A stretch of 64,000 bases of DNA, taken from assembly GCA_934163035.1 (NCBI GenBank), contig CAKPJX010000001.1:17294-81293 (forward strand), given 5' to 3'. Origin of the DNA: an uncultured Bacilli bacterium (GTDB taxonomy: Bacteria; Bacillota_I; Bacilli_A; RF39; UBA660). The notes under the pieces are model-generated. The model was given only the letters and a program-made list of their open reading frames with translations, searched no databases and was not told where the DNA came from. How positions within the stretch are numbered: the stretch's first letter is position 1; every line of letters begins with the position of its first letter. The position numbers and the translations under genes are program-made. Positions 1-64,000 of the stretch are shown here, piece after piece.

Positions 1-1469
1 GTTCTATTAATTGCGATATAAGTGTCATGATCTATAGAATTAACTCTTTCATCCTTAGAAAAAATAGCTAAAACATTACTCTTTAAACGATATATACCAT
101 AAACAAATTGACTAGGATCCTTAAACTCAAGTAAAACTTTATTTTGACTAGCCATACTTGTCTTATTCTTAGAATTCTTTTTAGCAAGTTCCTTTTGCAT
201 CTTCATATACTTATCAAACTCATCTTTTGATACAGTATAACCTAATTCATTTAAATACTCCAAAGTAAGTTCAAAAGGAAAGCCATATGTATCATAAAGT
301 TTAAAAGCTTCTTCACCGCTTATTGTTCCATCAATAGAAGTTTTAACAAGTTCTTTTAAACGTCTTTCTCCAGCTTCCAAAGTTTTTAAGAATAATTTTT
401 CTTCATCTAAAACCAAAGCCTCAATAAATGGTCTTTTCTCTACCAAGTAAGGATAAGCATCTTTCATAGTATCAACAACATCAGAAACTAATTTATACAT
501 AAATGGTCCACTAAGGTTTAAATGTTTTCCCATTCTAACACTGCGTCTAAGTAAGCGTCTAAGTACGTAACCACGACCAACATTTTCAAAAATAGCCCCA
601 TCAGCTAAAGCAAAAACAATAGCTCTAATATGATCTGCAATTATTTTATATTCTTTTTGACCAGTGTACGCAGCTTTAGCTAATTCCTCTATATGAGTAA
701 GTATCTGTTTAAATAAATCAGTCTCAAAATTACTATCAACACCTTGAAAAATACAACACCATCTTTCAAGACCAGCACCAGTATCAATGTTTTTATTTGG
801 CAATTCTTCATACTCACTACGTGAGATACCATTCTTAGAATTAAATTGACTAAAAACATTGTTCCAAATTTCAACATATCTTTCCTGATCTATATCTTGC
901 TTAAATTTATCAAAGGCATCATGATTAGGATCATACTTCTCCCCACGGTCAAAAAATATCTCTGAATCAGGTCCACATGGTCCTTCTCCAATTTCCCAAA
1001 AGTTACCTGAAAGTGGAATAATGTGAGTAGGATCAAGTCCAACTTCAATCCATTTATTCTTAGATTCAAGATCATCAGAATAAACTGTTACATATAGTAA
1101 ATTTTTATCTATTGCAAAATAATCAGGACTAGTCAATAATTCAAATGAAAATTCAATTGCTTCCTTCTTAAAATAGTCCCCTACTGAGAAATTTCCCATC
1201 ATCTCAAAAAAAGTCTGATGTCTTTTAGTAATCCCAACATTTTCAATATCATTAGTTCTAATACACTTTTGAATACTAACTAATCTCTTTGATGATGGAA
1301 CCTTAGTACCATCAAAATATTTTTTTAATGGCGTAACCCCAGCATTAATCCATAACAAGCTATCATCATTAACCGGTATTAAAGATGCACTTTCGATTTT
1401 TTTATGACCCTTTTCCGTAAAGAATTTAAACCACATATTTCTAATATCATTATGACTCATATATTTCAT
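1..1469 (-). CDS. alaS: alanine--tRNA ligase, N-terminal ~489 codons; the 3' end lies beyond the window start
   Basis: Absent from the ORF track because no stop falls in the window. Hand translation from ATG 1469..1467 gives MKYMSHNDIRNMWFKFFTEKGHKKIESASLIPVNDDSLLWINAGV...KCIRTNDIENVG...HQTFFEMMGNFSVGDYFK, the AlaRS N-terminal signature. A GGAGG RBS lies inside the last codons of the upstream gene. Confidence 0.93.
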   Translation of the reverse strand, partial: MKYMSHNDIRNMWFKFFTEKGHKKIESASLIPVNDDSLLWINAGVTPLKKYFDGTKVPSSKRLVSIQKCIRTNDIENVGITKRHQTFFEMMGNFSVGDYFKKEAIEFSFELLTSPDYFAIDKNLLYVTVYSDDLESKNKWIEVGLDPTHIIPLSGNFWEIGEGPCGPDSEIFFDRGEKYDPNHDAFDKFKQDIDQERYVEIWNNVFSQFNSKNGISRSEYEELPNKNIDTGAGLERWCCIFQGVDSNFETDLFKQILTHIEELAKAAYTGQKEYKIIADHIRAIVFALADGAIFENVGRGYVLRRLLRRSVRMGKHLNLSGPFMYKLVSDVVDTMKDAYPYLVEKRPFIEALVLDEEKLFLKTLEAGERRLKELVKTSIDGTISGEEAFKLYDTYGFPFELTLEYLNELGYTVSKDEFDKYMKMQKELAKKNSKNKTSMASQNKVLLEFKDPSQFVYGIYRLKSNVLAIFSKDERVNSIDHDTYIAINR

Positions 1470-1470
1470 A

Positions 1471-2034
1471 CTATTTTTCCTCCAGCCTACTAATATTTAT
1501 AAGTATCTCATTTAAACGTTTTATGTAGCCATCAACAGTTGTATTATTTAAAATAAAATAATCTGCATAAGCAATAGGTCCACCCTTCGCTAAATTTTCA
1601 ATCTCTGATAAGTCACGATAGATAATATCATCTCTATTAAAAGCTCTATCTACTCTCTTGCCAACACGCTCATATCTTAACCCTTTATCAGCAACAATAC
1701 AAACTAGTTTTAAATTTTCAAATCTCTCAATAAGATATTTATATTCATCCCATGAATAAAGGCCATCAAGTACAACATCATTATCTTTTATTGCCTCCCT
1801 AATGTCCTCCTCTAAAAATTTAGCATAACAGGCCATACCATACTTTTTTCTTAAGCCCTCTCTAAATTCCTTTTCACTCTTACCATCAGGTGTTCTCTCT
1901 ATCCCTTGTTCTTTCATAAGTTTATAGGTAATACCACCAAAATATAACTTTTTCCAGCCAATACTCTCTAAATAGTCAGTCGCAATACTTTTACCACTGC
2001 CGCTCATACCAACTATCGCTATTAACTTATGCAT
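1471..2034 (-). CDS. P-loop nucleotide/nucleoside kinase-like protein (dephospho-CoA kinase/UPF0200-like)
   Basis: Walker A GMSGSGKS. I prefer the ATG at 2034 (MHKLIAIVG) because AGAGGTGG lies 5 nt upstream. The track start at 2055 would overlap the upstream gene further. Confidence 0.6.
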   Translation of the reverse strand: MHKLIAIVGMSGSGKSIATDYLESIGWKKLYFGGITYKLMKEQGIERTPDGKSEKEFREGLRKKYGMACYAKFLEEDIREAIKDNDVVLDGLYSWDEYKYLIERFENLKLVCIVADKGLRYERVGKRVDRAFNRDDIIYRDLSEIENLAKGGPIAYADYFILNNTTVDGYIKRLNEILINISRLEEK

Positions 2035-2578
2035 TAATACCACCTCTTTCTTCACTTTTTACAATTTCTTCAGCACTTCTTTTCAAAGTACCCAAGCCTC
2101 GGTTAACTATTTCATAATCATATTCATCAAAAAGAACCAATTCCGTTTCAGTAACATGACTTCTTTCATCACTAGATAATCCATCATCATAATTTTCTCT
2201 AGTTAAATGTATAGAAATAACATTATCATATCTTTTCTTCATTTCCCTAAATTCCATAATAAGTCTGGCATCAGTAATAATAAATGTATCAAAAAAATTT
2301 TCTAAAATCTCAATATCTTCACAAAGACGATCAATTAAAAAACAATTTTTATGAAGCTTATTCTTTATAATCTCAATTCCCATCTTCTGTAAAAATTCTC
2401 TAGGTTTTTCATGTTCATTACCATCCCACTCAAAATAATTTCTGGCATAAGCATATAAAGGCTCAGTAAGATGCATAACACATGGCCTATATCCATACTT
2501 TTTTAATTCTTCACTTAAATATTTTCCAAATGTTGTTTTCCCACATCTAGCACCACCACCAATAATAAATATTCTCAT
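2027..2578 (-). CDS. P-loop kinase-like protein (deoxynucleotide monophosphate kinase-like)
   Basis: MRIFIIGGGARCGKTT Walker A, with an AAAGGAG RBS at 2590..2584. It is the first gene downstream of the T-box leader. Confidence 0.6.
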   Translation of the reverse strand: MRIFIIGGGARCGKTTFGKYLSEELKKYGYRPCVMHLTEPLYAYARNYFEWDGNEHEKPREFLQKMGIEIIKNKLHKNCFLIDRLCEDIEILENFFDTFIITDARLIMEFREMKKRYDNVISIHLTRENYDDGLSSDERSHVTETELVLFDEYDYEIVNRGLGTLKRSAEEIVKSEERGGINA

Positions 2579-2595
2579 AAATTCTCCTTTTTAAT

Positions 2596-2750
2596 CAAAT
2601 AAAAGACCTCAACAGGAGGACATCAAGCCCGGTACCATCCTATTTTGGTCTTAATTAACATAACGGTTTTCATCCGATTAAGCTCATAAAGTAGCTTCAA
2701 AGATAAATCAATACTAATTTGCACCAACCATTAGCTCTCTAAAAAGATTT
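2596..2750 (-). promoter_or_regulatory. T-box riboswitch leader, specifier GCU (Ala)
   Basis: Minus-strand reading:
- AGAGAG at 2740..2735
- a GGUGCAA element
- GAA-GCU-A with GCU at 2675..2673
- T-box core AAAAUAGGAUGGUACCGGGC at 2646..2627
- helix AAGACCAAAAUAGGA / UCCUGUUGAGGUCUU followed by UUUAUUUG. Confidence 0.75.
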
Positions 2751-2753
2751 TAT

Positions 2754-3932
2754 CTAATACTCATCTTTACTCAATGCTTCTTTAACATTAGAATTATTCA
2801 ATCCTTCAAAAAAGTGAAATTTCTCATTAAGAAATAAGAATATAACTTTTAGGCATGCAACTACAGGAGTTGCTACTACCATACCTATGATACCAAAGAA
2901 ATGTTGAAAAATCAATAGACTAATCATTATTGTAACTGGATGTAATTTCATCGTATGACCCATTATTAAAGGTTGATAGAAATTATTCTCTAAGGTTTGA
3001 ACAACAGCAATAGATACCACAGTACAAATACCTACAACAGGAGATTGACTAAAGCCAACTAAAACAGCTGGAATAGCTCCAATATATGGGCCAAAATATG
3101 GAATGATATCAGTAATAGCACAAAAAAGTGCAAACAAAAGTGGTGCCTTAAGACCAGCTAATGTAAGACCAACTCCCTGAGTAATAAAAACTAAAAACAT
3201 AACAATAAATACACCCTGAACATAGCCTCGTAAAGAATTATTAATTCTAGACATTAATTCCTTATACCAATCAAGCCATTTATTAGGAATAATACTCATA
3301 ATACGTTTATTAATCTTATTATAATCATATAACATATAAAAGCCTATCATGACACCTAAAACTAAAGAAATACCACCACTAATAATAGATTTTCCCATAT
3401 TAAGAACACTATTAGGTAAATCAGTAGTAATATTAACTGCAAAATTTTCTATACTGTGATATAGTTCCTGTTTTGCAGCCGATATATCAAAAAGTTCTGT
3501 CTTAATATTTTCAAAAAGTCCATTTATAAATATTTTAGCATCTACAACAATATCTGGAATAGATCCAATGAAGTCTTTTACCTGCATCGCAAAAGTAGGA
3601 ACAAGTAAATAAACGGCTAATGAAAGTCCCCCAATAAATACTAAGTATATTAAAATACATCCTAATAATCTAGGCACTTTCTTAGACTGTAGCCACGAAA
3701 GCAGAGGATCAAATAGCCAAGCAATTATAATGCCTACAAATATAGGCGAAATAACTATAAGTAATTCCTTAATAATATTAAAAATTTTCCATTCCTTAAG
3801 AAGATATGTACCTAAAACAATTAAAACTATAATTGTAACAATATAGATAATTTGCATTAATCTTTTACCAATTTCTAAAATCTCATTTAAATTATCTATA
3901 TCTACTTCCTTTTCCTTACGCTTTCTAAACAT
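2754..3932 (-). CDS. AI-2E family transporter (PerM/YhhT-like permease)
   Basis: 392-aa polytopic membrane protein. Its length, topology and conserved C-terminal PYFGPYIGAIPA-type segment are typical of the AI-2E family. Confidence 0.75.
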   Translation of the reverse strand: MFRKRKEKEVDIDNLNEILEIGKRLMQIIYIVTIIVLIVLGTYLLKEWKIFNIIKELLIVISPIFVGIIIAWLFDPLLSWLQSKKVPRLLGCILIYLVFIGGLSLAVYLLVPTFAMQVKDFIGSIPDIVVDAKIFINGLFENIKTELFDISAAKQELYHSIENFAVNITTDLPNSVLNMGKSIISGGISLVLGVMIGFYMLYDYNKINKRIMSIIPNKWLDWYKELMSRINNSLRGYVQGVFIVMFLVFITQGVGLTLAGLKAPLLFALFCAITDIIPYFGPYIGAIPAVLVGFSQSPVVGICTVVSIAVVQTLENNFYQPLIMGHTMKLHPVTIMISLLIFQHFFGIIGMVVATPVVACLKVIFLFLNEKFHFFEGLNNSNVKEALSKDEY

Positions 3933-4014
3933 AACTCATCCTCCTTACTTAAATTATATCACATAAACTAGCAATAGATCACCAAATAAAGTATAATATT
4001 TTTAGGTGATATAA

Positions 4015-4605
4015 ATGTATTCAATAAATAAGGTAAAAACAAGTGAAATAATTATTAAGAATTCTCGTTTTATTACTATATTAGTGCCAATAACTTCAAA
4101 GTCAAATATAACTAACATACTAGATAAAATAAAAGAAAATTATCCAAAAGCAAATCACTACTGTTACGCTTATATTACAGAAAATTCTCAAAAATCAAGT
4201 GATGATAAAGAACCATCATCAACAGCTGGTATACCAATGTTAAATGTATTAATAAAAAATAATATAATAAATGTACTAGCAGTAACTGTAAGATACTTTG
4301 GAGGAATAAAACTAGGTGCTGGTGGCTTAATAAGAGCCTACTGCAAATCAGTAACAACAGCTCTTAAAAGCACCAAATTAATAGAACTAGAAGATGCTAT
4401 AGAAATAGAAATATATGTAGAATATAATAATCAAAAAAATCTAGAAAATATTTTAAAAGCATCAAAAATAACAGAAAAAGAATTTACAGACAAAATTAAA
4501 TATATTGCCATAATCCCAATAATTATTAAAGATAAACTTAATAACTATGAGTATAAAATCTTAAATGAAAAATGTTACTTAGAAAAATATGAATATGAAT
4601 CATAA
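4015..4605 (+). CDS. yigZ: YigZ/IMPACT family protein
   Basis: Motifs KNSRFI, ANHYCYAY, DDKEPSSTAG and RYFGGIKLGAGGLIRAY. Confidence 0.85.
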   Translation: MYSINKVKTSEIIIKNSRFITILVPITSKSNITNILDKIKENYPKANHYCYAYITENSQKSSDDKEPSSTAGIPMLNVLIKNNIINVLAVTVRYFGGIKLGAGGLIRAYCKSVTTALKSTKLIELEDAIEIEIYVEYNNQKNLENILKASKITEKEFTDKIKYIAIIPIIIKDKLNNYEYKILNEKCYLEKYEYES

Positions 4606-4625
4606 ATAAGTACATACTATATAAT

Positions 4626-5150
4626 ATGAAAAAGAAAAATATTATAAAATTTTTTAGTGTATTGATAATATCTGTAATATCTCATTTTATATATGATAAT
4701 ATCCAATCAGTACTAACAAGTATTTTCTTTCCAGTAAATGAAAGTATCTTTGAACACATGAAGTTAATTATAACTCCAATCCTACTATTTACAATAATAG
4801 AATATTTATACGATAAATATAAAAAAATAGATACTACAAACTTATTATTAGCAAACGTCATCTCGGCAATATTAGGTATAATCTTCTACTTAATAATTTA
4901 TCTACCAATAGATAGTGTTATTGGATATAAAATGATAGTAGCTATAGGCTTATTAATAATTGACTTTGTCTTTACAACCTTAATAGCAGAAAAAATTAAG
5001 GAGAAATTAAAGGTTAAACATAGTGATCTACTAGCAATAATTATAATTATAGTATCCTATGCCATAATCACTTATCTAACCTATGCTCCCCCTCATATAA
5101 AATTATTTTTAGATATAACAGATAACTCATACGGAATCAAAAAAAGATAA
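4626..5150 (+). CDS. small integral membrane protein (DUF6512-like)
   Basis: 174 aa with several TM helices and a FPVNESIFEHMKL motif. Confidence 0.5.
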   Translation: MKKKNIIKFFSVLIISVISHFIYDNIQSVLTSIFFPVNESIFEHMKLIITPILLFTIIEYLYDKYKKIDTTNLLLANVISAILGIIFYLIIYLPIDSVIGYKMIVAIGLLIIDFVFTTLIAEKIKEKLKVKHSDLLAIIIIIVSYAIITYLTYAPPHIKLFLDITDNSYGIKKR

Positions 5151-5172
5151 GCAACCTTATCTTTTTTCTTTA

Positions 5173-6474
5173 TTATAATATGTTTTTAAAAGCATCAATT
5201 AAACTAGAAACAGGAGCACATCCCATAAAGCATACGACAGCATCTTTATCATTAGATAACTTATCAATAGAATCCTCACTTATTTTATCTCCATCTCTAA
5301 GTTTAGAAATAATAAGATCAGAAGATATACCAGGATAATCTTCTGGTTTTTCTCTATTACACAAAATATCCGTAACAAAAGCCTTATCAGCTATATTTAA
5401 AGCTTCAACAAAGTCATCAGTAAAGTCTTTAGTTCTAGAATAAGTATTAGGCCTAAATACAACAACCAACTTTTTATCAGGATATTTTTGTTTAATGGCC
5501 TCTAAAGTAACTTTAATTTCAGTAGGATGATGTGCATAATCATCAATTATAATAGTACCATTATATACTTCCTCAGCAAATCTTCTTTTAGCATTATGGA
5601 AAGTATTTAAAGAACTAGCTATCTCTTCATAACTAAAGCCTAACTCCTTAGTTAGAATAATAGCTGCTGCTACATCATATACCATATGCTTACCAAAAAG
5701 AGGTATATCAAAATGGCCAAATAGGTTGCCATTAATCATCAAATCAAAACTAGATCCATCTGCATTAAGAACTAAATTTTTAATAATTGCATCATTATCA
5801 TCATTAAAACCATAGAATATAACTGGTGTTTTATAATTAATTTTTCTAACTTCTTCATTATCCCCGTTAGCAACAATTAACTTCTTTGTTTGATTAGCAA
5901 ATATTTCAAATGTGTTCCTAATATCATCAATATCCCTATAACATTCTAAATGCTCCGCCTCAATATTGGTAATAATTGAATAAGTTGGATGATATGCAGT
6001 AAAATGTCTATTAAATTCATCACTTTCAACAACGAAATATTTATTATCTAAAGTAGCATGACCATCTCCGGCACCAATAAAATAATTACATGGCATTTTC
6101 CCTTCAATTATATGTCTAATTAATGATGAAGTAGTAGTTTTGCCATGCGTACCACTAACACCTATAGAAGTAAATAAATCAATAACTTCTCCCATAATCA
6201 CATTATATTTTTTTATTTGTAAACCAAGCTTCTTAACCCGAATAATTTCAGGATGATCCTCACTAAAGGCCACACTATAAGTTACTATAGTATCCTTATC
6301 AATAGGATGTTCTTGATCATGATAAATTAAAATACCCCTCTCGTCAAGTCCAACCTGAGTAAACTTATGTTCAACAGTATCATCATACCCAGAAACGTCA
6401 TTACCTAAATCACAAAGTATTTGTGCCAAAGTAGACATTCCAGCCCCTTTAATACCAATACAATAATATTTCAT
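5173..6474 (-). CDS. murC: UDP-N-acetylmuramate--L-alanine ligase
   Basis: MKYYCIGIKGAGMSTLAQIL, GVSGTHGKTTT and DDYAHHPTE. I trimmed the start to the ATG at 6474, which has an AAGGAGTGA RBS. The track's 27-aa N-terminal extension runs through a terminator. Confidence 0.95.
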   Translation of the reverse strand: MKYYCIGIKGAGMSTLAQILCDLGNDVSGYDDTVEHKFTQVGLDERGILIYHDQEHPIDKDTIVTYSVAFSEDHPEIIRVKKLGLQIKKYNVIMGEVIDLFTSIGVSGTHGKTTTSSLIRHIIEGKMPCNYFIGAGDGHATLDNKYFVVESDEFNRHFTAYHPTYSIITNIEAEHLECYRDIDDIRNTFEIFANQTKKLIVANGDNEEVRKINYKTPVIFYGFNDDNDAIIKNLVLNADGSSFDLMINGNLFGHFDIPLFGKHMVYDVAAAIILTKELGFSYEEIASSLNTFHNAKRRFAEEVYNGTIIIDDYAHHPTEIKVTLEAIKQKYPDKKLVVVFRPNTYSRTKDFTDDFVEALNIADKAFVTDILCNREKPEDYPGISSDLIISKLRDGDKISEDSIDKLSNDKDAVVCFMGCAPVSSLIDAFKNIL

Positions 6475-6540
6475 ATACAATTCACTCCTTATTAATATAT
6501 AGTATACAGTAATTAAAATAATTAGTAAATATATCAAAGT

Positions 6541-6565
6541 AAAGAAAAAAAGCATTAAAATGCTT
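6541..6565 (-). terminator. rho-independent terminator after the small zinc-ribbon gene
   Basis: Minus strand AAGCAT-UUUA-AUGCUU followed by UUUUUUUCUUU. Confidence 0.55.
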
Positions 6566-6734
6566 ATTTATTTTCAGTATTTTGTCTTTCAGCTTTTCTT
6601 TTGTCGCGACATTCTTTACATCTTTTTGGCTCATTATCCAAACCTTTTTCTTTGTAGAAAGCTTGTTCTCCAGCTGTAAATACAAACTCATTACCACAGT
6701 CTTTGCATACTAGTGTTTTATCTGTAAACTCCAT
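6564..6734 (-). CDS. 56-aa zinc-ribbon protein (two CxxC pairs)
   Basis: Below the ORF-track size cutoff. Hand translation gives MEFTDKTLVCKDCGNEFVFTAGEQAFYKEKGLDNEPKRCKECRDKRKAERQNTENK. An AAGGAGGGTAA RBS lies upstream and a terminator downstream. Confidence 0.65.
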   Translation of the reverse strand: MEFTDKTLVCKDCGNEFVFTAGEQAFYKEKGLDNEPKRCKECRDKRKAERQNTENK

Positions 6735-6882
6735 TAATTACCCTCCTTATTTTAGAATTGGATCTTGTTTAAAAGGTAATAGTTTCCAGATAAATAAGGA
6801 AATAAATAGCCACTTTAATAAAAATCCAGTGATATCTCACAGTTAAAAATATACCATAAATAATATAAATATGCAAACAATT

Positions 6883-7515
6883 TCAGTTTTGTTTAATAGT
6901 CACTTTACACTTAGCCTCTTCTCTTTCTAACTTAGAATATATACAGCCACAAAAATCTTGACGATATAAATTATATTCTTTAGAAAGTTCAATGCTTCTC
7001 TTATATCCATTATTTTTCTTAAAATCAGCATACAAGTAATTTGTATCATACTGAGTAGCCAATTTCTCCCCTATCTCATTAAGCCACAAACTATTTTTAT
7101 ATGGACTTATACTTAAAGTAGTAGTAAAAAAATCAAAATTAAGCCTTCTAGCTACTAACGCAGTCTCCCTTAATCGTAATTCATAACATTTGTAGCATCT
7201 CTTGCCACGTTCCTTCTCTTTTTCAAGTCCCTTAGAAATAGCAAAATATTCATTAGGATCATATCTTCCGTCTATTACTTTTATAGTATATTCAGTCTTA
7301 ATTTTAGCAACAAAGTTTTTTAGTTCTAATAGTCTTTTATTATATTCATCTTTATCAGTAATATTAGGATTAAAAAATAGAATAGTTATTTCAAAAATAG
7401 AAGCAAGTCTTTCAATAACAGCAGATGAGCATGGTGCACAACAAGCATGTAATAATAGACTAGAGTCTCTTTTTATATTACTAATTTGTTCTTGCATTAC
7501 TAAATCATAATTCAT
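6883..7515 (-). CDS. queH: epoxyqueuosine reductase QueH (DUF208)
   Basis: LLLHACCAPCSS plus the C-terminal CxxC/CGC cysteines typical of QueH. Confidence 0.85.
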   Translation of the reverse strand: MNYDLVMQEQISNIKRDSSLLLHACCAPCSSAVIERLASIFEITILFFNPNITDKDEYNKRLLELKNFVAKIKTEYTIKVIDGRYDPNEYFAISKGLEKEKERGKRCYKCYELRLRETALVARRLNFDFFTTTLSISPYKNSLWLNEIGEKLATQYDTNYLYADFKKNNGYKRSIELSKEYNLYRQDFCGCIYSKLEREEAKCKVTIKQN

Positions 7516-7606
7516 ATGCTATCACCTCATTACTCCTTATTTTAGCACAAAATAAAGTATAACAAAAGTAATAACATATTTTTAATCAAATAACATAATC
7601 TATAAT

Positions 7607-8359
7607 ATGAATAATATAATTTTACCATTTTTAATAACAACTTTAGCTGGTCTGTCAACTATGATCGGAATAATACCATGCTATTTTAAAGAAAAAAATA
7701 AAGACACCATCATAGCTTTTTGCCTAGCCGCATCAAGTGGTGTCATGATATCGATATCAATGTTTTCCCTAATACCAGAATCTATAAAATTAATGTCAAC
7801 TAATATATCAATAATGGGATCATTTTTAATGACATTTATCTTTATAACTATAGGTATAATAACCTCATCTAATATAGATAAAAACGTAAATAAGTATATA
7901 TCAAACAGTAAACTCTACAAACTAGGAATCATCTCTATTATTGCCTTAATACTTCACAACATACCAGAAGGAATCACTACCTTTATATCTACAAGTTCAA
8001 ATATAAAACTGGGAATAACTCTCTCACTTGCAATAGCTCTTCATAACATTCCAGAAGGTATCGCCATTGCTATTCCAATCTTTTATTCAACCAAAAGCAA
8101 AAAAAGAGCCATTATATATACAGCTATATCTGGCTTTTCAGAATTATTTGGAGCAATACTAGCCTATTTATTTTTATCAAAATATATTAATAACTTTATT
8201 CTATCACTAATATTAGCTCTAACTGCTGGTATAATGCTACACATATCAATATATGAATTATTACCATCATCACTAGACTATAAAAAAAGCAAAGTAACAA
8301 TTATCTCCTTTATAATAGGATTTTGTATAATGTTACTTTGTGATTTATTAATAAATTAA
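7607..8359 (+). CDS. zupT: ZIP family metal (zinc) transporter
   Basis: Duplicated LHNIPEGI motifs (LILHNIPEGITT and ALHNIPEGIAIA) in a polytopic 250-aa protein. Confidence 0.8.
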   Translation: MNNIILPFLITTLAGLSTMIGIIPCYFKEKNKDTIIAFCLAASSGVMISISMFSLIPESIKLMSTNISIMGSFLMTFIFITIGIITSSNIDKNVNKYISNSKLYKLGIISIIALILHNIPEGITTFISTSSNIKLGITLSLAIALHNIPEGIAIAIPIFYSTKSKKRAIIYTAISGFSELFGAILAYLFLSKYINNFILSLILALTAGIMLHISIYELLPSSLDYKKSKVTIISFIIGFCIMLLCDLLIN

Positions 8360-8994
8360 TCTTTCTCTTTACCAAATAATCTTAAAAGTTTAATAAATAT
8401 ATTAATAAAATCTAAATACAATTGAAAAGCCCCATATATTGCCATATTATCAGACTCAAACTCACCCATTCTTGAAATCCTTTGCATATCAAATGCCGTA
8501 TAACCAAAGAAAATAATAAGTGATATAATACAAAGTGCCATATCAAGTGTATTATTCATAATGAATATATTAACAATCTCTAATAGTATTATAGCAAATA
8601 GCCCCATCAATAAATATGTGCTAAATTTACCTAAGTCAATATTTGTATGCTTACCAATAATCGCAAATACTCCAAATAATAAAGATGCAAGTAAGAATAT
8701 AAATATTATTGATGTCATTTTATATATAATAAATATGCTTGAGAAAGTTAAGCCAGTTAAGCCTGCATAAAGTATATATAAAATCTTAGCAATAGTAGGA
8801 TCCATCTTATGTATTCTAGCACCAAGCACTATCGCAACAACAACCTCTAATATAAAGATTACCCAATAGCCAGAGCCAGAAAAAATAGCCGTCAATAACT
8901 TTACGTTTGAAGCAGTTAAATAACCACATGCAAAGGTGACTAATAATCCAACAAATAGCCATGCAAATACTTTGTAATAATTATTTTTCATCAA
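8356..8994 (-). CDS. Bax inhibitor-1/YccA family membrane protein
   Basis: 212 aa with about 7 TM helices and a C-terminal YLDFINIF.LLRL motif. Confidence 0.8.
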   Translation of the reverse strand: MMKNNYYKVFAWLFVGLLVTFACGYLTASNVKLLTAIFSGSGYWVIFILEVVVAIVLGARIHKMDPTIAKILYILYAGLTGLTFSSIFIIYKMTSIIFIFLLASLLFGVFAIIGKHTNIDLGKFSTYLLMGLFAIILLEIVNIFIMNNTLDMALCIISLIIFFGYTAFDMQRISRMGEFESDNMAIYGAFQLYLDFINIFIKLLRLFGKEKD

Positions 8995-9081
8995 TTCCTC
9001 CTTATTATAATATTATTACTACAAGTACAGTATACACTATTTAAAATGAATAGTCACGAACTAATAAGTAAAAAATGTTTA

Positions 9082-10683
9082 TTAATTATCATTAGTACAA
9101 GAATAATATATCTTTATGCCCTTTTCAGTCTTTTCACGACTAATCTTACTACTGCACCAATTAGGACAAATAGCCTTATCTTCTACAGCACTATAGTAGC
9201 CACCACATTCCATATCATCTTCTTCTATCCTATCTTCAATATCAAAAATAATATACCCATCTGCAGTCTTTACTTGAGAATATAAGTAAACTTTAGAAAA
9301 ATTATTCATTAATTTTAAAGTCGTTTTTTCATTCGTAACAATTCTCATATCCCTATTATTGCCAATATTAAAATAATCTCTAATAGTATTATTCTTTAAA
9401 TCATTTAAAAAATCATCAAATAAAGCAATATAATTACCTGTAAAAGATGAATAAAATGTATAATCTTTCATTCCAAATAAAGATATTTTATCATACTTAA
9501 TATTTTCAAATTCATAAATATAATTATTTTTAATTACAATCATATCATCAGCCATATTATTATCTATTATAATTGAATAATCATGTGGATATGAATTAGT
9601 TATAATCATATTATCTTCATACTTAATTTCTTTAACATCTTCTTTTTTATTAATATCACTACTATTGGCTATTTTAAAGTTCTTTATACCAATAAAGCCA
9701 ACTCCTCCACCAATACCAATAAGTAATAAAGAAATAAGAGTCAAAACCGTCACAACCTTAATATTAATTTTCTTACTTATAACAAAATAAAGCAATAGTA
9801 ACATGACTAGAACTATTAATAATATACTTCCAATAAACGATAGTGATGTACCAACAAAGAAAATAGAATGAATAGATAAATATAGGCTTATCACTAATCC
9901 AACAACTGCAAAAATCAAAATAAAAGCTGCAAAAAATAACACAAAACAAATGCAAAACTTAATTACATATATCACTGCTTTTGAAAATATTGATAAAAAT
10001 GCAAATGGTTCATGATTAGGATCACGAAAAACTATTCGTTCTTCTTTTTTATTATCATTAAATGTAACTTTCTTATCATTTAAATCACTATTTTTATTTT
10101 TAATATTCTTACTATCACCAGTATCAACACATTTATCATAATAGTTTAAATACCTAATTTTAAATATATGTATAATAACTATTAAAGACAGTATCAAAGA
10201 TATGACCTCACAAATGCCTTTTAAAACAGAATATATAAAATTATAAGCACCGCTAGATAAGAATATAAATATATGACATATTATATAAGGAACAATCCTT
10301 GAAAAAGCAGAACTAATTATAAATAGACCTAATGCAATAAATAGCTGTTCAATTATACATTTAAGTATTGAAGTAAACTTCATTTGTGATAGCATATTTA
10401 TTGTCTTAGTAATAAAACCAAGTAGAGAATCTATCATAACATTAAAATTGTTCTTACTTTTCCTTTCATTTTGTTCAACATCTACGATATTCTCATCAAT
10501 CAAGCTATCCATACTACAACCAAATATATTGCATATTTGCACTATTTTATCTGTTTCCGGATATGTATTATTGCTCTCCCATTTAGATACAGATTGTCTT
10601 GAAACATTAAGCATAGACGCCAAATCTTCCTGAGAAAAGCCTCTTTCCTTTCTCAGTTTAATTAGTTTATCACCAAACTTCAT
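9082..10683 (-). CDS. membrane-spanning XRE-family HTH transcriptional regulator
   Basis: N-terminal LRKERGFSQEDLASMLNVSRQSVSKWES HTH, then multiple TM helices, then a ~200-aa C-terminal domain that ends Cys-rich. Confidence 0.8.
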   Translation of the reverse strand: MKFGDKLIKLRKERGFSQEDLASMLNVSRQSVSKWESNNTYPETDKIVQICNIFGCSMDSLIDENIVDVEQNERKSKNNFNVMIDSLLGFITKTINMLSQMKFTSILKCIIEQLFIALGLFIISSAFSRIVPYIICHIFIFLSSGAYNFIYSVLKGICEVISLILSLIVIIHIFKIRYLNYYDKCVDTGDSKNIKNKNSDLNDKKVTFNDNKKEERIVFRDPNHEPFAFLSIFSKAVIYVIKFCICFVLFFAAFILIFAVVGLVISLYLSIHSIFFVGTSLSFIGSILLIVLVMLLLLYFVISKKINIKVVTVLTLISLLLIGIGGGVGFIGIKNFKIANSSDINKKEDVKEIKYEDNMIITNSYPHDYSIIIDNNMADDMIVIKNNYIYEFENIKYDKISLFGMKDYTFYSSFTGNYIALFDDFLNDLKNNTIRDYFNIGNNRDMRIVTNEKTTLKLMNNFSKVYLYSQVKTADGYIIFDIEDRIEEDDMECGGYYSAVEDKAICPNWCSSKISREKTEKGIKIYYSCTNDN

Positions 10684-10864
10684 AATTTCACCTCACATCA
10701 ACAATAATATGATAATTACAGGTTGCATTCTACCAACTTTACTTGGAAATTTGTAAACTTTAAGTTGCATTAATAGTATAATAGCACAAATTTTAAAAAA
10801 TAAGTCAAAATAATAAAAATAGTCAGTGCTTAAACACCAACTATTAAAAAATTTATATATTCTT

Positions 10865-13210
10865 TTAATTAGCACAAGGCCAAGGTTTTAGAGTATCACA
10901 TTTATTCTTAGGAGGAATATAACTTGCCTTTTTAGTAGAACAATTTCCAGCTCTATCACAAATTTTAAGATCAGCTTTAATAACCTTAACAGTACTTTTT
11001 CTACTTAAGCAAATTGAAGCCCCACTCAAAAACTTTCCTGATAATGCACCATTATTAGCGTTGTCCCAATTATAGGTAGCATTACCATACCCATTATTTG
11101 AGCAAGTATTACCCGAGAACTGCTCTCCTTCTTCAATTTGATAGCAATATTTAAAATAAGCATTATTTGTTGATATACCAGACAAATTATCTGTAAACGT
11201 ATATCCAAATTTATAATAACCATGATCATTCGTTATGCCACAAGTAGTCATGTCTAATTTTTCAACAAACTTAGGTGGGTCTTTATCAACTTTTAAAGTA
11301 ATATCACATGTATTAACTCTTCCAGCATTATTTTTTATATAACCATACCATTTTTGCTTTTTAGTATTATCTGTTTGCTTGGCAGTTAAATTTTTTTTAT
11401 TATATGAAGGCGTTTTAGAAGTTGTCAATTTATAACCAGCTATACCACTTGTACTTGTACCATTAGTCATAGTTAATTTAACATTAGATGTATACCAATT
11501 ATTATCACCCTTAGTACCACTTGCACTAATGCTACATGTAGGTGAATTTTTATCAACTTTTACACTAATACTGCATTTGTTAACATTTCCAGCATTGTTT
11601 TTTACATAACCATACCATTTTTGCTTTTTAGTATTATCTGTTTGATTGCCAGTTAAAATAGTTCCATTATATGAAGGTTTATCTGAAGTTGTTAATATAG
11701 CGCCAGCTATACCACTTGTACTTGTACCATTAGTCATAGTTAATTTAACATTAGATGTATACCAATTATTATCACCCTTAGTACCACTTGCACTAATGCT
11801 ACATGTAGGTGAATTTTTATCAACCTTTATAGTTTTATAACATTCATTAACATTACCAGCTTTATCTTTTACATAACCATACCAATTTTGCTTTTTAGTA
11901 TTATCTGTTTGATTACCAGTTAAAATAGTTCCATTATATAAAGGTTTATCTGAAGTTGTTAATATAGCACCAGCTATACCACTACCATTTTTATCATCCT
12001 TACTCATATCTAGTCTAACATCAGATGTATACCAATCATTATCGCCCTTAGTACCACTTACAGTAATACCACATAATGGCTTTTCTTTATCTATTTTTAC
12101 ACTAAATTTCTTCTCTGCTATTTTATCATTTCCATATTTAGTTTTAAACGCTAATTTCTGTGTTTTAACTTTTTGATCTTCAGCAATAACATTAGTTTCC
12201 ACTTCTTCTTTAGAACTGCCATCAGAAAGTATTATATCTATTTTTTTGCCACAAGCATCAGTAGCTGTTGCAGTTACATAGACATTTTTATTGGTCCATG
12301 TATTGTTTTTATAATCATCATACTGTTTAATATTTTTAATATCAATATTACTATCATACTTTTTAGCAATCACTTTTATCTGTGGCTTGATATAATTAAC
12401 TGTAATAGTCTTACTTAATACTTCATACTGATAATCACTATCGGCATAACGATATTTTAATACTAATTTATAGTTTTTATTTTCTTCCTTCTGAACTATC
12501 TTATCAGCAAAAGATAAACTAATATTCGCCAAATTATTAAGATCATCTATTTTAGTATATTCTAATTTTTTTATTAAACCTTGATTATCACTACTAACAG
12601 AATCGATTAAGGAATACCCAAGTTCTACAATTCTTTTATTTTCATCGCTATCAACTGCTAATGTTAATTTAGCATCATTACTATTAGAAATACATGATGG
12701 AACATTCCTAATCTGTGCAATTTTATTGTTATCTATATTTTTACATACAGTTGGAACAGTAAATGTTGTTTGATACACTACTTCTTTCCCATTCTTCTTA
12801 CATATAATTGTTGGATAATACTTATAATTCCCTGATTCCTCCCTGACAACATATGCTGCTATATCATCACCAGTTCCAGTACATTCAACTCCATCTAAAT
12901 TATAACTCTTAAGTAAATTCCGACTCTTCAACTCTTCAAATTTTATACTAGCACATTGCGTATTTAAATCCCTTTTATTAAATTTGTCCTCACCATATGA
13001 ATCAATATATAATTTGGCAGAAGATATTATAGATTCCTCATATGACACATATTTTTTCTTTTCATTTTTTACTTGAATACCATTAACCACTGGCAAAGCA
13101 ATAGTAATAATAATTCCCAAAATAGCAATTGCTACAACCAATTCTACTAAAGTAAAACCAGTAGTTTTTTTATTTTCTTTATTATAAAATTTATCTTTCC
13201 AAGCCACCAC
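10865..13210 (-). CDS. modular type IV prepilin-like protein, 781 aa, with three tandem beta-sandwich-like repeats
   Basis: Class III signal peptide ...KKTTG/FTLVELVVAIAILGIIITIALP with G-1, F+1 and E+5. GTG start. A pilin-like head with Cys pairs is followed by 3 x 89-aa repeats and a Cys-rich tail. Confidence 0.8.
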   Translation of the reverse strand: MVAWKDKFYNKENKKTTGFTLVELVVAIAILGIIITIALPVVNGIQVKNEKKKYVSYEESIISSAKLYIDSYGEDKFNKRDLNTQCASIKFEELKSRNLLKSYNLDGVECTGTGDDIAAYVVREESGNYKYYPTIICKKNGKEVVYQTTFTVPTVCKNIDNNKIAQIRNVPSCISNSNDAKLTLAVDSDENKRIVELGYSLIDSVSSDNQGLIKKLEYTKIDDLNNLANISLSFADKIVQKEENKNYKLVLKYRYADSDYQYEVLSKTITVNYIKPQIKVIAKKYDSNIDIKNIKQYDDYKNNTWTNKNVYVTATATDACGKKIDIILSDGSSKEEVETNVIAEDQKVKTQKLAFKTKYGNDKIAEKKFSVKIDKEKPLCGITVSGTKGDNDWYTSDVRLDMSKDDKNGSGIAGAILTTSDKPLYNGTILTGNQTDNTKKQNWYGYVKDKAGNVNECYKTIKVDKNSPTCSISASGTKGDNNWYTSNVKLTMTNGTSTSGIAGAILTTSDKPSYNGTILTGNQTDNTKKQKWYGYVKNNAGNVNKCSISVKVDKNSPTCSISASGTKGDNNWYTSNVKLTMTNGTSTSGIAGYKLTTSKTPSYNKKNLTAKQTDNTKKQKWYGYIKNNAGRVNTCDITLKVDKDPPKFVEKLDMTTCGITNDHGYYKFGYTFTDNLSGISTNNAYFKYCYQIEEGEQFSGNTCSNNGYGNATYNWDNANNGALSGKFLSGASICLSRKSTVKVIKADLKICDRAGNCSTKKASYIPPKNKCDTLKPWPCAN
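11281..12085 (-). repeat. three tandem 267-bp coding repeats inside the pilin gene
   Basis: The string ccagctataccacttgtacttgtacc... recurs at 11436 and 11703, exactly 267 nt apart, with a run of ~120 identical nt. A third, more diverged copy lies at ~11818..12085. Confidence 0.9.
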
Positions 13211-13287
13211 AACATCACATCCTAATTACTATTATATATAACGAAATTATACAATAGTTTTATTCAATAATCAATAATAGTCCAGAT

Positions 13288-13322
13288 ATAATAAAAGACA
13301 AATAAATACATGTTTATTTGCC
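13288..13322 (-). terminator. rho-independent terminator
   Basis: Minus strand GGCAAATAAA-CATGTA-TTTATTTGTC followed by TTTTATTAT, 12 nt after the stop at 13334. Confidence 0.6.
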
Positions 13323-13333
13323 TTAATATCATA

Positions 13334-14968
13334 CTACTTAAAAATAGATCTTATTTTATAGATAAATGTAGAATTAGAAGCGCTATTTGAGCTATAACCC
13401 TTATAGTCTTTAGATAATTTAACAAGTCTCTTTAATTTATTAACATAACCACTAGCAGTATTACCATATGAAGAAAGTTTATTTATTCCTTCACTATTTA
13501 ACTTATCAAGTCCCTCTGATAATGTCGATGTACCATCAGCAGCACTATTTGCTCCATCAGCTAAATCCTTAGCCCCAACAGATAATTTAGAAATACCGTT
13601 CTTTAAATCATCAAGTCCAGTCTCTAACTCACTAGAACCATCCTTAGCCTCAGTCAAAGCCTCTTCAAGTTGCGCTAACATACTATTGATAGTTGCCGAA
13701 GTATCACTTATTTTAGCAGATAATGTTGTAATAGCATAACTATTGTTTTCTAATAACATTAAATAAGATACATCCTTTAATTGCTCAATTGTTAAAAGGA
13801 CACCCTTTTCTATTTCCTTCTTTCCAACACAAGCTGCTATTTTTAATTCATCCTCTTCTGTTGCTAAATTACACTCATCAATAATTTCTTTTGCTTTAGT
13901 GATCTTAGTCTCATCATTATTAAATTCATTTCTAATTTTAGTAATCATTTTTGTATTTGCCTGTTGCAATTGTCCTAACTTTTCCATTTGAGAAACTGTC
14001 TCTTCACTAGTTTGAGCTTCTTCTAAAGTCTTTTTAGCTTCTTCCAAACTAGCTATAATCTGCTCTAATCCAGAAGTTAATTTAACAGAACCTGCCTCTA
14101 ATTTAGAAACTCCAATCATAGCCTCATTTAATTTACTATTAATAGTATCAGCACCAGTTGCTAATTTCTTAGTACCAACAGTTAATTCCTTAGCTCCAAG
14201 AACAGCTTTATCCATATTAGATTGGAGTAGGTGCAATGAACTGTTTAAAGTATCCATCTTATTAAAAATAGATAAATCAGTATCAGACAATAACTTAGGA
14301 GTAGAAACTACATAAACATTGTTTAATTTAAAATTAGTAGTCTTATATGATAATACAACTTCATCTAAACCTTTAAGTTCATCTAAACCTAGACTTTCAT
14401 ATAAACCAGGAGAAGCTAAAGCTACAGCCATACTATTTTTACCAGTACTAACTACTTTACCATTACTAACTTCTATATTTGTATTTTCCTTATTACTTAA
14501 AGTTGTACCCATAGTAACTACAAATGGAGTATATAAACCATTACTATAAACATTATTTTTAAAACTTAGTTTAATTGTAACTTCTCCCTTTTTACCAGCC
14601 ATTTTCTTAGCTGACACTTCTTTTCCATTTAAATAGTATTTAACATCAACTGTAATAGGTAATTCTTTATCACTACTTCCCTGATAAAATATATCCTTTC
14701 CTGTACTATTCCAAGTAAGAACATTACCATCTCTATTAAATTTTTCAGTACCATTAATATTTAATAATTTTTTTAATTCTGTATCATCACTAACACTGCC
14801 TTTATCTAAATTGAAGATATGATTATTGACAACAGTCTTCTCAATCTTTCCATCCAACCCTAAATTAGTATAAACAACTTCATCTTTAGATAAAGCAAAA
14901 GTAGATACAGGTGTCATTAACATAGAAGACATTAATATTCCAGAAATAATTTTATTAATTTTTTTCAT
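13334..14968 (-). CDS. secreted coiled-coil protein with LxxG-type heptad repeats (YhgE/Pip-like partner of MMPL)
   Basis: Signal peptide MKKINKIISGILMSSMLMTPVSTFA. Repeated ...L..G...L..G... segments such as KELTVGTKKLATGADTINSKL and DLKNGISKLSVGAKDLADGAN. The stop abuts the MMPL gene. Confidence 0.6.
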   Translation of the reverse strand: MKKINKIISGILMSSMLMTPVSTFALSKDEVVYTNLGLDGKIEKTVVNNHIFNLDKGSVSDDTELKKLLNINGTEKFNRDGNVLTWNSTGKDIFYQGSSDKELPITVDVKYYLNGKEVSAKKMAGKKGEVTIKLSFKNNVYSNGLYTPFVVTMGTTLSNKENTNIEVSNGKVVSTGKNSMAVALASPGLYESLGLDELKGLDEVVLSYKTTNFKLNNVYVVSTPKLLSDTDLSIFNKMDTLNSSLHLLQSNMDKAVLGAKELTVGTKKLATGADTINSKLNEAMIGVSKLEAGSVKLTSGLEQIIASLEEAKKTLEEAQTSEETVSQMEKLGQLQQANTKMITKIRNEFNNDETKITKAKEIIDECNLATEEDELKIAACVGKKEIEKGVLLTIEQLKDVSYLMLLENNSYAITTLSAKISDTSATINSMLAQLEEALTEAKDGSSELETGLDDLKNGISKLSVGAKDLADGANSAADGTSTLSEGLDKLNSEGINKLSSYGNTASGYVNKLKRLVKLSKDYKGYSSNSASNSTFIYKIRSIFK

Positions 14969-14969
14969 T

Positions 14970-17033
14970 CTAAACTCCCTCTTTCTTAATATTTTTATGT
15001 TTTAAAATAATTTTATCAAACAACATTAATAATGTTGGTAATATAAATATTACAGAAACCATACTAATTATTGATCCACGTGCTAATAAAGTACATATAG
15101 AACCAATCATATCTATTTTAGTATAAAAACCTACACTAGCTGTTGCTGCAAAGAAACATAGTGCTGACGTAATTATTGATGGGATAGTAAATTTAAGTGT
15201 ATCCTCCATTGCCTTATTCTTATCACTACCACTCTGACGTTCTTCTATGTATTTGGTAGACATTAATATAGCATAATCAATTGTAGCTCCTAACTGTATT
15301 GTTCCAACAACAATTGATGCAATAAATGGTAAGGAAACTCCCATATAATATGCAAAAGACATATTAACAAAAATAGCAAATTCAATAACTATACTTAAGA
15401 TAATTGGTAAACATAGTGCCTTTAAAACCAAAACCATAATTATAAATATAACAACCAAAGAAGTATAATTAACCATATTGAAATCATGATCTGCAATAGT
15501 AATTAAGTCTTTCATTAAAGCACCCTCACCTGCTACTATTGCCTCTTTATCATATTTATGAACAATTTTATTCATTTCTGTAATTTGGTTATTTAATTTA
15601 TCTGATGCTATCTCATAAGTAGAATTAGTTAATATTAATTGATATTTTTCATTATTAAATAAATCTTGTAATTGATCCGGTAAAATAGTTTCAAGTCCAT
15701 TATTAACTATCTCTCCAGGTGCTAAAACCAAATCAATTCCTTTAACATCTTTTAATTCATCAGATAAACTTTCAATATCATCACTAGAAACATTTTTATC
15801 AAGTATTATTATTTCAGGAGATGTAATATTAAATTTTTCTGCTAATTCTTTATTAGCAATATTAAAAGCTAAATCTTTAGGTAGAGAATCATCAAGTTTA
15901 TAGTATACATCGAAATTTTTATTACCAATATAAGCCGGTATCATCAAAATTATAAATAATACTAAAATATATTTAGATTTTGAAATAATAAATTTTGGTA
16001 ATTTTTCAAATTTAGGTAATAATAATTTATGTTTAGTTTTATCAATAACTTTATCAAAAATAAGAAGTAATGTTGGGAATATTGTTACAACACATATAAG
16101 TCCAAATAAAACACCTTTTGCCATAACAATGCCAATATCCTTACCTAGTAATAAGTCCATTGTACATAAAGCTAAGAAACCTGCAAATGTTGTTAAAGAA
16201 GAACCTAAGATGGATTTAAACGTCTGAACAATAGCATCATCCATAGCTTCTTTTTTATCTTTAATAGACTTCTTAGAATCTTCATATTTATGATATAAGA
16301 ATATTGAAAAGTCAGTTGTAACACCAAGCTGTAATACTGCTGAAATTGATTTAGTAATATAACTTATATCTCCTAAGAAATAATTACTTCCCATATTATA
16401 AATTATAGCTACTCCAATATTTCCTAATAGAAGGAATGGAATAACATAAGAATCTGTAGTAGCCATAAGAATTATCAAACAGAATAAAACCGCAATTGAT
16501 ATATATGCAACTAATTCCTTATTTGATAAATCCATAGTGTCAATAACCATAGAAGTCATACTACTAATTCTAGAAGCATCATCAACTGTTTTTCTTAAAT
16601 CTCTAACAGCATTAATAGTAATATCTTCTGACGTAGATCCATCAAATGTAACAAAAATTAAAGTTTCATCATCGCTATATAACTTATCCTTTATCTGATC
16701 AGGTAACATATCATAAGGAATAGTAGTATCAATAATATCAGCCACACTATATATAGCGTTAACTCCTTTAATATCTTTTATTTTCTCTTCCAAGTTCAAT
16801 ATATCTAAAGATGACTTATTATCAACCATAACAAAAGCATATGATCCAAGTCCAAAATCATCAGTTAGTATTTTCTCACCCTTAATAGTTTCTATAGAAT
16901 CTGGTAAATACACTAAAATATCATAATTGATTCTAGTATTTACATATCCAAAAATAGAAATTATAAAAAGTATTACACTAATTACTAAAACCATAAATGG
17001 ATGATTAGTGATATTCTTCGCAAACTTTTTCAT
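14970..17033 (-). CDS. MMPL/RND-superfamily membrane transporter
   Basis: Two-fold architecture of TM bundle plus large loop. I trimmed the start to MKKFAKNITNHPF at 17033, which has an AAAGGAGAGAG RBS. Confidence 0.85.
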   Translation of the reverse strand: MKKFAKNITNHPFMVLVISVILFIISIFGYVNTRINYDILVYLPDSIETIKGEKILTDDFGLGSYAFVMVDNKSSLDILNLEEKIKDIKGVNAIYSVADIIDTTIPYDMLPDQIKDKLYSDDETLIFVTFDGSTSEDITINAVRDLRKTVDDASRISSMTSMVIDTMDLSNKELVAYISIAVLFCLIILMATTDSYVIPFLLLGNIGVAIIYNMGSNYFLGDISYITKSISAVLQLGVTTDFSIFLYHKYEDSKKSIKDKKEAMDDAIVQTFKSILGSSLTTFAGFLALCTMDLLLGKDIGIVMAKGVLFGLICVVTIFPTLLLIFDKVIDKTKHKLLLPKFEKLPKFIISKSKYILVLFIILMIPAYIGNKNFDVYYKLDDSLPKDLAFNIANKELAEKFNITSPEIIILDKNVSSDDIESLSDELKDVKGIDLVLAPGEIVNNGLETILPDQLQDLFNNEKYQLILTNSTYEIASDKLNNQITEMNKIVHKYDKEAIVAGEGALMKDLITIADHDFNMVNYTSLVVIFIIMVLVLKALCLPIILSIVIEFAIFVNMSFAYYMGVSLPFIASIVVGTIQLGATIDYAILMSTKYIEERQSGSDKNKAMEDTLKFTIPSIITSALCFFAATASVGFYTKIDMIGSICTLLARGSIISMVSVIFILPTLLMLFDKIILKHKNIKKEGV

Positions 17034-17109
17034 ACTTTCTCTCTCCTTTGCATAACTAATTCTATGCAAAATAAAAAAAAAGACCATACTCAGTTTCCTA
17101 AAATAGTAC

Positions 17110-17167
17110 GATAACCAACACTTATCCGAAAAATGTATAAGAAATATCCAACATAGTGTTGTTTATC
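17110..17167. promoter_or_regulatory. 13-nt inverted repeat in the divergent MMPL/TetR intergenic region (candidate operator)
   Basis: GATAACCAACACT (17110..17122) and AGTGTTGTTTATC (17155..17167) match 12/13 as an inverted repeat. A TATAAT-like box follows near 17190. Confidence 0.35.
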
Positions 17168-17231
17168 TTTACATCGGTCTGTTTTGGTATATAATATAAA
17201 TAGACATTTTTAAGAGAAAAAGGGTGAAAAA

Positions 17232-17798
17232 ATGAGTAACAAAAGTGATTTAAGAGTAATAAAAACTAAGAATAATTTATATGAAGGTCTATTAAAAATG
17301 ATGCGTGATAAGCCATTTGAAGAAATAAAGGTATCTGATATCTGTAAAGTTTCTCTAACTAATAGATCAACATTCTATGATCATTTCAGTGATAAATATG
17401 AATTATTATCATCACTTATTAAAGATCTAGAAAATGAACTTATCTTAAAATTAAAAAGCAATGTAAATATTGCTTCATCAAAAGACTTCTATATGGAAAT
17501 GATCAAGTTATTATTTGAGCATATTAGTGAAAATATATCAATCTACTCTTCAATAGCAAAGAATAATGATAACAGTGTTGCTAGCGACATGATGTATGAT
17601 ACTTTAATTAAGGATGTTAAAAGTCATATTGAAGATAATGAAGAATATAAAGGTTCAATTCCAGCTGAAATAATTACAATATTTTATGTTAGTGCCGTAA
17701 TAAAAGTATGTTTTAAATATATCTCAGATCCAAATAAATATAAAATGGAAGAAATCCTATCTTACTTAGAGCAATTAATTCCAGACAATATATATTAA
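17232..17798 (+). CDS. TetR/AcrR family transcriptional regulator
   Basis: N-terminal HTH FEEIKVSDICKVSLTNRSTFYDHFSDKYELL. It is divergent from the MMPL operon. Confidence 0.85.
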   Translation: MSNKSDLRVIKTKNNLYEGLLKMMRDKPFEEIKVSDICKVSLTNRSTFYDHFSDKYELLSSLIKDLENELILKLKSNVNIASSKDFYMEMIKLLFEHISENISIYSSIAKNNDNSVASDMMYDTLIKDVKSHIEDNEEYKGSIPAEIITIFYVSAVIKVCFKYISDPNKYKMEEILSYLEQLIPDNIY

Positions 17799-18388
17799 TT
17801 TCTAGACTTAGACTTGAAATGATTAGATATTGTTCTAAAAAGCAATCTAGTAAAACTAATTATTAAACTATTAAAGTATAAATCTGTAACAACATCCTCA
17901 ATTCTAGAAAAATAATCATTTTTCAGTATATATTTTTGTCTAAAAGTTAAACACTTAAATAAAGTAATATCATCAAAAGTAATGATAGTATTTCTGCACT
18001 TAACTTCAGAACAAAAGAACAATTTACAAGCTACGTTTTTAGTTGTACATCCCTTAGAGCTTTGATATATACACCTTCTACAGCAACCATTATAAAATTC
18101 AGACTTATTTTTTCTTTGTACATAACATTTGCAATTCTTAAAACCGCAAATGTTTTTTTCTCCAAAAAAATTATCTATATAGTTGCACCCTTCATCAATT
18201 ATATATCTAAGTTTTTCTCTTCTATTCTTAATATTTAAAACCCTAACTACCTCTTCTTTCATATTAAAGTCATATCCTAAAACTTCAAAAGAAACATTTC
18301 TAAATAAAAAACAATTATAAAAAGAAAGTTTTCTAACAAACTTATCAAAATCAACTGAATTATTTAAATATATAATTTTCTTTTTCAT
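17795..18388 (-). CDS. cysteine-cluster protein (possibly YkgJ/CxxCxxCC-like)
   Basis: 13 Cys by my count, 11 of them within ~65 aa (ICGFKNCKCY...GCCRRCIYQSSKGC...ACKLFFCSEVKC). Confidence 0.35.
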   Translation of the reverse strand: MKKKIIYLNNSVDFDKFVRKLSFYNCFLFRNVSFEVLGYDFNMKEEVVRVLNIKNRREKLRYIIDEGCNYIDNFFGEKNICGFKNCKCYVQRKNKSEFYNGCCRRCIYQSSKGCTTKNVACKLFFCSEVKCRNTIITFDDITLFKCLTFRQKYILKNDYFSRIEDVVTDLYFNSLIISFTRLLFRTISNHFKSKSRN

Positions 18389-18398
18389 ACAACTATAC

Positions 18399-18809
18399 CT
18401 AACTATTTAAAATATTTTTAACTACATCATATTCATCTTTACTAATTCTATAAATACCATTATAAGCTTGCTCTAAATAATAGGTATTACTAATTTTATA
18501 AATATAAGTATCTATACTTTTATCTTTACTATTAACTTTTATAATAAATAATTCATCCGGATTAATAGGATTACTACTTTTACTTTTTGTAATAGTAGTT
18601 CTATTTTCTAAAATATTTGAAATAGCCTTAATAGTCTTATCATCATTATATTCAAATACATTGTTTTCTTGAGCCAACGTATCTATAGTTATAGATGTAA
18701 TATCATGATAATTTATAGTATTAAGCTTATATGTTTCTCTATTACTAAAAAGACAAAATGTTAATACAAAAATTCCAGCAATTATAACAAATAAAATTAT
18801 TTTCTTCAT
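18399..18809 (-). CDS. membrane-anchored hypothetical protein
   Basis: N-terminal hydrophobic anchor MKKIILFVIIAGIFVLTF. No recognisable motif. Confidence 0.5.
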   Translation of the reverse strand: MKKIILFVIIAGIFVLTFCLFSNRETYKLNTINYHDITSITIDTLAQENNVFEYNDDKTIKAISNILENRTTITKSKSSNPINPDELFIIKVNSKDKSIDTYIYKISNTYYLEQAYNGIYRISKDEYDVVKNILNS

Positions 18810-18825
18810 AAATTCCTCCCAAAAA

Positions 18826-19338
18826 CTAGCTGCTTTTCTTATAACATATCTGAATTAAAGAAATAACATTAGTAATTACACAAAATAAATCGAACATAGC
18901 CGAAGTATATGATCTTATACATATATCATATACTAGCCACAACACTGTTGTAAAAATAACTAAAAACTTAAATCTAACAATACTCTTAGTATTCATAAAA
19001 AATATATATGAAACAGTACTAATCATAGGTAATAATCCAATAATGCCTAAATCATTAAAAACAACAGTTAAACCAACTGATAAAATCGTTAAAATTACTA
19101 TTTCAAATATACCAAGCTTTCCCTTGTAACATAAAATATTTCTTATACAACTCAAAAAATTAACAATAGCTCCAGATATTCCACCCAAAATAATATTACT
19201 CAATATAAAAAGTCCGCATTGTACAGTTTGAGCAAATAATATTTGTTTTTTATCCTTTAAAATGCCTGCATATACCATCACAATAGAAGCTAGTAAAGCA
19301 ACAACATTTCCAATTATCACATAAATCACATTTACCAC
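18826..19338 (-). CDS. YgjV-like inner membrane protein
   Basis: 170 aa with ~5 TM helices and a GTG start. The family call rests on size and topology only. Confidence 0.45.
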   Translation of the reverse strand: MVNVIYVIIGNVVALLASIVMVYAGILKDKKQILFAQTVQCGLFILSNIILGGISGAIVNFLSCIRNILCYKGKLGIFEIVILTILSVGLTVVFNDLGIIGLLPMISTVSYIFFMNTKSIVRFKFLVIFTTVLWLVYDICIRSYTSAMFDLFCVITNVISLIQICYKKSS

Positions 19339-19371
19339 CCCAAAAATCTAGCAGTATAAATCAGTCAATAT

Positions 19372-19998
19372 TTAATTAACCACCTCTACCCCAAACATTC
19401 CAACTATATTATAACATTGAAAGCTATTAATCACTATATTTTTTAATGTGCCAATATCAAAATTAATTTCTGTTATATCACAATCAGTAAAATCTAGTTT
19501 ATCATGATGAACTCTCACAAATTCACTATTACAGAATTTACAATTATTAAATTCTGTATTTTTCATATCAGCTCCATTAAAAGTAGCCTCACTAAATTCA
19601 CTATTAGTAATTTTAATATTCTTAATTCTACTATTAGAAAAATTAGCATACTTAACATTACAATTAGTAAACTCAATATCTTTTAAATTACTATCTATAA
19701 AACTAGTTCCAACTAATTTACAGTTTACAAACTGTACACGATCAATAAATTGTTTATCAAAAGATTTATTTGAAAGATCACAATTCTTAAATATAACATC
19801 AAGTAATTCAACATTTTCTAATTCTATTACACTAAAATCAATATTTTCAAAAATACAAGCATCAAACGTAATTGAAGAAATTTTAACCTCATCACTTATA
19901 TTCTCGTTATATAAAGAATTACAAAATTCATCATCATCAATAGATAAACTTAAACTTTTAACTTCACAATTACTAACCTTAGGAGAATTAATCTTCAT
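19372..19998 (-). CDS. pentapeptide repeat protein
   Basis: Continuous A(D/N)LXX-type pentads, e.g. FKNCDLSNKSF, FVNCKLVGTSF, FTNCNVKYANFSNSRI. Confidence 0.8.
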   Translation of the reverse strand: MKINSPKVSNCEVKSLSLSIDDDEFCNSLYNENISDEVKISSITFDACIFENIDFSVIELENVELLDVIFKNCDLSNKSFDKQFIDRVQFVNCKLVGTSFIDSNLKDIEFTNCNVKYANFSNSRIKNIKITNSEFSEATFNGADMKNTEFNNCKFCNSEFVRVHHDKLDFTDCDITEINFDIGTLKNIVINSFQCYNIVGMFGVEVVN

Positions 19999-20003
19999 AA
20001 AAT

Positions 20004-20474
20004 TTACCTATTATTACTTTCATAAATTAAAGCTTCGTATAATAAATCTACTATATAGTTAGATTTTTCTAATTTATATTTTTCAATCATTTTATCAATT
20101 GCTTGATCATCATTATCAATATCTAAATACGAAAAAATATTAACTTTTTTATTTTTCAAATCTTTTAAATAATTATTAGTATATAAGTTATCTATAATGA
20201 ATAGCTCAAAACCTTTACACCACTTGCTAAATTTATTAACTAATTCAGAAGAACTATCTAAATAATTAAATTTATCCTTATCATAATCTACCATCTTTAA
20301 TACATAAGGATTATCTATATATTTAAAATCAAGTCTATAATCAAAACGATCAATAAGTTTTAATCCCTTTAGTTTTATTGCTGAAATTTGTGCTAGTGGT
20401 CCCTTTTCTGGACTGATTGCTGTAGGTATTAATTCAACTATAATATACTCTTTATTATCAAGTTTCTTCTTCAT
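20004..20474 (-). CDS. hypothetical protein, possibly a degenerate DnaQ-like exonuclease fold
   Basis: I prefer the start MKKKLDNKEYIIVELIPTA at 20474, which avoids overlap with the upstream gene. The YIIVELIPT and LFIIDN segments resemble Exo I/II. Confidence 0.35.
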   Translation of the reverse strand: MKKKLDNKEYIIVELIPTAISPEKGPLAQISAIKLKGLKLIDRFDYRLDFKYIDNPYVLKMVDYDKDKFNYLDSSSELVNKFSKWCKGFELFIIDNLYTNNYLKDLKNKKVNIFSYLDIDNDDQAIDKMIEKYKLEKSNYIVDLLYEALIYESNNR

Positions 20475-20478
20475 AAGT

Positions 20479-20805
20479 CTATACCTCGTTCCAATACTTT
20501 TTATTTTTAGAATAATAAATAACTTCTTTGCCCAACTTTTTAGCGTATTCAATCTCTAATTTAGTACTATTTCCAATATAATTATCAATATCTAGTACAA
20601 ATATGGCATCAGATAACTCAATTCTTTTTAAATGGGCTAGCTTTAATTTTTCTAACATATCTTCTTCTATTTTAATACAATCTAAAACATGATATACAGG
20701 TGTAAGAACACAATATCCTTCAATTGATAACAACTCACCAACAGCCATCATATCATCCATAAATTTTAGACTACCACATAAAGTTATAACTTTCATAAAA
20801 ATCAC
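20479..20805 (-). CDS. small nucleoside 2-deoxyribosyltransferase-like/DUF4406-like protein
   Basis: MKVITLCGSLKF...AIFVLD...YIGNSTKLEIEYAKKLGKEV pattern. Confidence 0.4.
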   Translation of the reverse strand: MIFMKVITLCGSLKFMDDMMAVGELLSIEGYCVLTPVYHVLDCIKIEEDMLEKLKLAHLKRIELSDAIFVLDIDNYIGNSTKLEIEYAKKLGKEVIYYSKNKKYWNEV

Positions 20806-20811
20806 TTTTAA

Positions 20812-21384
20812 CTACACGTTTTTATTTCGAATATAGTCACCATCAAATTCACTAGCAAGTATATCCATATGCAATTTATCATAGTACTTTCCATTCAAAA
20901 ATACAGACTCCCTAATTCTACCTGCATCTTTAAAGCCACACTTTAAATAACACTTATGAGCCCTCTCATTTACATCTAAAAGTTCAAGTCTTATACTATG
21001 TAAATTTAAATATTTAAAACCATACTCTAATATTAATTTAATGGCTTCAGTACCATATCCATTACTTCTATAATCACTATCACCAATAAAAATACCTAAT
21101 ACAGCACTTCTATTAACACTATTAAAACTTTCTAAACTAACTGTTCCAATCAATTTATCATTAGTAATATCTACAATATTAAACTTTTTATCACCACCAT
21201 CTTTGGCAGACCTTTCAATCCATTCTTTCTCACTTGCAAGTGTTACTAGATTAGCACTTCCACCAATATAATCAGTTACCTGAAAATCATTCATCCACTC
21301 CGCAAACTTTAAAATCTCCTCATCCGTTGTACCTTTTGGTGATAAATAAATTCTATCTCCTACTAATTTCTTAAAATAATCCAT
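20812..21384 (-). CDS. GNAT family N-acetyltransferase (RimJ/RimL-like)
   Basis: GYGTEAIKLILEYGF and NERAHKCYLKCGF motifs. Confidence 0.8.
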   Translation of the reverse strand: MDYFKKLVGDRIYLSPKGTTDEEILKFAEWMNDFQVTDYIGGSANLVTLASEKEWIERSAKDGGDKKFNIVDITNDKLIGTVSLESFNSVNRSAVLGIFIGDSDYRSNGYGTEAIKLILEYGFKYLNLHSIRLELLDVNERAHKCYLKCGFKDAGRIRESVFLNGKYYDKLHMDILASEFDGDYIRNKNV

Positions 21385-21458
21385 CTTTCTCCTCCATACA
21401 TAATATATTTAAAAAAATTATACACTAAAAAACAATATATTCCTACACTAATATAAAA

Positions 21459-22103
21459 TTACTTCAATAAAGTTTTAGCATATTCATCATAACTATTAAA
21501 CTTATTTTTATCATTACCTAAAAATTCCTTATAATGAATCAAAAAATCATTAGCTGATTCAAAATCATATTTAAAATTATTATTTATATTTATACAAAGT
21601 AATGCTTCTATATAACTTTTCAAACCATTACCAGCATTAGACTCAATTAAATCTTTTATTGAATATTTAAAAGTCTCTTCTGGCATACTAATCAACTCAT
21701 CATATATAGATTGATTAGTCCTAATATAATCATAAGGATTTGACGACATAGATGGACCATTATCAACTATTGTATTTATTTTTTTCTCTATATCTAAATC
21801 CATCTCATTACTAAGACGTTCTCCCTCTTCGAATTTTATATACTTTGAATTTACTACATTCTTTTTAAACCATTCCTGTTGTTTTTTACTATTATCAACT
21901 AATCCAACAACTACAACATAATTTTCTAAATCAACATAATTATAACTATAATTATTATATTTATCTTCATTAGTTTGAAAGTAATTTATTATCTCATTAT
22001 TAATAATGTTTAATTCATCAATAGTTACTTTTTTCCTTTTAAAGCAGCCCGTTATCCCTAAAAGTAAAAGCAAAAACACGACAATCAATAGTATCTTTTT
22101 CAT
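21459..22103 (-). CDS. lipoprotein, unknown function
   Basis: MKKILLIVVFLLLLLGITGC lipobox. I trimmed the start to 22103, which has a GGAGG RBS. Confidence 0.65.
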   Translation of the reverse strand: MKKILLIVVFLLLLLGITGCFKRKKVTIDELNIINNEIINYFQTNEDKYNNYSYNYVDLENYVVVVGLVDNSKKQQEWFKKNVVNSKYIKFEEGERLSNEMDLDIEKKINTIVDNGPSMSSNPYDYIRTNQSIYDELISMPEETFKYSIKDLIESNAGNGLKSYIEALLCININNNFKYDFESANDFLIHYKEFLGNDKNKFNSYDEYAKTLLK

Positions 22104-22145
22104 AATTAAAACCTCCAATAACAAAGTTAAAATATAAACTATAAA

Positions 22146-23672
22146 TTATTTACTAATAGATATCAAGTACTCTTCTAATATATCTAATAAATAATCAGCT
22201 GCATCCAACCCATCTGCCTTCATTCTAAGCATTGTAATTAAATCATCATCATTCATTTCAATAATTAGTTTACCATTTTCAGTTAATATTCCAGTAGCTG
22301 CCTTTCGAGCATTATGAGAAAAACCCTTTCTTGAAATAATGATCGCCACATTTCTTAAAACTGCATTATATAAATATTTTTCTGTTATATAAATAAGGTT
22401 TTGATCGACCTCATCTTTATAATTCTTAAATTCAAAAACTATAAATCTTGTATTATAATGTTCAATAAGAACTTCCCAAAATGTAGAAGTACCTTTTAAG
22501 CCACATACTAAATCCATTCTAAACATCTTATCATCAGTACTATTCTGTTCTAACATTCTAGTAAATTCAGCCTCAAATAAAAATTTAATAATATCTACAC
22601 ATAATTTTTCATACTTTTTATCATTATTATCATTATTACCACATTCCATATTTTCTAGTTTATATATAAAGGATTTAACAATATCCATTTCACTTTCATT
22701 ATTATTATTAAAAGACTTTCCAAACTTTAAAGAATCAATACTAATTGGTAACTTAGGAATTATATCATAAATATTATACTGAATAACACCAATTAACTCT
22801 CGCATTAGCTTTTCATTTTTTTGCGACAAGTATAATAAATTAGAAACATCAATAATTAATATTTGCTTTTCTAGATAAGTTTGTTTTTTGATCTCGTCTG
22901 GAACATAGCAAGCCATAACTAGTATAGCATCTACATTATTCTTAGACTTCCCATGCCATACTTTCATATAAGAATACAAACGATCTACTGAATAATTAAT
23001 AATTGTATTTTCTATATACTTACTCCTATAGTTTTTAGTCTCTACAATTATTTTTTTATCACCATTACAGGCAACAAAATCAACCCTCATCATCATTTGA
23101 TCATTACTTAGAGCCACGTCTCTCTCAATACTAGAAAAACCTAGTTCACTAAATAAATCTTCTATAAATTTTTCAAACCTATAATCCGTTTGATTAGGAT
23201 TAATATAACCTTCATTAATTATTTGTTCTGTAGTTATAGAATAATCAATACTTATATCATCTAACCAGTTACTACTATCTACTATTCTTTGACCTCTATT
23301 ACAAAAGCATATTAATCTAGCCTCTTTTGATGAACAATATATATTTTTATAATTTTTCTCTGATAAATTTTCTATATCATTCAATATAATATAATCAAAA
23401 TTATCTGCTATAGGATAGTTATAGTAACTACCTATTCCTACATTTTTATAGTCCTTCAAAAGTTCTTTAAAATGGTATTCTAACATCCTAGTTCTATTTA
23501 GTATTAAAATTCTACTCTCTAAATTTAATAGTTCAATTAATTTCTTAATTATAGTACTTTTGCCAGACCCTGTTGGTAATTCTATAACTACCTGCTTAGA
23601 ACCTTGTTTAATTTTTTTAATAATAATATCAATTACCTCTTGTTGATAACCTCGTATATTAACATTATTCAT
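22146..23672 (-). CDS. ResIII-like half-helicase fused to two Mrr-like PD-(D/E)xK nuclease modules
   Basis: - RGYQQEVI...ELPTGSGKS (helicase motif I).
- IILNDIENL stands in place of DExH.
- FEKFIEDLFSELGF...VDFVACNGDKKIIVETKNY (first nuclease module).
- YEKLCVDIIKFLF...MDLVCGL...FIVFEFKNY (second nuclease module). Confidence 0.6.
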   Translation of the reverse strand: MNNVNIRGYQQEVIDIIIKKIKQGSKQVVIELPTGSGKSTIIKKLIELLNLESRILILNRTRMLEYHFKELLKDYKNVGIGSYYNYPIADNFDYIILNDIENLSEKNYKNIYCSSKEARLICFCNRGQRIVDSSNWLDDISIDYSITTEQIINEGYINPNQTDYRFEKFIEDLFSELGFSSIERDVALSNDQMMMRVDFVACNGDKKIIVETKNYRSKYIENTIINYSVDRLYSYMKVWHGKSKNNVDAILVMACYVPDEIKKQTYLEKQILIIDVSNLLYLSQKNEKLMRELIGVIQYNIYDIIPKLPISIDSLKFGKSFNNNNESEMDIVKSFIYKLENMECGNNDNNDKKYEKLCVDIIKFLFEAEFTRMLEQNSTDDKMFRMDLVCGLKGTSTFWEVLIEHYNTRFIVFEFKNYKDEVDQNLIYITEKYLYNAVLRNVAIIISRKGFSHNARKAATGILTENGKLIIEMNDDDLITMLRMKADGLDAADYLLDILEEYLISISK

Positions 23673-23685
23673 TAATTATCTCCCA

Positions 23686-24216
23686 CTATTTAATATAATA
23701 AGTGTAATTTTCTTTTCTTGGTAGAGCCTTAGCCACTTCACCATCACGGTAACCTAAACAGCAAAATCCTATTCCCTCATAATCGCCATAAATACCTAAA
23801 TCTTTTAATATGTTTTTTCCAAAATCAGATTCAAATTCTTCCTTAGCTCTATGAATCCAAATACTTCCAAGTCCTAGACTTTCAGCTGCATTTAACATAT
23901 TCCCCATTACCAAGCTGCCATCGTAAATATGTGTAGGAATCTTCTTATCAGCTAAAACTATAAGTACAACAGGGGCTCCATAGAATGGATCAAGTCCTTC
24001 CTTTAATCCAACAATCTTTCCGTTTTCTAAAGCAAGCATATCACGCATCTTTTTATTTGTAACTGCTATAATAATAGGCGACTGCATTCCCTTTCCTGTT
24101 GGAGCATATGTTCCAGCTTTTATTACACTAGCTAACTCATCATCAGTTATCATATCAGACTTAAATTTTCTACAACTTCTCCTACTTTCTAATACCTTTA
24201 ATACCTCATTCATCAT
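23686..24216 (-). CDS. nitroreductase family protein
   Basis: RRSCRKF and APTGKGMQSP motifs. I trimmed the start to the ATGATG after GGAGGA at 24216. Confidence 0.85.
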   Translation of the reverse strand: MMNEVLKVLESRRSCRKFKSDMITDDELASVIKAGTYAPTGKGMQSPIIIAVTNKKMRDMLALENGKIVGLKEGLDPFYGAPVVLIVLADKKIPTHIYDGSLVMGNMLNAAESLGLGSIWIHRAKEEFESDFGKNILKDLGIYGDYEGIGFCCLGYRDGEVAKALPRKENYTYYIK

Positions 24217-24295
24217 AACAATCCTCCATTCATTAAAAATACGTAATATAACTATTACCAGTAACTTATCAACCAATAAAATAAAGATCTTATTA

Positions 24296-24502
24296 TTACT
24301 TTCTTTTGTTAAATATTATTGTCTTTTCTTTCATTGATATTTTACCAACTTCATATTCATACTCTTTTAGCTCTTTTTTATAAGTTAAAAATGCATGATC
24401 TATTTCAAATCCTAAAATATTTCTAATATCTTCATAAGACAATTTATAATTATCTTTATTGTTGTCTTTCAAATAATTCCATAGCAATTGATACTTACTC
24501 AT
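24296..24502 (-). CDS. 68-aa hypothetical protein
   Basis: Intact ORF. The LSYEDIRNILGFEI segment resembles small HTH-like accessory proteins. The family is uncertain. Confidence 0.4.
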   Translation of the reverse strand: MSKYQLLWNYLKDNNKDNYKLSYEDIRNILGFEIDHAFLTYKKELKEYEYEVGKISMKEKTIIFNKRK

Positions 24503-24523
24503 TTTTTAACCTCAATAAATTAA

Positions 24524-24702
24524 TTATTTATCATTCTTTTCAGAAATAGCTTTAGAAACCAAAATAATTCCTAATATGTTGACAGCAACAGAAATACCTA
24601 AAAGCACTCCACTTACAAAGTCGCCAAAATGACTGCTTCCTTACCACCAAAAAATGTATAACACAAATATAATACATTTCCAATATAATTAAAAATATTC
24701 AT
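24524..24702 (-). pseudogene. frameshifted small membrane protein remnant
   Basis: MNIFNYIGNVLYLCYTFFGGKEAVILATL stops, then continues in another frame as GDFVSGVLLGISVAVNILGIILVSKAISEKNDK. Confidence 0.3.
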
Positions 24703-24834
24703 ATTTTACTTTTTTCTATATTAACATCTCCTCTATCTAAATTATATCATAGAAAAAGAGTTTTAATAAACCCTCTAAAAATTCAAATTAAACTATTTTA
24801 TAATTTTTTACTACTAATAAATATTTTAGAATTT

Positions 24835-25242
24835 TCATCTCTTAAGCCACATATACATACCATCTTCAACAACATTCTTCTTAACTTTAAATCCAAACTT
24901 AGAATAAAAATCCTGTTTACCTGGAGCCGATAATAATTGAATCATCATTTCTTCACCATCTAGCATTTGATCTTTAATATGTTCTAATAAAGCCTCTAAT
25001 AGTTTTTTTCCATACCCATTACCCTGATACTTAGGTTTTACTACTACATCCATTACAAGCCCAGCATAACCACCATCACTAACAAATCTTGCCATACCTA
25101 TTACTTCATTATCTAAAACATATTTAACATTCATTCCATTTTTAAGTGAAATTTCCAAAAGTCTTTTAACTGGTATCTTCCAGCCAACTGAATTTAAAAT
25201 TTCTACATATTCTTCAAACATTAAATCATTATAAATTATCAC
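24835..25242 (-). CDS. GNAT family N-acetyltransferase
   Basis: VVVKPKYQGNGYGKKLLEALLEH motif. GTG start after GGAGGA. Confidence 0.8.
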   Translation of the reverse strand: MIIYNDLMFEEYVEILNSVGWKIPVKRLLEISLKNGMNVKYVLDNEVIGMARFVSDGGYAGLVMDVVVKPKYQGNGYGKKLLEALLEHIKDQMLDGEEMMIQLLSAPGKQDFYSKFGFKVKKNVVEDGMYMWLKR

Positions 25243-25261
25243 AAACTATCCTCCTAAAATA

Positions 25262-25537
25262 AACTTACTTTCTATATATACTCATAATTATTTTATCATT
25301 TAAAATAGATGAATTAAAGAACTCTAATAATGTTCTCTGAAAATATTCACCACGCTTAAATTTATTTTATCTATCAGTATTAGTCCTATAATATTCTTTC
25401 TCATTTTTTGTTCTTATCAGCGCTCACTTTAAAGAATCACTATGTATCAAACTATAATTATTATATTTATCTTTTAACATCTCACTTAATGTAGTTTTTC
25501 CTGATCTACCTATACCAATTATTAAAATATTTCTCAT
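25262..25537 (-). pseudogene. truncated/frameshifted P-loop NTPase (adenylate-kinase/topology-modulation-like)
   Basis: An AGGTGG RBS precedes MRNILIIGIGRSGKTTLSEMLKDKYNNYSLIHSDSLK and a stop. The coding signal continues in another frame with further stops. Confidence 0.5.
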
Positions 25538-25596
25538 TATTTTACCACCTATTTTTTAATATAAAACTAACATCATGGCTAACAATCTCTATTCAA

Positions 25597-26453
25597 TTAT
25601 AACATATCTTCTATTCTTTTAATTAATTCTTTAATATATAACTCCTCACGTATTTTATAAATATAACTATATTTTTTACCAATATCTTTTAATGACATAC
25701 CACTTATATATACCGTTTTTCTATCTAGTATTATATATCTATCATGAAATGAATTTTTACTCATAAAAACTATATTTTTATATTGAATAGTATATTTTTT
25801 TATTAGAGTATCATCTATATTTTTAGATAGTATAATAATTTTTCTATTAATGTTTCTTAATATATCTAATAATTCTTTATTTACATAATTATCTATAATT
25901 ATAATTTCTTCTCTAGCCTCATTTAAAATATCAACCAAAACAGAATATGCATCATAAATTTTATCCTCATATATAATAGAACTTCGCCTAGAGGCTAATT
26001 TATCAAATAATTCTTCTAATTTCATTATTCTCTCTTCATGATTTATCAATATAGAGCTTCTGCTATCATTAGATAAATATTTTCTCATATAGACAAAAGC
26101 ATCAATTATCTTCATGCTTATTATATCAGCAACCTGTGTTTTTAATATCGTTGCAAGCATAACTACACCTTGCTCAGTAAATACAAACGGTAATTTTCTA
26201 ACACCTCCATAATTTTTTGAGCTTGCGGTCCCAACTTGTGACTTCAAGTTTTTATATTCTTCATTAGTTAACTGGAACATATATCTCTCAGGGAATTTAT
26301 TAATATGTCTTTTTACCGCCTGATTAATTGTTTTAGTACCATTTTTGCATTCATACAATTTTGCCAAATCAGAATCTAACATTACTGCTTTCCTCTTATT
26401 TCATAAATCATATTTTCTACCTTTTCTTCTTTTATTATTTCGTTTTCGATCAT
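25597..26453 (-). pseudogene. ORF6N (KilA-N-like) domain protein with a 5' frameshift
   Basis: The track ORF starts at MLDSDLAKLY...FPERYMFQLT. Upstream, MIENEIIKEEKVENMIYEIRGKQ (ATG 26453, GGGAGGG RBS) ends in TAA and is out of frame by one nt, exactly where the family reads IRGxQVMLDSDLA. Confidence 0.65.
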
Positions 26454-26730
26454 TTTTACCCTCCCCAATAAAAAAGGAACATATCTCTTATAAGATATAT
26501 TCCGCAGTTATGCATACATTCCCTATTGCCAAAAGAATATACACGTTATCGTCCAAATTGTCATATTAATGTAAGGCAATGTAATTAATACAATCTAATC
26601 TTATCAAACATTTGTTATATATGCAATAACAAATCGCTTTATAATTATTGCCCATATAACTACATAATCTTTTAATTATAATCCCAATCAAATATATAAA
26701 ATCCTTAAAATTAATTTCATGTAAACTAAT

Positions 26731-27318
26731 TCAATTAACATTTAAAGTATACATTTTTATTTTACCATTAACCATATATAATTGCTGAAACTTTTCTCTT
26801 GACATTATTGTGATTCTTTCTTTTATATCCTTATCAAGCCTTATATAATGTTCTATTTTATCACAATAAAAATCAAAGCCAATCTTATCACTTAATCCCC
26901 TCGATTTAAAATTTTCTTCTGCATATCCATATATAATATTATCTATATCTAAATTTTTAAATACATAATGCATTGCATGTAAAATAGCCTCTGTCATATA
27001 TCCCCTTCTCCAATATGATGGATGAAGGTTAACAGAAACTTCTAATGATTTATTTTCAGGATTATATCTATCTAAAGTTAGATTGCCAATAGGTGTCAAA
27101 TCATCTTTTTTATATACTATAAAATCAATTGTATATGGCTCATCCGCTAAACTTTCATACCCCTTTAATTTTTCAGGATCGTATTTTACAAATTCAAATT
27201 CCCCATCTATATTTCTTAATCTAGTAAAATCATATTCATATACTTTTACAAAATCCTCATATGTTCCTCGTTTTAAAATTAATCTTTCTGTTTCTAGTTC
27301 GGGTGTTTCATACATCAT
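26731..27318 (-). CDS. GNAT family N-acetyltransferase (RimJ-like)
   Basis: LILKRGTYEDF and WRRGYMTEAILHAMHYVF motifs. Confidence 0.75.
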   Translation of the reverse strand: MMYETPELETERLILKRGTYEDFVKVYEYDFTRLRNIDGEFEFVKYDPEKLKGYESLADEPYTIDFIVYKKDDLTPIGNLTLDRYNPENKSLEVSVNLHPSYWRRGYMTEAILHAMHYVFKNLDIDNIIYGYAEENFKSRGLSDKIGFDFYCDKIEHYIRLDKDIKERITIMSREKFQQLYMVNGKIKMYTLNVN

Positions 27319-27360
27319 AAAATTTTCTCCTTAATAAAGTAATATAGCATTAAAAGTTCA

Positions 27361-28011
27361 TTAATTATCTAACGCTTTCTTTTCTACCTTAATTTCATAT
27401 AATTTCTTAGGTTTAGAATATTCATCTTCATTTCTAGTCATCTGTGTTTCTTTTGCTTCAACATTACCTATAATACTAAAATATTTATTTACATCTTCCA
27501 AATCAAAAAATCTTTTAGTATAATCACCTTCAAAATAATAATTATTTTCTAACTTTTCTCCTTGTCCTGCACCAAAATTAAAGTCATTTATTGAAGCTAC
27601 TCTCGATAATAAAATACCACCATCTTTTAAAATTCTTTTAATTTCTCTCATTATATGTATAGTTGTTTCATTATTAAAATAATGTAGTGACAAATCTGCA
27701 ATTATCAATGAATATTTATTATCAGCGATAGGAAATTTTTTCATCATATCTAAATATAAAGTTTTACTATTAAAAATATTATTACTAACACTCTTTAATG
27801 CCTCAGTTGAAAAATCACAAGATAAAACATTATAACCTCTTTCCAATAAGTATAAAGTATCTGCTCCTATTCCACACCCTAAATCTAATATCTCATGATT
27901 TTTATTTTTTTGTAAAATGTCTTTATACTCATCTAACCACAAATCATAAACTGGTATGCTACTACGTTTTTTAGACCAACTATCCCACATTTTTACAAAT
28001 CCATCATTCAT
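27361..28011 (-). CDS. class I SAM-dependent methyltransferase
   Basis: Motif I ILDLGCGIGADTLYLLERG and post-I CDFS. Confidence 0.8.
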   Translation of the reverse strand: MNDGFVKMWDSWSKKRSSIPVYDLWLDEYKDILQKNKNHEILDLGCGIGADTLYLLERGYNVLSCDFSTEALKSVSNNIFNSKTLYLDMMKKFPIADNKYSLIIADLSLHYFNNETTIHIMREIKRILKDGGILLSRVASINDFNFGAGQGEKLENNYYFEGDYTKRFFDLEDVNKYFSIIGNVEAKETQMTRNEDEYSKPKKLYEIKVEKKALDN

Positions 28012-28314
28012 TTTACCAACCTCTTTCTAAAAAATTTCACTATCAAAAATAGTAACTAATCAAACCATGCCAATCAGGACAATATGGTGAAAAATATTCT
28101 TTCTAAACAACCTCAGTATATTTTTTAGTAATTTATATTACATTTTTCAATATCTACCTAATAGTTGATTTTCCCTTTTCACATTAAATTATTATCCATA
28201 ATACTCTCATTCTATTATTTTAGATTTATAATTACTTCATTATACAATCTTAGTAATTCATTGTATGTTTGATTTAAACCAGCACTCACTAGTCTTAAAT
28301 TATAATTTAAAAAA

Positions 28315-28758
28315 CTACTTTAAATCATCAATATTAATTTCTGCCTGTGTTATTAAAAATGAAGCCATCTCTTTTAAAATTTTTATTTCCTTAATTGACA
28401 TATCATCATAATCCAAATCAGAAGAATAATATAGAAAATCTGACATCAATTCTTTATATGCTTGAATATATTGCATGTATTTTTCATTCCAACCTTTGTC
28501 TGGATAATTAATAACACATCTTTCATACCCACCAATTTGCCTATAATTAGGTTTAAAATCCATTTTTCTTATATACCTCTTAATCCTGTCTAATTCTTTA
28601 ATAAATTTATTTAATTTTGTTATATACTCGGTATACATTTTTATTAGAAAATCATTTGTCATGTCTTCCTCATTTTTACTATATATATTATATTTTGGTT
28701 TCCATCTAATATAATACTTATAACTTAATTTTTTTCTTATTAACATATTAATCACCAT
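28315..28758 (-). CDS. hypothetical protein
   Basis: Intact 147-aa ORF with no recognisable motif. Confidence 0.4.
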   Translation of the reverse strand: MVINMLIRKKLSYKYYIRWKPKYNIYSKNEEDMTNDFLIKMYTEYITKLNKFIKELDRIKRYIRKMDFKPNYRQIGGYERCVINYPDKGWNEKYMQYIQAYKELMSDFLYYSSDLDYDDMSIKEIKILKEMASFLITQAEINIDDLK

Positions 28759-28864
28759 AACAAATTACTGTTTAATATCTTTGTTACCCAAATTCTAAAT
28801 TCAGTTGCTTTTTTTGAATTAACTCTATAACCTACTGCAATTATAGCATCTTAGTATAATTTTT

Positions 28865-29200
28865 TTATTCTTTTTCAATAACTTTTTCAAGAAAAATCTT
28901 TTCTTCAAAAGCACCACGCTTTTTACTTTTTCTATCAGCAATAGCTATAACTTCATTTAAATTTTTATTTTCTAAATTAGCTAATGCTCTAATTACTTCT
29001 AGCACATCAGCCAATTCTTCTACTCGATCATCACCTGTTGCTTCAATTACTTCTTTATATTCTTCATATAATTTTCTTTCCAATTCATTTTTATATTCAA
29101 TTTCATCCAATGTTTTTACAACTGGTGTTTCTCCATTTTCTTTTATTATGTTTGGAATTTTATCTCTTACTAATTTATTATATATTCTTTCCATCTTCAA
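28865..29200 (-). CDS. MazG-like nucleoside triphosphate pyrophosphohydrolase (house-cleaning type)
   Basis: YNKLVRDKIPNII...EEYKEV...EELADVLEVIRALA pattern. Confidence 0.7.
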   Translation of the reverse strand: MKMERIYNKLVRDKIPNIIKENGETPVVKTLDEIEYKNELERKLYEEYKEVIEATGDDRVEELADVLEVIRALANLENKNLNEVIAIADRKSKKRGAFEEKIFLEKVIEKE

Positions 29201-29206
29201 TTCTCC

Positions 29207-29579
29207 TTAATATTTTTTATTCGGTATTACTCCTCTAACGCCACCTCGTGGATTTTCAATATCATCTTTATATTTAGGAATTAAATGTATATGTACATGC
29301 ATAACACCTTGTCCTGCTGATCCACCACAATTTAATCCAACATTATACCCATCAAGATTATATTTTTTATTTATATATTTTTTGTATTTATTTAATAATT
29401 CAATCATTGTAATTTGTTCTTCATCAGCTATATCAAAAAAAGGTTTCAGCTTGTTTTTTGTAATAATTAGTGTATGTCCTTTACTAACTGGAAACTCGTC
29501 AAAATACGCAATAGCAAGTTATTCTCAAATAGTGTTTTCTGTTTGGTACAAATTACTCACAAAAAGCACATTCCCTCAT
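29207..29579 (-). pseudogene. HIT family hydrolase, multiply disrupted
   Basis: - The 3' part is intact, with the histidine triad GVMHVHIHLIPK.
- The 5' part reads MRECAFCE then a stop.
- It shifts to VSNLYQTENTI-TGA-E-TAA-LAIAYFDEFPVSKGHTLII. Confidence 0.7.
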
Positions 29580-29739
29580 AATGATTACCTCCTACAATAA
29601 TCATTATAGCATAATTAACACTGTCTTTTAATCATCTAACCTAAATTTAATATCATATTTTAATAAATCATTAATAATTGATATGTTGTTATTTTTTCAT
29701 TATTTGGATTATTATATTTTTTACTAGGTAATATAATTA

Positions 29740-30402
29740 TTATTTTACATCTTCTTTCTTTTTTGTATAAATCAATGAATTTTTTTCATAAAATTCTAAA
29801 CTATTTTCGATTGATTCAATCAGAGGATAATCCCGCCAATTCCAAGTTTCTATACCTTGTGTTTTTGCAAATAGCATCCTTAAGAATTGTGATGGTATTC
29901 CTTCGTGTGTAATAACATAATCTCTACCATCTATATCACTATAATACAAGTAATTATCATATTTTTGACACAATGCACTCAATTGTTCTATGCCTTCAAT
30001 TGGTTGGATACTAAAATTATATTTCTTAATCTCTTCTAACAACGAAATATTGTTGGGAAAAATATGTAAATGTGCATGAACTATACTTTTACCACTTTTA
30101 TTAGTAGGATGCAATGAACCATGTTCAAACATAGAACTACTTGAATTAAAATATTTTATATTTATTTGTTTTTGCCATAAAATAATGCTTTTTAATTATA
30201 TTAATTGTTCTTTTTGTAATTCACCAAAACAATTAATATGTTCTTTAGGAACTATTAGTTGATAATTTTCAATAAATCCTCCAGTTGTTGGAAAAACTAC
30301 AAAATTATCAGTTTCAGCAAGTATTCTACTTTTATTAACTATACTAATATTTCTATTCTTTTGTTCTTCATAAAAAGGACACATACTTTTTTGCATACTC
30401 AT
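29740..30402 (-). pseudogene. HIT-like hydrolase interrupted by one in-frame TAA
   Basis: The ORFs 30196..30402 and 29740..30132 are in the same frame. Read-through gives ...KEQLI*LKSIILWQKQINIKYFNSSSSMFEHG...SIVHAHLHIFP. Confidence 0.65.
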
Positions 30403-30974
30403 ATCCCCCTAAACATTTTATTTCTCTATCTGTATTTAAATTTTTAATATTTCTAAATTCAAACAAATATCCTTTCATCTTTTTGTATCATTAATTCTAT
30501 AATTCAATTGTTTTTGAAACCAATACTTTACCAACGCAAAACAAATATGCATCAAAATTTCTATCAAGTTTTTTATTATATATGGCTTATATTCTTCATT
30601 TCAACATAATGCTACAAAATATTTTTTTCTTTACAATTTAAATTTCAAAAAAAGGGGCCCTAAAATAAGGCCTCCTCCTCCAAAACTAATTAATTTAATT
30701 GTAATCTAAACAAATTTCCGTTATGATACCATTAAACTTCATATAAATCAATATATTTAAAGATCTTTTGCAAGAAAAACACATCAGTTCTAGGAACACA
30801 TCATTAAAATTCTCATTTACTTACATTTATTAGTGATTTAGTCATGTGTCTCCTTATTTTAATGCCATACATACACTACAAAAATTCTATTTTCTAGTAC
30901 TTTTAAACGACTATTTTCATCTACTTTTGGAAATCTATAATAGTCTGCAAATGCTTGAAAGTTAAGCATTTCAA

Positions 30975-32174
30975 CTAATCTTTCCTTTGTAGCAAAATCA
31001 CACTCTCCACATGATACGTCCTAGGAAACATATTAAATGGAGTAACCTCCAAAACCTCATAATTATCTAATAAATTTAAATCTCTTGCTAATGTTACTGG
31101 ATCACATGAAACATAAACAATAGTATCGGGAGCTATCTTCTCTATGTAGTTAATCGTTTTAATATCAAGACCAGCTCTAGGAGGATCAACAATTATTAAA
31201 TCTATATTATTAAACTGATCAATAACATTTTCTACTTTATCACAAATAAAATTTATATTATTAACGTTATTTAACCTTCTATTAAAAAACGCATTATCAA
31301 TAGATGATTTACATGAATCAACTCCAACAATTTCAAGAGCATATTTTGAAACATAAATACCTATTGTGCCAGTACCACAATATAAATCCAAAACCTTATT
31401 TGGTCTAATATTTTTAACATACTCTAAAACCTTTTCATAAAGTTTAAAAGTTAAATCTCTATTAACTTGAAAAAATGATCCAATCGATACCGAATAAGAA
31501 ACATCACCTATTTTACTAATAATCTTCTCTTCCGGTGAAATAACTTGATCATTAATAATAAGAACGTCCACCATATCCCTAATAGAACTAATATCACTAA
31601 TCTTACCATCAATTTTAACCATTAATTTATCTAAATCATTAGAAACTCTTATAGTAACTTTCTTAATATCAGACTCCCTCGCAATATCATTCAATTTATC
31701 AATCAACTTATTAATAATATCAGGTAGTAACATACATGACTTTATCTGAACTAGTTCATTAGATCCCTCTTTATAAAATCCTAATTTACCATCACTTCCA
31801 TGTAAAACCACTTTATTTCTATATCCACTTTCCTCACCAAAACAAATACTATTAATCTTAATATTTTCCTTATTACCATATCTTTTTAAAATTTCCGCAA
31901 CCTTCATCTCTTTAAATTTATTTTCTTCATCATAAAATAAATGCAGTAAATTGCAACCACCACAAACATCATAATAAGGACATTCTACTTTTCTTCTATG
32001 TTTACTACTATCAATAATCTTAGTAGCTTTTCCCTCTAAATATTTAGCCTTCTTCCTAACAATTTCAGCATCAACAACTTCATCAGTTAAAGCACCATCT
32101 ACAAAACAAATTTTATTATCAATTTTAGTAATTCCTCTACCAAAATGATCAAGTTTTTCTATTTTTACTCTCAT
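30975..32174 (-). CDS. 23S rRNA (uracil-C5)-methyltransferase, RumA/RlmCD family
   Basis: TRAM-like N-terminus, a CPYYDVCGGC cluster, VLDLYCGTGTIG and DPPRAG. Confidence 0.85.
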   Translation of the reverse strand: MRVKIEKLDHFGRGITKIDNKICFVDGALTDEVVDAEIVRKKAKYLEGKATKIIDSSKHRRKVECPYYDVCGGCNLLHLFYDEENKFKEMKVAEILKRYGNKENIKINSICFGEESGYRNKVVLHGSDGKLGFYKEGSNELVQIKSCMLLPDIINKLIDKLNDIARESDIKKVTIRVSNDLDKLMVKIDGKISDISSIRDMVDVLIINDQVISPEEKIISKIGDVSYSVSIGSFFQVNRDLTFKLYEKVLEYVKNIRPNKVLDLYCGTGTIGIYVSKYALEIVGVDSCKSSIDNAFFNRRLNNVNNINFICDKVENVIDQFNNIDLIIVDPPRAGLDIKTINYIEKIAPDTIVYVSCDPVTLARDLNLLDNYEVLEVTPFNMFPRTYHVESVILLQRKD

Positions 32175-32238
32175 ACTATCCCTCTAAAAATATTATAACA
32201 AAATATACATACAAATAAAATAATTTATCATAATAATA

Positions 32239-33648
32239 ATGGTGATTAATATGATACTGATTAACGATCTAAAAAAGAAAATAGGTCCATCTAAAGACTA
32301 TAAATTTAAAGAATTCATAATAGACGGACAAAAAGTTCATTTAATTTATAATGAAGTTTTAACAAGTAAAACTAATATCAATAATCAGATCATAAAAAAA
32401 CTACTATCTTTAACAAAAAAGCAATTACGAGACTTAGAAAATAATATAACTGATTGTTCAGGAGAAATAATTGATAAAGAAGGAATTTTATCTTACTTGA
32501 ATAAAGGTTTTTTAATTGTAATTACTAAACATATATATGCCTTTGAATTTAAAGCTGACCTTGATAGAGGCATCGCAACTATTGAAAGTGAATTATCATT
32601 AAGTGGTCCAAAAGATAGCTTTTCAGAAAACTTTAATACTAATTTAGGTCTAATAAGAAGAAGAATAAAGTCATGTGAATTATATGTTGAAGATATAGAA
32701 ATAGGGCGAAGTACCAAAACAAAAGTTGGTATTTTATACATGAATCATATAGTTAAAGAACCTCTTCCAAAAGAAGTAAAAAAAGTATTAGAAAAAATAG
32801 ATATTGATGGTATTATTGATTCTAGTTATCTAAAAGCAACTTTTGAAAAAGATAAAAATTTCTTTCCAACTATTATGATGAGTGAACGTCCAGATAAAAG
32901 TGTTATGGCTCTTCTTGAAGGAAAAGTAGTAATTTTAGTAGACATGAGTCCTTATGCTTTAATATTACCTAGCTTTTTTATAGATTTTTTTCATACTGCC
33001 GATGATTACTATCAAAAAAACTCAAATGCTTCATTCATTAGAATTATTAGAGTCTTCGCTTTTTTAATTGCTGTATTTACACCAGCCATATATATATCCG
33101 TAACAACTAGAAACTATGATATCATTCCCTTAAAACTACTCCTGATGTTAAAAGCAGGTAGAACTTTTGTACCTTTTCCGGCTTATATAGAAGCTCTATT
33201 TATGATAATTTGTTTTGAGATCTTAAAGGAGTCAGATCTCAGAATGTCTTCAACAAGCGGTTCTGCTGTATCAATATTAGGCGGTCTAATACTAGGAGAT
33301 GCTGCTGTTAGTGCTGGTATAGTCTCCCCTATCATGATAATAGTTATTGCCATATCATCAATTGCTGGACTTATCTTTACATCAAACGAATTAGTAAATG
33401 CCCTAAGAATATATAAAATTGGCATATTAATCTTATCTACCATGTTAGGTATATATGGTGTAATAGTTGGAGGAGTCTATATGTTTTATAAATTATTCAA
33501 TCTAAAAATATTTGGTATGAGTTATCTATCTCCAATATGGCCATTTGATAAAAATGAAATAAATGATTCTATATTTAAAAGAGATACCAAAATAAAAAAA
33601 AGAAATGCAATATTAACTAAAAATATTGTACGAGGTAAATACAAATGA
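32239..33648 (+). CDS. spore germination protein, GerA-family A subunit
   Basis: RRRIKS, ERPDKSVMALLEGKVVILVDMSPYALILPSFFIDFFHTADDYY and C-terminal TM helices. The ATG at 32251 after GGTGA is an alternative start. Confidence 0.85.
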   Translation: MVINMILINDLKKKIGPSKDYKFKEFIIDGQKVHLIYNEVLTSKTNINNQIIKKLLSLTKKQLRDLENNITDCSGEIIDKEGILSYLNKGFLIVITKHIYAFEFKADLDRGIATIESELSLSGPKDSFSENFNTNLGLIRRRIKSCELYVEDIEIGRSTKTKVGILYMNHIVKEPLPKEVKKVLEKIDIDGIIDSSYLKATFEKDKNFFPTIMMSERPDKSVMALLEGKVVILVDMSPYALILPSFFIDFFHTADDYYQKNSNASFIRIIRVFAFLIAVFTPAIYISVTTRNYDIIPLKLLLMLKAGRTFVPFPAYIEALFMIICFEILKESDLRMSSTSGSAVSILGGLILGDAAVSAGIVSPIMIIVIAISSIAGLIFTSNELVNALRIYKIGILILSTMLGIYGVIVGGVYMFYKLFNLKIFGMSYLSPIWPFDKNEINDSIFKRDTKIKKRNAILTKNIVRGKYK

Positions 33649-34046
33649 AAAAGATTTTAATAATAATTATTGTAATCACTTTAGGTTTTATCATAAAAAT
33701 ACCAGAATATGAAGAATTAAATACTCTAGCCATTATTGAAGGAGCCGGCATTAGCTATAATGATGAAATATATACCATCTACTTAAAGGAAGTAATTCCA
33801 ATCAAAAATGATCAAGGAATGTCATACAAATATGACTATTACAAGGGCGAAGGAAAAACTATATCCAAAGCCTTAGAAAAACTAAAAGATAATGCTAATA
33901 AAAAGATATATTTAAAAAGATGTAAATTTATAGTTACTAATTTAAAATACAGTAACAAAATAATAAAAGAGTTAAATATAAAACCAAATAATATATATCA
34001 TCAAACTAAAGACATATACAAAAAACTAGAAAAGACTGAATCATAA
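33645..34046 (+). CDS. short Ger(x)C-like protein (N-terminal part only)
   Basis: ATGA overlap with the A subunit. The membrane anchor followed by EELNTLAIIEGAGISY resembles the start of GerC-type lipoproteins, but the protein is only 133 aa. Confidence 0.4.
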   Translation: MKKILIIIIVITLGFIIKIPEYEELNTLAIIEGAGISYNDEIYTIYLKEVIPIKNDQGMSYKYDYYKGEGKTISKALEKLKDNANKKIYLKRCKFIVTNLKYSNKIIKELNIKPNNIYHQTKDIYKKLEKTES

Positions 34047-34271
34047 TCAGTCTTTTACTATTAAATCATTAAATTTAGATTCTATCCTTTTTCGTCTTTT
34101 ATCTTCAAGTTCAGTATCAATTAAATAACAATTGTCTTCAAATGATAAAATCATTCCTTCATGTAAAGAAGTTGGCAAATTACTAATAGATTCCAAAACA
34201 ATACTACCATCATCAATATTTTGAAGTACTACAACATCTTCTTCTATTCTATCTATTGCATATTTCATCAT
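34047..34271 (-). CDS. DUF3006 domain protein
   Basis: YAIDRIEEDVVVLQ...LPTSLHEGMIL pattern, in the usual pairing with the following MBL gene. Confidence 0.7.
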   Translation of the reverse strand: MMKYAIDRIEEDVVVLQNIDDGSIVLESISNLPTSLHEGMILSFEDNCYLIDTELEDKRRKRIESKFNDLIVKD

Positions 34272-34276
34272 ATCAC

Positions 34277-35185
34277 CTATCCATTAACATCAGTGTTTAA
34301 AGTATCTATTTTAACCACAGTACCATTAGATGTAGCTCTAATTGTTCCATCCAAATCAGTTCTGTAAACTTTTATATTCCTGCTTTTAAACTTAGCCAAA
34401 GTTGAGGGATGTGGATGATTATAATTATTATCTTTACCATCTGATATAATTGCATATTGTGGTGATACTTTATCTAGAAAGTCTGTAGAAGTTGAATATT
34501 TAGATCCATGATGCCCAACTTTTAAAACATCAGCCGCTATATTCTTATCTAATAAATTACTCTCTTCACTAGAACTTAAATCTCCCATAAATAAAAACTT
34601 ATTTAAGCCATAGGTAGCCTTCAAAACAATTGATGTATCATTAATGTTTTTAGCATCACTATTACTAGCTAAAATTTCAAAATCAGCCTTATCTAGAGAA
34701 AAAGTCTCTCCTACTTTTGGAACATTAATACCAAAATTTTTAGATTTTAATGCATCCAGTACATCTTCAAAAGTCTTAGTAGTAGTTATATAATTTGGCA
34801 TATAAAATTTACCTATATCAAAATTATTTATAATATCATCCATTCCACCAATATGATCTTCATGCCCATGTGTAGCAATCACATAATCAAATCGAGAAAT
34901 ACCCAAATCTTTAAAATACTTAACTAACTTCTCCCCATCTGCATTATTTCCAGCATCAATTAAAGCATATTTATTATTAATCTCTATCAAAATAGAATCA
35001 GCCTGTCCTACATCTAAATAATTAACAACGAAATTATCATCAAAATTACCTGCAGTATTAACAGTCTCCCTCTTCAATACATCACCATTATCAGCAACTT
35101 TTAAAAAATCATTATAATAAATAGAAACTGTCGCTAACAATAAAATAATAATAAAACTAAATAAGCTTTTATTTTTCCTCTTCAA
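34277..35185 (-). CDS. secreted MBL-fold metallo-hydrolase (ComEC C-terminal-domain-like)
   Basis: N-terminal anchor, DVGQADSILIE and ATHGHEDHIGG motifs. Confidence 0.8.
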   Translation of the reverse strand: MKRKNKSLFSFIIILLLATVSIYYNDFLKVADNGDVLKRETVNTAGNFDDNFVVNYLDVGQADSILIEINNKYALIDAGNNADGEKLVKYFKDLGISRFDYVIATHGHEDHIGGMDDIINNFDIGKFYMPNYITTTKTFEDVLDALKSKNFGINVPKVGETFSLDKADFEILASNSDAKNINDTSIVLKATYGLNKFLFMGDLSSSEESNLLDKNIAADVLKVGHHGSKYSTSTDFLDKVSPQYAIISDGKDNNYNHPHPSTLAKFKSRNIKVYRTDLDGTIRATSNGTVVKIDTLNTDVNG

Positions 35186-35291
35186 ATATATCGCTCCTCA
35201 GTAAAATAACTTCTTAAACAAAAATAAATTTCTAGTTTACCACACCAAAAAAGATAGTTTATATAATAACCTATCTAAGTATAATATATTA

Positions 35292-35615
35292 TTATAAATT
35301 AGCAAGCACTTTAATAGCAGCAATAATAATAACAGCAAAAGCTGCAACAAAAATTAATATAAAAATTATTTTCGAAAATTTAGCCATAAAATTATTATTC
35401 ATAATATTATCCATCATCTTAACTTGCTCCTGAAAAGCATCATTAGTAGCGTCCATTACGCCCTTGTGATGCTTATACGCTTCACTATACGCATCCTCAA
35501 CAGCAAAGCTAGTTTTACAGTACTTACAAGTAACCTTATCAGCACCATCTGGTACAGTTAATACAGCACCACAATTTTTACATTTTAACTCAGTTAGTCT
35601 CACACAAATCACCAA
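35292..35615 (-). CDS. zinc-ribbon protein with C-terminal TM anchor
   Basis: CKNCGAVL...CKYCKTSF, then FSKIIFILIFVAAFAVIIIAAI. The start is uncertain: TTG at 35615, or GTG at 35603 after GGTGA. Confidence 0.6.
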   Translation of the reverse strand: MVICVRLTELKCKNCGAVLTVPDGADKVTCKYCKTSFAVEDAYSEAYKHHKGVMDATNDAFQEQVKMMDNIMNNNFMAKFSKIIFILIFVAAFAVIIIAAIKVLANL

Positions 35616-35784
35616 ATCAATTATATCATGTATATTTTAAGATGTAAATTAATGAAATAAAAATTAATTTGTAATTTCAAACATTAAACAATTCTTTCAT
35701 TACTATCAAATAATTAATTTTTATTGTATAATCATATATATAAACCTATAATTTATATTTTAATTTAATTATGCGAGGTAACAT

Positions 35785-37245
35785 ATGAAAAAAGAAAAAT
35801 TTAAATATTTATATAGTTTTAAATATAACAACAAAGACTATATTTATTTAGTAGCTAGAAATTATCCATTCTATTTTTTAGAATATGATTCTAAAAAAAA
35901 TAATTTTGATTATCCTGATATTAATACATTTACAGAACTATATAGAAAATTTTATTCTAATAATGGAATAAATTTCAGTGTTAAAGATGAGTTAAAAAGA
36001 ATTAGAGAAATATTGTACAATATAAATTTTGATATTACTCCTCTAGTAAGAACTACAAGTGGCCTATTATCTGTTATTATAGCCCTATCATTTACCGGCT
36101 GCAAACAAACTGATGGTATGAATGATGTTAACAGCACAGAGCCTACATCGATTGTCGAGATGCAAGATAAAAGCAATGAAATTTACAATTATTTTAAAAA
36201 TTATGGTATGGATGTTATAGACAAAGAGTATGATGGCAGTGATTACATTTTTGTTACAAATTTTATAAACAGCGATAATAAGCATCAGATCACACTTCAA
36301 GATCATGAAGAATTTAGAAAATTTAAAAATATAGACTTTATTCCAGCTTGGAATGATGTAACTGAAGCGTTTAAAAGCAACGAAAATATCGATGACGATA
36401 AAAAAGATATCATATTAAAGAGCATTGATAATATGCGAAATAGTAAGGAACTAAACGGTATAGATCTAAGTGTCTTATATGCTAATGCTAAAAGAATGAA
36501 AATAAAATATATTTCAGCTGAAGAAATAACAAACGCAGCGAATAAAGATTCTGTTTATGCTTACTTTGATTCCGCAGATGGAACTGTATATCTACCAAGT
36601 GATAGAAATTTTGAAGAATTTGAATTTATCCATGAAGTTTTAGGTCACGGAACATTAGCGTATCGAGAAAAAACAGAAGATTCACTAGTAGTATTTGACT
36701 GCACAAACTACCTAATGCTCCCAGAAGAAGATAGATATACTGGTTATTCTGTAGGTACTATGGTTGGTGAAGGCGGTGCTAACATGATCGCCCATTTAGC
36801 AACCAATAATTATAATACCAGTAGTTTTTATGAGTTATTTGAAGAAGAATTACGAGTTATTGCACAATTATGTAATGTTTCTATAGGTGAACTATTAAAT
36901 CATAAAGGAATTAGTCTATATGATTTAATGTATGAAAATGGAATTGATACTCCTGTAGAATATATTTTTAAAATGGATGGAATCTGTAAAGGACAACTCT
37001 ACTGTGAATTTTCAGATCTAATGGAAAGATTATTTGTTGATGCAACAGAAGAAAAAATTGTTAATTCAAATGAACAACAACAAAATGAAATTATTAAAGA
37101 TACGGTAGAAATAATAAGAAACAGTTATTTTAAGGATAAGGGGGAATTATCTTTTGGCTATACCGGAGGATCAATTGATTATAACTTTGAAGAAAGTGCC
37201 AATAAATATGAAGAAAATATAAACGGATTAAGAAGTAAAAAATAA
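35785..37245 (+). CDS. putative membrane/lipid-anchored HExxH metalloprotease-like protein
   Basis: FIHEVLGHG (HExxH). An internal hydrophobic segment ends LSFTGC about 100 aa from the N-terminus. Confidence 0.45.
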   Translation: MKKEKFKYLYSFKYNNKDYIYLVARNYPFYFLEYDSKKNNFDYPDINTFTELYRKFYSNNGINFSVKDELKRIREILYNINFDITPLVRTTSGLLSVIIALSFTGCKQTDGMNDVNSTEPTSIVEMQDKSNEIYNYFKNYGMDVIDKEYDGSDYIFVTNFINSDNKHQITLQDHEEFRKFKNIDFIPAWNDVTEAFKSNENIDDDKKDIILKSIDNMRNSKELNGIDLSVLYANAKRMKIKYISAEEITNAANKDSVYAYFDSADGTVYLPSDRNFEEFEFIHEVLGHGTLAYREKTEDSLVVFDCTNYLMLPEEDRYTGYSVGTMVGEGGANMIAHLATNNYNTSSFYELFEEELRVIAQLCNVSIGELLNHKGISLYDLMYENGIDTPVEYIFKMDGICKGQLYCEFSDLMERLFVDATEEKIVNSNEQQQNEIIKDTVEIIRNSYFKDKGELSFGYTGGSIDYNFEESANKYEENINGLRSKK

Positions 37246-37559
37246 TTAAAATCAAAGGCTTAAGAATCTATCATTCAAATGATTGCCTCTTATAAAAAGA
37301 CGAACTAAATAACACTAGTTCAAATAACATTCAGTGTGGTACCCTAAGAGGAAAGAAGTAGAAAAGCCCTTATGACAAAAGATATAGTTAGTAATAGCCT
37401 TACTTTTTGCTTTAGTAAAATAGTAAACTATATAAGAAAAATAGCACTCAATCTAGCATAGATTAAGTGCTTTACCATAAATTATGGGCAAGTACTCAAC
37501 TCGGCAAAGTTAAGTATTCCCTTTTTATTTTATGCAAATATCTCTAATATATACATAAT

Positions 37560-38101
37560 AACATATTTATTAAACCATGTCAAAAATTATTCAATTATTC
37601 AATTATTTTTTTATAGATTTCAATTAAATCTGGATCATTTTGATTTTATGGTAAAGCATCTAAATTAAAGAAAAGAATTTCATTTTTTTAGTTTCCATAT
37701 TCCATTTTAATTCTTCTGAATAATTTCTAACTGTTAATTTTCAATATTTTTTTACTCTTATTGGTCAGTCTTTCATAGTATCTAGTTATACTTTTTAATT
37801 ATCTTAAAGAAAGATTCTTAATTTTAGTTTTCTTTCCTCCACGTTCTAATTTAAAACCTAGATTATTTAATCCTAAATAATATTTGTCTTGTGATATATT
37901 TAAATAATTTTGGTCTTTTATATAGTATCCCTATGTTTTTTTATATTCTTTAGTAATTTCATAAAACTTTTTTCTATACTTCTTATTACATTTAACTAAT
38001 TCTATATTGTTAATGCTGTCTTTTTTCCTTAATCAGGATTAGATTTATAAGATTCTTTTTAAAGCTTTCTTTTCAACCTCTAATATTTTTACTTTCTTCA
38101 T
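37560..38101 (-). pseudogene. decayed ORF of unidentified family
   Basis: A TAGGAG RBS and ATG at 38101 give MKKVKILEVEKKALKRIL, followed by coding-like sequence broken by many stops and frame changes. Confidence 0.3.
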
Positions 38102-38128
38102 AAAACTCCTAACCTTCCATGTAACAAC

Positions 38129-38154
38129 AAAAAAACTAGACGATACTTCTAGTT
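38129..38154 (-). terminator. rho-independent terminator downstream of tRNA-Arg
   Basis: Minus strand AACTAGA-AGTATCG-TCTAGTT followed by TTTTTTG. Confidence 0.6.
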
Positions 38155-38196
38155 AATATTTATTACTACTCAAAAAATTTGAGTTATCTATCAAAC

Positions 38197-38273
38197 TGGT
38201 GTCCCCGGGCAGATTTGAACTGCCGACCTATCGCTTAGGAGGCGATTGCTCTATCCAGCTGAGCTACGAGAAC
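38197..38273 (-). tRNA. tRNA-Arg (anticodon CCU)
   Basis: The 77-nt cloverleaf folds by hand:
- acceptor GTTCTCG/CGGGGAC
- D stem GCTC/GAGC
- anticodon stem ATCGC/GCGAT with loop CTCCTAA
- T arm GGCAG-TTCAAAT-CTGCC
- encoded CCA. Confidence 0.93.
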
Positions 38274-38321
38274 ATAAAAAGTCTAAAAAAATTATAACAC
38301 ATCCATCATAACTTTAAAAGA

Positions 38322-38843
38322 CTAATCTGTAATAATTTCATCAACAGCAACATCATATAAATCATTAAACTTTACAGATGTTAAACATTCTCTATAACAA
38401 ATACCAATAGAATAAACCCTATTTTTACTATAAAACCTATCATAAAATCCCCTACCATAACCAATTCTATATCCATCAGTTGAATAACAAATACCAGGAG
38501 TAATAGAAATAGTCTTAGAAAAAGATTCAACCATCTCATCTCCAACAGGTTCATAAATATTCATATACCCTTTATTAAGATCATCTAATGACTTAATATA
38601 ATAAAAATTCATAGAACTTCCATCTACTCTAGGAACTGCAACTAACTTATTATTTTTCAACAAATATTTAATCAACTCCATTGTATTAACTTCATCATTA
38701 GTTGAAACATATGTAAGAATAACAGAAGCTTCTTTAACAGCCTTAAGATTAATAATCTTCTTCAATATCTTTTTATTCTTAATATCTCTATTCAAAATAT
38801 TCTTTCTAATTACTAGATATTCTTTTCTTAATTTCTCTTTCAT
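38322..38843 (-). CDS. 5-formyltetrahydrofolate cyclo-ligase
   Basis: 173 aa with VLTYVSTNDEVNT and GYGRGFYDRF motifs. Confidence 0.8.
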   Translation of the reverse strand: MKEKLRKEYLVIRKNILNRDIKNKKILKKIINLKAVKEASVILTYVSTNDEVNTMELIKYLLKNNKLVAVPRVDGSSMNFYYIKSLDDLNKGYMNIYEPVGDEMVESFSKTISITPGICYSTDGYRIGYGRGFYDRFYSKNRVYSIGICYRECLTSVKFNDLYDVAVDEIITD

Positions 38844-38869
38844 ACAAATAAAAAGGTCTTAAATAGACC

Positions 38870-40522
38870 TTATACCTCCTGAATAACAGTAATAATCATT
38901 GGCTTAGCGCCAGTTTCTTTATAGAAAAATTGTCCTAAAATCTCTCTAACGTCATTTTTAATCTTAGAATAATCTACTCTTTTAGCATTAAACTCAATAT
39001 TATTTTCAATTGCCTCACGTGCTATTAGTTTAGTTTCTTCTAATAAATCTTGACTTTCTTTAACATAAATAAATCCTCTAGTTAAAATTTCAGGTCCTGC
39101 TAAAACTTGTTTAGTATTTCTATCTAAAGTACAGCTAATAATAACTATACCACTCTCGCCTAAAATTTCACGATCTCTTAAAACCAAATCACCAATATCT
39201 TGTTGGCTCTTTCCATCTATTAATATTTCATCAATGTCAATATGTTCAACAGAATTTGTATTCTCACCATTAATCATTTCAAAAACATCACCATTCTGTT
39301 TTAATACAATATTCTCCTTAGGTATACCAAGTTCACCTGCGATTTCAGCATTAGCATATTGGCAACGATATTCACCAATAACTGGGAAGTAATACTTTGG
39401 ATTCATTAAATTAATCATTAGCATCAAATCTTCTCTAGAAGCATGATGTAATAAGTGCTTTTTACTAGATAATGAAACAGCATTAGCACCTAGCATTGAA
39501 ATATCGTCCATTACTACAGCCATTCTCTTTTCAATACCAGGATAACTAGGTTCAGTTATAAAGATTGTATCTGTATCTTTAATTTTAATATACTTATCAT
39601 ACCCCTTTATAATTCTTTCAAGATTATTAAAAGGCTTTTCTTTCTCATCAGAAATTAAAACTAAAACATCCTTAGCATCCAAATCATTTAAAGTGCCAAT
39701 TCTACTTTTATCAAATAATAAATATCCCTCATCAATAGCATTATTAATTGTATCTTGAAGTTTCTTACCCATAATAACAACTTTTCTATGTGTATATAAA
39801 ACCTCATTAAAAATTTCCTGAATTCTATAAAAATGAGCCGGAAATACTGTTGCGATAATTCTATTACTAGTACCAGATAAAACTTCTCTAATAAAACCCG
39901 CAACACGGTTATTAGGACTTGTATGTCCCTGCTTTTCAGCATAAGTTGATTCACACATTAAACATAAAACGCCTTGTTTACCAACATATGCTAATTTACC
40001 AATGTCAGTTTTATAAGCACCCATCATAGTTGAATCGAATACAAAGTCTCCCGTATATACAATAGCCCCATCAGGTGTATATAAAACATAACAAACCGCA
40101 TCTGGTATAGAATGTGTAACACTAATAGGGAAAATACTATTACGTCCAAAATCAAGCTTATAATGAGGCCTTATCTCCTTAAGCCTAGCCTTCTTAAGAA
40201 CATCCTTATCTAAATCATTTTTTAATATTTCAAGAGTAAGCCTTGTTCCATAAACTGTAACTTCAGGAATTACAGCTAAAATATCTGGAACAGCCCCCAT
40301 ATTACTATCATGTCCATGTGTTAAAAATATACCTTTAATATTTTTTTTATTTTTTATTAAATAACCAAAATTAGGAATAATATAATCTATTCCTAAATTA
40401 AAGTCATTATCATATTTTAACCCGGCATCAAAAACAAAAATATCGCGATCTACTTTAACAACATACATATTCTTGCCGTTTTCATTTAGACCACCTAAAC
40501 TAAAAATTTTAATTTTACTCAT
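38870..40522 (-). CDS. rnj: ribonuclease J
   Basis: Beta-CASP MBL signature: FLTHGHDSNMGAVP, the C-terminal domain, and 550 aa in length. Confidence 0.92.
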   Translation of the reverse strand: MSKIKIFSLGGLNENGKNMYVVKVDRDIFVFDAGLKYDNDFNLGIDYIIPNFGYLIKNKKNIKGIFLTHGHDSNMGAVPDILAVIPEVTVYGTRLTLEILKNDLDKDVLKKARLKEIRPHYKLDFGRNSIFPISVTHSIPDAVCYVLYTPDGAIVYTGDFVFDSTMMGAYKTDIGKLAYVGKQGVLCLMCESTYAEKQGHTSPNNRVAGFIREVLSGTSNRIIATVFPAHFYRIQEIFNEVLYTHRKVVIMGKKLQDTINNAIDEGYLLFDKSRIGTLNDLDAKDVLVLISDEKEKPFNNLERIIKGYDKYIKIKDTDTIFITEPSYPGIEKRMAVVMDDISMLGANAVSLSSKKHLLHHASREDLMLMINLMNPKYYFPVIGEYRCQYANAEIAGELGIPKENIVLKQNGDVFEMINGENTNSVEHIDIDEILIDGKSQQDIGDLVLRDREILGESGIVIISCTLDRNTKQVLAGPEILTRGFIYVKESQDLLEETKLIAREAIENNIEFNAKRVDYSKIKNDVREILGQFFYKETGAKPMIITVIQEV

Positions 40523-40604
40523 TAGTATCTCCTTTCTATATAAAATTAAACTTCATTTGAAAAAGCACAGTAATTATACCATCATTTATAAAAAATTACA
40601 AATT

Positions 40605-41273
40605 TTATTTAATGGCTAGCTTACTTAATGCTTCTCTTGCTGCTAATTGTTCAGCTTCTTTTTTTGAGTTAGCAACACCAACTCCATAAACAATCCCATC
40701 AATTGTAACTTGAACTTTAAACGTTCTATCATGAGCAGGACCGGTCTCTTCTAATAATTCATATGATAATCCCTTTTGCTCAGTTTGAACAAATTCTTGT
40801 AAAGAACTCTTATAATCACTAAAGAAAATAATATTAGGATCCTCAATATATGGCACAATTATTTTTAAAAGAGTCCTTCTAGCTGTAGCATATCCAAGAT
40901 CAAGATATATAGCGCCAAACAAAGCTTCAAATATATCCGCAACAATTGCCTTTTTATATTTTCCGCCTTCTTTTTGTTCACCATGTCCAACTTTTATATA
41001 CTTGTTTAATCCCAAATTCATTGAATATTCATACAAGGCATTCTCACAAACATAGCTTGCTCTAACTTTAGTCATTTCACCCTCAGTCTCACTGTGAAAT
41101 GAATATAAATAATCAGCAACAACCAAATCTAAGACAGCATCACCTAAAAATTCTAATCTTTCATAATCACTCTTAGCTTTATGTTCATTAGCATAACTAC
41201 TATGAGAAAACGCAGTAGCATAAAGTCTCTCATCCTTAGGTTTTATCCCTATTTTATCAAACAATTCTTGCAT
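40605..41273 (-). CDS. rnc: ribonuclease III
   Basis: ERLEFLGDAVLDLVVADYL signature plus a C-terminal dsRBD (GPAHDRTF...SKKEAEQLAAREAL). Confidence 0.95.
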   Translation of the reverse strand: MQELFDKIGIKPKDERLYATAFSHSSYANEHKAKSDYERLEFLGDAVLDLVVADYLYSFHSETEGEMTKVRASYVCENALYEYSMNLGLNKYIKVGHGEQKEGGKYKKAIVADIFEALFGAIYLDLGYATARRTLLKIIVPYIEDPNIIFFSDYKSSLQEFVQTEQKGLSYELLEETGPAHDRTFKVQVTIDGIVYGVGVANSKKEAEQLAAREALSKLAIK

Positions 41274-41400
41274 AATATCACCTCCAACATTATATCAAAA
41301 AATACTTCTTTCGTATACTTATAATTGCTATTTTAAAAGATTTATAGTAAAATTATTGTACAAGATTAATTAACATTAAAAGGTATGAGGCGAATACAAA

Positions 41401-41622
41401 ATGAAGAACATATTAATAAAATTAATAAAGTTATACAAAAAAATACCTGGACCATGGCATAACTACTGTCGTCATATACCAACTTGTTCAAATTATGCTA
41501 TTCTATCATTAGAAAGATTCGGTTTTTTTAAAGGCTCTCTGCTAACAGTTAAAAGGCTTTTAAAATGTAATCCTCTAGGAACAAGCGGCATTGATCCTGT
41601 ACCAGAAAGAATAAAAAAATAA
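41401..41622 (+). CDS. yidD: membrane protein insertion efficiency factor YidD
   Basis: CRHIPTCSNYA and CNPLGTSGIDPVP motifs. Confidence 0.9.
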   Translation: MKNILIKLIKLYKKIPGPWHNYCRHIPTCSNYAILSLERFGFFKGSLLTVKRLLKCNPLGTSGIDPVPERIKK

Positions 41623-41633
41623 GGAGTGATAAA

Positions 41634-42515
41634 ATGAAATATAAGAAATTTTTATTAATTATAACTATAATAACCCTATTATTTACAGTAACGGGCTGTA
41701 GTCAAGATAATATGGATAACATTAATATAATTGTAACAAACTATCCCAATGAATATGTCTTAAAAGAGCTCTATAGTGAACATGCTACCATTTCTTCAAT
41801 ATATCCTGATGGTGTTGATATTGATAACTATAAAATAGGTAAAAAGCAAAAAGAAAAATATGCTAAAGAAGCCTTATTCGTATATAATGGATTAATTGAA
41901 AAAGAAAGAAATCTAGCCTTAGATCTATTATCAATAAATAGTGAATTAAAAATTATTGATACTGCTTACGTTCTAGAAACAGATTATTCTCCTGAAGAAT
42001 TATGGCTTAATCCATCATCGCTATTAATGATGGCACAAAATGTTAAAATAGGATTACAAGAATATGTAACCAGTTCTTACATAAATGATGAAATAGAGAA
42101 AAACTATGAAGAATTAAAAATTAATTTATCAGAACTTGACTCTGCTTATCGACTAACTATTAAAAATACTGAAAATAAAACTATTGTTGTAGATAATTCA
42201 GCTTTAAAATTTCTAGAAAAATTTGATTTAAATGTTATATGTATTGATGCCGATGCTAATGAAAAAACACTTGAAGATGTTCAGAATTTAATCACCAACA
42301 AAGAAATAAGTTATATTTTCTCATTTGAAGGACAAAAAGAAAATAAAAATACTAAAGATTTATTAGAAAAAAATAGTGATTTAAAAGTCTTAAAATTACA
42401 TAAATTAAATAACCTAACAGATAAAGAAAGAGCTGATAAAGAAGATTATATTTCCCTAATGAATAAAAATCTTGAACTTATTAAACAAGAACTATATCAA
42501 CAAGAACAAAAATAA
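41634..42515 (+). CDS. ZnuA/TroA-fold lipoprotein with apparently degenerate metal site
   Basis: Lipobox LFTVTGC and the overall cluster A-I SBP pattern. However, the DPHxYE-, HxWLDP- and HxAFxY-equivalent positions read DIDNYK, ELWLNP and DNSALKF. Confidence 0.55.
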   Translation: MKYKKFLLIITIITLLFTVTGCSQDNMDNINIIVTNYPNEYVLKELYSEHATISSIYPDGVDIDNYKIGKKQKEKYAKEALFVYNGLIEKERNLALDLLSINSELKIIDTAYVLETDYSPEELWLNPSSLLMMAQNVKIGLQEYVTSSYINDEIEKNYEELKINLSELDSAYRLTIKNTENKTIVVDNSALKFLEKFDLNVICIDADANEKTLEDVQNLITNKEISYIFSFEGQKENKNTKDLLEKNSDLKVLKLHKLNNLTDKERADKEDYISLMNKNLELIKQELYQQEQK

Positions 42516-42525
42516 AAATTAAGTA

Positions 42526-42566
42526 AAAAAAATAAAGCCCAATTTTCTAGGCTTTATTTTTTTATA
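42526..42566. terminator. bidirectional rho-independent terminator between convergent genes
   Basis: ATAAAGCC-(10 nt)-GGCTTTAT, flanked by an A-run and a T-run. Confidence 0.65.
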
Positions 42567-42573
42567 TATATAA

Positions 42574-43665
42574 TTATTTACTACTCTTTTTAGCCTCAAT
42601 AAGTTTTAAAAGATCTTCCTTAGAGTTAACTAGTCTCTTTATAGATTCACCATTATGTAAAGCTACTATTATTTTGGCAAGACTCTTAGAACAATTAACT
42701 ACATGTAACCATTCTTTATCTTTAATTTCTTGTGGTATATAAGTTAAGTTAGTAGTATAAAGTTTTTTAAAATAACCTTTTTTATAAGCTTTATCAAATT
42801 CTTCAACACCTGCCGTAAACAAAGCAAATGTCGCAACAAAGATAGTCTCTTTTGCACCTTCTTTTTTTAATTTTTCTCCTACTTCTAAGATTGAAGAACC
42901 AGATGCAATCATATCATCAACTACAATAGTTGTTCTTCCTTTAACAGGAGCTCCCATATAAGCATGTTCAACTATTGGATTTTTACCATCAATAACAGTA
43001 GACAAATCACGTCTTTTGTAAAAGACACCTACATCACTATCTAACATTTCAGCATAATATCTAGCTCTTTCCATAGCTCCCATATCAGGACTTATAACTA
43101 GCATGTTATCTAAATCATTTTCATTAATAATATCTTCAAGTATCGTATGAGTTGGATAAATATTTTCAAAAGGTAAATTTGGAATAGAGTTACAAACACT
43201 AGGATCATGAGCATCGAAAGTAATAATATGTTTAACCCCTAGACGATCTAACTCCTGTAAAGCCATTGCACAATCAAGTGACTCTCTACCTTTTCTCTTA
43301 TGTTGCCTTGATTGATATAAAAGCGGTGTAACAAGCACAATCTTAGAAGCATACCCACTTAAAGCTGAAATAGTTCTTTTAATATCTTGAAAATGTTCAT
43401 CAGGTCCCATATGATGAGTAAAACCATGCATTTCATAAGTAATGTCATAATTTCCAACATCACTCAAAATATATATTTCCTTATCTCTAACAGTATCTTT
43501 TATTTTAATCTTACCCTCACCATTATTAAACCTACTTCTTTCAAGATTTAAAATAAAGCCACTGTCCTTACCTGTAAGCTTTTCAATCTCCTCATTTACT
43601 TGCTCTCCAAGTTCTTTAATATTATCAAGCACAATAAGTTTTAAATTATTCAAATACAACACCAT
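42574..43665 (-). CDS. prs: ribose-phosphate diphosphokinase (long form)
   Basis: DAHD and the PRPP-binding loop TIVVDDMIASGSS. The exact start (ATG, GTG or TTG cluster) is uncertain. Confidence 0.85.
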   Translation of the reverse strand: MVLYLNNLKLIVLDNIKELGEQVNEEIEKLTGKDSGFILNLERSRFNNGEGKIKIKDTVRDKEIYILSDVGNYDITYEMHGFTHHMGPDEHFQDIKRTISALSGYASKIVLVTPLLYQSRQHKRKGRESLDCAMALQELDRLGVKHIITFDAHDPSVCNSIPNLPFENIYPTHTILEDIINENDLDNMLVISPDMGAMERARYYAEMLDSDVGVFYKRRDLSTVIDGKNPIVEHAYMGAPVKGRTTIVVDDMIASGSSILEVGEKLKKEGAKETIFVATFALFTAGVEEFDKAYKKGYFKKLYTTNLTYIPQEIKDKEWLHVVNCSKSLAKIIVALHNGESIKRLVNSKEDLLKLIEAKKSSK

Positions 43666-43704
43666 CCTTCTCTAAAGACATTATAACAAATAAATAAAAG
43701 AGTC

Positions 43705-44976
43705 TCAAGACTCTTTTGTGATAATAAATGAAACTCCCTTTTTTTCATTTTTAATAACAATATCATAATGCATCATATTGAGTGCTTTCTTAACAATAGA
43801 AAGTCCAAGTCCAAATTCTCCTTTAATTCCCTTTCGGAATGGGGTAAATATTCCTTCAAGAAATTTATCATCTATATTTTCTCCGTCATTATATAAAATT
43901 ATTTTATTGGACTTAACAGTAATTTTAATAGTAGTAGTAGCATATCTCATAAAGTTTCCAAGTAAATTATCAAAAATTGTTTCAAAATTTTCAACTGTAC
44001 CATAAAACTTAGCTTTTTTATCAATATCAACTATAAAATTAATATCTTTTCTATAAAATTTAAATTTTTCTATCTCATTATTTATGATACTTTCTATATC
44101 AACTAATACAATTTCTACATCCTTAGAATCTTTAAGATAATCAAGTTTATTTAAGTAAAGAAGTGAGTGTACTTTTTGTTCTAATTTAATAGTCTGTTCT
44201 TTAATAACTTGAAGAGCCTTATCTTCACTCTCCACTTTATCATCAACAGCTTCAATATATGATTTTATAACAGTGAGAGGTGTCTTAAAATCATGTGATA
44301 TATTTTGATACATTTGATTGCGATATTCTTCTTGATTTATTAAAGAAAGTCGCATATCTTCTACTGCCAAGAATAAAGATTTTATCTCATCATCCACTAA
44401 AAAATTAACGCTATGATCATAATCAGGATTATCAATATTATCTATTTTATTTTTTAATTTTTCGATTTTTCTAACTATTAAAGATGACCAACCAGTAAGC
44501 AATAATCCAATCAATAAGCAAGTCACTAAAACTATCGGAAATATTGCACTAAGTATAGCTGTTTTAGTTTTATTAATATAATTATCATTAGAAATAGCAA
44601 TTTTAGTAATAGAACCATTTTTAATAGTACAATAATAATAATTTTTATGTTTATAAGTAAACTTACCTTGATTACTATTAGCCATTGATAATAAACTTTC
44701 TAAACTATCAATCTCTATAATTTCATCCAAATTTTCACTAGCAACTACATTATTATCTACTATATAAATATATGCTATTTCAGTATCAATCAGTTTTGAA
44801 GAAAGATTTCCGTTTACTAACTTTAAAGGTTCTTTTAAGTAACTATAGATATTTTCCTCAGCAACAGGAATAATCATTTTAGGTAAAATAACACCTAAAG
44901 ATATAAATAATAAGACAAACGCAAATCCTACAAGCCAAACAAGTTGTTTTCCAAGTCTATTGCCCATATATCTCAT
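43705..44976 (-). CDS. sensor histidine kinase
   Basis: Two TM helices, the H-box ISHDFKTPLT and the G-box GEFGLGLSIV. It has an ATGA overlap with the response regulator. Confidence 0.88.
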   Translation of the reverse strand: MRYMGNRLGKQLVWLVGFAFVLLFISLGVILPKMIIPVAEENIYSYLKEPLKLVNGNLSSKLIDTEIAYIYIVDNNVVASENLDEIIEIDSLESLLSMANSNQGKFTYKHKNYYYCTIKNGSITKIAISNDNYINKTKTAILSAIFPIVLVTCLLIGLLLTGWSSLIVRKIEKLKNKIDNIDNPDYDHSVNFLVDDEIKSLFLAVEDMRLSLINQEEYRNQMYQNISHDFKTPLTVIKSYIEAVDDKVESEDKALQVIKEQTIKLEQKVHSLLYLNKLDYLKDSKDVEIVLVDIESIINNEIEKFKFYRKDINFIVDIDKKAKFYGTVENFETIFDNLLGNFMRYATTTIKITVKSNKIILYNDGENIDDKFLEGIFTPFRKGIKGEFGLGLSIVKKALNMMHYDIVIKNEKKGVSFIITKES

Positions 44977-45632
44977 ATAAGTCTATACCCATATCCATAT
45001 ATTGCTGAAAGTCTAAGTTTAGGAAGCTTTTTTCTAAGTCTTCTAACCAAGTCATCAACAACTCGATCAGATCCAAAATAATCATTTCCCCAAACTGCAT
45101 TTAATATTTCATCTCTAGAAAAACTTTTATCCTTATTTTTTAGAAATAAAACTAACAAGTCAAATTCCAAAGAAGTCATTTTAATTTCCTTATCATCGAG
45201 TTTTACTATTCTACGAGATGTATCTATAGTATAAGGATCATAACTAATAACATTACTAGTATTATCCCTATAACATCTTTTAATAATGTTATTAACCCTT
45301 AAAACTAACTCTTTACTAGAATAAGGCTTAGTTAAATAATCATCACTTCCAAGTTCCAATCCTAAAATTTTATCAAGCTCTTGATCTCTAGCTGATGTAA
45401 ATATAACTGGAACTGTCTCATCATGTTTTCTAATTTCTTTAATAATGTCATATCCGTTAACGTCATCAGCAAGCATAATATCAAGAATCCAAATATGAAC
45501 CTCATGACCTATATAGGAGATTGCATCACTTCCTTTATTAAAAGTGACTACATTATATCCCGCCTTTTCTAAATAAGTTTTAATTAAACTACAAAGATCA
45601 ACTTCATCTTCAACTAAACAAACTGTCCACAT
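44973..45632 (-). CDS. OmpR-family response regulator
   Basis: Receiver domain (LVEDE...ILDIML) plus a winged-helix output domain (LTSLEFDLLVLFL...GYGYRL). I prefer the start ATG at 45632 after AAGGTGA. Confidence 0.88.
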   Translation of the reverse strand: MWTVCLVEDEVDLCSLIKTYLEKAGYNVVTFNKGSDAISYIGHEVHIWILDIMLADDVNGYDIIKEIRKHDETVPVIFTSARDQELDKILGLELGSDDYLTKPYSSKELVLRVNNIIKRCYRDNTSNVISYDPYTIDTSRRIVKLDDKEIKMTSLEFDLLVLFLKNKDKSFSRDEILNAVWGNDYFGSDRVVDDLVRRLRKKLPKLRLSAIYGYGYRLI

Positions 45633-45662
45633 AAACTTCACCTTTTAATAGTATAACATAAA

Positions 45663-45750
45663 TTTATCTATTCTTCTATCTACTTATATGATCCCTCCTT
45701 AATCTATAAAAACAATCTCTAATTAACTTAATTTATTTATCTATTCTTCT
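45663..45750. repeat. 15-nt perfect direct repeat upstream of the two-component operon
   Basis: TTTATCTATTCTTCT occurs at 45663..45677 and again at 45736..45750. Confidence 0.7.
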
Positions 45751-45825
45751 TTCTTCCTCCTTTCTACTAACAGTATATAACTAAATTACTGTCGAATTAT
45801 CGCACATTTATGGGAAATTATGGGA

Positions 45826-45851
45826 AAAGAAAAAAGACTGCTTAACAGTCT
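45826..45851 (-). terminator. rho-independent terminator after the ylbL-like gene
   Basis: AGACTG-CTTAA-CAGTCT (45835..45851) with a T-run on the minus strand. Confidence 0.55.
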
Positions 45852-46863
45852 ATAAATCTTCTAATAACTTCTTAGCTTCTTTGATATTACTAACTCCAAT
45901 AATTTTGATCTTCAAATTCTTCTTTTTCTTTAATTTAATACATTCCGAATAATTATCACCTTTAGGTACTAAGAATATATCAGCTCCATCTTTAACAGCC
46001 CCAAGTAATTTATATTTTACTCCACCAATCTCTCCAATAGTTCCATCTTCTTCTATTGTACCAGTACCAGCAATTTTTAATGATTTAGTAATATCTTCTT
46101 CAACAAGCTTATTATAAATTGCTAAAGTAGTAATAAGTCCCCCTGAAGGGCCAGACTCATCCTCTTCAAACTTAACTTGAACCACAGGATCAGTTTCATA
46201 ATCTCTAACAATACCAAGGCCTACTCCCATAACCAAGTTACCATTATCTAAATGCAATTTTGCTTTGATAGTCTTCTCTTTCTTTCCTCGAATAACCTTA
46301 ACATCTAAAATATCACTCTCACTAAATGATTGAATATAAGATCTATAATCATCTAAATTATCAAAAGATTTTCCATTAACACTAATAATTTGATCCCCTA
46401 CTTTAAAAGTATTATCACCAGTATTTAGAAGAGCTATAACATATATTTTTGTATCAATAACATTTATCTCTTTATCAGCTAATTTAAAAGCCCATTTAAT
46501 TGCGTTAGCATTAGCCATCTTTAAATCTAAATCATTTCTAAAACTAATATCCTCGATACTTTCACTATCATCATATTTATAATCACTAACAGGCACACTC
46601 TTCCAATCAGATATTACAAAACTAAGTAAGTATGGTGCCAGTCTTCCTTGAAGCTCTGTAACATAAGAAATATTAAAGCTACCCTTACTTTTATAGCCAT
46701 CCTCAACACTAATTCTACTATCTATATCACTAGTACCTCCCCCAACAATTATATAATAATTAACTGGAAACATACATATTATATAGGTAAATAAGAGAAT
46801 TAATATAAATTTTTTTTCTTCAATAACAGTATCTTTAATAGTTTTAAAAAACTTTTTAAACAT
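45850..46863 (-). CDS. PDZ-domain Lon-like S16 serine protease (YlbL/SepM family)
   Basis: N-terminal anchor, a PDZ segment (GDQIISVNGKSF) and a Lon-C-like domain (GPSGGLITTLAIY...IAGTGTI). Confidence 0.8.
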   Translation of the reverse strand: MFKKFFKTIKDTVIEEKKFILILLFTYIICMFPVNYYIIVGGGTSDIDSRISVEDGYKSKGSFNISYVTELQGRLAPYLLSFVISDWKSVPVSDYKYDDSESIEDISFRNDLDLKMANANAIKWAFKLADKEINVIDTKIYVIALLNTGDNTFKVGDQIISVNGKSFDNLDDYRSYIQSFSESDILDVKVIRGKKEKTIKAKLHLDNGNLVMGVGLGIVRDYETDPVVQVKFEEDESGPSGGLITTLAIYNKLVEEDITKSLKIAGTGTIEEDGTIGEIGGVKYKLLGAVKDGADIFLVPKGDNYSECIKLKKKKNLKIKIIGVSNIKEAKKLLEDL

Positions 46864-46903
46864 TATATCACCTTGTATAATTATAACAAAGAAATGGAGA
46901 AAT

Positions 46904-47797
46904 ATGAAAAAAAATTATCAAAATACACTTTTAATTACAATTTTATCTATATTATTAATATTATATTTATTAAATCCTACTTTAATAATAAAGAGTATTC
47001 TAGATTATACTGATCTATTTATAAAAAAACTATTCCCTGTTAGTTTTATTTTCTATATAATATCATCACTCTTAATAGATTATGGCCTAGTAGAATTTCT
47101 AACTAATACCCTAAATTTAAATGGAGCTACATCATATGTTACTATAATGAGCCTAATAAGTGGTTTCCCAAGTGGAGCTAAATATACAAAAGATCTATTA
47201 GATAAAGATCTCTTAAATGAAAAAGAAGCCAATTATTTAATAAGATATACCCATTTCCCAAACCCTATGTTTATATTAGGATCAGTATCAACAATATTTA
47301 TCTCAAAAAAAATCCCCATAATTATACTTATATCACTTGTACTAAGTAATTTTATAATTGCTCTATTCTATAAAGAAAAAACAAGTAAAGTTAAAATACC
47401 ACAAAAAAAAGAAGTAAAAGACTTTTCTACTTCTCTAACAAAAGCTATAACCTCATCAATAAAAATATTAATAGTAGTATATGGAATATCAATATTCTTC
47501 TTTCTAATATCAGTAGTTATTAATAATTATATAAAACTAAGTCCTCTAAACTTTGTTTTAATAAATGGCATCTTTGATCTAACAAAAGGCGTCTTTTCAA
47601 CTCCATTGATACAAAACGATATAATAAAAGCCACTCTAATTATTAGCTTTATATCCCTAGGAAGCTTATCGATTCACATGCAAGTAAAAAGTATTATAAA
47701 CGACTCCAATATAAAATATAAAAACTTTTTAATATCTCGACTAGAACAAATGATACTAGCCAATATTATATTCATTATATTAAATTGTCTCTTATGA
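46904..47797 (+). CDS. ylbJ: sporulation integral membrane protein YlbJ-like
   Basis: Polytopic nucleoside-recognition-type membrane protein with SLISGFPSGAKY, located next to ylbL as in Bacillus. Confidence 0.7.
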   Translation: MKKNYQNTLLITILSILLILYLLNPTLIIKSILDYTDLFIKKLFPVSFIFYIISSLLIDYGLVEFLTNTLNLNGATSYVTIMSLISGFPSGAKYTKDLLDKDLLNEKEANYLIRYTHFPNPMFILGSVSTIFISKKIPIIILISLVLSNFIIALFYKEKTSKVKIPQKKEVKDFSTSLTKAITSSIKILIVVYGISIFFFLISVVINNYIKLSPLNFVLINGIFDLTKGVFSTPLIQNDIIKATLIISFISLGSLSIHMQVKSIINDSNIKYKNFLISRLEQMILANIIFIILNCLL

Positions 47798-48298
47798 TGT
47801 ATAACCTATAGGTGCTGCTACTAAAATACCATATCTTGTTCCAAAGTCTGGATGTATAAATGGAATATTAATAGTCAAAAAATCAGGAGAATTTGTAATT
47901 TCTATTTTACAATCATCAACATCAATTTTAAGTACATTTCCATTAGAAGAATTTTTTCCAAAATTAGGTAGAGGATACTCTATCCCATCATAAATTATTT
48001 TATTTTCGTCTTTCAAGACCTCCAATACTTTTGAAGAACCATCACTAAAGGACATATTCAATTTAGTATCATCCAAAGATTTAGTAGCACCAGTCAACCT
48101 TTTTTTAATAATATCATCCTGTATTTCTTTTGTTAAAAGATTTTTATAAGTATAAATCTTTTCTTTTTCACTTTCTAAAATTTGCTTATTTCTATAAACT
48201 GAAACCGTATTATAAAGTGAAGTTGAAATAACTGCTAACAATACAAAACAAATAAGTATTTCAATAGTAGTTATTCCCCTATTATTTAGTTTTTTCAT
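47792..48298 (-). CDS. prepilin-type (pseudopilin) protein
   Basis: MKKLNNRG/ITTIEILICFVLLAVI with G-1 and E+5. Confidence 0.75.
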   Translation of the reverse strand: MKKLNNRGITTIEILICFVLLAVISTSLYNTVSVYRNKQILESEKEKIYTYKNLLTKEIQDDIIKKRLTGATKSLDDTKLNMSFSDGSSKVLEVLKDENKIIYDGIEYPLPNFGKNSSNGNVLKIDVDDCKIEITNSPDFLTINIPFIHPDFGTRYGILVAAPIGYTS

Positions 48299-48861
48299 TA
48301 TTTATTTCCCTCCATATTTGAATAAGCCATATATTCATGAAAATGACCATCAATATCCTTATATTGCCTTTTCATGCCTACTATAACCCTAAAATTAGCA
48401 CTATAAGTATTATTTTGAGATTTACTATAGTCAGGTAAAAAATTTAAATAATCTTCAAAATCAGGATTACTTTTATCAACATTTGTTTTAAAATCCAAAA
48501 TATTATAAGGAGTAACATAAAAGTATTCTACATTATAATTACTAAATAATTTTGTACATTGCAAACTTAAACTTGGATTAGAAGTAAAAGAATTAGAACA
48601 AAAATTACTTAGTTCAATTGGTTGACCATAAGTGGTGTAATTAGAAAGATGAGTATTAATATCCAAATTACTGTCTTCAACTAAACGTTTAACCCAATAA
48701 GCAGCATATACTCCATCAACGTCATCATATACTTCTCTTTTTTCATACTCGGACATTAATGGATAAAAATTATTAAATACTATTAAAAATAAAGATACTA
48801 CAAACACTGATACAATAAGTGTTTCAACTAAAGCAAATCCTTTATTGTCAAATTTTTTCAC
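48298..48861 (-). CDS. prepilin-type (pseudopilin) protein
   Basis: MKKFDNKG/FALVETLIVSVFVVSLF with G-1, F+1 and E+5. It has a 1-nt overlap with the next pseudopilin. Confidence 0.75.
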   Translation of the reverse strand: MKKFDNKGFALVETLIVSVFVVSLFLIVFNNFYPLMSEYEKREVYDDVDGVYAAYWVKRLVEDSNLDINTHLSNYTTYGQPIELSNFCSNSFTSNPSLSLQCTKLFSNYNVEYFYVTPYNILDFKTNVDKSNPDFEDYLNFLPDYSKSQNNTYSANFRVIVGMKRQYKDIDGHFHEYMAYSNMEGNK

Positions 48862-48880
48862 TTTTTATCAACTTCTTTCC

Positions 48881-48909
48881 TTGATATTATCTTGAATATA
48901 TTATATAAT
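48881..48909 (+). promoter_or_regulatory. sigma-A-type promoter for the GspE/PilB ATPase gene
   Basis: TTGATA (48881..48886), a 17-nt spacer, then TATAAT (48904..48909). The AAAAGGGG RBS follows further downstream, just ahead of the ATG at 48958. Confidence 0.5.
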
Positions 48910-48957
48910 AAAAAATAGATAAATACCATAGAAAAGTAGACAAAAGGGGTTGAAAAA

Positions 48958-50934
48958 ATGGTAGAGACAGAAGTAAAGGAGATTGCTATAAAGAATAAAG
49001 ATTCTAATACAGTATCTTTTGATTATGAGAAAACTCCTATTACCCAAATCGCTGATTATATTATTATAAATGCCTCAAATCGAAATAGTTCCGATATCCA
49101 TTTCGACCCTAGAGAAGATGGAATGATGGTAAGATTTAGAATTGATGGTGAATTACAAGACTATACTTTCGTTCCAAAAACTTATGAAAGAAATTTAGTA
49201 ACGCGTCTTAAATTAATATCTAATATGAATATAACTGAATCACGTCTACCACAAGATGGAGCAATCAAAGGTACATTTGGTGGAAAAGAACTAGATATGC
49301 GTGTATCTTGCTTACCATTAAATGAAGGTGAAAAAGTCGTTATTCGTATTCTTGACTATACTAGAAGTTTACAAGGAATTGATAGTCTCGGTTTTAATAA
49401 AGCTAATTTAGCTAAACTAAAGAGAATGATGGGTGTACCTAATGGTATTATCCTAGTTACAGGAGCTACAGGTTCTGGTAAATCAACCACTACCTACTCT
49501 ATATTACAAGGTCTAAATAAACCAGAAATTAATATCATAACTGTTGAAGACCCAATCGAAATGAACATTGAAGGAATGAATCAGGTTCAAGTTAATGCTG
49601 AAATTGGTATGACCTTTGCTGCTGCTCTACGTTCTATTTTGCGTCAAGATCCAAATGTTATCCTAATAGGAGAAATTCGTGACTCTGAAACAGCTCAAAT
49701 AGCAGTACGTGCTTCAATCACAGGGCACCTTGTTCTATCAACAATCCATACCAATAACTCGCTCGCAACAATCGAACGTTTACTAGATATGGATGTAGAA
49801 AGATACTTGCTTTCAACTGCCCTAACGGGTATCATTTCACAAAGACTAGCTAAAAAACTTTGTACTAAATGTCGTATACAAAGACCAACTACTAAATATG
49901 AAAAAAAGGTCTTTAAAAAATATATGCATACTGATGTAGACATTATATGGGATGCCAATCCAAAAGGATGTGACAGTTGTCGTCGAGGTTATAAAGGCAG
50001 AATTGCTATTCAAGAAGTACTAGAAATTGATGATGAAATTAGAAATGCCCTAAATAATGAAAAACTTAAAAAAGAAGATTTAAGTAACATGGTATATACA
50101 GATAAAACTATAACTATGCTTCAAGATGCCCTTGGTAAGGCTCTAGCTGGCTTAACTAGTTTTGAAGAAGTATACAGAGTAATTGAAATAGAAAATGATG
50201 ATGATGATTCAGGTGGTGAATTAACAAAAGCAATTGAAGAAACAACTACACCAGTTACTGAACCTGAAAAAGTAGTTGAGAAAAAGGAAGTAAATATAAC
50301 ACCAACCACTGTTACAAAAGCCGATCAAACAATAAAGATTCCAACAAATAATGTAGCACCACAAAAACAAGTACCAGTAAATACTACTCCTGGACAAATA
50401 ACAACTGCAACCGTTAAAACAGTAACAACTACAGCTCCAAATGTCAAAGAAATACCTAAAAATATAAATCCTGTTGATGTTGCAAATGTTCAAACTGTAA
50501 ACCCCGCACCTATCAATAAGACAATCATAAATCAAAACAAGATAGCAAATGCTACACCTGTACCTAAACAAATTCAACCTAATCAAGTGATTAAACAATA
50601 TCCAGTACCACAACAGCAAATAGCTAAGCCAATAAATCAACAAGTACCTACACAGCAAATAGCTAAGCCAATAAATCAACAAGTACCAGTACAACAAACA
50701 GCTAAACCAATAAACCAGCAAGTACCTGTACAACAACAAATAACTAAACCGGTAACACAGCAGGCTGCAATAAATCAAACAGTAAAAACACCTGGACAAG
50801 TTATAAATAATAGACAAATACCAAATCAACAACAAGTAATAAGAAATGCACCTGTCCAACAACCACAACAAATACCTCAGAATCAACAACAAGTTCGCAC
50901 AGGTCAAGTAGTTATTCCAACTATTAAACAATAA
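48958..50934 (+). CDS. GspE/PilB/ComGA-family secretion ATPase with a long low-complexity C-terminal tail
   Basis: - Walker A GATGSGKSTT.
- Walker B region ILIGEIRD.
- His box GHLVLSTIHTN.
- Tetracysteine CTKC...CDSC.
- From ~aa 412 on, a Q/P/T/N/V-rich tail. Confidence 0.88.
   Translation: MVETEVKEIAIKNKDSNTVSFDYEKTPITQIADYIIINASNRNSSDIHFDPREDGMMVRFRIDGELQDYTFVPKTYERNLVTRLKLISNMNITESRLPQDGAIKGTFGGKELDMRVSCLPLNEGEKVVIRILDYTRSLQGIDSLGFNKANLAKLKRMMGVPNGIILVTGATGSGKSTTTYSILQGLNKPEINIITVEDPIEMNIEGMNQVQVNAEIGMTFAAALRSILRQDPNVILIGEIRDSETAQIAVRASITGHLVLSTIHTNNSLATIERLLDMDVERYLLSTALTGIISQRLAKKLCTKCRIQRPTTKYEKKVFKKYMHTDVDIIWDANPKGCDSCRRGYKGRIAIQEVLEIDDEIRNALNNEKLKKEDLSNMVYTDKTITMLQDALGKALAGLTSFEEVYRVIEIENDDDDSGGELTKAIEETTTPVTEPEKVVEKKEVNITPTTVTKADQTIKIPTNNVAPQKQVPVNTTPGQITTATVKTVTTTAPNVKEIPKNINPVDVANVQTVNPAPINKTIINQNKIANATPVPKQIQPNQVIKQYPVPQQQIAKPINQQVPTQQIAKPINQQVPVQQTAKPINQQVPVQQQITKPVTQQAAINQTVKTPGQVINNRQIPNQQQVIRNAPVQQPQQIPQNQQQVRTGQVVIPTIKQ
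50611..50766 (+). repeat. about four tandem 39-nt (13-aa) repeats in the ATPase tail
   Basis: CAGCAAATAGCTAAGCCAATAAATCAACAAGTACC recurs at 50614 and 50653. The peptides are QQIAKPINQQVPT, QQIAKPINQQVPV, QQTAKPINQQVPV and QQQITKPVTQQAA. Confidence 0.85.
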
Positions 50935-50946
50935 TTTATAACATTA

Positions 50947-50974
50947 AAACCATATTGATTTTTCAATATGGTTT
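50947..50974. terminator. bidirectional rho-independent terminator
   Basis: Perfect 12-bp stem AAACCATATTGA-TTTT-TCAATATGGTTT followed by ATTTTTTATT. Confidence 0.75.
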
Positions 50975-51653
50975 ATTTTTTATTACAAAACTCTAAAACT
51001 AATTTTAAAATCTCATCACTAATATCTTCTATAGATCTAATCCTATCATCCTTAATACAATTAATAATATCCCAATTATAAAGTCCACAAAGTTCTATAT
51101 AACTCTCTTCAGCATTTTTTAAATGTTCACTATCAATAACTTTATCTGCAGCACCAGGTCTATTTCTTTTTAACTCCAATACATATTCATATGGTAAATG
51201 TAAAAAAATTGTTTTATCTGGTTTAGGTAATTGTAATAACCAATATTCTAACTTATCAATCCATTGATACATATTAAATCTTTCATCTTTATCCTTTATT
51301 TTACTACCCTGATGTGCCAAACTAGAAGTAGTATAACGATCAAGTATAACAAAGTATCCCTTGTCTAAATATTCTAAAACTTTATTGATGTTATATTTTC
51401 TATCAGCTGCATAATATAGACAAGCTATTCTCGGATCAACATTTCCAGCTCCCTCATTAAATAAGCACTTAGAAATTTCTTCTTTTCCTAAATAAGAACC
51501 TCCAACAATCTTTCCAGTTGGTGTATCGTACATTGGAAATGACATTCTAACACACTTAACACCTTCTCTATTCAACTTCTCACAAAGAAGACTACTTTGT
51601 GTTTCCTTACCAGAACAACCAACACCTTCAATAACAATAATTTTTCCCTTCAT
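50973..51653 (-). CDS. tmk: dTMP kinase
   Basis: IVIEGVGCSGKETQ P-loop and DRYTTSSLAHQG. I prefer the start MKGKIIV at 51653 after AAGAGGG. Confidence 0.85.
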   Translation of the reverse strand: MKGKIIVIEGVGCSGKETQSSLLCEKLNREGVKCVRMSFPMYDTPTGKIVGGSYLGKEEISKCLFNEGAGNVDPRIACLYYAADRKYNINKVLEYLDKGYFVILDRYTTSSLAHQGSKIKDKDERFNMYQWIDKLEYWLLQLPKPDKTIFLHLPYEYVLELKRNRPGAADKVIDSEHLKNAEESYIELCGLYNWDIINCIKDDRIRSIEDISDEILKLVLEFCNKK

Positions 51654-51657
51654 ACCA

Positions 51658-52263
51658 TTAACCCTCTTCATCTATATCTCTAATATTTATTCTAAATGAA
51701 AATGAACTATCCTTATCACTAACTACATAATCTTCACTTATCCATGTTCTAAGCCTAAAAGTTCTGCTTTCTTTACCATTTAAATATCCATAATATATAA
51801 TCGCAGAACCTAATAAATTAGTATTATTAAACTTACTCCAAACAGGAACACTTTCAGCAAATCCCCTTAAAGCAATATCCTTATCATCAGTTAAATATAT
51901 CTTCAAAAAGTCCCCATCAAAATTATTAGATAAAGGTTCTAACAAAATCTCATATTTAACTCTTTTTTTAGCTTTATTAGTAATCTTAAATTCAAAATAA
52001 TCTGTCTTTTTATTACTCTTTTTACCAACATCATCACTAATAGGCATAGCACTAACCAATTTAATAACATTATCATCACTCTCTTTATAATTAAAAGATA
52101 AATATCCAGCTGTTAAAACATTAACTTTATCTTTTTTAAAAGATCCAGATAATACTTTAAATCCTAATAGGGAAATCACAAAAACTAAACATAATATACT
52201 AATGATCAGTCTAATAATTTCTTCTCTTAACTTCTTTTTGATCATATATTTTCTATTAGCCAT
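51658..52263 (-). CDS. membrane-anchored hypothetical protein
   Basis: N-terminal anchor IIRLIISILCLVFVISLLGF plus a beta-rich ectodomain. No motif recognised. Confidence 0.5.
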   Translation of the reverse strand: MANRKYMIKKKLREEIIRLIISILCLVFVISLLGFKVLSGSFKKDKVNVLTAGYLSFNYKESDDNVIKLVSAMPISDDVGKKSNKKTDYFEFKITNKAKKRVKYEILLEPLSNNFDGDFLKIYLTDDKDIALRGFAESVPVWSKFNNTNLLGSAIIYYGYLNGKESRTFRLRTWISEDYVVSDKDSSFSFRINIRDIDEEG

Positions 52264-52358
52264 ACAAATTCCCCTTTCTCTTTTAAATATATCAAAAATA
52301 CTAATCTATCTCAATAAATAATTAAATTTTATTTCTAAAAAGAAAAAACAAATGTCTA

Positions 52359-52940
52359 TTAGACACTTATTTCATTATTCTCATCAAATGGTAATAAAAT
52401 ACATTTACGACTAGCTAAATAATCACACATATGTACAAAATTCTGATATTTTGTTTTTGGTTTTTCTAAAACTTCTACTCCATTATAATCTGTTATCCAA
52501 TTACCCATATGAGTTTTTATAACATCACAGACAAATTCTATTTCTGGTATATCTAAATCTAATTTATCCTCATTATCCATAATATAATCAGCCATTAAAA
52601 TTGGATGATCAAATCTTGTATATTTTTCTTGTGTAAGACCACTTTTTAGACCATCGTGTAATATAAGTGCCATAATCATAAGATCTTTTTCTAAAGCTGT
52701 ATACTTATCTCCAATAGAAGGATCTTCTAATAATTCATGTCCTATTCTAGCAGCAGCTTTACTATGACGTAAAAGTCCTCCTTCACCTAGAGCATACTCT
52801 GGATGATACTTTCCTGTTGAAGATGCTGGAACTTCAAAAAAATAATCCGGTAATAATTTTATCATCTCTTGACAAGCTTTTTTTACTTTATCACTATTAA
52901 TATATTCTAATTCTCTAGAAAACTTTAGAACTTTATCCAT
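52359..52940 (-). CDS. HD-domain phosphohydrolase
   Basis: RHSKAAA...LILHDGLK (H...HD). I prefer the start MDKVLKF at 52940 after GGAGAGAAG. Confidence 0.75.
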   Translation of the reverse strand: MDKVLKFSRELEYINSDKVKKACQEMIKLLPDYFFEVPASSTGKYHPEYALGEGGLLRHSKAAARIGHELLEDPSIGDKYTALEKDLMIMALILHDGLKSGLTQEKYTRFDHPILMADYIMDNEDKLDLDIPEIEFVCDVIKTHMGNWITDYNGVEVLEKPKTKYQNFVHMCDYLASRKCILLPFDENNEISV

Positions 52941-54033
52941 ACTTCTCTCCTTCGATAAATTGAACAATTATTTCATTACTTATATAAAATTTATCTTCTG
53001 GAATAAATAAACTATCCCCATCATCAACAATAAATCCATTATTTATAAGTACATCATAATTATAACACTCATCTATTTTTTTACCAAATTTATTATAAAA
53101 AATGTCTTTATTTATCCCCTCACTAAGTCTAAGTCCTAACATTATTTCATATTCCATATTATCATGTTTATTAACGTCTTCACTAGAAAGTATATATTCG
53201 CCTGAAAAATACTTATTAAAAGATCTTGTATTAGTAAATCTTTTATTATTTAAATAAGAACTAGCTCCAAGACCAAAACCATAATATTCTAAATTATGCC
53301 AGTATACTAAATTATGCCTAGATTGATAATTACTCTTACAAAAGTTACTTATTTCATAATGAATAAAATCATTATCCCTTAAATATTTACATATAAATTT
53401 ATACATCTCTAAATCCAATTCTTCATCAATATTCTTGATATTTTTATATTTCAATAAAGTATTATTTTCTATTATTAAAGAATAAGTAGAAATATGTTTA
53501 ATGTCTAAACTCATTATAAAATCTAAATCATTTTTTAAATCACTCGTACTTTGATTAACAAGAGCATATATTAAATCTATATTAATATTATCAAGACCAA
53601 TCTCTTTAGCATATTTAACCATATCAATAACATGTTCTCTATCGAATTCTCTATTTAAGAATTTCAAATGTATTGGATTAACTGTCTCAAGCCCAAAACT
53701 TAATCTATTAATACCACATTTTTTAAATAAATCTAATTTATCTTTATTTATACTTTCAAAATTAGCTTCTATTGTAAATTCACAGAAACTACTTTTATTT
53801 ATCTTCTTTGTTATACTAAAAAGTCTTTCTAACTGTAAGATATTCAAAGAACTAGGTGTTCCACCACCTATATATATTGTATCTACTACTTCACCAAGAT
53901 ATCTATCGTTAACTTCTTTTTCCAAATTATCTAAATATTTATCTACTAAATTAGAATTATATAGTACTTTACAGAAATCACAATAAGAACAAATTTTATC
54001 ACAAAATGGAATATGTATGTATATACTAGCCAT
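52933..54033 (-). CDS. hemW: radical SAM heme chaperone HemW (coproporphyrinogen III oxidase-like)
   Basis: YIHIPFCDKICSYCDF radical SAM motif, GGGTPS, and position next to lepA. Confidence 0.88.
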   Translation of the reverse strand: MASIYIHIPFCDKICSYCDFCKVLYNSNLVDKYLDNLEKEVNDRYLGEVVDTIYIGGGTPSSLNILQLERLFSITKKINKSSFCEFTIEANFESINKDKLDLFKKCGINRLSFGLETVNPIHLKFLNREFDREHVIDMVKYAKEIGLDNINIDLIYALVNQSTSDLKNDLDFIMSLDIKHISTYSLIIENNTLLKYKNIKNIDEELDLEMYKFICKYLRDNDFIHYEISNFCKSNYQSRHNLVYWHNLEYYGFGLGASSYLNNKRFTNTRSFNKYFSGEYILSSEDVNKHDNMEYEIMLGLRLSEGINKDIFYNKFGKKIDECYNYDVLINNGFIVDDGDSLFIPEDKFYISNEIIVQFIEGEKYG

Positions 54034-54569
54034 TACTTAGACTTTCCTGATTTTGAATTTGTTGTAGCAATAGCCTCATCCACCATACTGCTTAATTGAC
54101 TAGAATCAGATTCAGAACTTAAATTTGTTCTATTTTTACGTGGAACAGTCCTAATATCAACATTTTTTTCATACTGGCCAACAACTTTTGCATATAAATC
54201 AGCACCCAAAACCTCTTCATTAAAGCGTGTATAAAGTGTACCTAAAGATGCATCACTTTCTAAATCCAAATCTCTCAAAGTTAATCCTTTTTCTACCATT
54301 GCAGTAGCAGCTTTAATCATTTCTTCATCACTATATTTCTTATGTCCTAAATTACCATTAGTACTTTTACCAGCTAACCACTTATCATATTTAACACGAT
54401 CAAGCTCCATCTGTAGTTGTGGGCTTAGTTTAACCTTTGCCTTTCCAGAAAAATATCTAACTAGCGTAGTTCTAGAAATGCCTACTGAATCAGCTAAACC
54501 ACCTATAGTCCAATCAGAATTTATATAAATAATTGCAACTCTTTCTAATTCTTCACTTGTTATACCCAT
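54033..54569 (-). CDS. HTH DNA-binding protein, SpoIIID-like N-terminal part
   Basis: LADSVGISRTTLVRYFSGK HTH followed by LSPQLQMELDRVKYDKWLAGKS, resembling the SpoIIID layout. It is longer (178 aa) and has a Ser-rich tail. Confidence 0.4.
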   Translation of the reverse strand: MGITSEELERVAIIYINSDWTIGGLADSVGISRTTLVRYFSGKAKVKLSPQLQMELDRVKYDKWLAGKSTNGNLGHKKYSDEEMIKAATAMVEKGLTLRDLDLESDASLGTLYTRFNEEVLGADLYAKVVGQYEKNVDIRTVPRKNRTNLSSESDSSQLSSMVDEAIATTNSKSGKSK

Positions 54570-54581
54570 AATTATTACTCC

Positions 54582-56381
54582 TTACTCACTATCCATACTT
54601 AAAACACTCATAAAAGCTTCTTGTGGTAGTTCAACACTACCAATTCTCTTCATTTTCTTTTTACCCTCTTTTTGTTTTTCCAGAAGTTTTCTCTTACGAG
54701 TTATATCTCCACCATAACACTTTGCTAAAACATCTTTTCTTAATGCTTTAACGGTACTCCTAGAAATTATATGATTACCAATTGCTGCTTGAATTGGTAT
54801 TTCAAACAACTGCCTTGGTATTGTCTCCTTTAGCTTTTCTACAACTGCTCTTCCTCTATGATAAGCAAAATCTTTATGAACAATTGTACTAAATGCATCT
54901 ACAATATCTCCATTAAGTAAAATATCCATCTTTACCAGATCACTACTTTTATATCCAATCATCTCATAATCAAACGATGCATAACCCTTTGTAGTTGATT
55001 TTAACTTATCAAAAAAATCATAAACTATTTCAGCTAAAGGAAGTTCATAATGTATATTAACCCTTGTATCATCAATATACTCCATTGAAATATATTTACC
55101 CCTTTTATTTTGGCAAAGCTCCATAATCGCTCCAATATATTCACTAGGTGTAAATATACTTGTTTTTATATAAGGCTCCCTAGTCTCTTTAATCTTACTC
55201 TTATCAGGCATCTTACTAGGTGTATCTATTTCAATAACTTCTCCATTAGTTAATACAACTTGATATATAACTGAAGGAGCTGTTGTTATAATATCTATTC
55301 CAAACTCTCTAGCAATTCTTTCTTTAATTATATCCATATGTAAAAGGCCTAAAAAACCACATCTAAATCCAAAACCTAATGCACTAGAAGTTTCAGGTGA
55401 AAATTCAAATGATGCATCATTTAGTCGTAATTTACTTAAAGCTTCTCTTAATGGTTCAAACTTAATACTATCAACTGGATAAAGTCCACAAAAAACCATT
55501 GACTTCATAGGCTTATATCCAACTAAAGCCTTATCTGTATAATGTTCTAGTGAAGTAATAGTATCTCCTACTTTTACAGCTCTAATATCTTTAATAGCTG
55601 CAACTACATGACCAACTTCACCACTACAAAGCTCATTCTTCTTTACTTCTTTAGGTGTATTTATAAATAATTCCGTTACAATAAAATCTTTATTAGCAGC
55701 TATCATATGAATAGTATCTCCTACCTTAAGTCTACCATTCATAACACAAACTGCAACAACAACTCCTCTATAAGCATCAAATATACTATCAAATATTAAA
55801 GCCTGTAAAGGAAGATTAGAATCACCTTTAGGTTCAGGTACCCTATCAATAATAGCTTGAACTAACTTTTCAACTCCCTCACCCGTTTTAGCACTAGTAA
55901 GAATAATCTCATCATCACTAAAACCAAATACTTTGTTAAGTTCTCTCTTTACCTTCTCTACATTAGCATTAGGTAAATCTATTTTATTAATAACTGGAAT
56001 AATTGTTAAATCATTTTCCATCGCTAAAAACATATTAGCAAGAGTTTGAGCCTCTACTCCTTGAGCCGCATCTACTACTAAAATAGCACCATCACAAGCA
56101 GCTAAACTTCTACTAACCTCATATGAAAAATCTACATGTCCTGGAGTATCAATAAGATTAAGTTGATACAAATTATTATTATATTGATAATTCATAGTAG
56201 CTGTATTAAGTTTAATAGTAATTCCACGTTCTCTCTCTATATCCATAGAATCAAGGATCTGATCCTTAGCTTCCCTTTTTGTAACAGCACCACATACTTC
56301 CAAAATACGATCAGCTAAAGTACTCTTACCATGATCAATATGAGCAATAATAGAAAAGTTTCTTATATTCTTACGTTCCAT
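54582..56381 (-). CDS. lepA: translation elongation factor 4
   Basis: [33 protein letters not shown] and the LepA C-terminal domain. 599 aa. Confidence 0.97.
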
Positions 56382-56506
56382 AAAAATCCTCCAGTAATTA
56401 AAATTATATCAAAAAAAATAATACTTTTCCATAAAGAATAATAAAAAAGCAAGAAATCTCATCATAATCTCTTGCTACTTTAAAAACTCATTTTATAAAT
56501 ATATTA

Positions 56507-57781
56507 CTATTCATCTTTTCCTAATAATTTAACAACACTACAATTATTAAAGTCTATTTTACTAAGTATATCATTTAACTCCTCTAAATTAAGACTTCTA
56601 ATCTCATCAATTCTATTAGTAACAACTCTCTTATATCTAATTAAATCATCATATACATTATTAACAACTGAATCAATATAATCAGCCATTCTAACTTCAT
56701 TTGCAATCCAAACTTTCTTTACACGTTCAACTACATCTGCTAAAATATTTATATTTTTAACTTCAGTCCTTATCTCATCAATCAATGTATCGGGTTCCTT
56801 AGTTGATGCAATCATTAAATAAGTTTTAAATCCATCAATAGACTCCCATTCCATATAAAGACTATTTAATAGTTTCTTATTTCTAACTCTTTCTCTAAAT
56901 TCAGATGAAGATCCAAAACAAATAGTAGAAATCATTTCTAAATATAAATCAAGTTTTAAAGGATCATAATCCTCTAACTTATCAGTTGGTATTTTAAAAC
57001 CAACCCCTATTTTAGGTAATTTAACACTTGAATGTATTGTAACTTCTCTATCTTTTACTTCCTTAGGCTCATCTATTTTCTTTATAACTGGAATATTTTT
57101 TCTACTAACAGAATCCATCTCTTTATGAATAATTTTACTAGCCTCTTCTACATCAAAATTACCAACTAATAAAACAAACATATTATTAGGACAATAAAAA
57201 TTATTATAGCATTTATATAAATCTTCTTTAGTAATTTTATTAATCTCTTCAATAGATCCACCTATATCAATACGCCTAGGATGAATATGATAAATTGCTT
57301 CTCTTAATCTAGTCTCCATCTGCCATTCAGGAATATCAGCATACATCTTTAACTCTTCACCAATAATACCTTTTTCTTTTTCTACATTACTATCAGTATA
57401 ATATGGCTGATTAACATAATTTAACAAAAACTTTAAATTATCACTAAAATTCTTAGTACCATAACATATATATTGTGTATTATCAAAAGAAGTAGAAGCA
57501 TTAGCACCAGTACCACTTTCTGAAAAATAAGTAAATGGATCAACACCATCTTCTTGTTCAAACATCTTATGCTCTAAAAAATGAGCTATACCATCTGGTA
57601 CCTTTACTTCTTCTTTAGTATCAATATCTATAAAAGAAGTAACTTCAGATCCATATCTAGTAGCATAAGACATAAAGTAATTTTTCTTATTAGAAAAAGG
57701 TATCATATATACTTCTAAACCATTAATTAATGTTTCTGAATATAAATCTAAATCTAATCCTTTTAAACTAACTTTTCTCAT
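56507..57781 (-). CDS. M16 (pitrilysin) family peptidase, YmfH-like
   Basis: GIAHFLEHKMFE (HxxEH inverted zincin). It is paired with the upstream M16 gene. Confidence 0.8.
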   Translation of the reverse strand: MRKVSLKGLDLDLYSETLINGLEVYMIPFSNKKNYFMSYATRYGSEVTSFIDIDTKEEVKVPDGIAHFLEHKMFEQEDGVDPFTYFSESGTGANASTSFDNTQYICYGTKNFSDNLKFLLNYVNQPYYTDSNVEKEKGIIGEELKMYADIPEWQMETRLREAIYHIHPRRIDIGGSIEEINKITKEDLYKCYNNFYCPNNMFVLLVGNFDVEEASKIIHKEMDSVSRKNIPVIKKIDEPKEVKDREVTIHSSVKLPKIGVGFKIPTDKLEDYDPLKLDLYLEMISTICFGSSSEFRERVRNKKLLNSLYMEWESIDGFKTYLMIASTKEPDTLIDEIRTEVKNINILADVVERVKKVWIANEVRMADYIDSVVNNVYDDLIRYKRVVTNRIDEIRSLNLEELNDILSKIDFNNCSVVKLLGKDE

Positions 57782-59054
57782 CAGCTACCCCCTCTAAACA
57801 AAATATTGTATCCATATAAACCTTCTTCGCAACTTCAACAATTTCTTCCTTAACTACTTTATTCATCATACTACGCTTTTTATCAATATCATCAGTACCG
57901 ATCATTTCCATAACATAATAATTATTAATAATTCTATCTTCATTTTCCAGAATTTCATCCATTGCTGTATTATAGTACTCTTTAGCTATCTTAATATCAT
58001 TTTCATCAAATTCCCCATTCTTCATAGCTAAAAGTTCCTTCTCAATAATTTTAACAGCCTTCTTAAAATTACTCTTATCAATTCCAGATCTTATAATAAC
58101 AATATTATCAAGCTTATTAACAACAGAGTTTATTGTATAACATAGAGAATTTTTCTCCCTAACATTCTTAAATAATTTAGAATCAGATCCTCCACCAAAT
58201 ATTATATTAAATAATGTTAGAGGATATTTTCTCTCATAATCAGTTAAACCATTACATCTACAAGCAATTGCTAATTTAGATTGTGTATTATCAATCTCTT
58301 CCTTAACAAATCTTCTTCTCATTCTAGGTTTCTTTTCTAATGCAAAATAATCAACTTTATAATTTTTAAAAGTATTAATTTTAAAAGTCTCATCTATTAA
58401 TTTAATCATCTCATCATTATCTATATTACCAATTACAAAAATATCAACTAAATCTTCTCTTATCATACTTACATAATATTGATAAAGCTTATTACCCGTT
58501 ATTTTATCTAAATCATCTATATATCCCATCATTCTATAAGAATATACACCCTTCTTATCAAACTCTTCAAACATTCTAATCAAACTATAATCAGATGGAT
58601 TATCTTTTATAGAATTAAGTGAATTTAGACAAGCTGTTCTTACTATATCTAATTTTTCCTCATTAAAAGATCCATTCACAATATCAGGATCAAATATAAT
58701 ATCATGAATAAAATTCAATGAATCTCTAAAATTACCCTCTTCTGTATACTTATCATTAAGTACATTTAAACAAAAACTTGTATTTATATAATTACCATAT
58801 CTAGAATTAGAACAACGTATATCAGCAGCATATAAATCCTGTGCTTTAATAGTTAAACTTCTCTTAGAAGGATACTTACCACTAGATTGAGTAAACATAT
58901 CACATAAGATATTTCTAATAGTAATTTCATTCTTCTTTATTGGCCTTCTAAAATTAATTTTAATTGTAACAGTTTTAAACCTATCTGTTTGAATTAAATG
59001 TAAGTTATAGCCACCCATATTTTTTTTAGTATATTTCAAAATATCACCATCCAT
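57768..59054 (-). CDS. M16 family peptidase-like protein without the zinc motif, YmfF-like
   Basis: Same fold pattern and length, but I see no HxxEH. It overlaps the partner gene by 14 nt. Confidence 0.7.
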   Translation of the reverse strand: MDGDILKYTKKNMGGYNLHLIQTDRFKTVTIKINFRRPIKKNEITIRNILCDMFTQSSGKYPSKRSLTIKAQDLYAADIRCSNSRYGNYINTSFCLNVLNDKYTEEGNFRDSLNFIHDIIFDPDIVNGSFNEEKLDIVRTACLNSLNSIKDNPSDYSLIRMFEEFDKKGVYSYRMMGYIDDLDKITGNKLYQYYVSMIREDLVDIFVIGNIDNDEMIKLIDETFKINTFKNYKVDYFALEKKPRMRRRFVKEEIDNTQSKLAIACRCNGLTDYERKYPLTLFNIIFGGGSDSKLFKNVREKNSLCYTINSVVNKLDNIVIIRSGIDKSNFKKAVKIIEKELLAMKNGEFDENDIKIAKEYYNTAMDEILENEDRIINNYYVMEMIGTDDIDKKRSMMNKVVKEEIVEVAKKVYMDTIFCLEGVADEKS

Positions 59055-59059
59055 TCATA

Positions 59060-59773
59060 TTAACTACTAATAGCATCAAGTGCTAATTTAATCATATCAT
59101 TCAAAGATTTTTCTCTCTCTTCACTAGTAAGACTTCTATTATCATATTTAGAATCAACAACAGTAAGTAATGTACTAGCTTCCCTATTTAATTTATAAGC
59201 TAAATAAAAAAGTACAAATGCTTCCATTTCACTAGCTAAAAATCTCTTATCTGGAAAGTTACTAATAAATTTTTCATGATCAACATAAGGATCAAATACA
59301 TCACTAGTTATAATTTCCCCACTTTTTATATTAATATTCATAGCTAATGCCACATCTTTAATTTTTTTATTTAGTAATACCGATGAAAAATACTCCTTAC
59401 CAGTATCTAAATCAAAAAGTAATGGAAAAGTACTTAAAGAATAAGAAGACGTAGCTAAGATAACATCTAGTAACTTAACATTTTTATTTACAGTTCCACA
59501 TGTACCAATCCTTATTATTTTTTTGACATCATAAAACTTATATAATTCATAAGCATAAATTCCCATACTTGGAATTCCCATTCCTGATGAAAAAACTGTA
59601 ACTCTCTTATTATTATAATACCCAGTATATGCAAATATATTTCTAACTTTATTAACTAACTTAACATCAGTTAAAAAATTATCTGCAATATATTTAGCTC
59701 TTAATGGATCTCCAGGCATTAACACAATAGGTGCAATATCCTCTTTTAAACTTTCAATATGAATAGTAGCCAT
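59060..59773 (-). CDS. deoD: purine nucleoside phosphorylase, DeoD type
   Basis: MATIHI..., MPGDPLRAKYIA, GMGIPSMGIY and EMEAF motifs. Start ATG at 59773 after GAGGGTGA. Confidence 0.9.
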   Translation of the reverse strand: MATIHIESLKEDIAPIVLMPGDPLRAKYIADNFLTDVKLVNKVRNIFAYTGYYNNKRVTVFSSGMGIPSMGIYAYELYKFYDVKKIIRIGTCGTVNKNVKLLDVILATSSYSLSTFPLLFDLDTGKEYFSSVLLNKKIKDVALAMNINIKSGEIITSDVFDPYVDHEKFISNFPDKRFLASEMEAFVLFYLAYKLNREASTLLTVVDSKYDNRSLTSEEREKSLNDMIKLALDAISS

Positions 59774-59841
59774 AATAATCACCCTCTTCTATTATTATAG
59801 CAAAGTCAAAAGAAAAAAACATCTCTAAAATTAAGAAATGC

Positions 59842-61731
59842 TTATTCATTTGTTTTTTTTACCTTTTGGAAACCATTAACTAAAGTAGTCTCATCACTTT
59901 TATAAATTTTTTCCTTATAAATATCAAGTGCTTTAAGTGTTGCACGCCTAACAGTGCCAACACAAACACCAAACTCATTTGCTACATCTTGATCAGTTAC
60001 AAACTCCCTATCAACAACTTTTAATCTAGCATAAGCTAAAGCAGCCTCTGAAGTAGGCATAAAATCTATCATTTCCGATACAGACATTAACATCGAATTA
60101 AGTAAATCAAATTGTTTACTATCAATCAAATTTAAAGATAAGACTCCATTCATCTCCTCTTCAATAATTGAATCTATTAAAATCCTATCATTATCCATTT
60201 CACTAAATAATACTTGAAGCTCTCCCCTCGAAAGAACTTTATCCGGGTGCTTTTTAATATTTTTTAAAATCTTTCGCATTTTAGGTATGACCTTATACAA
60301 ACGCTCAGACAATGTGCTAGTCCAATTATCATCTTTTTCTGCCCTAGTAAGATCATCCCCATAACGCATTCTTAATAGTTTTCTTTCATTATAAGACAAT
60401 CTAGAAACCATATTATCAACCTGTAATTTTGAAAAAGGAACAAACTGATCATATAAATTCTTAACCTTACCATTATAATAGTCAGCTATATTATTCTTTA
60501 TATTGCCAAAAGCAACACTTTCCCTATATCCTTCTATAGCAGCAAATGCTCTTTCAGGATTATCCATATATAATGTTAAAGAGTTTACATTTGAAGAACA
60601 AATAAATTTAGAAATAGCTTTAGATTCAATCTGCCGAACCCTTTCTTTTGTATATCCCCATTCCTTTCCAATTTCCTCTAACGTATATATTCGGTCAAGA
60701 AAACCAAAGCGTAAAAGCAAGATTTTCCTTTCTTTATCAGTCAGTAAAGTATTATTAAACAATTCATCCGTATCAGCAATCATATTATTATTTTCACTTT
60801 CATCATAAATATCAGAATCACTTGGAACAAACTCTAGTAATTCAACACCATCACGTTCATCAGAAACCATACTATTAAGACTAATAGCATCATCTTTTAA
60901 ACTATTTAAAAGTATTGCCTTTGATACAGATATACCCATATCTTCAGCAATTTCCTCAATCTTAGGTCTTCTACTTAATTTAATACTAAGCTTCTCACTT
61001 ACCCTATTAAATTTTAAAACATTTTCTTGAAGATGAATTGGAACTTTAATATTTCTTGATAATTCATATGAAGCTCTAGAAACAGCTTGCCTAATCCACC
61101 ATGTAGCATAAGTAGAAAACCTGCACCCCATATTTAAATCGAATTTATCTATAGTGTTTATTAACCCAATATTTCCCTCTTGAATTAAATCAAGTAAAGG
61201 AACTCCCTTGTTAGCATATTTTTTAGCAATACTAACAACTAGCCTTAAATTTGAATTTATCAACTTATCTCTAGCAACTTTATCACCAGATTTTGCCCTA
61301 ACTATAAACTCCTCAGTTTCTAAAGTAGAAAGTAGTGGATATTTTGATATTTCTTTAAAATACATTTTAATACTATCAGGAAGATCAGCAATATTATTAG
61401 AATTAGTAACAACAGAATCATTATCAATTTCAATACCATTTTTTAAACAATATCCACTCAATAACATAACTAAAATTTCATCATCAGAATAATAAATATG
61501 TGTTTTCAAAAAATCTCTATTGCTTTTACATAAACACCTGATAAGAGAACATAACTTATTATTGTCCATCAACTTTAAATAATAAGATGAAAAATCTATA
61601 TCAAAATCTCTAAATGAGCTAGTAATCTTTTTAAGCTCAATAATATTATCCTCATAATTATCACTAACACTAACACATTTGTTTAAATAATCATTTAACA
61701 CATCAATAATTTTATCATCAGTAATTGCCAT
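59842..61731 (-). CDS. RpoD/SigA-like sigma-70 factor with a ~245-aa C-terminal extension
   Basis: - Region 1.2-2: MYFKEISKYPLLS...NLRLVVSIAKKY...DLIQEGNIGL...FSTYATWWIRQA.
- Region 3: KVPIHLQENVLKF.
- Region 4: LTDKERKILLLRFGF...EEIGKEWGYTKERVRQIESKAISKF.
- About 245 further residues follow region 4. Confidence 0.85.
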   Translation of the reverse strand: MAITDDKIIDVLNDYLNKCVSVSDNYEDNIIELKKITSSFRDFDIDFSSYYLKLMDNNKLCSLIRCLCKSNRDFLKTHIYYSDDEILVMLLSGYCLKNGIEIDNDSVVTNSNNIADLPDSIKMYFKEISKYPLLSTLETEEFIVRAKSGDKVARDKLINSNLRLVVSIAKKYANKGVPLLDLIQEGNIGLINTIDKFDLNMGCRFSTYATWWIRQAVSRASYELSRNIKVPIHLQENVLKFNRVSEKLSIKLSRRPKIEEIAEDMGISVSKAILLNSLKDDAISLNSMVSDERDGVELLEFVPSDSDIYDESENNNMIADTDELFNNTLLTDKERKILLLRFGFLDRIYTLEEIGKEWGYTKERVRQIESKAISKFICSSNVNSLTLYMDNPERAFAAIEGYRESVAFGNIKNNIADYYNGKVKNLYDQFVPFSKLQVDNMVSRLSYNERKLLRMRYGDDLTRAEKDDNWTSTLSERLYKVIPKMRKILKNIKKHPDKVLSRGELQVLFSEMDNDRILIDSIIEEEMNGVLSLNLIDSKQFDLLNSMLMSVSEMIDFMPTSEAALAYARLKVVDREFVTDQDVANEFGVCVGTVRRATLKALDIYKEKIYKSDETTLVNGFQKVKKTNE

Positions 61732-61746
61732 TAAAATCCCTCCATA

Positions 61747-62052
61747 TCATTTAACCTTTTTTAACATTTTAGATGATAATCCTACAAACTCAGCCAAGTT
61801 TATAACATCATAATTAGAAGAAAGTTTTTTTAAAGCTTTGTTTTTATAATAATATGTATTTTTACAATTATCATCACCTAAAGCTTCTTTTTGCACATCT
61901 TGTTCAAAACCAAAATAACTTAATAAACAAAATCTTTCCTTATCAGTCAAATCAGTCTCAGCAATAATTCTATCAAGTTCTCCAATCAAAAAGTTAGACT
62001 CTACTCTATCAATAACATCCATATCGCCAGGGATATTATCTACTATAGGCAA
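61747..62052 (-). CDS. sigma-70 region 4 fragment (3' part of a frameshifted sigma gene)
   Basis: LTDKERFCLLSYFGF...YYYKNKALKKL. The frame stays open upstream past the stop of the preceding ORF. The track start is a TTG. Confidence 0.6.
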   Translation of the reverse strand: MPIVDNIPGDMDVIDRVESNFLIGELDRIIAETDLTDKERFCLLSYFGFEQDVQKEALGDDNCKNTYYYKNKALKKLSSNYDVINLAEFVGLSSKMLKKVK

Positions 62053-62116
62053 AAAGCCATCATCAGTAGCTATATCAGAATAAGAACTATAATAACTATT
62101 AAAACTTGAATATATA

Positions 62117-62788
62117 CTAATAGCATGATAATTTATTTTTAATAAGCTCCAATTCTTTAGAAGTAATACCTAATATATCACAAGTAACATCATCTTTTAA
62201 TTTTTTACACTCAGACTCGTATTGATAACTAAGTTTTTCATATTTATGAATTAAAGAATGGATATTTAATGGCACGGAAAAAGGATAAGCAACTTCGCCA
62301 TAATATTGATACAAACTATTAATAATACACCTATATGCATAAGTAGAAAACTTCGTTCCTCTAGTAAAATCAAACCTATCTATCGCCTTAATTAAAGCAA
62401 TACCATTAATTTCAAATTCATCATGATAACAATTAAAAAGTTTTTGTAAATCAACACTTTTTAAAACTATTCCCTTGGCCACTGATAAATTAGGATAATA
62501 ACCAATAATATCAAAAAAATGATTAAGAACTTCTGTTAAATTAGAGCCATCATAATTTTGAAACAAATATTCATTAAGAAAATAATTAAATGCTCCACTC
62601 GAAATCAATTTTTCTATATATTCACTGTAACTAACCCAAAGTCTAGAAAAAATATAGCTATTAAAATCTTCACAAGTGCTACTACTAAAATTTTTAGTAA
62701 TAGAATTAACTAATTTAGAAAATTTTCTTTCATTAAATCCAAGATATTCAAACTTATTTTTATAGTATTCTAAATCAATAATCGCCAT
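62117..62788 (-). CDS. sigma-70 region 2/3 fragment (5' part of a frameshifted sigma gene)
   Basis: GIALIKAIDRFDFTRGTKFSTYAYRCIINS (2.2-2.4), VPLNIHSLIHKY and ILGITSKELELI (region 3). It ends at TAG 62117..62119 with no region 4. Confidence 0.6.
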   Translation of the reverse strand: MAIIDLEYYKNKFEYLGFNERKFSKLVNSITKNFSSSTCEDFNSYIFSRLWVSYSEYIEKLISSGAFNYFLNEYLFQNYDGSNLTEVLNHFFDIIGYYPNLSVAKGIVLKSVDLQKLFNCYHDEFEINGIALIKAIDRFDFTRGTKFSTYAYRCIINSLYQYYGEVAYPFSVPLNIHSLIHKYEKLSYQYESECKKLKDDVTCDILGITSKELELIKNKLSCY

Positions 62789-62819
62789 AAAAATCCCCCT
62801 GTCAAAATTACTTATTATA

Positions 62820-63950
62820 TTACCGATTATTTTTTAATTGCTTAACTAACTTTTTTGCACTGAAAGGATATTCACTACAATCAGCCAACAATTCAGCATC
62901 AGAACAGGTAACTAGTTTTTTTAAAGCATTCTTTAAAATTATGTTAATATTTTGCCTAGAAGTACCAAACAAATCACCAATAGCTTGAAGACTAAGAGGT
63001 GAATTACCATAAAAACCAAACCTAAGTCTAACAATTTCTAACTGTTTATTAGTTAATGACTTTTTAAGTATATTATCTATAATTATCCGATTCAAATCAT
63101 CTTCATGTTCTTCAAATATAGAACTATTAGGATCTACAATTAAACTTAAAAAATCATCCGAATCACATTCACCATCTTTAATAATAGGTGCGTCCAAACT
63201 TCTAATATTATAGTAAGCATTATAAATATCATATATTCGCTGAGAACTAACATTAATGCTTTTAGCAATCTCGTCAATTTCTGGCTTTCTACCCAAAGTT
63301 TGTTCTAATTCTATCTCCTGTTTCCTAAATTTACTAATAATCGTCCTGGCATCAACTGGTAACTTAACCTGATTATATTTAGATATAGCCTTACCGATTT
63401 TAGTCTTAATACAATATCCAGCATATGTAGAAAATTTAAACCCTTTAAAAGGATCAAACTTATCAACGGCTTCAACTAAACCAAAATACCCTTCTTGAAA
63501 AAGATCCATTAAAGAAAGAGATGTATAATCACTTACCTTACTTGCAAAATACAGAACAAGTCTATAATTTCTTTCTAAAAATTCTAGTTTACTATCTTCA
63601 TCGCCCGATCTAATCCTTTCAAAATATTGAACTTCTTCTTCCTTAGTAATAGGAGGTCTTTGAGAATTTTTACCTGAAAATATTAGTTTTATTCCATCAT
63701 CATCAAAATCAGAGCCAAAACCATTATAAGCTTCTTTAATAATCTTTTTTTCTGAATCAATAATAGCACTACTGACAAATAATTTTTCAAAAGTTATATT
63801 ACAAAATTTAGTTAAAGAAGGCCTACCCTTTATTTTATCAACTATCAATTTTAAATTATCGCATGACTCAAGCATACCAACATATGAAAAATCATCACCA
63901 TCATAACCTATATCACTTAAAAAATCATCTAATTCATTAATCTTATTCAT
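62820..63950 (-). CDS. sigma-70 family RNA polymerase sigma factor (paralog)
   Basis: - Region 2: NYRLVLYFASK...DLFQEGYFGLVEAVDKFDPFKGFKFSTYA.
- Region 3: KLPVDARTIISKF.
- Region 4: LTNKQLEIVRLRFGF...LQAIGDLFGTSRQNINIILKNALKKL.
- The frame stays open upstream to the window edge and the RBS at 63950 is weak, so the true start may lie beyond 64000. Confidence 0.8.
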   Translation of the reverse strand: MNKINELDDFLSDIGYDGDDFSYVGMLESCDNLKLIVDKIKGRPSLTKFCNITFEKLFVSSAIIDSEKKIIKEAYNGFGSDFDDDGIKLIFSGKNSQRPPITKEEEVQYFERIRSGDEDSKLEFLERNYRLVLYFASKVSDYTSLSLMDLFQEGYFGLVEAVDKFDPFKGFKFSTYAGYCIKTKIGKAISKYNQVKLPVDARTIISKFRKQEIELEQTLGRKPEIDEIAKSINVSSQRIYDIYNAYYNIRSLDAPIIKDGECDSDDFLSLIVDPNSSIFEEHEDDLNRIIIDNILKKSLTNKQLEIVRLRFGFYGNSPLSLQAIGDLFGTSRQNINIILKNALKKLVTCSDAELLADCSEYPFSAKKLVKQLKNNR

Positions 63951-64000
63951 ACATTCACTAATACTAGCTTCCGAAATGTTAAAGGTATCAACTATATTAG

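Follow-up and report, generated by a model that had tools for sequence, protein, structure and literature searches.

The common picture of type IV pili is one of thin fibres composed of subunits of about 15 kDa, to which function is added by a handful of small minor pilins. For modular pilins, with PilB of Streptococcus sanguinis as an example, models place the protein at the pilus tip, where it serves as an adhesin (PMC8179133). The catalogue of such proteins exceeds 1,200 entries in 264 architectures, and further modules that escape detection were anticipated (Raynaud et al., 2021, PMC8179133). A separate census was dedicated to fibrillar adhesins; its list of anchors did not include the pilin motif (PMC8286594).

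Here we analysed a gene for a 781-aa protein within a 64-kb stretch of DNA (referred to as the window) from an uncultured Bacilli bacterium. The protein is predicted to join a pilin head to a long rod of Ig-like domains, and the corresponding features are compiled in Table 1.

Table 1. Features of the prepilin gene, its product and candidate partners in the window
Feature	Position	Strand	Basis
Complete CDS, predicted 781-aa modular prepilin	10865..13210	(-)	stop codon at 10865-10867; ORF list
Promoter-like site TTGATT-17 nt-TATAAT	13246..13274	(-)	consensus scan, 10/12 matches; consensus match only
Putative AGGA ribosome-binding site, 9 nt 5' of GTG	13220..13223	(-)	read from sequence
Leader peptide aa 1-18 (MVAWKDKFYNKENKKTTG), last residue Gly-1	13157..13210	(-)	N_methyl and TIGR02532 matches
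Alpha1 helix aa 19-75: hydrophobic alpha1N with E5, G14, P22, then amphipathic alpha1C	12986..13156	(-)	AF2 DSSP helix 21-75
Predicted globular pilin head aa 76-159, beta-sheet, conserved Cys86/Cys110/Cys137/Cys156	12734..12985	(-)	AF2 strands 85-147
D1 (aa 160-273) and D2 (aa 274-377), conserved domains predicted as beta-sandwiches	12080..12733	(-)	AF2 all-beta
Three tandem Ig-like repeats of ~89 aa: R1 378-467, R2 468-556, R3 557-646	11273..12079	(-)	TRF, HMM
Allelic cassette, no DNA similarity to syntenic locus L092	11297..12060	(-)	blastn L001 vs L092
C-terminal module aa 647-781, Cys/Gly/Asn-rich insertion, Cys-rich tail (...KCDTLKPWPCAN), 8 Cys	10868..11272	(-)	AF2 beta-sandwich
Intrinsic-terminator-like hairpin and T-run, directly 3' of stop	10818..10845	(-)	terminator scan, 12-bp stem
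Pseudopilin (RG/ITTIE), candidate partner	47792-48298	(-)	motif scan, translation
Pseudopilin (KG/FALVE), candidate partner	48298-48861	(-)	motif scan, translation
GspE/PilB-type assembly ATPase, 658 aa, P/Q-rich tail, candidate partner	48958..50934	(+)	T2SSE 3.5e-118

Class III signal and predicted pilin head

The N-terminus of the protein reads ...KKTTG/FTLVELVVAIAILGIIITIALP. A short basic leader runs to Gly-1 and is followed by Phe+1, Glu+5 and about 21 hydrophobic residues with the helix-breaking G14 and P22, and the protein thus carries the canonical class III signal residues (G-1, F+1, E+5, G14, P22). Two curated motif models match above their cut-offs, namely Pfam N_methyl (PF07963; IPR012902; 30.8 bits, cut-off 21.2) and TIGR02532 (22.9 bits, cut-off 16.3). 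The class III signal and hydrophobic pilin helix proposed by the initial annotation were thereby corroborated. When all six frames of the 64 kb were scanned with a relaxed motif, G-[FMILVYA]-[STAN]-[LMFIV]-[ILVMP]-E, it occurred three times: in the 781-aa ORF, in the pseudopilin at 48.8 kb and once in a frame that is non-coding. This motif does not cover the other pseudopilin (RG/ITTIE). Only one hydrophobic segment (aa 15-48) is present in the 781-aa protein. Neither LPXTG nor LPxT[GAS] occurs anywhere in it, and the protein does not carry the C-terminal LPXTG with hydrophobic tail of a sortase anchor.

AlphaFold (AF2) predicts a 55-residue alpha1 helix joined to a beta-sheet head (pLDDT 58-86), which corresponds to the lollipop fold of pilins, in which an alpha1 helix of about 53 residues packs on an antiparallel beta-sheet. 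The protein contains 20 cysteines, four of which (C86, C110, C137 and C156) lie in the head and are conserved across the family. In an alignment of 23 diverse members of this head family (A3), G-1, F1, T2, E5 and P22 are invariant, and the head is 40-47% identical to plain pilins of 139-156 aa. A head profile matched solved pilins at 1e-9 to 1e-4, best geopilin (1e-9) and S. sanguinis PilE1 (4e-9), with all of these matches restricted to alpha1. The pilin-like head with cysteines that had been suggested earlier is therefore borne out by both the predicted fold and the homology to plain pilins of about 140 aa, and the N-terminus is a conserved class III signal with pilin head rather than a plain signal anchor.

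As no prepilin peptidase is encoded in the window, it could be argued that an ordinary secreted or membrane-anchored repeat protein merely mimics a class III signal. We regard this as extremely improbable and largely refuted by the curated motif models, by the invariance of G-1, F1, E5 and P22 in 23 diverse family members, by the predicted pilin fold and by the homology of the head to 140-aa pilins. Judged by sequence and structural model, the 781-aa protein is a genuine modular type IV prepilin.

A predicted rod of six Ig-like domains

Downstream of the head, aa 160-765 are predicted by AF2 to be all-beta and to form six Ig-like beta-sandwich domains, comprising two conserved domains, three repeats and a Cys-rich cap. 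Structure prediction of head and repeats, which had been proposed as a check, thus returned a pilin fold followed by Ig-like domains, and the arrangement of head, repeats and terminal module is as initially annotated. However, the region termed a spacer (aa 160-377) is predicted to consist of two folded beta-sandwich domains, D1 and D2 (pLDDT 56-91 per 10-residue block). Both are conserved in the relatives P0003-P0011 and P0068 and have no match in Pfam or NCBIfam. Around the transition from the head to D1 (aa 148-165), pLDDT drops to 63-66, which is compatible with a hinge.

The repeats were recovered by Tandem Repeats Finder with a period of 267 nt (3.0 copies, 87% matches, positions 11282-12074) and by HMM domain calls at aa 378-468, 468-557 and 557-646. 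Delimited as aa 380-469, 470-558 and 559-647, they are 61-80% identical at the protein and 79-88% at the DNA level and are predicted with a pLDDT of about 90 or above. Each contains exactly two cysteines (380/457, 470/546 and 559/635), sited in the first and last strand, in agreement with the three 89-aa units with two Cys each that had been described before. Among 30 diverse repeats, P1, C3, G74 and C79 are invariant. The C-terminal module (predicted strands 647-764, pLDDT 54-92) is common to P0001-P0004 and the 1,465-aa P0068. When folded alone, it reached a pLDDT of 60, displayed a generic beta-sandwich likeness and gave no Foldseek match below E 0.04.

Outside the N-terminus, no credible match to Pfam or NCBIfam was obtained. 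None of the modules matches a ligand-binding family already described, nor was there a match to any known adhesin family that might merely share a hydrophobic N-terminus. When the complete model was searched with Foldseek in PDB and BFVD, only generic Ig/FN3 arrays were returned, the top matches being strings of Ig-like domains from the GhpA grappling hook (7e-12), protocadherins and an RTX adhesin stalk. The repeat profile gave only chance antibody matches (E > 0.1) among PDB sequences. A Pfam hit to 'Herp-Cyclin' on the repeats (24.2 bits for the whole protein at a cut-off of 25, and nominally above it with 26.4 bits for the isolated repeat region) was rejected as spurious: the 44 residues aligned belong to the profile of a helical viral cyclin, whereas the model of this region is all-beta with a pLDDT above 90. 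The suggestion that the repeats are OmpL47-like holds weakly. They share the motif pattern GxxGxNxWY...SG...D.AGN with the OmpL47-type beta-barrel domain (NF047446), which was matched below threshold by 12 of 30 repeats from relatives (best E 2.8e-5; P0014 16.5 bits; all below the cut-off of 40 bits). In the window protein itself, neither R2 singly nor the three-repeat region gave a match.

The head defines a large family of mostly giant pilins

With 1,265 clusters at 50% identity, the pilin family to which the head belongs is large and uncharacterised; it includes plain 140-aa pilins and members of up to 1,465 aa. Among the best 150 head matches listed, with those retrieved earlier left out, 111 of 144 are longer than 500 aa (median 667 aa), and giant forms outnumber short pilins among the cluster representatives. 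As lengths above 500 aa prevail among the best-matching members, the protein stands out within its family neither by rarity nor by size and, given the number of clusters, is not a one-off. The initial annotation had considered such pilins rare and this one unusually large; the first assessment is also at odds with the census figures given above. Similarly, its description as an orphan does not set the gene apart, as the genes of relatives are likewise placed among housekeeping genes. The named relatives stem from gut MAGs labelled 'Bacilli bacterium'. The same repeats also occur on proteins with ordinary signal or transmembrane anchors.

A scan of GTDB genomes with the single protein yielded no relative. 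The scan with the head alignment responded to the generic motif GFTL[IV]EL, and 79 of the 80 loci obtained were unrelated pilins matching in alpha1N only; L008, from a 'Bacilli bacterium' MAG, was the sole true head relative.

Genomes harbour two to three paralogues. This number and the predominance of giant forms are unusual for classical minor pilins and count against a minor-pilin reading. If the giant protein were instead a major or abundant subunit, the pilus would be coated with radial 600-aa rods like a bottle-brush, each attached via a flexible head-D1 linker. The dominance of giant forms and the hinge-compatible segment between head and D1 are in line with such an arrangement, and a location in the pilus body has been considered possible given a flexible linker (Raynaud et al., PMC8179133). 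However, the head family also has short pilins, which occupy the place expected of a major pilin, the modular pilins known so far are minor or tip subunits (PMC8179133), and with a 600-aa rod on each subunit such a fibre would be implausibly crowded. We therefore consider shaft decoration quite improbable and favour a modular minor pilin.

The gene and its distance from the pilus machinery

The reading frame is intact and starts with GTG. A promoter-like site, a putative ribosome-binding site and a terminator-like hairpin frame the gene (Table 1), with the reservation that the terminator scan found one site where 0.7 were expected. The exact 781-aa protein is present on three metagenome contigs. 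Compared with the syntenic allele, the gene has a dN/dS of 0.2-0.3, indicating that it is functional. A membrane-bound XRE regulator had been taken for its only same-strand neighbour, but according to the ORF list a 544-aa gene and an MMPL gene upstream are located on the minus strand as well. We also dismissed XRE as a dedicated regulator of the pilin. Its 37%-identical orthologue at L008 adjoins Zip, 7 kb from the L008 pilin, and terminator- and promoter-like signals lie between the XRE and pilin genes. The sole Rfam match was a tRNA.

The pilin gene is monocistronic and unlinked to the pilus genes within the window, and the distance of about 35 kb to the ATPase and the two pseudopilins that had been stated before agrees with the coordinates. 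The ATPase scored 1e-139 against the GspE and 1e-132 against the PilB model, both below the equivalog cut-offs, and the pseudopilins showed weak N-terminal matches to ComGD and ComGE. As PilC, PilD (Peptidase_A24), PilM-O and a short major pilin were all absent from the 64-kb window, we infer processing and assembly in this host. In a relative, PilC (T2SSF) and PilD (Peptidase_A24) are encoded about 9 kb away from the gene of a short pilin whose head belongs to this family, and a distant giant pilin that shares the repeats sits behind a Tad-like ATPase cluster.

The isolated position of the gene, which is repeated in relatives, raises the question whether a filament is involved at all. The prepilin N-terminus might serve as export signal and membrane anchor only, the rod spanning the thick wall and exposing the cap, while T4P-like proteins would at most form a short piston or pseudopilus. 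An Ig-like domain usually spans about 4 nm, and at this assumed value per domain the rod would measure roughly 20-30 nm, similar to the thickness of the wall. Such filament-independent display would also fit the several giant paralogues per genome, the excess of members above 500 aa among the head matches listed and the occurrence of the repeats on ordinary signal- or TM-anchored proteins. In addition, about half of the fibrillar-adhesin candidates have no known anchor (PMC8286594), and archaeal sugar-binding proteins offer a precedent for class III signals on proteins outside filaments (PMC3047682). On the other hand, E5, G14, P22 and the head fold are as strictly conserved as in plain 140-aa pilins, which a mere anchor would not need, and one distant member is located in the Tad-like operon. 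Display without a filament thus appears unlikely to us, and we retain assembly into a pilus as the preferred reading. If it nevertheless proved true, the family would reveal a new route of Gram-positive surface anchoring.

The repeat tract varies between strains

The locus L092, from a strain of 96-97% identity, is syntenic and otherwise 96-98% identical, but the blastn alignments stop at nt 1150 of the gene and resume at nt 1915. The exchange affects precisely the three repeats, in whose place stands a cassette of another repeat type that is unrelated in its DNA. Protein identity amounts to 94% for the head and 87% for the C-terminal module, but to 36% across the repeats. The architecture of P0068 likewise combines a conserved anchor and cap with a middle that varies. 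Two further alleles differ in copy number: P0001 carries two repeats (R1 and R3) and P0002 a single R1/R3 hybrid, both being near-identical otherwise; these alleles stem from short-read metagenome assemblies and may be artefacts of repeat collapse. Thus, the type of repeat varies between strains, and the copy number (one, two or three) apparently does so in assemblies. The tract is a recombination hot spot, as shown for repeat type and, for copy number, as seen in assemblies only.

Replacement confined exactly to the repeats could mean that the variable tract itself is under selection and that the module is not adhesive, acting for example as spacer or shield against phage or host antibodies, as DNA or polymer receptor or as cell-cell spacer. 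The dS of 0.30 in the C-terminal part of the gene, compared with 0.05-0.09 in neighbouring genes, and the several paralogues per genome would be in line with this, and for Periscope proteins a regulation of surface interactions, beyond adhesion as such, has been proposed (PMC9704523). However, conservation of the cap at the distal end points to a specific terminal function, as is the case in fibrillar adhesins. We judge a non-adhesive module to be very unlikely and maintain a role in adhesion.

A model for a pilus-borne adhesin

The protein is probably a modular minor type IV pilin that presents a stalk of variable length and a cap, and thus a pilus-borne adhesin. As no module matches a known ligand-binding family, it is the architecture that suggests the term adhesin. 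A prepilin peptidase from another part of the genome would cleave off the lysine-rich 18-aa leader behind Gly18, and the mature protein would begin at Phe1 and carry Glu5. The hydrophobic alpha1N, including G14 and P22, may then dock together with the small alpha/beta head into a type IV filament, for which a PilB-type ATPase would assemble a short pilin with a head of this family. As some 620 residues hang off the head, the protein is most likely a subunit of low abundance, positioned at the tip or sparsely in the shaft. It would display a single-chain rod of six predicted Ig-like beta-sandwiches, in which the invariant Cys pair in the first and last strand may clamp each repeat against pulling forces. 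The conserved distal Cys-rich cap is the best candidate for the ligand-binding end. Changes in copy number and repeat type could tune reach or antigenicity while anchor and cap remain constant.

A wider reading takes the prepilin head, in this lineage of uncultured gut Bacilli, as a general chassis for fibrillar, periscope-like surface proteins. Dozens of paralogous giant pilins would be exported and displayed across the thick wall by a dispersed minimal T4P machinery, whether or not a long pilus is formed, with stalk cassettes of whole Ig domains shuffled in a pilE/pilS-like manner among paralogues and strains. We consider this rather doubtful; if true, it would add a further anchoring route for Gram-positive adhesins beside sortase, S-layer and choline-binding.

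Beyond the favoured pilus-borne adhesin, the family comprises a conserved monoderm pilin head that routinely bears 500-1,300 aa of Ig-like domains in at least 1,265 clusters at 50% identity. Both the modular-pilin and the fibrillar-adhesin census miss it, as no database signature detects these domains. The syntenic alleles constitute a natural experiment, in which the same anchor and cap are combined with stalks that differ in type and, in assemblies, in copy number. Two ideas thereby become testable: adjustment of reach by pilus-borne adhesins and their antigenic variation through exchange of cassettes. As the hosts appear to be uncultured gut Firmicutes, the giant pilins are candidate colonisation factors.

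Comparison with known systems

In structure, the best match of the whole model was the grappling hook protein GhpA of Aureispira (PDB 9flw, 9flp), likewise a string of Ig-like domains. The match is generic (13% identity, TM 0.33-0.45), and GhpA has no pilin module and uses another secretion and anchoring system. CofB and TcpB, the tip minor pilins of ETEC and Vibrio cholerae, resemble the window protein in that a pilin module is combined with beta-rich domains (beta-repeat and beta-sandwich) devoid of sequence signatures (as summarised in PMC8179133). In contrast to the protein described here, they are trimeric diderm T4b pilins of about 500 aa whose genes lie in the pilus operon (PMC8179133), and they share no sequence similarity with it beyond alpha1N.

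With its pilin module (aa 19-159) followed by six Ig-like domains, for which Foldseek returned generic Ig arrays, the protein corresponds to a modular pilin as defined by Raynaud et al. (2021). The operational criterion of that census was an InterPro or Pfam signature on the extra module, whereas here no credible match exists outside the N-terminus. The closest counterparts are S. sanguinis PilB (vWA) and PilC (lectin), which also combine a monoderm host, a class III signal and a C-terminally grafted module (PMC8179133; PMC9934059), and the expected role is the same, a binding module presented by a filament. However, the graft of about 620 aa consists of six Ig-like domains and not of one globular effector, no module carries a database signature, and the gene lies outside a pil operon. 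Cassette replacement and, in assemblies, copy-number differences are further distinctions, and tip location and adhesion are putative for the window protein.

The predicted rod finds its counterpart in the periscope and fibrillar adhesins SasG, Rib and Sgo0707, which also form a single-chain tandem Ig-like rod encoded by similar DNA repeats (PMC9704523; PMC8286594). In these proteins, repeat number differs between close strains and a distal module is conserved. The distal cap is conserved here as well, and the differing copy numbers seen in short-read assemblies would, if genuine, match the former. Periscope repeats are by definition longer than 50 aa and 'highly identical', whereas the three window repeats (89-90 aa) are only 61-80% identical. 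The anchor is an N-terminal prepilin module instead of a C-terminal LPXTG, and the orientation of the rod is therefore reversed, so that its C-terminus would be the functional end.

Signal peptide and pilin head

The N-terminus of the prepilin (MVAWKDKFYNKENKKTTG/FTLVELVVAIAILGIIITIALP) exceeded the curated cut-offs of both Pfam N_methyl (30.8 vs. 21.2 bits) and TIGR02532 (22.9 vs. 16.3 bits), in agreement with the class III signal peptide reported in the initial annotation. Across the 64 kb, read in all six frames, the relaxed class III motif occurred at just three sites, one of them in a non-coding frame. The 781-aa protein contains a single hydrophobic segment (aa 15-48), and no LPXTG motif was found in it. 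The AlphaFold2 model, based on 39 homologues (mean pLDDT 80), consists of an unstructured leader, one unbroken helix (residues 21-75), a small beta-sheet (residues 85-147) and, from there on, beta structure only. A profile of the head matched solved type IV pilins across the alpha1 helix, among them geopilin (1e-9), S. sanguinis PilE1 (4e-9), MshA, PilA of several species and GspG. The core claim of a modular type IV prepilin is supported: the protein has a class III signal, a pilin fold in the model and sequence homology with short pilins, and we are highly confident that this is a genuine type IV pilin-class protein.

A large family sharing the head

A search with residues 1-380 against 1.84 billion cluster representatives returned 1,265 matches at E<=1e-3, of which 534 reached E<=1e-10. 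The matches include plain pilins of 139-156 aa with 40-47% identity to aa 14-150, which share G-1, F1, T2, E5, P22, Cys86, Cys110 and Cys137 with the prepilin. Lengths were counted among the best 150 of the 1,265 matches, 144 of which were left after removal of those retrieved earlier. Long forms dominate the head family among these best matches (111 of 144 above 500 aa, 10 above 1,000 aa, median 667 aa), and the size that had been regarded as exceptional is common. The homologue P0068 (1,465 aa) has a head, proximal domains D1/D2 and a C-terminal cap (...KPWPCAN) as in the window protein, with eight domains matching the repeat profile and other domain types in between. All family members originate from metagenomes or MAGs, those with a name being gut MAGs labelled 'Bacilli bacterium'; the prepilin is thus part of an extensive family of uncultured gut Firmicutes that has so far gone unannotated. 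One such MAG (locus L008) encodes a 233-aa pilin with the same head, whose C-terminal tail is made solely of (A/T)(T/R)PSAS(S)-type Ser/Pro/Ala repeats and looks like a glycosylation-type linker, another kind of C-terminal elaboration.

Stalk, repeats and cap

Tandem Repeats Finder identified a 267-nt unit in 3.0 copies (87% matches), corresponding to aa 380-469, 470-558 and 559-647, with 61-80% protein identity and two of the protein's 20 Cys in each unit, as had been described. The modular layout was confirmed for the repeats and the Cys/Gly/Asn-rich C-terminal module; the presumed spacer, by comparison, was modelled as two beta domains at about aa 160-273 (D1) and 274-377 (D2). The three repeats reached pLDDT values of about 90 or above, and the C-terminal sandwich (aa 647-765) contains a poorly predicted Cys/Gly/Asn-rich insertion and is followed by a Cys-rich tail. 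The model thus predicts a rod of six Ig-like domains behind the pilin head. With the whole model, Foldseek returned only strings of Ig-like domains, including the Aureispira grappling-hook protein GhpA (7e-12), contactins, protocadherins, an RTX-adhesin stalk and viral Ig/FN3 arrays. Folded alone, the cap (aa 647-781) was modelled with low confidence (pLDDT 60), and none of its structural neighbours reached significance.

The post-pilin modules had no credible Pfam or NCBIfam match at threshold. A Herp-Cyclin match on the isolated repeat region (26.4 vs. 25 bits) was rejected as spurious because a helical profile is mapped onto a confidently all-beta region. In a profile of 30 diverse repeats P1, C3, G74 and C79 were invariant, and its comparison with PDB sequences found nothing. 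The suggested check against OmpL47-like domains gave sub-threshold matches to the OmpL47-type barrel model NF047446 in 12 of the 30 diverse repeats (best E 2.8e-5) and no match for the window repeat scanned, so that sequence comparison points to a distant relationship at best. The window-type repeat is also found on proteins that carry ordinary signal peptides or transmembrane anchors, and is therefore a general surface-protein domain.

Allelic variation

A locus from another sample, L092, is syntenic with the window gene for gene (ResIII, GNAT, TetR, MMPL, 544-aa gene, pilin, XRE, Bax1-I, Zip, QueH, Mur ligase), with DNA identities of 96.2% upstream and 97.6% downstream. The blastn alignment ends at nt 1150 of the prepilin gene and restarts at nt 1915, and the gap comprises precisely the three repeats. 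The L092 allele (P0003, 773 aa) keeps 94% identity over aa 1-379 and 87% across the cap, against just 36% along the repeat tract. There, a different unit of ~87 aa with four Cys (GGSxTWINK...CxDxGGSGC...DKAGN) occurs in three copies; it is remotely related to the window repeat (E about 1e-6 to the repeat HMM). Two near-identical alleles carry the first and third repeats (P0001, 692 aa) or one hybrid of these two (P0002, 603 aa). Such counts match in-frame recombination between repeats, and short-read assembly collapse would equally give them. The anchor and the cap are constant; the middle is replaceable, and in the assemblies its number of repeats differs as well.

The conserved parts of the prepilin are under purifying selection (dN/dS 0.22-0.31). 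Their dS (0.10 in the head and proximal domains, 0.30 in the cap) lies above that of neighbouring genes (0.05-0.09), suggesting recombinational import extending into the 3' part of the gene. L092 also retains the gene for a 508-aa protein that joins a ResIII helicase N-terminus to an Mrr_cat/NERD nuclease domain, a candidate for type IV restriction or defence.

The prepilin gene and its neighbours

The open reading frame lies where the initial annotation had placed it. As it has its own AGGA site, promoter-like site and hairpin with T-run, the gene looks monocistronic.

Features of the window and of homologous loci
Feature	Sequence	Position	Strand	Remark
Prepilin gene	Window	10865-13210	-	781 aa, start codon GTG
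AGGA site	Window	9 nt upstream of prepilin start	-
TTGATT-17-TATAAT	Window	13274-13246	-	Promoter-like, prepilin gene
12-bp hairpin, T-run	Window	10845-10818		Directly past prepilin stop
267-nt repeats	Window	11282-12074		Tandem Repeats Finder
Gap in blastn alignment with L092	Window	11297-12060
Repeat-internal sigma-70-like sites	Window	11399-11428, 11666-11695, 11933-11962	-	One per repeat, coding strand
XRE gene	Window	9082-10683	-	533 aa
544-aa, MMPL and TetR genes	Window	13334-17798
ResIII-Mrr_cat/NERD fusion	Window	22146-23672	-	508 aa
486-aa ORF	Window	35785-37245	+	Between germination (GerA/GerAC) genes and tRNA
tRNA	Window	38200-38273		Only Rfam match in window
GspE/PilB-type ATPase	Window	48958-50934	+	T2SSE 3.5e-118
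Three sigma-70-family ORFs	Window	59842-64000	-	629 aa, 223 aa, one past window end (called as 454 aa)
Three giant pilins	L005	5383-7746, 10001-12337, 15995-18301		787, 778, 768 aa
Short pilin	L005	203-586		127 aa
Tad-like region with P0039	L004	3862-13773		P0039, 828 aa
Pilin with Ser/Pro/Ala tail	L008	265-966		233 aa
XRE orthologue	L008	7659-9236		37% identical

Contrary to what had been stated, the XRE gene is not the sole same-strand neighbour, since the 544-aa and MMPL genes upstream share the minus strand. The secreted 544-aa protein with xxxLxxG heptad repeats (TIGR03057, 5 stretches), the MMPL-family transporter and the divergent TetR gene form a YhgE/Pip-like module immediately upstream on the same strand, with promoter-like signals between. 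The XRE protein has its XRE/HTH_3 domain at the N-terminus, several transmembrane segments, and a C-terminal domain that contains Cys and looks extracellular. Its orthologue in L008 adjoins Zip, as the window gene is also near a Zip transporter, and is not beside the pilin of that locus. The proposed link was therefore dropped and a dedicated pilin regulator rejected; the protein has the appearance of a conserved regulator tethered to the membrane.

The repeat-internal sites read TTGACA-18-TATAAT (12/12 matches) in one repeat and TTAACA-18-TATAAT (11/12) in the other two. They are probably due to chance in 27% GC DNA, multiplied by the repeat, though transcription could still start there. Elsewhere in the window, the 486-aa ORF had no Pfam or NCBIfam match, and the length of the 629-aa sigma-70-family protein is unusual among sigma factors.

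Dispersed filament genes and a proposed function

The window ATPase gene stands alone, divergent from two adjoining pseudopilin genes (KG/FALVE and RG/ITTIE), with no pilC or pilD beside it; type IV filament genes are therefore present in this genome but dispersed. No Peptidase_A24 or T2SSF gene was found in the precomputed annotations of window positions 865-63931. The ATPase lacks the usual N-terminal domain (aligned from profile position 93 of GspE or 158 of PilB) and has a P/Q/V/T-rich C-terminal tail of ~250 aa with AKPINQQVPxQQ-type repeats. Proteins in its 90%-identity cluster are 581 to 658 aa long, and the tail length is therefore polymorphic.

The giant pilin genes of relatives are likewise dispersed: P0010 and another giant pilin are flanked by rpmF and addAB, P0014 is located among lipid and RNA metabolism genes, and in L005 ('Bacilli' MAG, GCA_046965015.1, contig JBKUZI010000011.1) three giant paralogues and a short pilin occur within 20 kb amid housekeeping genes. 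The N-termini of these paralogues are nearly identical; L002 has two adjacent giant pilins of 1,095 and 827 aa. At L088/L089, a 156-aa pilin with the same head is located 9 kb from adjacent PilC (T2SSF) and PilD (Peptidase_A24) genes. The distant giant pilin P0039 shares the repeats and has a Gly/Ala-rich hydrophobic C-terminus; upstream are a ParA/CpaE-like ATPase gene, a divergent TadA-like T2SSE ATPase and a protein that matches T2SSF faintly, so that the region looks like a Tad-like operon including a giant pilin.

The main rival reading, display without a filament, the prepilin N-terminus being merely export signal and anchor and the rod spanning the wall, would fit the dispersed genes, the abundance of paralogues and the fact that giant forms predominate, but E5, G14, P22 and the head fold are strictly conserved, and we consider it unlikely. 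We lean towards a pilus-borne adhesin, the full model being somewhat probable. A PilD encoded elsewhere in the genome would cleave after Gly18, and the head would dock via alpha1N into a filament of a short pilin of the same family, extended by the PilB-like ATPase. Because of its bulky extension, the subunit would be found only at the tip or sparsely elsewhere, as was modelled for S. sanguinis PilB (PMC8179133). The distal cap may bind a ligand and the repeats set the reach, with a rod of roughly 20-30 nm assuming about 4 nm per domain. The invariant Cys pair of each repeat, which DSSP output of the predicted model places in the first and the last strand, could act as a clamp against pulling force.

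Comparison with known systems

By analogy, the prepilin may work like a modular pilin. The assumption that such proteins are rare is not supported: the count of Raynaud et al. (2021) exceeds 1,200, spread over 264 architectures and with 860 aa as the greatest length noted, and they predicted many more undetected ones with modules lacking signatures (PMC8179133). The head family is a case of modular pilins missed for want of module signatures. By threshold the prepilin is no member of the OmpL47-domain family, and it has no sequence kinship with CofB and TcpB beyond alpha1N. Tandem Ig-like repeats, strain-to-strain differences in repeat number (here apparent, in assemblies) and a conserved distal module are shared with periscope proteins and fibrillar adhesins (PMC9704523; PMC8286594); those are anchored by a C-terminal LPXTG motif, whereas here the anchor is an N-terminal pilin module, which was not among the anchors searched in the fibrillar-adhesin census (PMC8286594). 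The function is a proposal, and the alleles form a natural series open to testing. That modules can be grafted onto pilins is established; new here is a pilin head with a cassette-replaceable, apparently length-variable stalk and a conserved cap.

Follow-up and report, generated by a model that had tools for sequence, protein, structure and literature searches.

A strain-variable tandem array of RpoD-like sigma-70 family genes in the ftsK–deoD interval of an uncultured gut bacterium

The window analysed here is a 64-kb stretch of DNA from a gut bacterium of low GC content that has not been cultured; the MAGs closest to it in public collections carry the labels Bacilli, Tenericutes, or Mycoplasma. 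At its right end, three consecutive minus-strand frames of the sigma-70 family lie where the original prediction had placed them. Their true number is four: scaffold L005, which spans 116 kb, is identical to the window sequence, and was used to read past its end, carries a further gene of 498 aa just beyond. Besides this tandem array, no other sigma gene was found in the 64-kb window. Firmicutes sigA typically adjoins dnaG, and the question had been raised whether dnaG precedes the cluster past position 64000. Scaffold L005 has ftsK there instead, the upstream neighbours of the array being rpmG, efp, a hypothetical gene, and ftsK. On the other side, deoD follows after 59-68 nt, in agreement with the 60 nt predicted, and then come two M16 peptidase genes, lepA, and further genes. 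As had been remarked, no anti-sigma gene is in view around the array. The features of the locus are the following.

62820 to 64000 (in the window), minus strand: s454-type sigma gene with Pfam regions 2, 3, and 4; full copy at 7548-8912 of scaffold L005
61747 to 62788, minus strand: middle-type sigma pseudogene, two open reading frames (62117-62788 and 61747-62052), from three-frame translation and orthologue alignment
59842 to 61731, minus strand: s629-type sigma gene, 629 aa, intact, the most RpoD-like copy, with Pfam r1_2, r2, r3, and r4
61378 to 61731, minus strand: N-terminal domain of s629 (aa 1-118), a shortened form of the helical N-terminal domain of the family (alignments A5 and A8)
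60592 to 61377, minus strand: sigma core (aa 119-380) of s629, spanning regions 1.2 to 4.2; its motifs YATWWIRQ and TKERVRQIE are near-canonical
59845 to 60591, minus strand: C-terminal extension of s629 (aa 381-629), with a single 'RYGDDL...IPKMRK' module of ~70 aa (alignment A2) and, at the end, a sigma-4-like helix-turn-helix
59783 to 59841, minus strand: right border of the island, a conserved hairpin and T-run (CATTTCTTAATTTTAGAGATGTTTTTTT), then the deoD promoter and ribosome-binding site, from junction comparison

The genes of this arrangement (haplotype A) either overlap by 20 nt or are separated by gaps of 15-31 nt; of the two spacers first given, the one of 31 nt is exact and the other measures 15 nt instead of 14. 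The expected GGAGG-like ribosome-binding sites were found (GGGGGA and GGAGGG), and the scan predicted no terminator within the array. A conserved SigA-type promoter (TTGAAT, 17 nt, TGnTATTAT) is predicted just past the ftsK terminator, in a sequence where the promoter scan returned no more sites than in shuffled sequence. The GC content of the array is that of the genome (27%). Comparison between strains identifies the ftsK–deoD interval as a hypervariable island: DNA identity along the locus drops from 99% to about 60% in the array and is back to 98% at the right border, at deoD.

The 498-aa protein (s498) is encoded directly upstream of s454 on L005, with ftsK preceding it. Only the 3' 393 codons of s454 lie in the window; its 454-aa open reading frame starts 184 nt past the window end and encodes the N-terminal domain of the family followed by regions 1.2, 2, 3, and 4. 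The in-window part belongs to the sigma-70 family by Pfam matches above the gathering score (45.3 bits for r2, 35.0 for r3, and 38.3 for r4, with E-values of 1e-8 to 8e-12 over 62820-63950). Its -10 and -35 contact residues are strongly diverged according to the motif table. The AlphaFold2 model of s454 has a mean pLDDT of 75 and an all-helical N-terminal domain at 80-94. Membership of the same family is equally clear for s629 (65.3, 43.0, and 67.7 bits for regions 2, 3, and 4, above the gathering score; E-values of 4e-5 to 6e-19 for Sigma70_r1_2, r2, r3, and r4), whose core finds SigA and SigS holoenzyme chains as best Foldseek matches. Its promoter-contact motifs are of the type YATWWIRQ/H and TKERVRQIE, and those of the s498, s454, and middle types are diverged (YAAYWIKC, YAGYCIKT; VQRIGQ, RQNINI). 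The C-terminal extension of about 250 aa, absent from the original prediction, has a weak Sigma70_r4 match (20.9 bits); in a homologue (P0006), the terminal module scores 34.6 bits, for a cut-off of 24.1. This architecture is common to long sigma factors of 698-1016 aa, and within the array the 'RYGDDL...IPKIKK' module extension is particular to s629, the s498, s454, and middle types lacking it.

Regions 2, 3, and 4 had been read in every copy, which holds for s629 and s454 but not for the middle one, where a partial region 2 is the only significant Pfam match (32.7 bits). Measured against the intact orthologues of 443 and 435 aa in haplotypes C and D, this pseudogene has lost 82 aa in frame at about 62430, namely the linker, region 1.2, and regions 2.1/2.2, and the predicted frameshift, of 1 nt, lies within 62117-62137. 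The middle type also has a truncated region 4.2. The split is identical in three independent assemblies, and for this copy the idea of a duplication caught mid-decay was right. A heteromeric arrangement, another meaning offered at the outset, found no support.

The N-termini, thought to be different in each protein, all fit one N-terminal domain profile, and s498 and s454 align over their full length with 37% identity. The domain sits directly before region 1.2 and measures about 120-200 aa. Its profile retrieves 791 clusters (clustered at 50% identity), 397 of them with E<=1e-10; the domain was N-terminal in all 150 matches listed, and the 10 proteins sampled were all sigma factors with r2, r3, and r4. 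Profile A8 recovers s454 (P0126, 133.8 bits) as well as the D-type, F-type, and s629-type alleles. Pfam has no match on this domain, its hhalign comparison with the profile of sigma region 1.1 gives a probability of 0.6%, and region 1.1 itself (PF03979) found no Pfam match in the array proteins; the canonical SigA of two relatives (L129 and L103), used as controls, do match PF03979. The copies all belong to one lineage-specific family of RpoD-like sigma factors, in which a helical N-terminal domain particular to the family stands in for region 1.1. This family is large, undescribed, and comes from uncultured gut Bacilli/Mycoplasmatota. It is chromosomal in 29 GTDB species, and its typical long members mostly occur as one gene per fetched locus.

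Six arrangements were found at the locus, most of them backed by at least two independent samples or assemblers, with two to four genes per haplotype and including an empty one.

Haplotype A: 498-454-pseudogene-629
Haplotype B: 498-470-634
Haplotype F: 470-630
Haplotype C: remnant-443-631, the 498-type gene being left in fragments
Haplotype D: 471-435, the s629 type missing at the locus
Arrangement E: empty

In the sister species (L102), ftsK and deoD are separated by about 100 nt with no sigma gene, the hairpin and T-run adjoining ftsK directly, and the flanks are 87-94% identical; relative to it, the array behaves like a 5.9-kb insertion with sharp borders. Between strains, the flanks are 93–99% identical in DNA and 96-99% in protein (dN 0.000-0.018, omega 0.00-0.10), whereas the sigma orthologues are 54-65% identical in protein (59-64% for s629); the exception is s498, with 96% identity between haplotypes A and B. 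Among the s629 alleles, positions that contact the -10 and extended -10 elements are substituted (Q to H, VH..E motif altered). For the sigma alleles, dN is 0.24-0.36, which is 15-50 times that of the flanks, and omega 0.30-0.51; dS, at 0.54-0.78, is raised 2-7 fold and is imprecise at about 60% protein identity and 27% GC. Region 2 is the most constrained part (omega 0.13-0.4), region 4 and the N-terminal domain reach 0.6-0.8, and omega above 1 is confined to stretches no larger than an 18-codon linker. With two to four genes per haplotype, deleted or decayed copies, and alleles far more diverged than the genomic background, the locus changes through gene birth and death and through the replacement of alleles by recombination.

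We favour, as a reasonably probable reading of these sequences, that the ftsK–deoD locus holds accessory alternative sigma factors in a cassette array whose content varies between strains. The copies are most likely accessory and of fast turnover because they are absent in the sister species, vary between strains, and differ in relatives where SigA is conserved; 'accessory' is here a status derived from comparison with strains and relatives. The case of those relatives is instructive. The order in L129 is dnaG, sigA (369 aa, with region 1.1), trmK, and then sigma genes of 871, 587, and 404 aa; L103 has dnaG-sigA (358 aa) and one long sigma gene. Between L129 and L131, the 219 SigA residues that were compared are all identical and TrmK, Fur, Rbr, and LytR range over 90-98% identity, whereas two of the paralogues are at 81% and 67% and one is absent.

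The original prediction implied a sigA at the head of a housekeeping gene string, and one could still see s629 as a long, lineage-specific version of the primary sigma factor, whose tandem duplication gave rise to the upstream genes as alternative sigmas. It is the most RpoD-like copy, it does stand at the head of such a string, it has region 1.2, YATWWIRQ, and a KERVRQIE region 4.2, RpoD is its best NCBIfam match, and distant long members of the family have canonical cores and are the sole sigma gene in the fetched loci. Yet the score against RpoD (PRK09210) is 253.6 bits for a cut-off of 572 (141.9 for the in-window s454), region 1.1 is undetected, the type is missing from haplotype D, where an s629-type gene could lie elsewhere in the genome, and the whole array is missing from the site in the sister species. 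Protein divergence of about 40%, against 1-4% in the flanks, with variation at the very -10 contacts, is at odds with the conservation and universality of group 1 sigmas. Two relatives carrying the family, L129 and L103, also have a canonical dnaG-sigA, and we regard the housekeeping reading as rather improbable; a separate canonical dnaG-sigA most likely exists elsewhere in the genome of this species. Nor do the copies combine SigA with a sporulation sigma in conserved synteny, as all NCBIfam equivalog scores are far under their cut-offs (sporulation-sigma models give 20-125 bits for cut-offs of 230-460, and the highest scores for SigE, SigF, SigG, and SigK are 79-124 bits for cut-offs of 234-457). 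Of two circumstances raised at the outset, a sigA elsewhere is likely by comparison with relatives, whereas a prophage or plasmid nature of the copies does not hold. Such an origin as mobile cargo between ftsK and deoD would fit the 5.9-kb insertion with sharp borders and, in haplotype B, an IS (rve) copy some 7 kb upstream of the array, but these borders lack integrase, transposase, repeats, and tRNA, the GC content is that of the genome, and the family is chromosomal. A comparison with 50,697 phage records and 2.9 million viral contigs also brought up no close relative: identities do not exceed 43% and the matched part is the core, except for one record covering 81% of s454 at 28.6%. We give it almost no credit.

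Two other readings concern the selection acting on the array. Diversifying or balancing selection at a conflict locus, e.g., through escape from phage anti-sigma or sigma-hijacking proteins, or with sigmas serving as decoys or triggers, would account for the allele divergence and for copies that come and go. The high dN, the elevated omega in region 4 and the N-terminal domain, the polymorphism of alleles and of gene presence in near-identical backgrounds, the similar behaviour of the second array in L129/L131, and the precedent of a sigma-containing defence system (MZA) speak in this direction. But the adjacent genes include none for defence, toxins, or phage functions, the match to MzaA concerns the sigma core only, omega exceeds 1 in no region beyond the linker, the raised dS fits the recombinational import of old or foreign alleles without positive selection, and the pseudogenes suggest relaxed constraint just as well. 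We hold this scenario to be unlikely, if the least so of the alternatives. Redundant duplicates without distinct function, drifting to loss, would explain the dead middle copy, the fragments in haplotype C, the zero copies in the sister species, and an omega that is high for a sigma factor. However, every haplotype A assembly has three of its four genes intact, orthologous types that have diverged by about 40% between haplotypes are still intact, omega is well under 1 and lowest in the core-binding region 2, and the family is large and kept in hundreds of lineages, which makes drift very improbable.

Among known systems, the array partly resembles group 2 sigmas (cyanobacterial SigB-E, Streptomyces HrdA-D, RpoS): its domain set, from region 1.2 to 4.2, is RpoD-like, the s629 type has near-canonical promoter-recognition motifs and SigA and SigS chains at the top of its Foldseek matches, and several seemingly dispensable paralogues per genome would likewise stand beside a primary sigma. 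It differs from them by the family N-terminal domain in place of any detectable region 1.1, by the sigma-4-like modules behind region 4 of s629, by the non-canonical contact residues of the s498, s454, and middle types, and by a tandem organisation with extreme within-species allele divergence and changes in copy number. The nearest family to s629 by sequence is the SigA/RpoD of Firmicutes and Mollicutes (dnaG-sigA operon), from which the array presumably descends because the L129 paralogues lie just downstream of dnaG-sigA-trmK; unlike SigA, the array falls under the equivalog cut-off, has no dnaG neighbour, and is not conserved between strains. Adjacent or duplicated sigma-70 genes also occur in spoIIGA-sigE-sigG of Bacillus and Clostridium and in the sigI-rsgI sets of Clostridium thermocellum. 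The factors encoded there are group 3/4-like, have pro-sequence proteases or anti-sigma partners dedicated to them, and lie in conserved synteny, whereas the array is RpoD-like, without partner gene, and at a locus that is not conserved. MzaA, of the MZA anti-phage system, is also a long sigma-70 protein of accessory loci whose C-terminal core is RpoD-like. This identity was rejected: the array matches the C-terminal core only (428-677 of 683 in the PADLOC profile, 465-716 of 726 in NCBIfam, 230 bits against a cut-off of 800), it lacks the 430-aa N-terminal region of MzaA, and its neighbours are housekeeping genes, none of them partner-like.

If the locus is indeed an array of accessory alternative sigmas, it would probably be expressed as one transcription unit, given the candidate SigA-type promoter, the tight spacing, and the lack of predicted internal terminators. 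The intact products (498, 454, and 629 aa) retain recognisable regions 2.1/2.2, through which sigma binds core RNA polymerase, and they would therefore be expected to compete with the housekeeping SigA for core. As s629, s498, and s454 differ in the residues contacting the -10, extended -10, and -35 elements, each sigma would steer the polymerase to a different set of promoters. The absence of arrays or types in haplotypes D and E, together with the canonical SigA beside the family in L129 and L103, suggests that these factors would be non-essential, much like group 2 sigmas.

The tandem sigma genes are real, but they number four rather than the three of the original prediction, because a further gene, s498, lies past the window end. 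It was read on the 116-kb ENA scaffold L005, which is identical to the window over the array region and reaches 7.7 kb farther. In this arrangement (haplotype A) the gene order is ftsK, s498, s454, a pseudogene, s629, deoD, M16, M16, and lepA onwards, in a window of 26-31% GC where most genes are on the minus strand. The components of the array are the following:

59842-61731, minus strand: s629, 629 aa, with matches to Sigma70_r1_2, r2, r3, and r4
61747-62052, minus strand: one half of the pseudogene, matching no Pfam or NCBIfam model
62117-62788, minus strand: the other half of the pseudogene, with only a partial match to region 2
62820-63950, minus strand: in-window part of s454, with matches to r2, r3, and r4
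L005 6071-7567, plus strand in the locus (the window's minus strand): s498, the fourth sigma gene, 498 aa, at the head of the array

Read on L005, s454 has a full length of 454 aa and overlaps s498 by 20 nt; the spacers in the window are 31 and 15 nt, with the ribosome-binding sites GGGGGA and GGAGGG. The ORFs 62117-62788 and 61747-62052 are halves of one gene: in three-frame translation, frame 0 stops at 62117 and the following frame is open across the junction, and a product of 346 aa is recovered when any one base of 62117-62137 is deleted. A second apparent pseudogenisation, the split s454 of locus L008, was discarded as an assembly artefact, as the split is a scaffold gap of Ns. The prediction had also raised the possibility of dnaG ahead of the cluster, beyond 64000. 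Upstream of s498, L005 carries instead ftsK, a hypothetical gene, efp, and rpmG, and dnaG was not found there. Rfam and tRNA scans revealed nothing close to the array; the sole RNA gene detected by Rfam and ARAGORN in the 64 kb is a tRNA-Arg (CCT) at 38197-38273 (minus strand).

The main result is that the interval from ftsK to deoD is a hypervariable island. Contigs of other samples have the flanks in common and differ in the content of the array, and most arrangements were found in at least two independent samples or assemblers.

Content between ftsK and deoD in haplotypes A to F (genes named by product length in aa)
Haplotype A (window): 498, 454, pseudogene, 629
Haplotype B: 498, 470, 634, then a VWA/Flg_new module
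Haplotype C: remnants of a 498-type gene, 443, 631
Haplotype D: 471, 435; the s629 type is missing
Haplotype E (sister species): empty
Haplotype F: 470, 630; the contig begins inside the array at a partial ORF

In the sister species (L102, the GTDB representative), the flanks are 87-94% identical (DeoD 95%) and only ~100 nt separate ftsK from deoD. No sigma gene was found between them, and the spacer consists solely of the hairpin-plus-T-run element found at the end of the array in the other haplotypes. Decay is visible in two of the arrangements. The pseudogene of haplotype A lacks 82 aa relative to its intact orthologues in haplotypes C and D, a loss that takes the core-binding part with it, as it spans the linker, region 1.2, and regions 2.1/2.2. 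In haplotype C, a 480-nt 'gap' after ftsK (L012 1315-1794) contains recognisable fragments of the start, middle, and end of a 498-type gene, and is the deletion remnant of such a gene. The best LepA matches, 75% identical, come from MAGs labelled 'uncultured Mycoplasma sp.' and 'Bacilli bacterium', and no sigma array was found upstream of lepA in relatives with LepA 63-75% identical, which rules out conserved synteny of the array at that locus. A two-gene surface-protein module, encoding a VWA protein of 1126 aa and a Flg_new/SpaA protein of 687 aa, also changes place: in haplotype A it is upstream of rpmG (L005 1-2114), and in haplotype B (L098 13860-19303) it separates the sigma array from deoD and is bracketed by CATT(T)CTTAATTTT copies. 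It was not found in the 8 kb around the site in the sister species, and may be a second mobile cassette tied to the array.

Across haplotypes A to D, FtsK, DeoD, and M16 are 96-99% identical in protein sequence; the sigma orthologues are 54-65% identical between haplotypes, with the exception of s498, at 96% between A and B. The DNA identity between these two haplotypes is ~99% over ftsK and the 5' part of s498, falls to 93%, 85%, and ~60% through s454, is 67-78% in s629, and returns to 98% exactly at deoD, which is the profile of a recombination mosaic. Substitution rates follow the same partition: dN is 0.000-0.018, dS 0.05-0.34, and omega 0.00-0.10 in the flanks, and the corresponding values in the sigma alleles are 0.24-0.36, 0.54-0.78, and 0.30-0.51. 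Constraint in the latter is strongest in region 2 (omega 0.13-0.42) and weakest in region 3, region 4, and the N-terminal domain (N-domain).

Several observations, besides the absence of the s629 type from haplotype D and of the array from the sister species, argue against any copy being the housekeeping sigma. The array genes do not reach the NCBIfam cut-offs for sporulation-sigma or SigA identity; s629 scores 253.6 bits on the RpoD equivalog, against a cut-off of 572, and has neither region 1.1 nor a dnaG neighbour. Its alleles are ~40% different, with changes at residues that contact the promoter (Q to H in region 2.4; VH..E to VN..F or VS..E in region 3.0), and the four s629-type clusters found in a collection of 5.8 billion proteins all lie in an array between ftsK and deoD. 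The comparison that weighs most is with relatives, since related arrays of other uncultured gut Bacilli are located directly downstream of dnaG-sigA-trmK. On contig L129, dnaG, sigA (369 aa, regions 1.1 to 4), and trmK precede family sigmas of 871, 587, and 404 aa (1452-10773), and on contig L131 the array is 861-401 aa (8-5268), which amounts to a change in copy number with fast divergence and suggests tandem duplication of sigA as the origin of the family. SigA is 100% identical between the two over 219 comparable residues, and TrmK, Fur, Rbr, and LytR are 90-98% identical. Among the family paralogues, identity drops to 81% and 67%, and one copy is missing. Therefore, the primary sigma of the clade is invariant while the paralogues turn over. 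By these sequence comparisons, s629 behaves as the family paralogues do, unlike SigA. We infer from strains and relatives that this species has a canonical sigA, in line with haplotype D, which carries strongly diverged types alone, so that its primary sigma must be elsewhere. P0024 was considered for this role and rejected, since it belongs to a different, Spo0A-bearing organism. The unusual arrangement originally described stands, but most likely as an accessory, fast-turnover array and not as a triple sigA. Two tandem RpoD-like genes (369 and 371 aa), without a region 1.1 match in either, were also seen directly upstream of the S10 ribosomal-protein operon in an unrelated Spo0A-encoding gut bacterium (L132 4815-7116), an arrangement present in seven samples (L132, L133-L138).

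The four copies are paralogues of one family. The N-terminal domains had been described as different, a view that the alignments overturn: the 37% identity of s498 and s454 extends from end to end and takes in the N-terminus, the alignment of s629 to both begins within the N-terminal region, and all the N-termini fit one domain. This N-domain has no Pfam match and is not a divergent region 1.1 (hhalign probability 0.6%, nothing from Pfam); in s454 it is confidently predicted by AlphaFold2 to be all-helical (pLDDT 80-94). Foldseek searches with full-length models returned sigma chains only, and no fold match for the N- or C-terminal domains. An N-domain profile searched against 1.84 billion representative proteins retrieved 791 clusters, of which 397 reach E<=1e-10. 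The domain is N-terminal in 150/150 hits listed, and r2-r3-r4 sigma cores are present in 10/10 sampled proteins, of 444-1262 aa. The family occurs in 29 GTDB species, all uncultured gut MAGs, labelled Bacilli, Tenericutes, Mycoplasmatota, Erysipelotrichaceae, or Candidatus Faecisoma. s629 has the C-terminal extension typical of the family, built of a ~70-aa module ('RYGDDL...IPKIKK') present once in s629 and one to five times in other members. The extension ends in a sigma-4-like helix-turn-helix, which in the homologue P0006 reaches 34.6 bits on Sigma70_r4. In P0292, a 1190-aa protein from the profile search, TPR/BTAD-like repeats replace the usual modules after the sigma core, which makes the extension a variable add-on across the family. 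Locus L103 has dnaG-sigA (358 aa) and one family member, the latter in two ORFs (2842-4859) of 186 aa (N-domain and region 1.2) and 483 aa (regions 2-4 and extension); the split could reflect a frameshift, a pseudogene, or an assembly error.

The array products are sigma-70 family proteins that in structure searches match SigA and SigS holoenzyme chains best, and the three intact copies keep the region 2.1/2.2 motifs. The ftsK terminator hairpin is followed, ahead of s498, by a promoter-like site (TTGAAT, 17 nt, TGnTATTAT) conserved in haplotypes A to D. In a scan of the array, promoter-like sites were not above shuffled sequence, and no terminator was predicted inside it. The predicted post-ftsK promoter would drive the array as a single operon. 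The three intact sigmas would then compete for core polymerase and steer it to different promoter sets, s629 presumably reading near-canonical promoters, and s498 and s454 altered -10 and -35 elements. The N-domain is placed where region 1.1 normally is and, together with the additional sigma-4-like modules, may act as a gate on binding to DNA or core.

What maintains such a locus can be weighed against these data. An origin in phages or plasmids was rejected, as matches to phage records do not exceed 43% identity and the search of viral contigs was negative; at the array borders there was no integrase, repeat, or tRNA. One phage record from human faeces (MT835471.1, 89 kb, 'Bacteriophage sp.') has two sigma-like places at ~86.8-87.9 kb, one of which aligns at 28.6% identity to 81% of s454, a stretch that takes in part of the N-domain region; the record may be bacterial sequence deposited under a phage label. 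An MZA defence system was also dismissed, since only the sigma core is matched and partner genes are absent close by. Two findings contradict pure decay of the copies: region 2 is under purifying selection, and orthologues have stayed intact in several haplotypes. Conflict-driven diversification is possible though rather unlikely, and would rest on the high dN of the sigma alleles and on the presence/absence polymorphism, but omega exceeds 1 in no sizeable region, and dS is raised too, which fits the recombinational import of old alleles. The array could be a 'regulatory serotype' locus, where divergent sigma alleles with different promoter specificities are maintained within one species by balancing or diversifying selection, a proposal that we regard as speculative and rather unlikely. 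Such selection might be driven by phage proteins that target sigma factors or hijack them, or, alternatively, by strain-specific control of surface/adhesin modules, such as the neighbouring VWA/Flg_new operon. If the 'regulatory serotype' proposal were true, conspecific strains would run partly different transcription programmes via one swappable cassette.

Tandem sigma genes and primary-like paralogues are both already known as kinds. Our literature search found no description of the N-domain family, of repeated sigma-4-like C-terminal modules, or of a strain-hypervariable RpoD-like array. The family, large at ~400-800 clusters (50% identity), abounds in uncultured lineages from human and animal guts. 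Beyond the sigma core, no Pfam or NCBIfam model fits it; it has a new N-terminal domain and, in many members, additional sigma-4-like modules. Annotation pipelines may call these genes RpoD, in which case the housekeeping sigma would be miscalled. Few regulators of a genome are normally as conserved as its sigma factors, and RpoD-like sigmas that act like a variable antigen or a defence island are unusual for this class of proteins. With alleles ~40% divergent, 0-4 copies, and frequent decay within a near-identical backbone, the array suggests that promoter specificity itself can be a strain-level variable trait in reduced-genome gut bacteria.

What the first reader, a model, noticed from the sequence alone, without database searches (positions are those of the whole stretch)
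59842..60579. RpoD-like sigma factor carries a ~245-aa C-terminal extension with extra sigma-4-like HTH segments
The 629-aa protein has a complete RpoD-like core ending at ...TKERVRQIESKAISKF, the region 4.2 recognition helix. In SigA/RpoD the protein normally ends within ~20 residues of this point.

Here about 245 more residues follow. They include VSRLSYNERKLLRMRYGDDL, which resembles region 4.1, and near the end VTDQDVANEFGVCVGTVRRATLKALDIYKE, which resembles a region 4.2 HTH. C-terminal extensions are known for some ECF groups, but I am not aware of one on a group 1-like sigma. A second -35-reading or self-inhibitory domain would be mechanistically interesting.
Basis: partly seen in the sequence, partly recalled or inferred. 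Interest (0 to 1): 0.68.

Follow-up and report, generated by a model that had tools for sequence, protein, structure and literature searches.

The report
Sigma factor with extra sigma-4 domains
An RpoD-like sigma factor of an uncultured low-GC gut bacterium carries a real, conserved 240-residue tail built from two extra copies of its own promoter-binding domain (region 4); the same tail occurs, repeated up to about 19 times or as a separate protein, in well over a thousand related proteins that no searched database names.

Summary
ORF 59842..61731 (-) encodes 629 aa. A family-specific N domain is followed by sigma regions 1.2-4.2, which end where RpoD models end (residue ~390), and then by 239 further residues.

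Independent assemblies (one of the same species, several of three related species) have the same uninterrupted frame. The tail is as conserved as the core (53-72% vs 60-66%), so it is not an assembly error.

The tail has two sigma-4-derived modules:
- **R** (422-495): basic, region 4.1 plus one long helix. hhalign vs sigma-4: 95.8%, E 8e-9.
- **T** (541-612): a complete sigma-4-like HTH. hhalign 98.1%; a tail-only profile hits region 4 of solved SigA structures at E 5e-9.

A tail profile finds 1704 protein clusters. In the 150 inspected, R occurs 1-19 times, mostly ending in T. The cassette sits on RpoD-like and on SigE/K-like cores, stands alone (often next to sigma genes), or is fused to a phosphoesterase. 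All named hosts are uncultured gut or rumen Bacilli/'Tenericutes' MAGs. Pfam, NCBIfam and the paper searches gave no name for it.

The protein is probably not the primary sigma:
- It scores 254 bits against an RpoD cut-off of 572.
- It is the last gene of a tandem sigma-paralog array.
- A related MAG carries a canonical RpoD beside an R-T sigma.

Function is inferred only: a tethered sigma-4 paralog acting upstream of -35 or at sigma-4's partner sites.

The parts
59842..61731 (-). Complete gene for the 629-aa RpoD-like sigma factor. Architecture: N domain, sigma core, post-sigma-4 linker, R, mid helices, T, tail.
   Evidence: ORF list. Pfam and NCBIfam. AF2 full-length model, mean pLDDT 81. 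Foldseek best matches are S. aureus SigA 8x6f_E (42% id) and C. difficile SigA 7l7b_F (44% id).
61402..61731 (-). N domain (residues 1-110). Family-specific, helical and acidic; occupies the place of region 1.1.
   Evidence: No Pfam hit, and no PF03979 (region 1.1) hit. Aligns with the longer N-terminal regions of the distant long relatives (A1). Local N HMM E 5e-37 (the window protein is in the seed). pLDDT 76-94. pI 4.5.
60562..61401 (-). Sigma core (residues 111-390): regions 1.2, 2, 3 and 4. Keeps FSTYATWWIRQA in region 2.3/2.4 and TKERVRQIE in region 4.2.
   Evidence: Pfam r1_2, r2, r3 and r4 above cut-off. NF006666 RpoD aligns residues 110-390 to model positions 91-370/370 but scores 253.6 against a cut-off of 572. 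43% identical to a canonical RpoD of a related MAG.
60598..60744 (-). The genuine region 4 (residues 330-378).
   Evidence: PF04545, E 6.3e-19. The local R and T HMMs also weakly hit this segment (iE 0.06 and 0.0035).
60469..60597 (-). Post-sigma-4 linker (residues 379-421): ...LTLYMDNPERAFAAIEGYRESVAFGN... Its start corresponds to the C-terminal tail of canonical RpoD; the rest forms two helices.
   Evidence: Alignment with L031 RpoD ends at residue 389. 67-72% identity to orthologs. Helices at 5-11 and 13-28 of the extension-only model.
60247..60468 (-). Module R (residues 422-495): a sigma-4-derived repeat unit. It has a region-4.1-like LS..ERKLL.MRYGDDL and one long basic helix (RLYKVIPKMRKILKNIKK). 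The first helix of the HTH is missing.
   Evidence: Weak Pfam Sigma70_r4_2 and r4 hits at residues 436-465. hhalign R vs sigma-4: probability 95.8%, E 8e-9 over 53 columns. Net charge +9, pI 10. Local R HMM iE 2.4e-29 (the window protein is in the seed).
60112..60246 (-). Mid segment (residues 496-540): acidic helices joining R and T. Conserved in the close clade, but long and polar in distant relatives.
   Evidence: 56-60% identity to P0002-4 and 7-22% to distant members. Helices 123-132 and 136-148 in the extension-only model, pLDDT about 79-90.
59896..60111 (-). Module T (residues 541-612): a complete sigma-4-like domain. A 4.1-like helix (SEAALAYARLK) is followed by an HTH (DQDVANEF / VGTVRRATLKAL).
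   Evidence: hhalign T vs sigma-4: probability 98.1%, E 7e-14 over 58 columns. The tail-only profile hits region 4 of SigA/RpoD chains in the PDB: 9ujk_F 5e-9, 1tty_A 9e-8, 1ku3 1e-6. Foldseek local matches to sigma-4: 1ku3 TMt 0.66, rmsd 3.2 A over 58 columns; Foldseek E-values not significant.
59845..59895 (-). C-terminal tail (residues 613-629): ...TLVNGFQKVKKTNE. Predicted disordered, yet conserved in the close clade.
   Evidence: pLDDT below 50. 65-88% identity to P0002-4.
61747..62788 (-). Third sigma-like paralog of the tandem array. Here it is split into 223-aa and 101-aa ORFs by a 1-nt insertion at about 62135. It is intact (346 aa) in L001.
   Evidence: blastn of window vs L001 shows a single gap, AAAAATAAATT vs AAAAA-AAATT.
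62820..64000 (-). Second sigma paralog of the array. It is 454 aa in L001; the open frame reaches at least 63998 and the window ends before the L001 start codon. A first paralog (498 aa) and ftsK lie further upstream in L001.

Best explanation
**What is shown**
- The gene encodes a lineage-specific, RpoD-like sigma-70-family factor of an uncultured low-GC member of class Bacilli.
- Its C-terminal 240 residues are a cassette of two domains that descend from sigma region 4.
  - R is a truncated, strongly basic region-4 unit: 4.1 plus one long helix.
  - T is a complete region-4-like HTH.
- The cassette is a modular, repeatable element of this group of organisms.
  - R occurs 1-19 times, mostly closed by one T.
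  - It is fused to RpoD-like cores and to SigE/K-like cores.
  - It is encoded as standalone R(n)T proteins, often beside sigma genes.
  - R (without a recognisable T) is fused to a phosphoesterase.

**What is inferred**
- In holoenzyme the C-terminus of region 4 emerges at the upstream edge of the -35 element.
- The conserved helical linker would therefore hold R-T beside DNA upstream of -35 and beside the beta-flap/region-4 station.
- I commit to this: the cassette is a tethered accessory module that adds contacts there.
- In this window's protein the most likely contact is with upstream A/T-rich DNA. It would use the basic helix of R (+9) and the partly basic recognition helix of T. That would make a built-in UP-element or activator-like anchor that tunes which promoters this alternative sigma uses.
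- The protein is most likely one of several alternative sigmas, not the housekeeping one.

**Probabilities**

| Claim | Probability |
|---|---|
| Identity and homology of the cassette | about 0.9 |
| Not the primary sigma | about 0.7 |
| The upstream-DNA-contact mechanism specifically | about 0.35-0.4 |
For: **Reality and constraint**
- Independent assemblies share the frame, and the tail is as conserved as the core.

**Homology of R and T to region 4**
- hhalign 95.8% and 98.1%.
- Tail-only profile vs PDB: E 5e-9 to SigA region 4.
- Weak Pfam and NCBIfam region-4 hits.
- Foldseek local matches to sigma-4 structures.
- The extension-only AF2 model is confident and compact: pLDDT 85.5, pTM 0.75.

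**Modularity**
- 1704 relatives at E <= 1e-3 and 412 at E <= 1e-30.
- Architectures N-S-R(1-12)-T, S-R(n)-T and R(n)T.
- Standalone R6T on a 236-kb contig.
- Standalone R(n)T genes in tandem with sigma genes in L039, L053 and L059.
- R-HTH-metallophosphoesterase fusions.
- R-T on a SigE/K-like core.

**DNA-contact reading for this protein**
- R has net charge +9 and pI 10.
- The window T keeps the equivalents of R588 and K593 in an ECF-like GTVRRATLKAL helix. This is read from the sequence, with E. coli sigma-70 numbering from my own knowledge.
- Fusion of R to a metallophosphoesterase is typical of nucleic-acid-directed enzymes. This is inference.

**Not the primary sigma**
- 253.6 bits against a cut-off of 572.
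- Tandem paralog array.
- Canonical RpoD at 590.8 bits in L031, next to an R-T sigma.
- Only 43% identity to that RpoD.
Against: - No experiment or complex model bears on function.
- Family-wide, T is acidic (median pI 4.9). It has lost the arginines that read -35, which argues against classical HTH-DNA reading by T.
- R lacks the first HTH helix.
- Arrays of 10-19 R units are hard to fit to a promoter-proximal anchor.
- Standalone R(n)T proteins show that the cassette can work without being tethered to a sigma.
- A look at about 30 upstream regions in the window showed sigma-70-like -35/-10 candidates. It showed no extra conserved upstream element, but the sample is too small to count.
- Whether this genome has a separate canonical SigA was not determined. 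The co-occurrence was seen in only one related MAG, and beside the SigE/K-like class rather than the RpoD-like class.
Confidence: 0.5

Rival explanations
1. **Sigma-4 decoy or regulatory domain.** T has the region-4 fold with the DNA-reading residues removed. Together with R (region 4.1-like), it would compete with or mask the genuine region 4 for its partners: the beta-flap tip helix, an anti-sigma-like protein or an activator. Fused, it would give cis autoinhibition or partner switching, as in ECF41/42-type C-terminal extensions. As standalone R(n)T proteins it would act in trans on neighbouring sigma factors or on RNAP.
For: - The T consensus keeps the region-4 core (LS.KEA.II.LKLGY...) but has E/E/E where sigma-70 has R584/R586/Q589, and it is acidic.
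- Standalone R(n)T genes lie next to sigma genes (L039, L053, L059). Fused and split forms both occur, which is Rosetta-stone logic.
- The copy number of R is highly variable.
- There is precedent for cis-regulatory C-terminal extensions in ECF41 (PMC3426412, found).
- AF2 packs R, mid and T into one compact unit (pTM 0.75).
Against: - No partner has been identified.
- The full-length AF2 model gives no confident docking of the tail on the core (pTM 0.44).
- The window's R is very basic and its T keeps two basic recognition-helix residues.
- No anti-sigma-like gene is evident beside the array.
Confidence: 0.3
2. **The first reader's reading.** This is the organism's primary (group 1) sigma factor. 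It has acquired a second promoter-reading region 4, so that housekeeping promoters in this lineage have an additional upstream element.
For: - Best matches of the core are primary sigmas: S. aureus SigA, C. difficile SigA and RpoD models.
- The -10 and -35 reading motifs FSTYATWWIRQA and TKERVRQIE are kept (sequence).
- Sigma-70-like promoter candidates exist in the window.
- It is the most RpoD-like of the four paralogs.
Against: - It fails all RpoD equivalog cut-offs by a wide margin.
- There is no region 1.1 hit.
- It sits in a tandem paralog array, not next to dnaG.
- A canonical RpoD exists in a related R-T-bearing MAG.
- It is only 42-49% identical to other bacterial primary sigmas.
- T has lost most of the -35-contacting residues.
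Confidence: 0.2
3. **Artefact.** The tail would be a separate downstream gene joined to the sigma gene by an assembly or sequencing error. Alternatively it would be a decaying, functionless duplication.
For: - Standalone R(n)T genes do exist in relatives.
- One neighbouring paralog in this same window carries a 1-nt indel.
Against: - The same continuous frame occurs in the window, in L001, and in assemblies of three related species on separate contigs.
- Between the two same-species assemblies the gene has no indel, and 5 of the 8 differing codons are synonymous.
- The tail is as conserved as the core.
- AF2 gives it high confidence.
Confidence: 0.02

Closest known systems
Primary sigma factors SigA/RpoD of Firmicutes (e.g. 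S. aureus SigA, PDB 8x6f_E; C. difficile SigA, 7l7b_F; NCBIfam NF006666)
   Same: - Regions 1.2, 2, 3 and 4 in the same order.
- The -10 and -35 reading motifs are kept.
- Best sequence and fold matches of the core.
   Different: - 42-44% identity only, and 253.6 bits against a cut-off of 572.
- No region 1.1 hit; an unrelated N domain takes its place.
- 239 residues follow the point where RpoD ends.
- Encoded in a tandem array of sigma paralogs.
ECF sigma factors with fused C-terminal regulatory extensions (ECF41, ECF42 and similar; PMC3426412)
   Same: A sigma-70-family protein whose C-terminus continues past region 4 into an extra conserved domain. That domain is expected to modulate the sigma in cis.
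   Different: - Those are group 4 sigmas with regions 2 and 4 only. This protein has regions 1.2 to 4.
- Their extensions are unrelated to region 4 (SnoaL-like and TPR types, from my own knowledge). Here the extension is itself made of region-4 paralogs, is repeatable, and also exists as standalone proteins.
Region 4 of sigma-70 itself, and standalone sigma-4-like HTH proteins (GerE/LuxR-type domains; YlxM/p13)
   Same: - T has the 4.1 helix plus HTH layout.
- T aligns to SigA region 4 at E 5e-9.
- R keeps the L..RE..LL.LRYG motif of region 4.1.
   Different: - The family T is acidic and lacks the -35-contacting arginines.
- R lacks one HTH helix.
- No GerE family appeared in the Pfam tables for the tail or for long relatives, and no UPF0122 appeared for the tail. 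UPF0122 appeared only, below cut-off, for a neighbouring sigma paralog.
- The GerE/LuxR comparison is from my own knowledge and was not tested directly.
MzaA, the sigma-70-family factor of the MZA anti-phage system (NCBIfam NF041931; PADLOC PDLC02203)
   Same: An unusually long RpoD-like sigma. The window protein matches the model over its sigma core.
   Different: - The score is far below cut-off (230.6 vs 800).
- The match covers only the core. MzaA's extra length lies N-terminal to that core (the core aligns to model positions 465-716 of 726).
- No other MZA components or defence genes were detected among the sigma-array, R(n)T and phosphoesterase proteins scanned.

Membership tests
Sigma-70 family | Region 2 (PF04542), the core-binding and -10 recognition domain | tested here: met
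   65.3 bits against a cut-off of 24, residues 157-219.
Sigma-70 family | Region 4 (PF04545), the -35 recognition HTH | tested here: met
   67.7 bits against a cut-off of 24.1, residues 330-375.
Groups 1-2 (RpoD-like) sigma | Region 1.2 and region 3 present | tested here: met
   PF00140 scores 23.9 against 22. PF04539 scores 43 against 25.3.
Primary sigma factor RpoD/SigA (group 1) | Scores at or above the curated equivalog cut-off of an RpoD model | tested here: not met
   - NF006666: 253.6 against 572.
- TIGR02393: 243.9 against 354.
- NF004208: 236.7 against 555.
- A true RpoD of a related MAG scores 590.8.
Primary sigma factor RpoD/SigA (group 1) | N-terminal region 1.1 (PF03979) | tested here: not met
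   No PF03979 hit, whereas most ordinary RpoD relatives carry it. An unrelated N domain is present.
Primary sigma factor RpoD/SigA (group 1) | The only RpoD-type gene of the genome (essential; usually dnaG-linked in Firmicutes) | not testable with these tools
   Only 64 kb is available. The gene is the last of a tandem array of sigma paralogs downstream of ftsK. Canonical RpoD co-occurs with an R-T sigma in L031.
Primary sigma factor RpoD/SigA (group 1) | The protein ends within about 20 residues of region 4.2 | tested here: not met
   239 residues follow the end of the RpoD model alignment.
ECF (group 4) sigma with C-terminal extension | Only regions 2 and 4; the extension is of a known ECF type | tested here: not met
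   Regions 1.2 and 3 are present. The extension is region-4-derived, not a known ECF extension domain.
R(n)-T cassette proteins (unnamed family defined here) | At least one R unit (IYEYF..YSKEE.D....LS..EK.LL.LRYG.DL.NP ... FY..L.PKIK..L) | tested here: met
   Residues 422-495. Local R HMM iE 2.4e-29, with the window protein in the seed. The family profile finds 1704 relatives.
R(n)-T cassette proteins (unnamed family defined here) | A terminal T unit (sigma-4-like HTH, LS.KEA.II.LKLGY.D.KYFS...IA.FLGI...EV) | tested here: met
   Residues 541-612. Local T HMM iE 4.1e-32. The window clade's T is divergent: ARLKVVDREF replaces LKLGYVDGKYF.
MzaA (MZA anti-phage sigma) | Score at or above the NF041931 cut-off, with MZA partner genes nearby | tested here: not met
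   230.6 against 800. PADLOC matches only the sigma core, and no partner genes were found among the proteins scanned.

The most novel reading that the evidence does not exclude
The R(n)-T cassette would be an undescribed class of transcription module in uncultured gut Bacilli. It consists of arrays of region-4-derived domains, fused to sigma factors or free-standing. These arrays would act as multivalent sigma-4 mimics. They would bind the RNAP beta-flap, upstream DNA or sigma-4-directed regulators. Possible consequences are built-in activators or anti-sigma-like competitors, or decoys for phage factors that target region 4. If so, sigma activity in this clade would be governed by a mechanism with no characterised counterpart.
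Probability: 0.3. Interest if true: 0.85.

Novelty: new variant of a known kind. Interest (0 to 1): 0.63.

Why it matters
Sigma factors are among the best-studied bacterial proteins. I know of no group 1-3 sigma described with a C-terminal extension, and the papers found in the library searches describe them only for ECF sigmas.

Here a conserved tail made of extra region-4 copies sits on RpoD-like and on SigE/K-like sigmas. It can be repeated up to about 19 times. It also exists as free proteins, in at least 1700 protein clusters from abundant but uncultured gut and rumen Bacilli.

If the cassette contacts upstream DNA or competes for region-4 partners, it would be a new way of setting promoter choice or sigma availability. 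It would also give a handle on gene regulation in a major uncultured gut lineage.

The question is directly testable with recombinant proteins and a heterologous Firmicute RNAP core.

Tried and rejected
- **Word-index search with the tail alone.** It returned nothing, not even the protein's own cluster. The full-length search and the exhaustive profile search showed this negative to be a sensitivity failure. I discarded it.
- **GTDB scan with the close-clade tail alignment.** No relative was found, so the window's genus has no species representative there.
- **Foldseek of the extension-only model against the PDB.** No hit had E below 0.5. Only local sigma-4 matches with modest TM-scores appeared. 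The homology claim therefore rests on profile methods, not on Foldseek statistics. The top hit, TFIIB (E 0.5), was judged noise.
- **Foldseek of the full model.** It only re-found sigma cores.
- **PHROGs and PADLOC.** Nothing specific to the tail turned up. Phage-origin and known-defence-system readings are not supported.
- **NCBIfam hit of a standalone R6T protein to MPN403_MG284_C (27 bits against a cut-off of 37.3).** The hit is sub-threshold and partial, and the literature search found nothing usable. I did not rely on it.
- **Literature searches.** The queries covered C-terminal extensions on primary sigmas, extra or tandem region 4, RF39 sigma factors, and MPN403/MG284. No description of this architecture was found.
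- **Search for an extra conserved element upstream of -35.** About 30 upstream regions of the window were examined and nothing was seen. The sample is too small and A/T-rich to be informative.
- **Synteny through lepA in a related, abundant human-gut species (L086, L087).** The sigma array is not upstream of lepA there, so this could not show whether that species keeps the array.
Full report
**1. Observation**

The window has about 27% G+C. Nearly all of its genes lie on the - strand. ORF 59842..61731 (-) encodes 629 aa.

Pfam places region 1.2 at residues 119-135, region 2 at 157-219, region 3 at 236-306 and region 4 at 330-375. The Firmicute RpoD model NF006666 aligns up to its last position at residue 390. 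So 239 residues follow the point where RpoD proteins stop.

The coordinates given for the finding (59842..60579) correspond to residues 385-629 plus the stop codon. The description is accurate.

**2. Is it an artefact?**

It is not.

- A second assembly of the same species (L001, Logan SRR29133601) is 99.5% identical over 4159 nt. In this gene it differs by 8 substitutions (3 amino-acid changes) and has no indel.
- Three related species have 630-634-aa orthologs at 59-64% identity over the whole length. They lie on separate contigs with the same neighbours: sigma paralogs upstream, and deoD-like PNP plus two M16 peptidases downstream.
- Identity to these orthologs is 60-66% in the core, 67-72% in the post-region-4 linker, 53-59% in R, 56-60% in the mid segment and 64-71% in T. 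The tail is constrained like the core.

**3. What the tail is made of**

Alignment with more distant long relatives of 698-1016 aa revealed two modules.

| Property | R | T |
|---|---|---|
| Length | about 70 aa | about 75 aa |
| Position in arrays | repeatable | usually last |
| Consensus | KTIYEYFseYSKEEVD.AIskLseedKeLLklRYGeDLdnP.....ltkee..kFY..LiPKIKrlL | LELLKTPtF.qMl..LSpKEAVIISLKLGYVDGKYFSTEsIAnFLGIEEeEViEiTKKVLLLYKE |
| Residues in the window protein | 422-495 | 541-612 |
| hhalign to a sigma region 4 profile | probability 95.8%, E 8e-9, 53 columns | probability 98.1%, E 7e-14, 58 columns |

- The R alignment to region 4 has a gap where the first HTH helix would be.
- In the window protein, R is preceded by a conserved helical linker. 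R and T are joined by acidic helices.
- A profile built only from tails, with no sigma core (A7), hits region 4 of solved primary sigma factors:
  - T. thermophilus SigA, E 5e-9.
  - T. maritima RpoD region 4, 9e-8.
  - T. aquaticus sigma-A region 4, 1e-6.
- The matched profile positions in that search are those of T.
- The extension-only AF2 model is confident and compact (pLDDT 85.5, pTM 0.75). It shows the expected helices.
- Foldseek gives only non-significant E-values for this model. Its high-probability local hits are nonetheless sigma-4 structures (1ku3: TMt 0.66, rmsd 3.2 A over 58 columns).

Both modules are region-4 paralogs.

**4. How common it is**

An exhaustive HMMER search with the tail profile was run against 1.84 billion representatives at 50% identity. 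It found 1704 proteins at E <= 1e-3 and 412 at E <= 1e-30. Lengths among the 150 listed ranged from 178 to 1862 aa, with up to 20 matched stretches.

Local HMMs for N, sigma core (S), R and T were applied to the best 147 of these hits plus the ten family proteins. They gave three groups of architectures:

- N-S-R(1-12)-T.
- S-R(n)-T without the N domain.
- R(n)T or R(n) with no sigma core, about one third of the set.

At least some of the coreless proteins are complete genes. P0125 (R6T, 640 aa) lies between tex and a crp-like gene on a 236-kb human-gut contig.

In GTDB species representatives, 80 loci were found. The named hosts are uncultured Bacilli, 'Tenericutes', Mollicutes, Erysipelotrichaceae or Mycoplasmatota MAGs from gut and rumen. 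A few records carry other or no taxon labels.

- In these loci, standalone R(n)T genes often sit in tandem with a sigma gene (L039, L053, L059). Pairs of R-T-bearing sigma genes also sit in tandem (L029, L077).
- There is a class of 410-480-aa proteins with an N-terminal R, a small HTH and a metallophosphoesterase domain.
- The short S-R-T class has a SigE/SigK-like core (L012). The cassette is therefore attached to at least two sigma subfamilies.
- Adjacent R units in some proteins are nearly identical (P0121, P0010). This points to recent tandem duplication.

Pfam-A, NCBIfam, PHROGs and PADLOC have no model for R or T beyond weak region-4 hits. Four literature searches found no description.

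**5. Which organism, and is this the housekeeping sigma?**

The window is chromosomal and cellular. It carries lepA, RNase J, murC, a PilB/ComGA-type ATPase and an MMPL transporter. Its LepA is 99% identical to a cluster found on a 459-kb contig. It is 81-84% identical to proteins labelled 'MAG: Bacilli bacterium'.

The 629-aa protein is the most RpoD-like of a tandem array. In L001 the order is ftsK, sigma 498 aa, sigma 454 aa, sigma-like 346 aa, then this gene.

Several results argue that it is not the primary sigma:

- It fails every RpoD equivalog cut-off (253.6 against 572).
- It has no region 1.1 hit.
- It is only 42-49% identical to primary sigmas of other bacteria.
- In one related MAG (L031), a canonical RpoD (590.8 bits, above cut-off) lies 3 kb upstream of an S-R-T sigma. 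The window core is 43% identical to that RpoD.

I therefore regard it as a lineage-specific RpoD-like alternative sigma (about 0.7). The complete genome is needed to be sure.

The -10 and -35 reading motifs of the core are retained: FSTYATWWIRQA and TKERVRQIE. Sigma-70-like promoter candidates occur in the window.

**6. How it may work (inferred)**

From established holoenzyme structures, the C-terminus of region 4 lies at the upstream edge of the -35 element. It is next to the beta-flap tip and to the sites used by alpha-CTD and class II activators. This is my own knowledge of sigma-70/RNAP structures.

A 40-residue conserved helical linker followed by R-T would place the cassette there. Two readings compete.

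**(a) Extra upstream contact.**
- R in this protein has net charge +9 (pI 10).
- T of this clade keeps the equivalents of R588 and K593 in a GTVRRATLKAL helix (numbering from my knowledge of E. coli sigma-70).
- HTH-derived domains and a phosphoesterase fusion both suggest nucleic-acid binding.

**(b) Sigma-4 mimic or regulator.**
- Family-wide, T is acidic (median pI 4.9 against 9.3 for true region 4).
- T has E/E/E at the R584/R586/Q589 positions while keeping the fold core.
- The cassette works untethered as R(n)T proteins encoded beside sigma genes.
- Its copy number is very variable.

For this particular protein I favour (a) at about 0.35-0.4 and (b) at about 0.3. The rest goes to other protein-protein scaffolding roles. 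Nothing here is shown experimentally.

**7. Comparison with known systems**

The core works like, and is homologous to, RpoD/SigA. The protein nevertheless fails the tests for membership of the primary-sigma equivalog.

ECF41/42-type sigmas are the nearest precedent for a functional C-terminal extension. They belong to group 4, and their extensions are unrelated to region 4. MzaA is another long RpoD-like sigma, but only the core matches it.

The R(n)-T cassette itself has no named counterpart in the resources searched.

**8. Verdict**

It is a new variant of a known kind: a sigma-70-family factor with a repeatable, region-4-derived C-terminal cassette. It belongs to a large uncharacterised family in uncultured gut Bacilli.

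The 'group 1' label and the 'second -35 reader' idea are the weak parts. Interest is moderately high (0.63). The architecture would surprise a sigma-factor specialist and is readily testable, but the function remains inferred.

Noticed in passing
window 61747..64000 (-), continuing beyond the window end; L001 6072..11890: The gene is the last of a tandem, apparently co-transcribed array of sigma paralogs downstream of ftsK. In L001 the sizes are 498, 454, 346 and 629 aa, with 15-30 nt between genes. The array is conserved in related species (L083: 498, 470 and 634 aa; L084: 443 and 631 aa, preceded by a 437-aa gene at the contig edge that has no Pfam data).
   Followed up: partly
window ~62135 (within 61747..62788, - strand): A 1-nt insertion (AAAAATAAATT vs AAAAA-AAATT in L001) splits the third sigma-like paralog into 223-aa and 101-aa ORFs. 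It is intact at 346 aa in L001. This is either a strain-specific pseudogene or a sequencing error.
   Followed up: partly
L060:5001-6344, L065:5001-6266; similar ORFs in L055, L058, L061, L062, L066, L068, L069, L071, L073-L076, L078, L079: A class of 410-480-aa proteins in 'Tenericutes'/Bacilli gut MAGs. Each has one canonical R unit at the N-terminus, then a small HTH-like segment, then a calcineurin-like metallophosphoesterase domain. R is therefore used outside sigma factors.
   Followed up: partly
L031:1-1041 and L031:4296-5630; L012:4290-5750: A canonical RpoD (NF006666, 590.8 bits) lies 3 kb upstream of a 444-aa sigma with an R-T tail in one uncultured Bacilli MAG. The short S-R-T class has a SigE/SigK-like core. 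The cassette is thus attached to two different sigma subfamilies.
   Followed up: partly
P0121 (1415 aa), P0010 (1016 aa), P0147 (1862 aa), P0181 (1620 aa): Some family members carry 10-19 R units. Neighbouring units in P0121 and P0010 are nearly identical, which suggests recent tandem duplication and rapidly changing copy number.
   Followed up: no
L086/L087 2315..5036 (human-gut contigs of a species with 87% identical LepA): A related, very frequently assembled species (P0285: 226 member sequences in the cluster; the index lists it in 360 blocks) has gpr (germination protease) and spoIIP next to lepA. A SigG-like gene sits in L022. The wider lineage therefore appears to keep sporulation genes.
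   Followed up: no
window 48958..50934 (+) and 10865..13210 (-): A PilB/GspE/ComGA-type ATPase gene is present. So is a 781-aa ORF whose N-terminus resembles the minor pilin ComGE. Together they suggest type IV pilus or competence machinery in this organism.
   Followed up: no
whole window: Nearly all ORFs of at least 100 aa are on the - strand. GC skew of the + strand is strongly negative throughout (about -0.3, with cumulative skew falling almost monotonically). The window therefore lies within one replichore with strong co-orientation of genes.
   Followed up: no
tool behaviour: The word-index protein search with the 252-aa tail returned no hit, not even the protein's own cluster. The full-length query recovered orthologs that share the tail at about 60% identity. 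Negative results of that tool for short, compositionally biased queries should not be trusted.
   Followed up: yes
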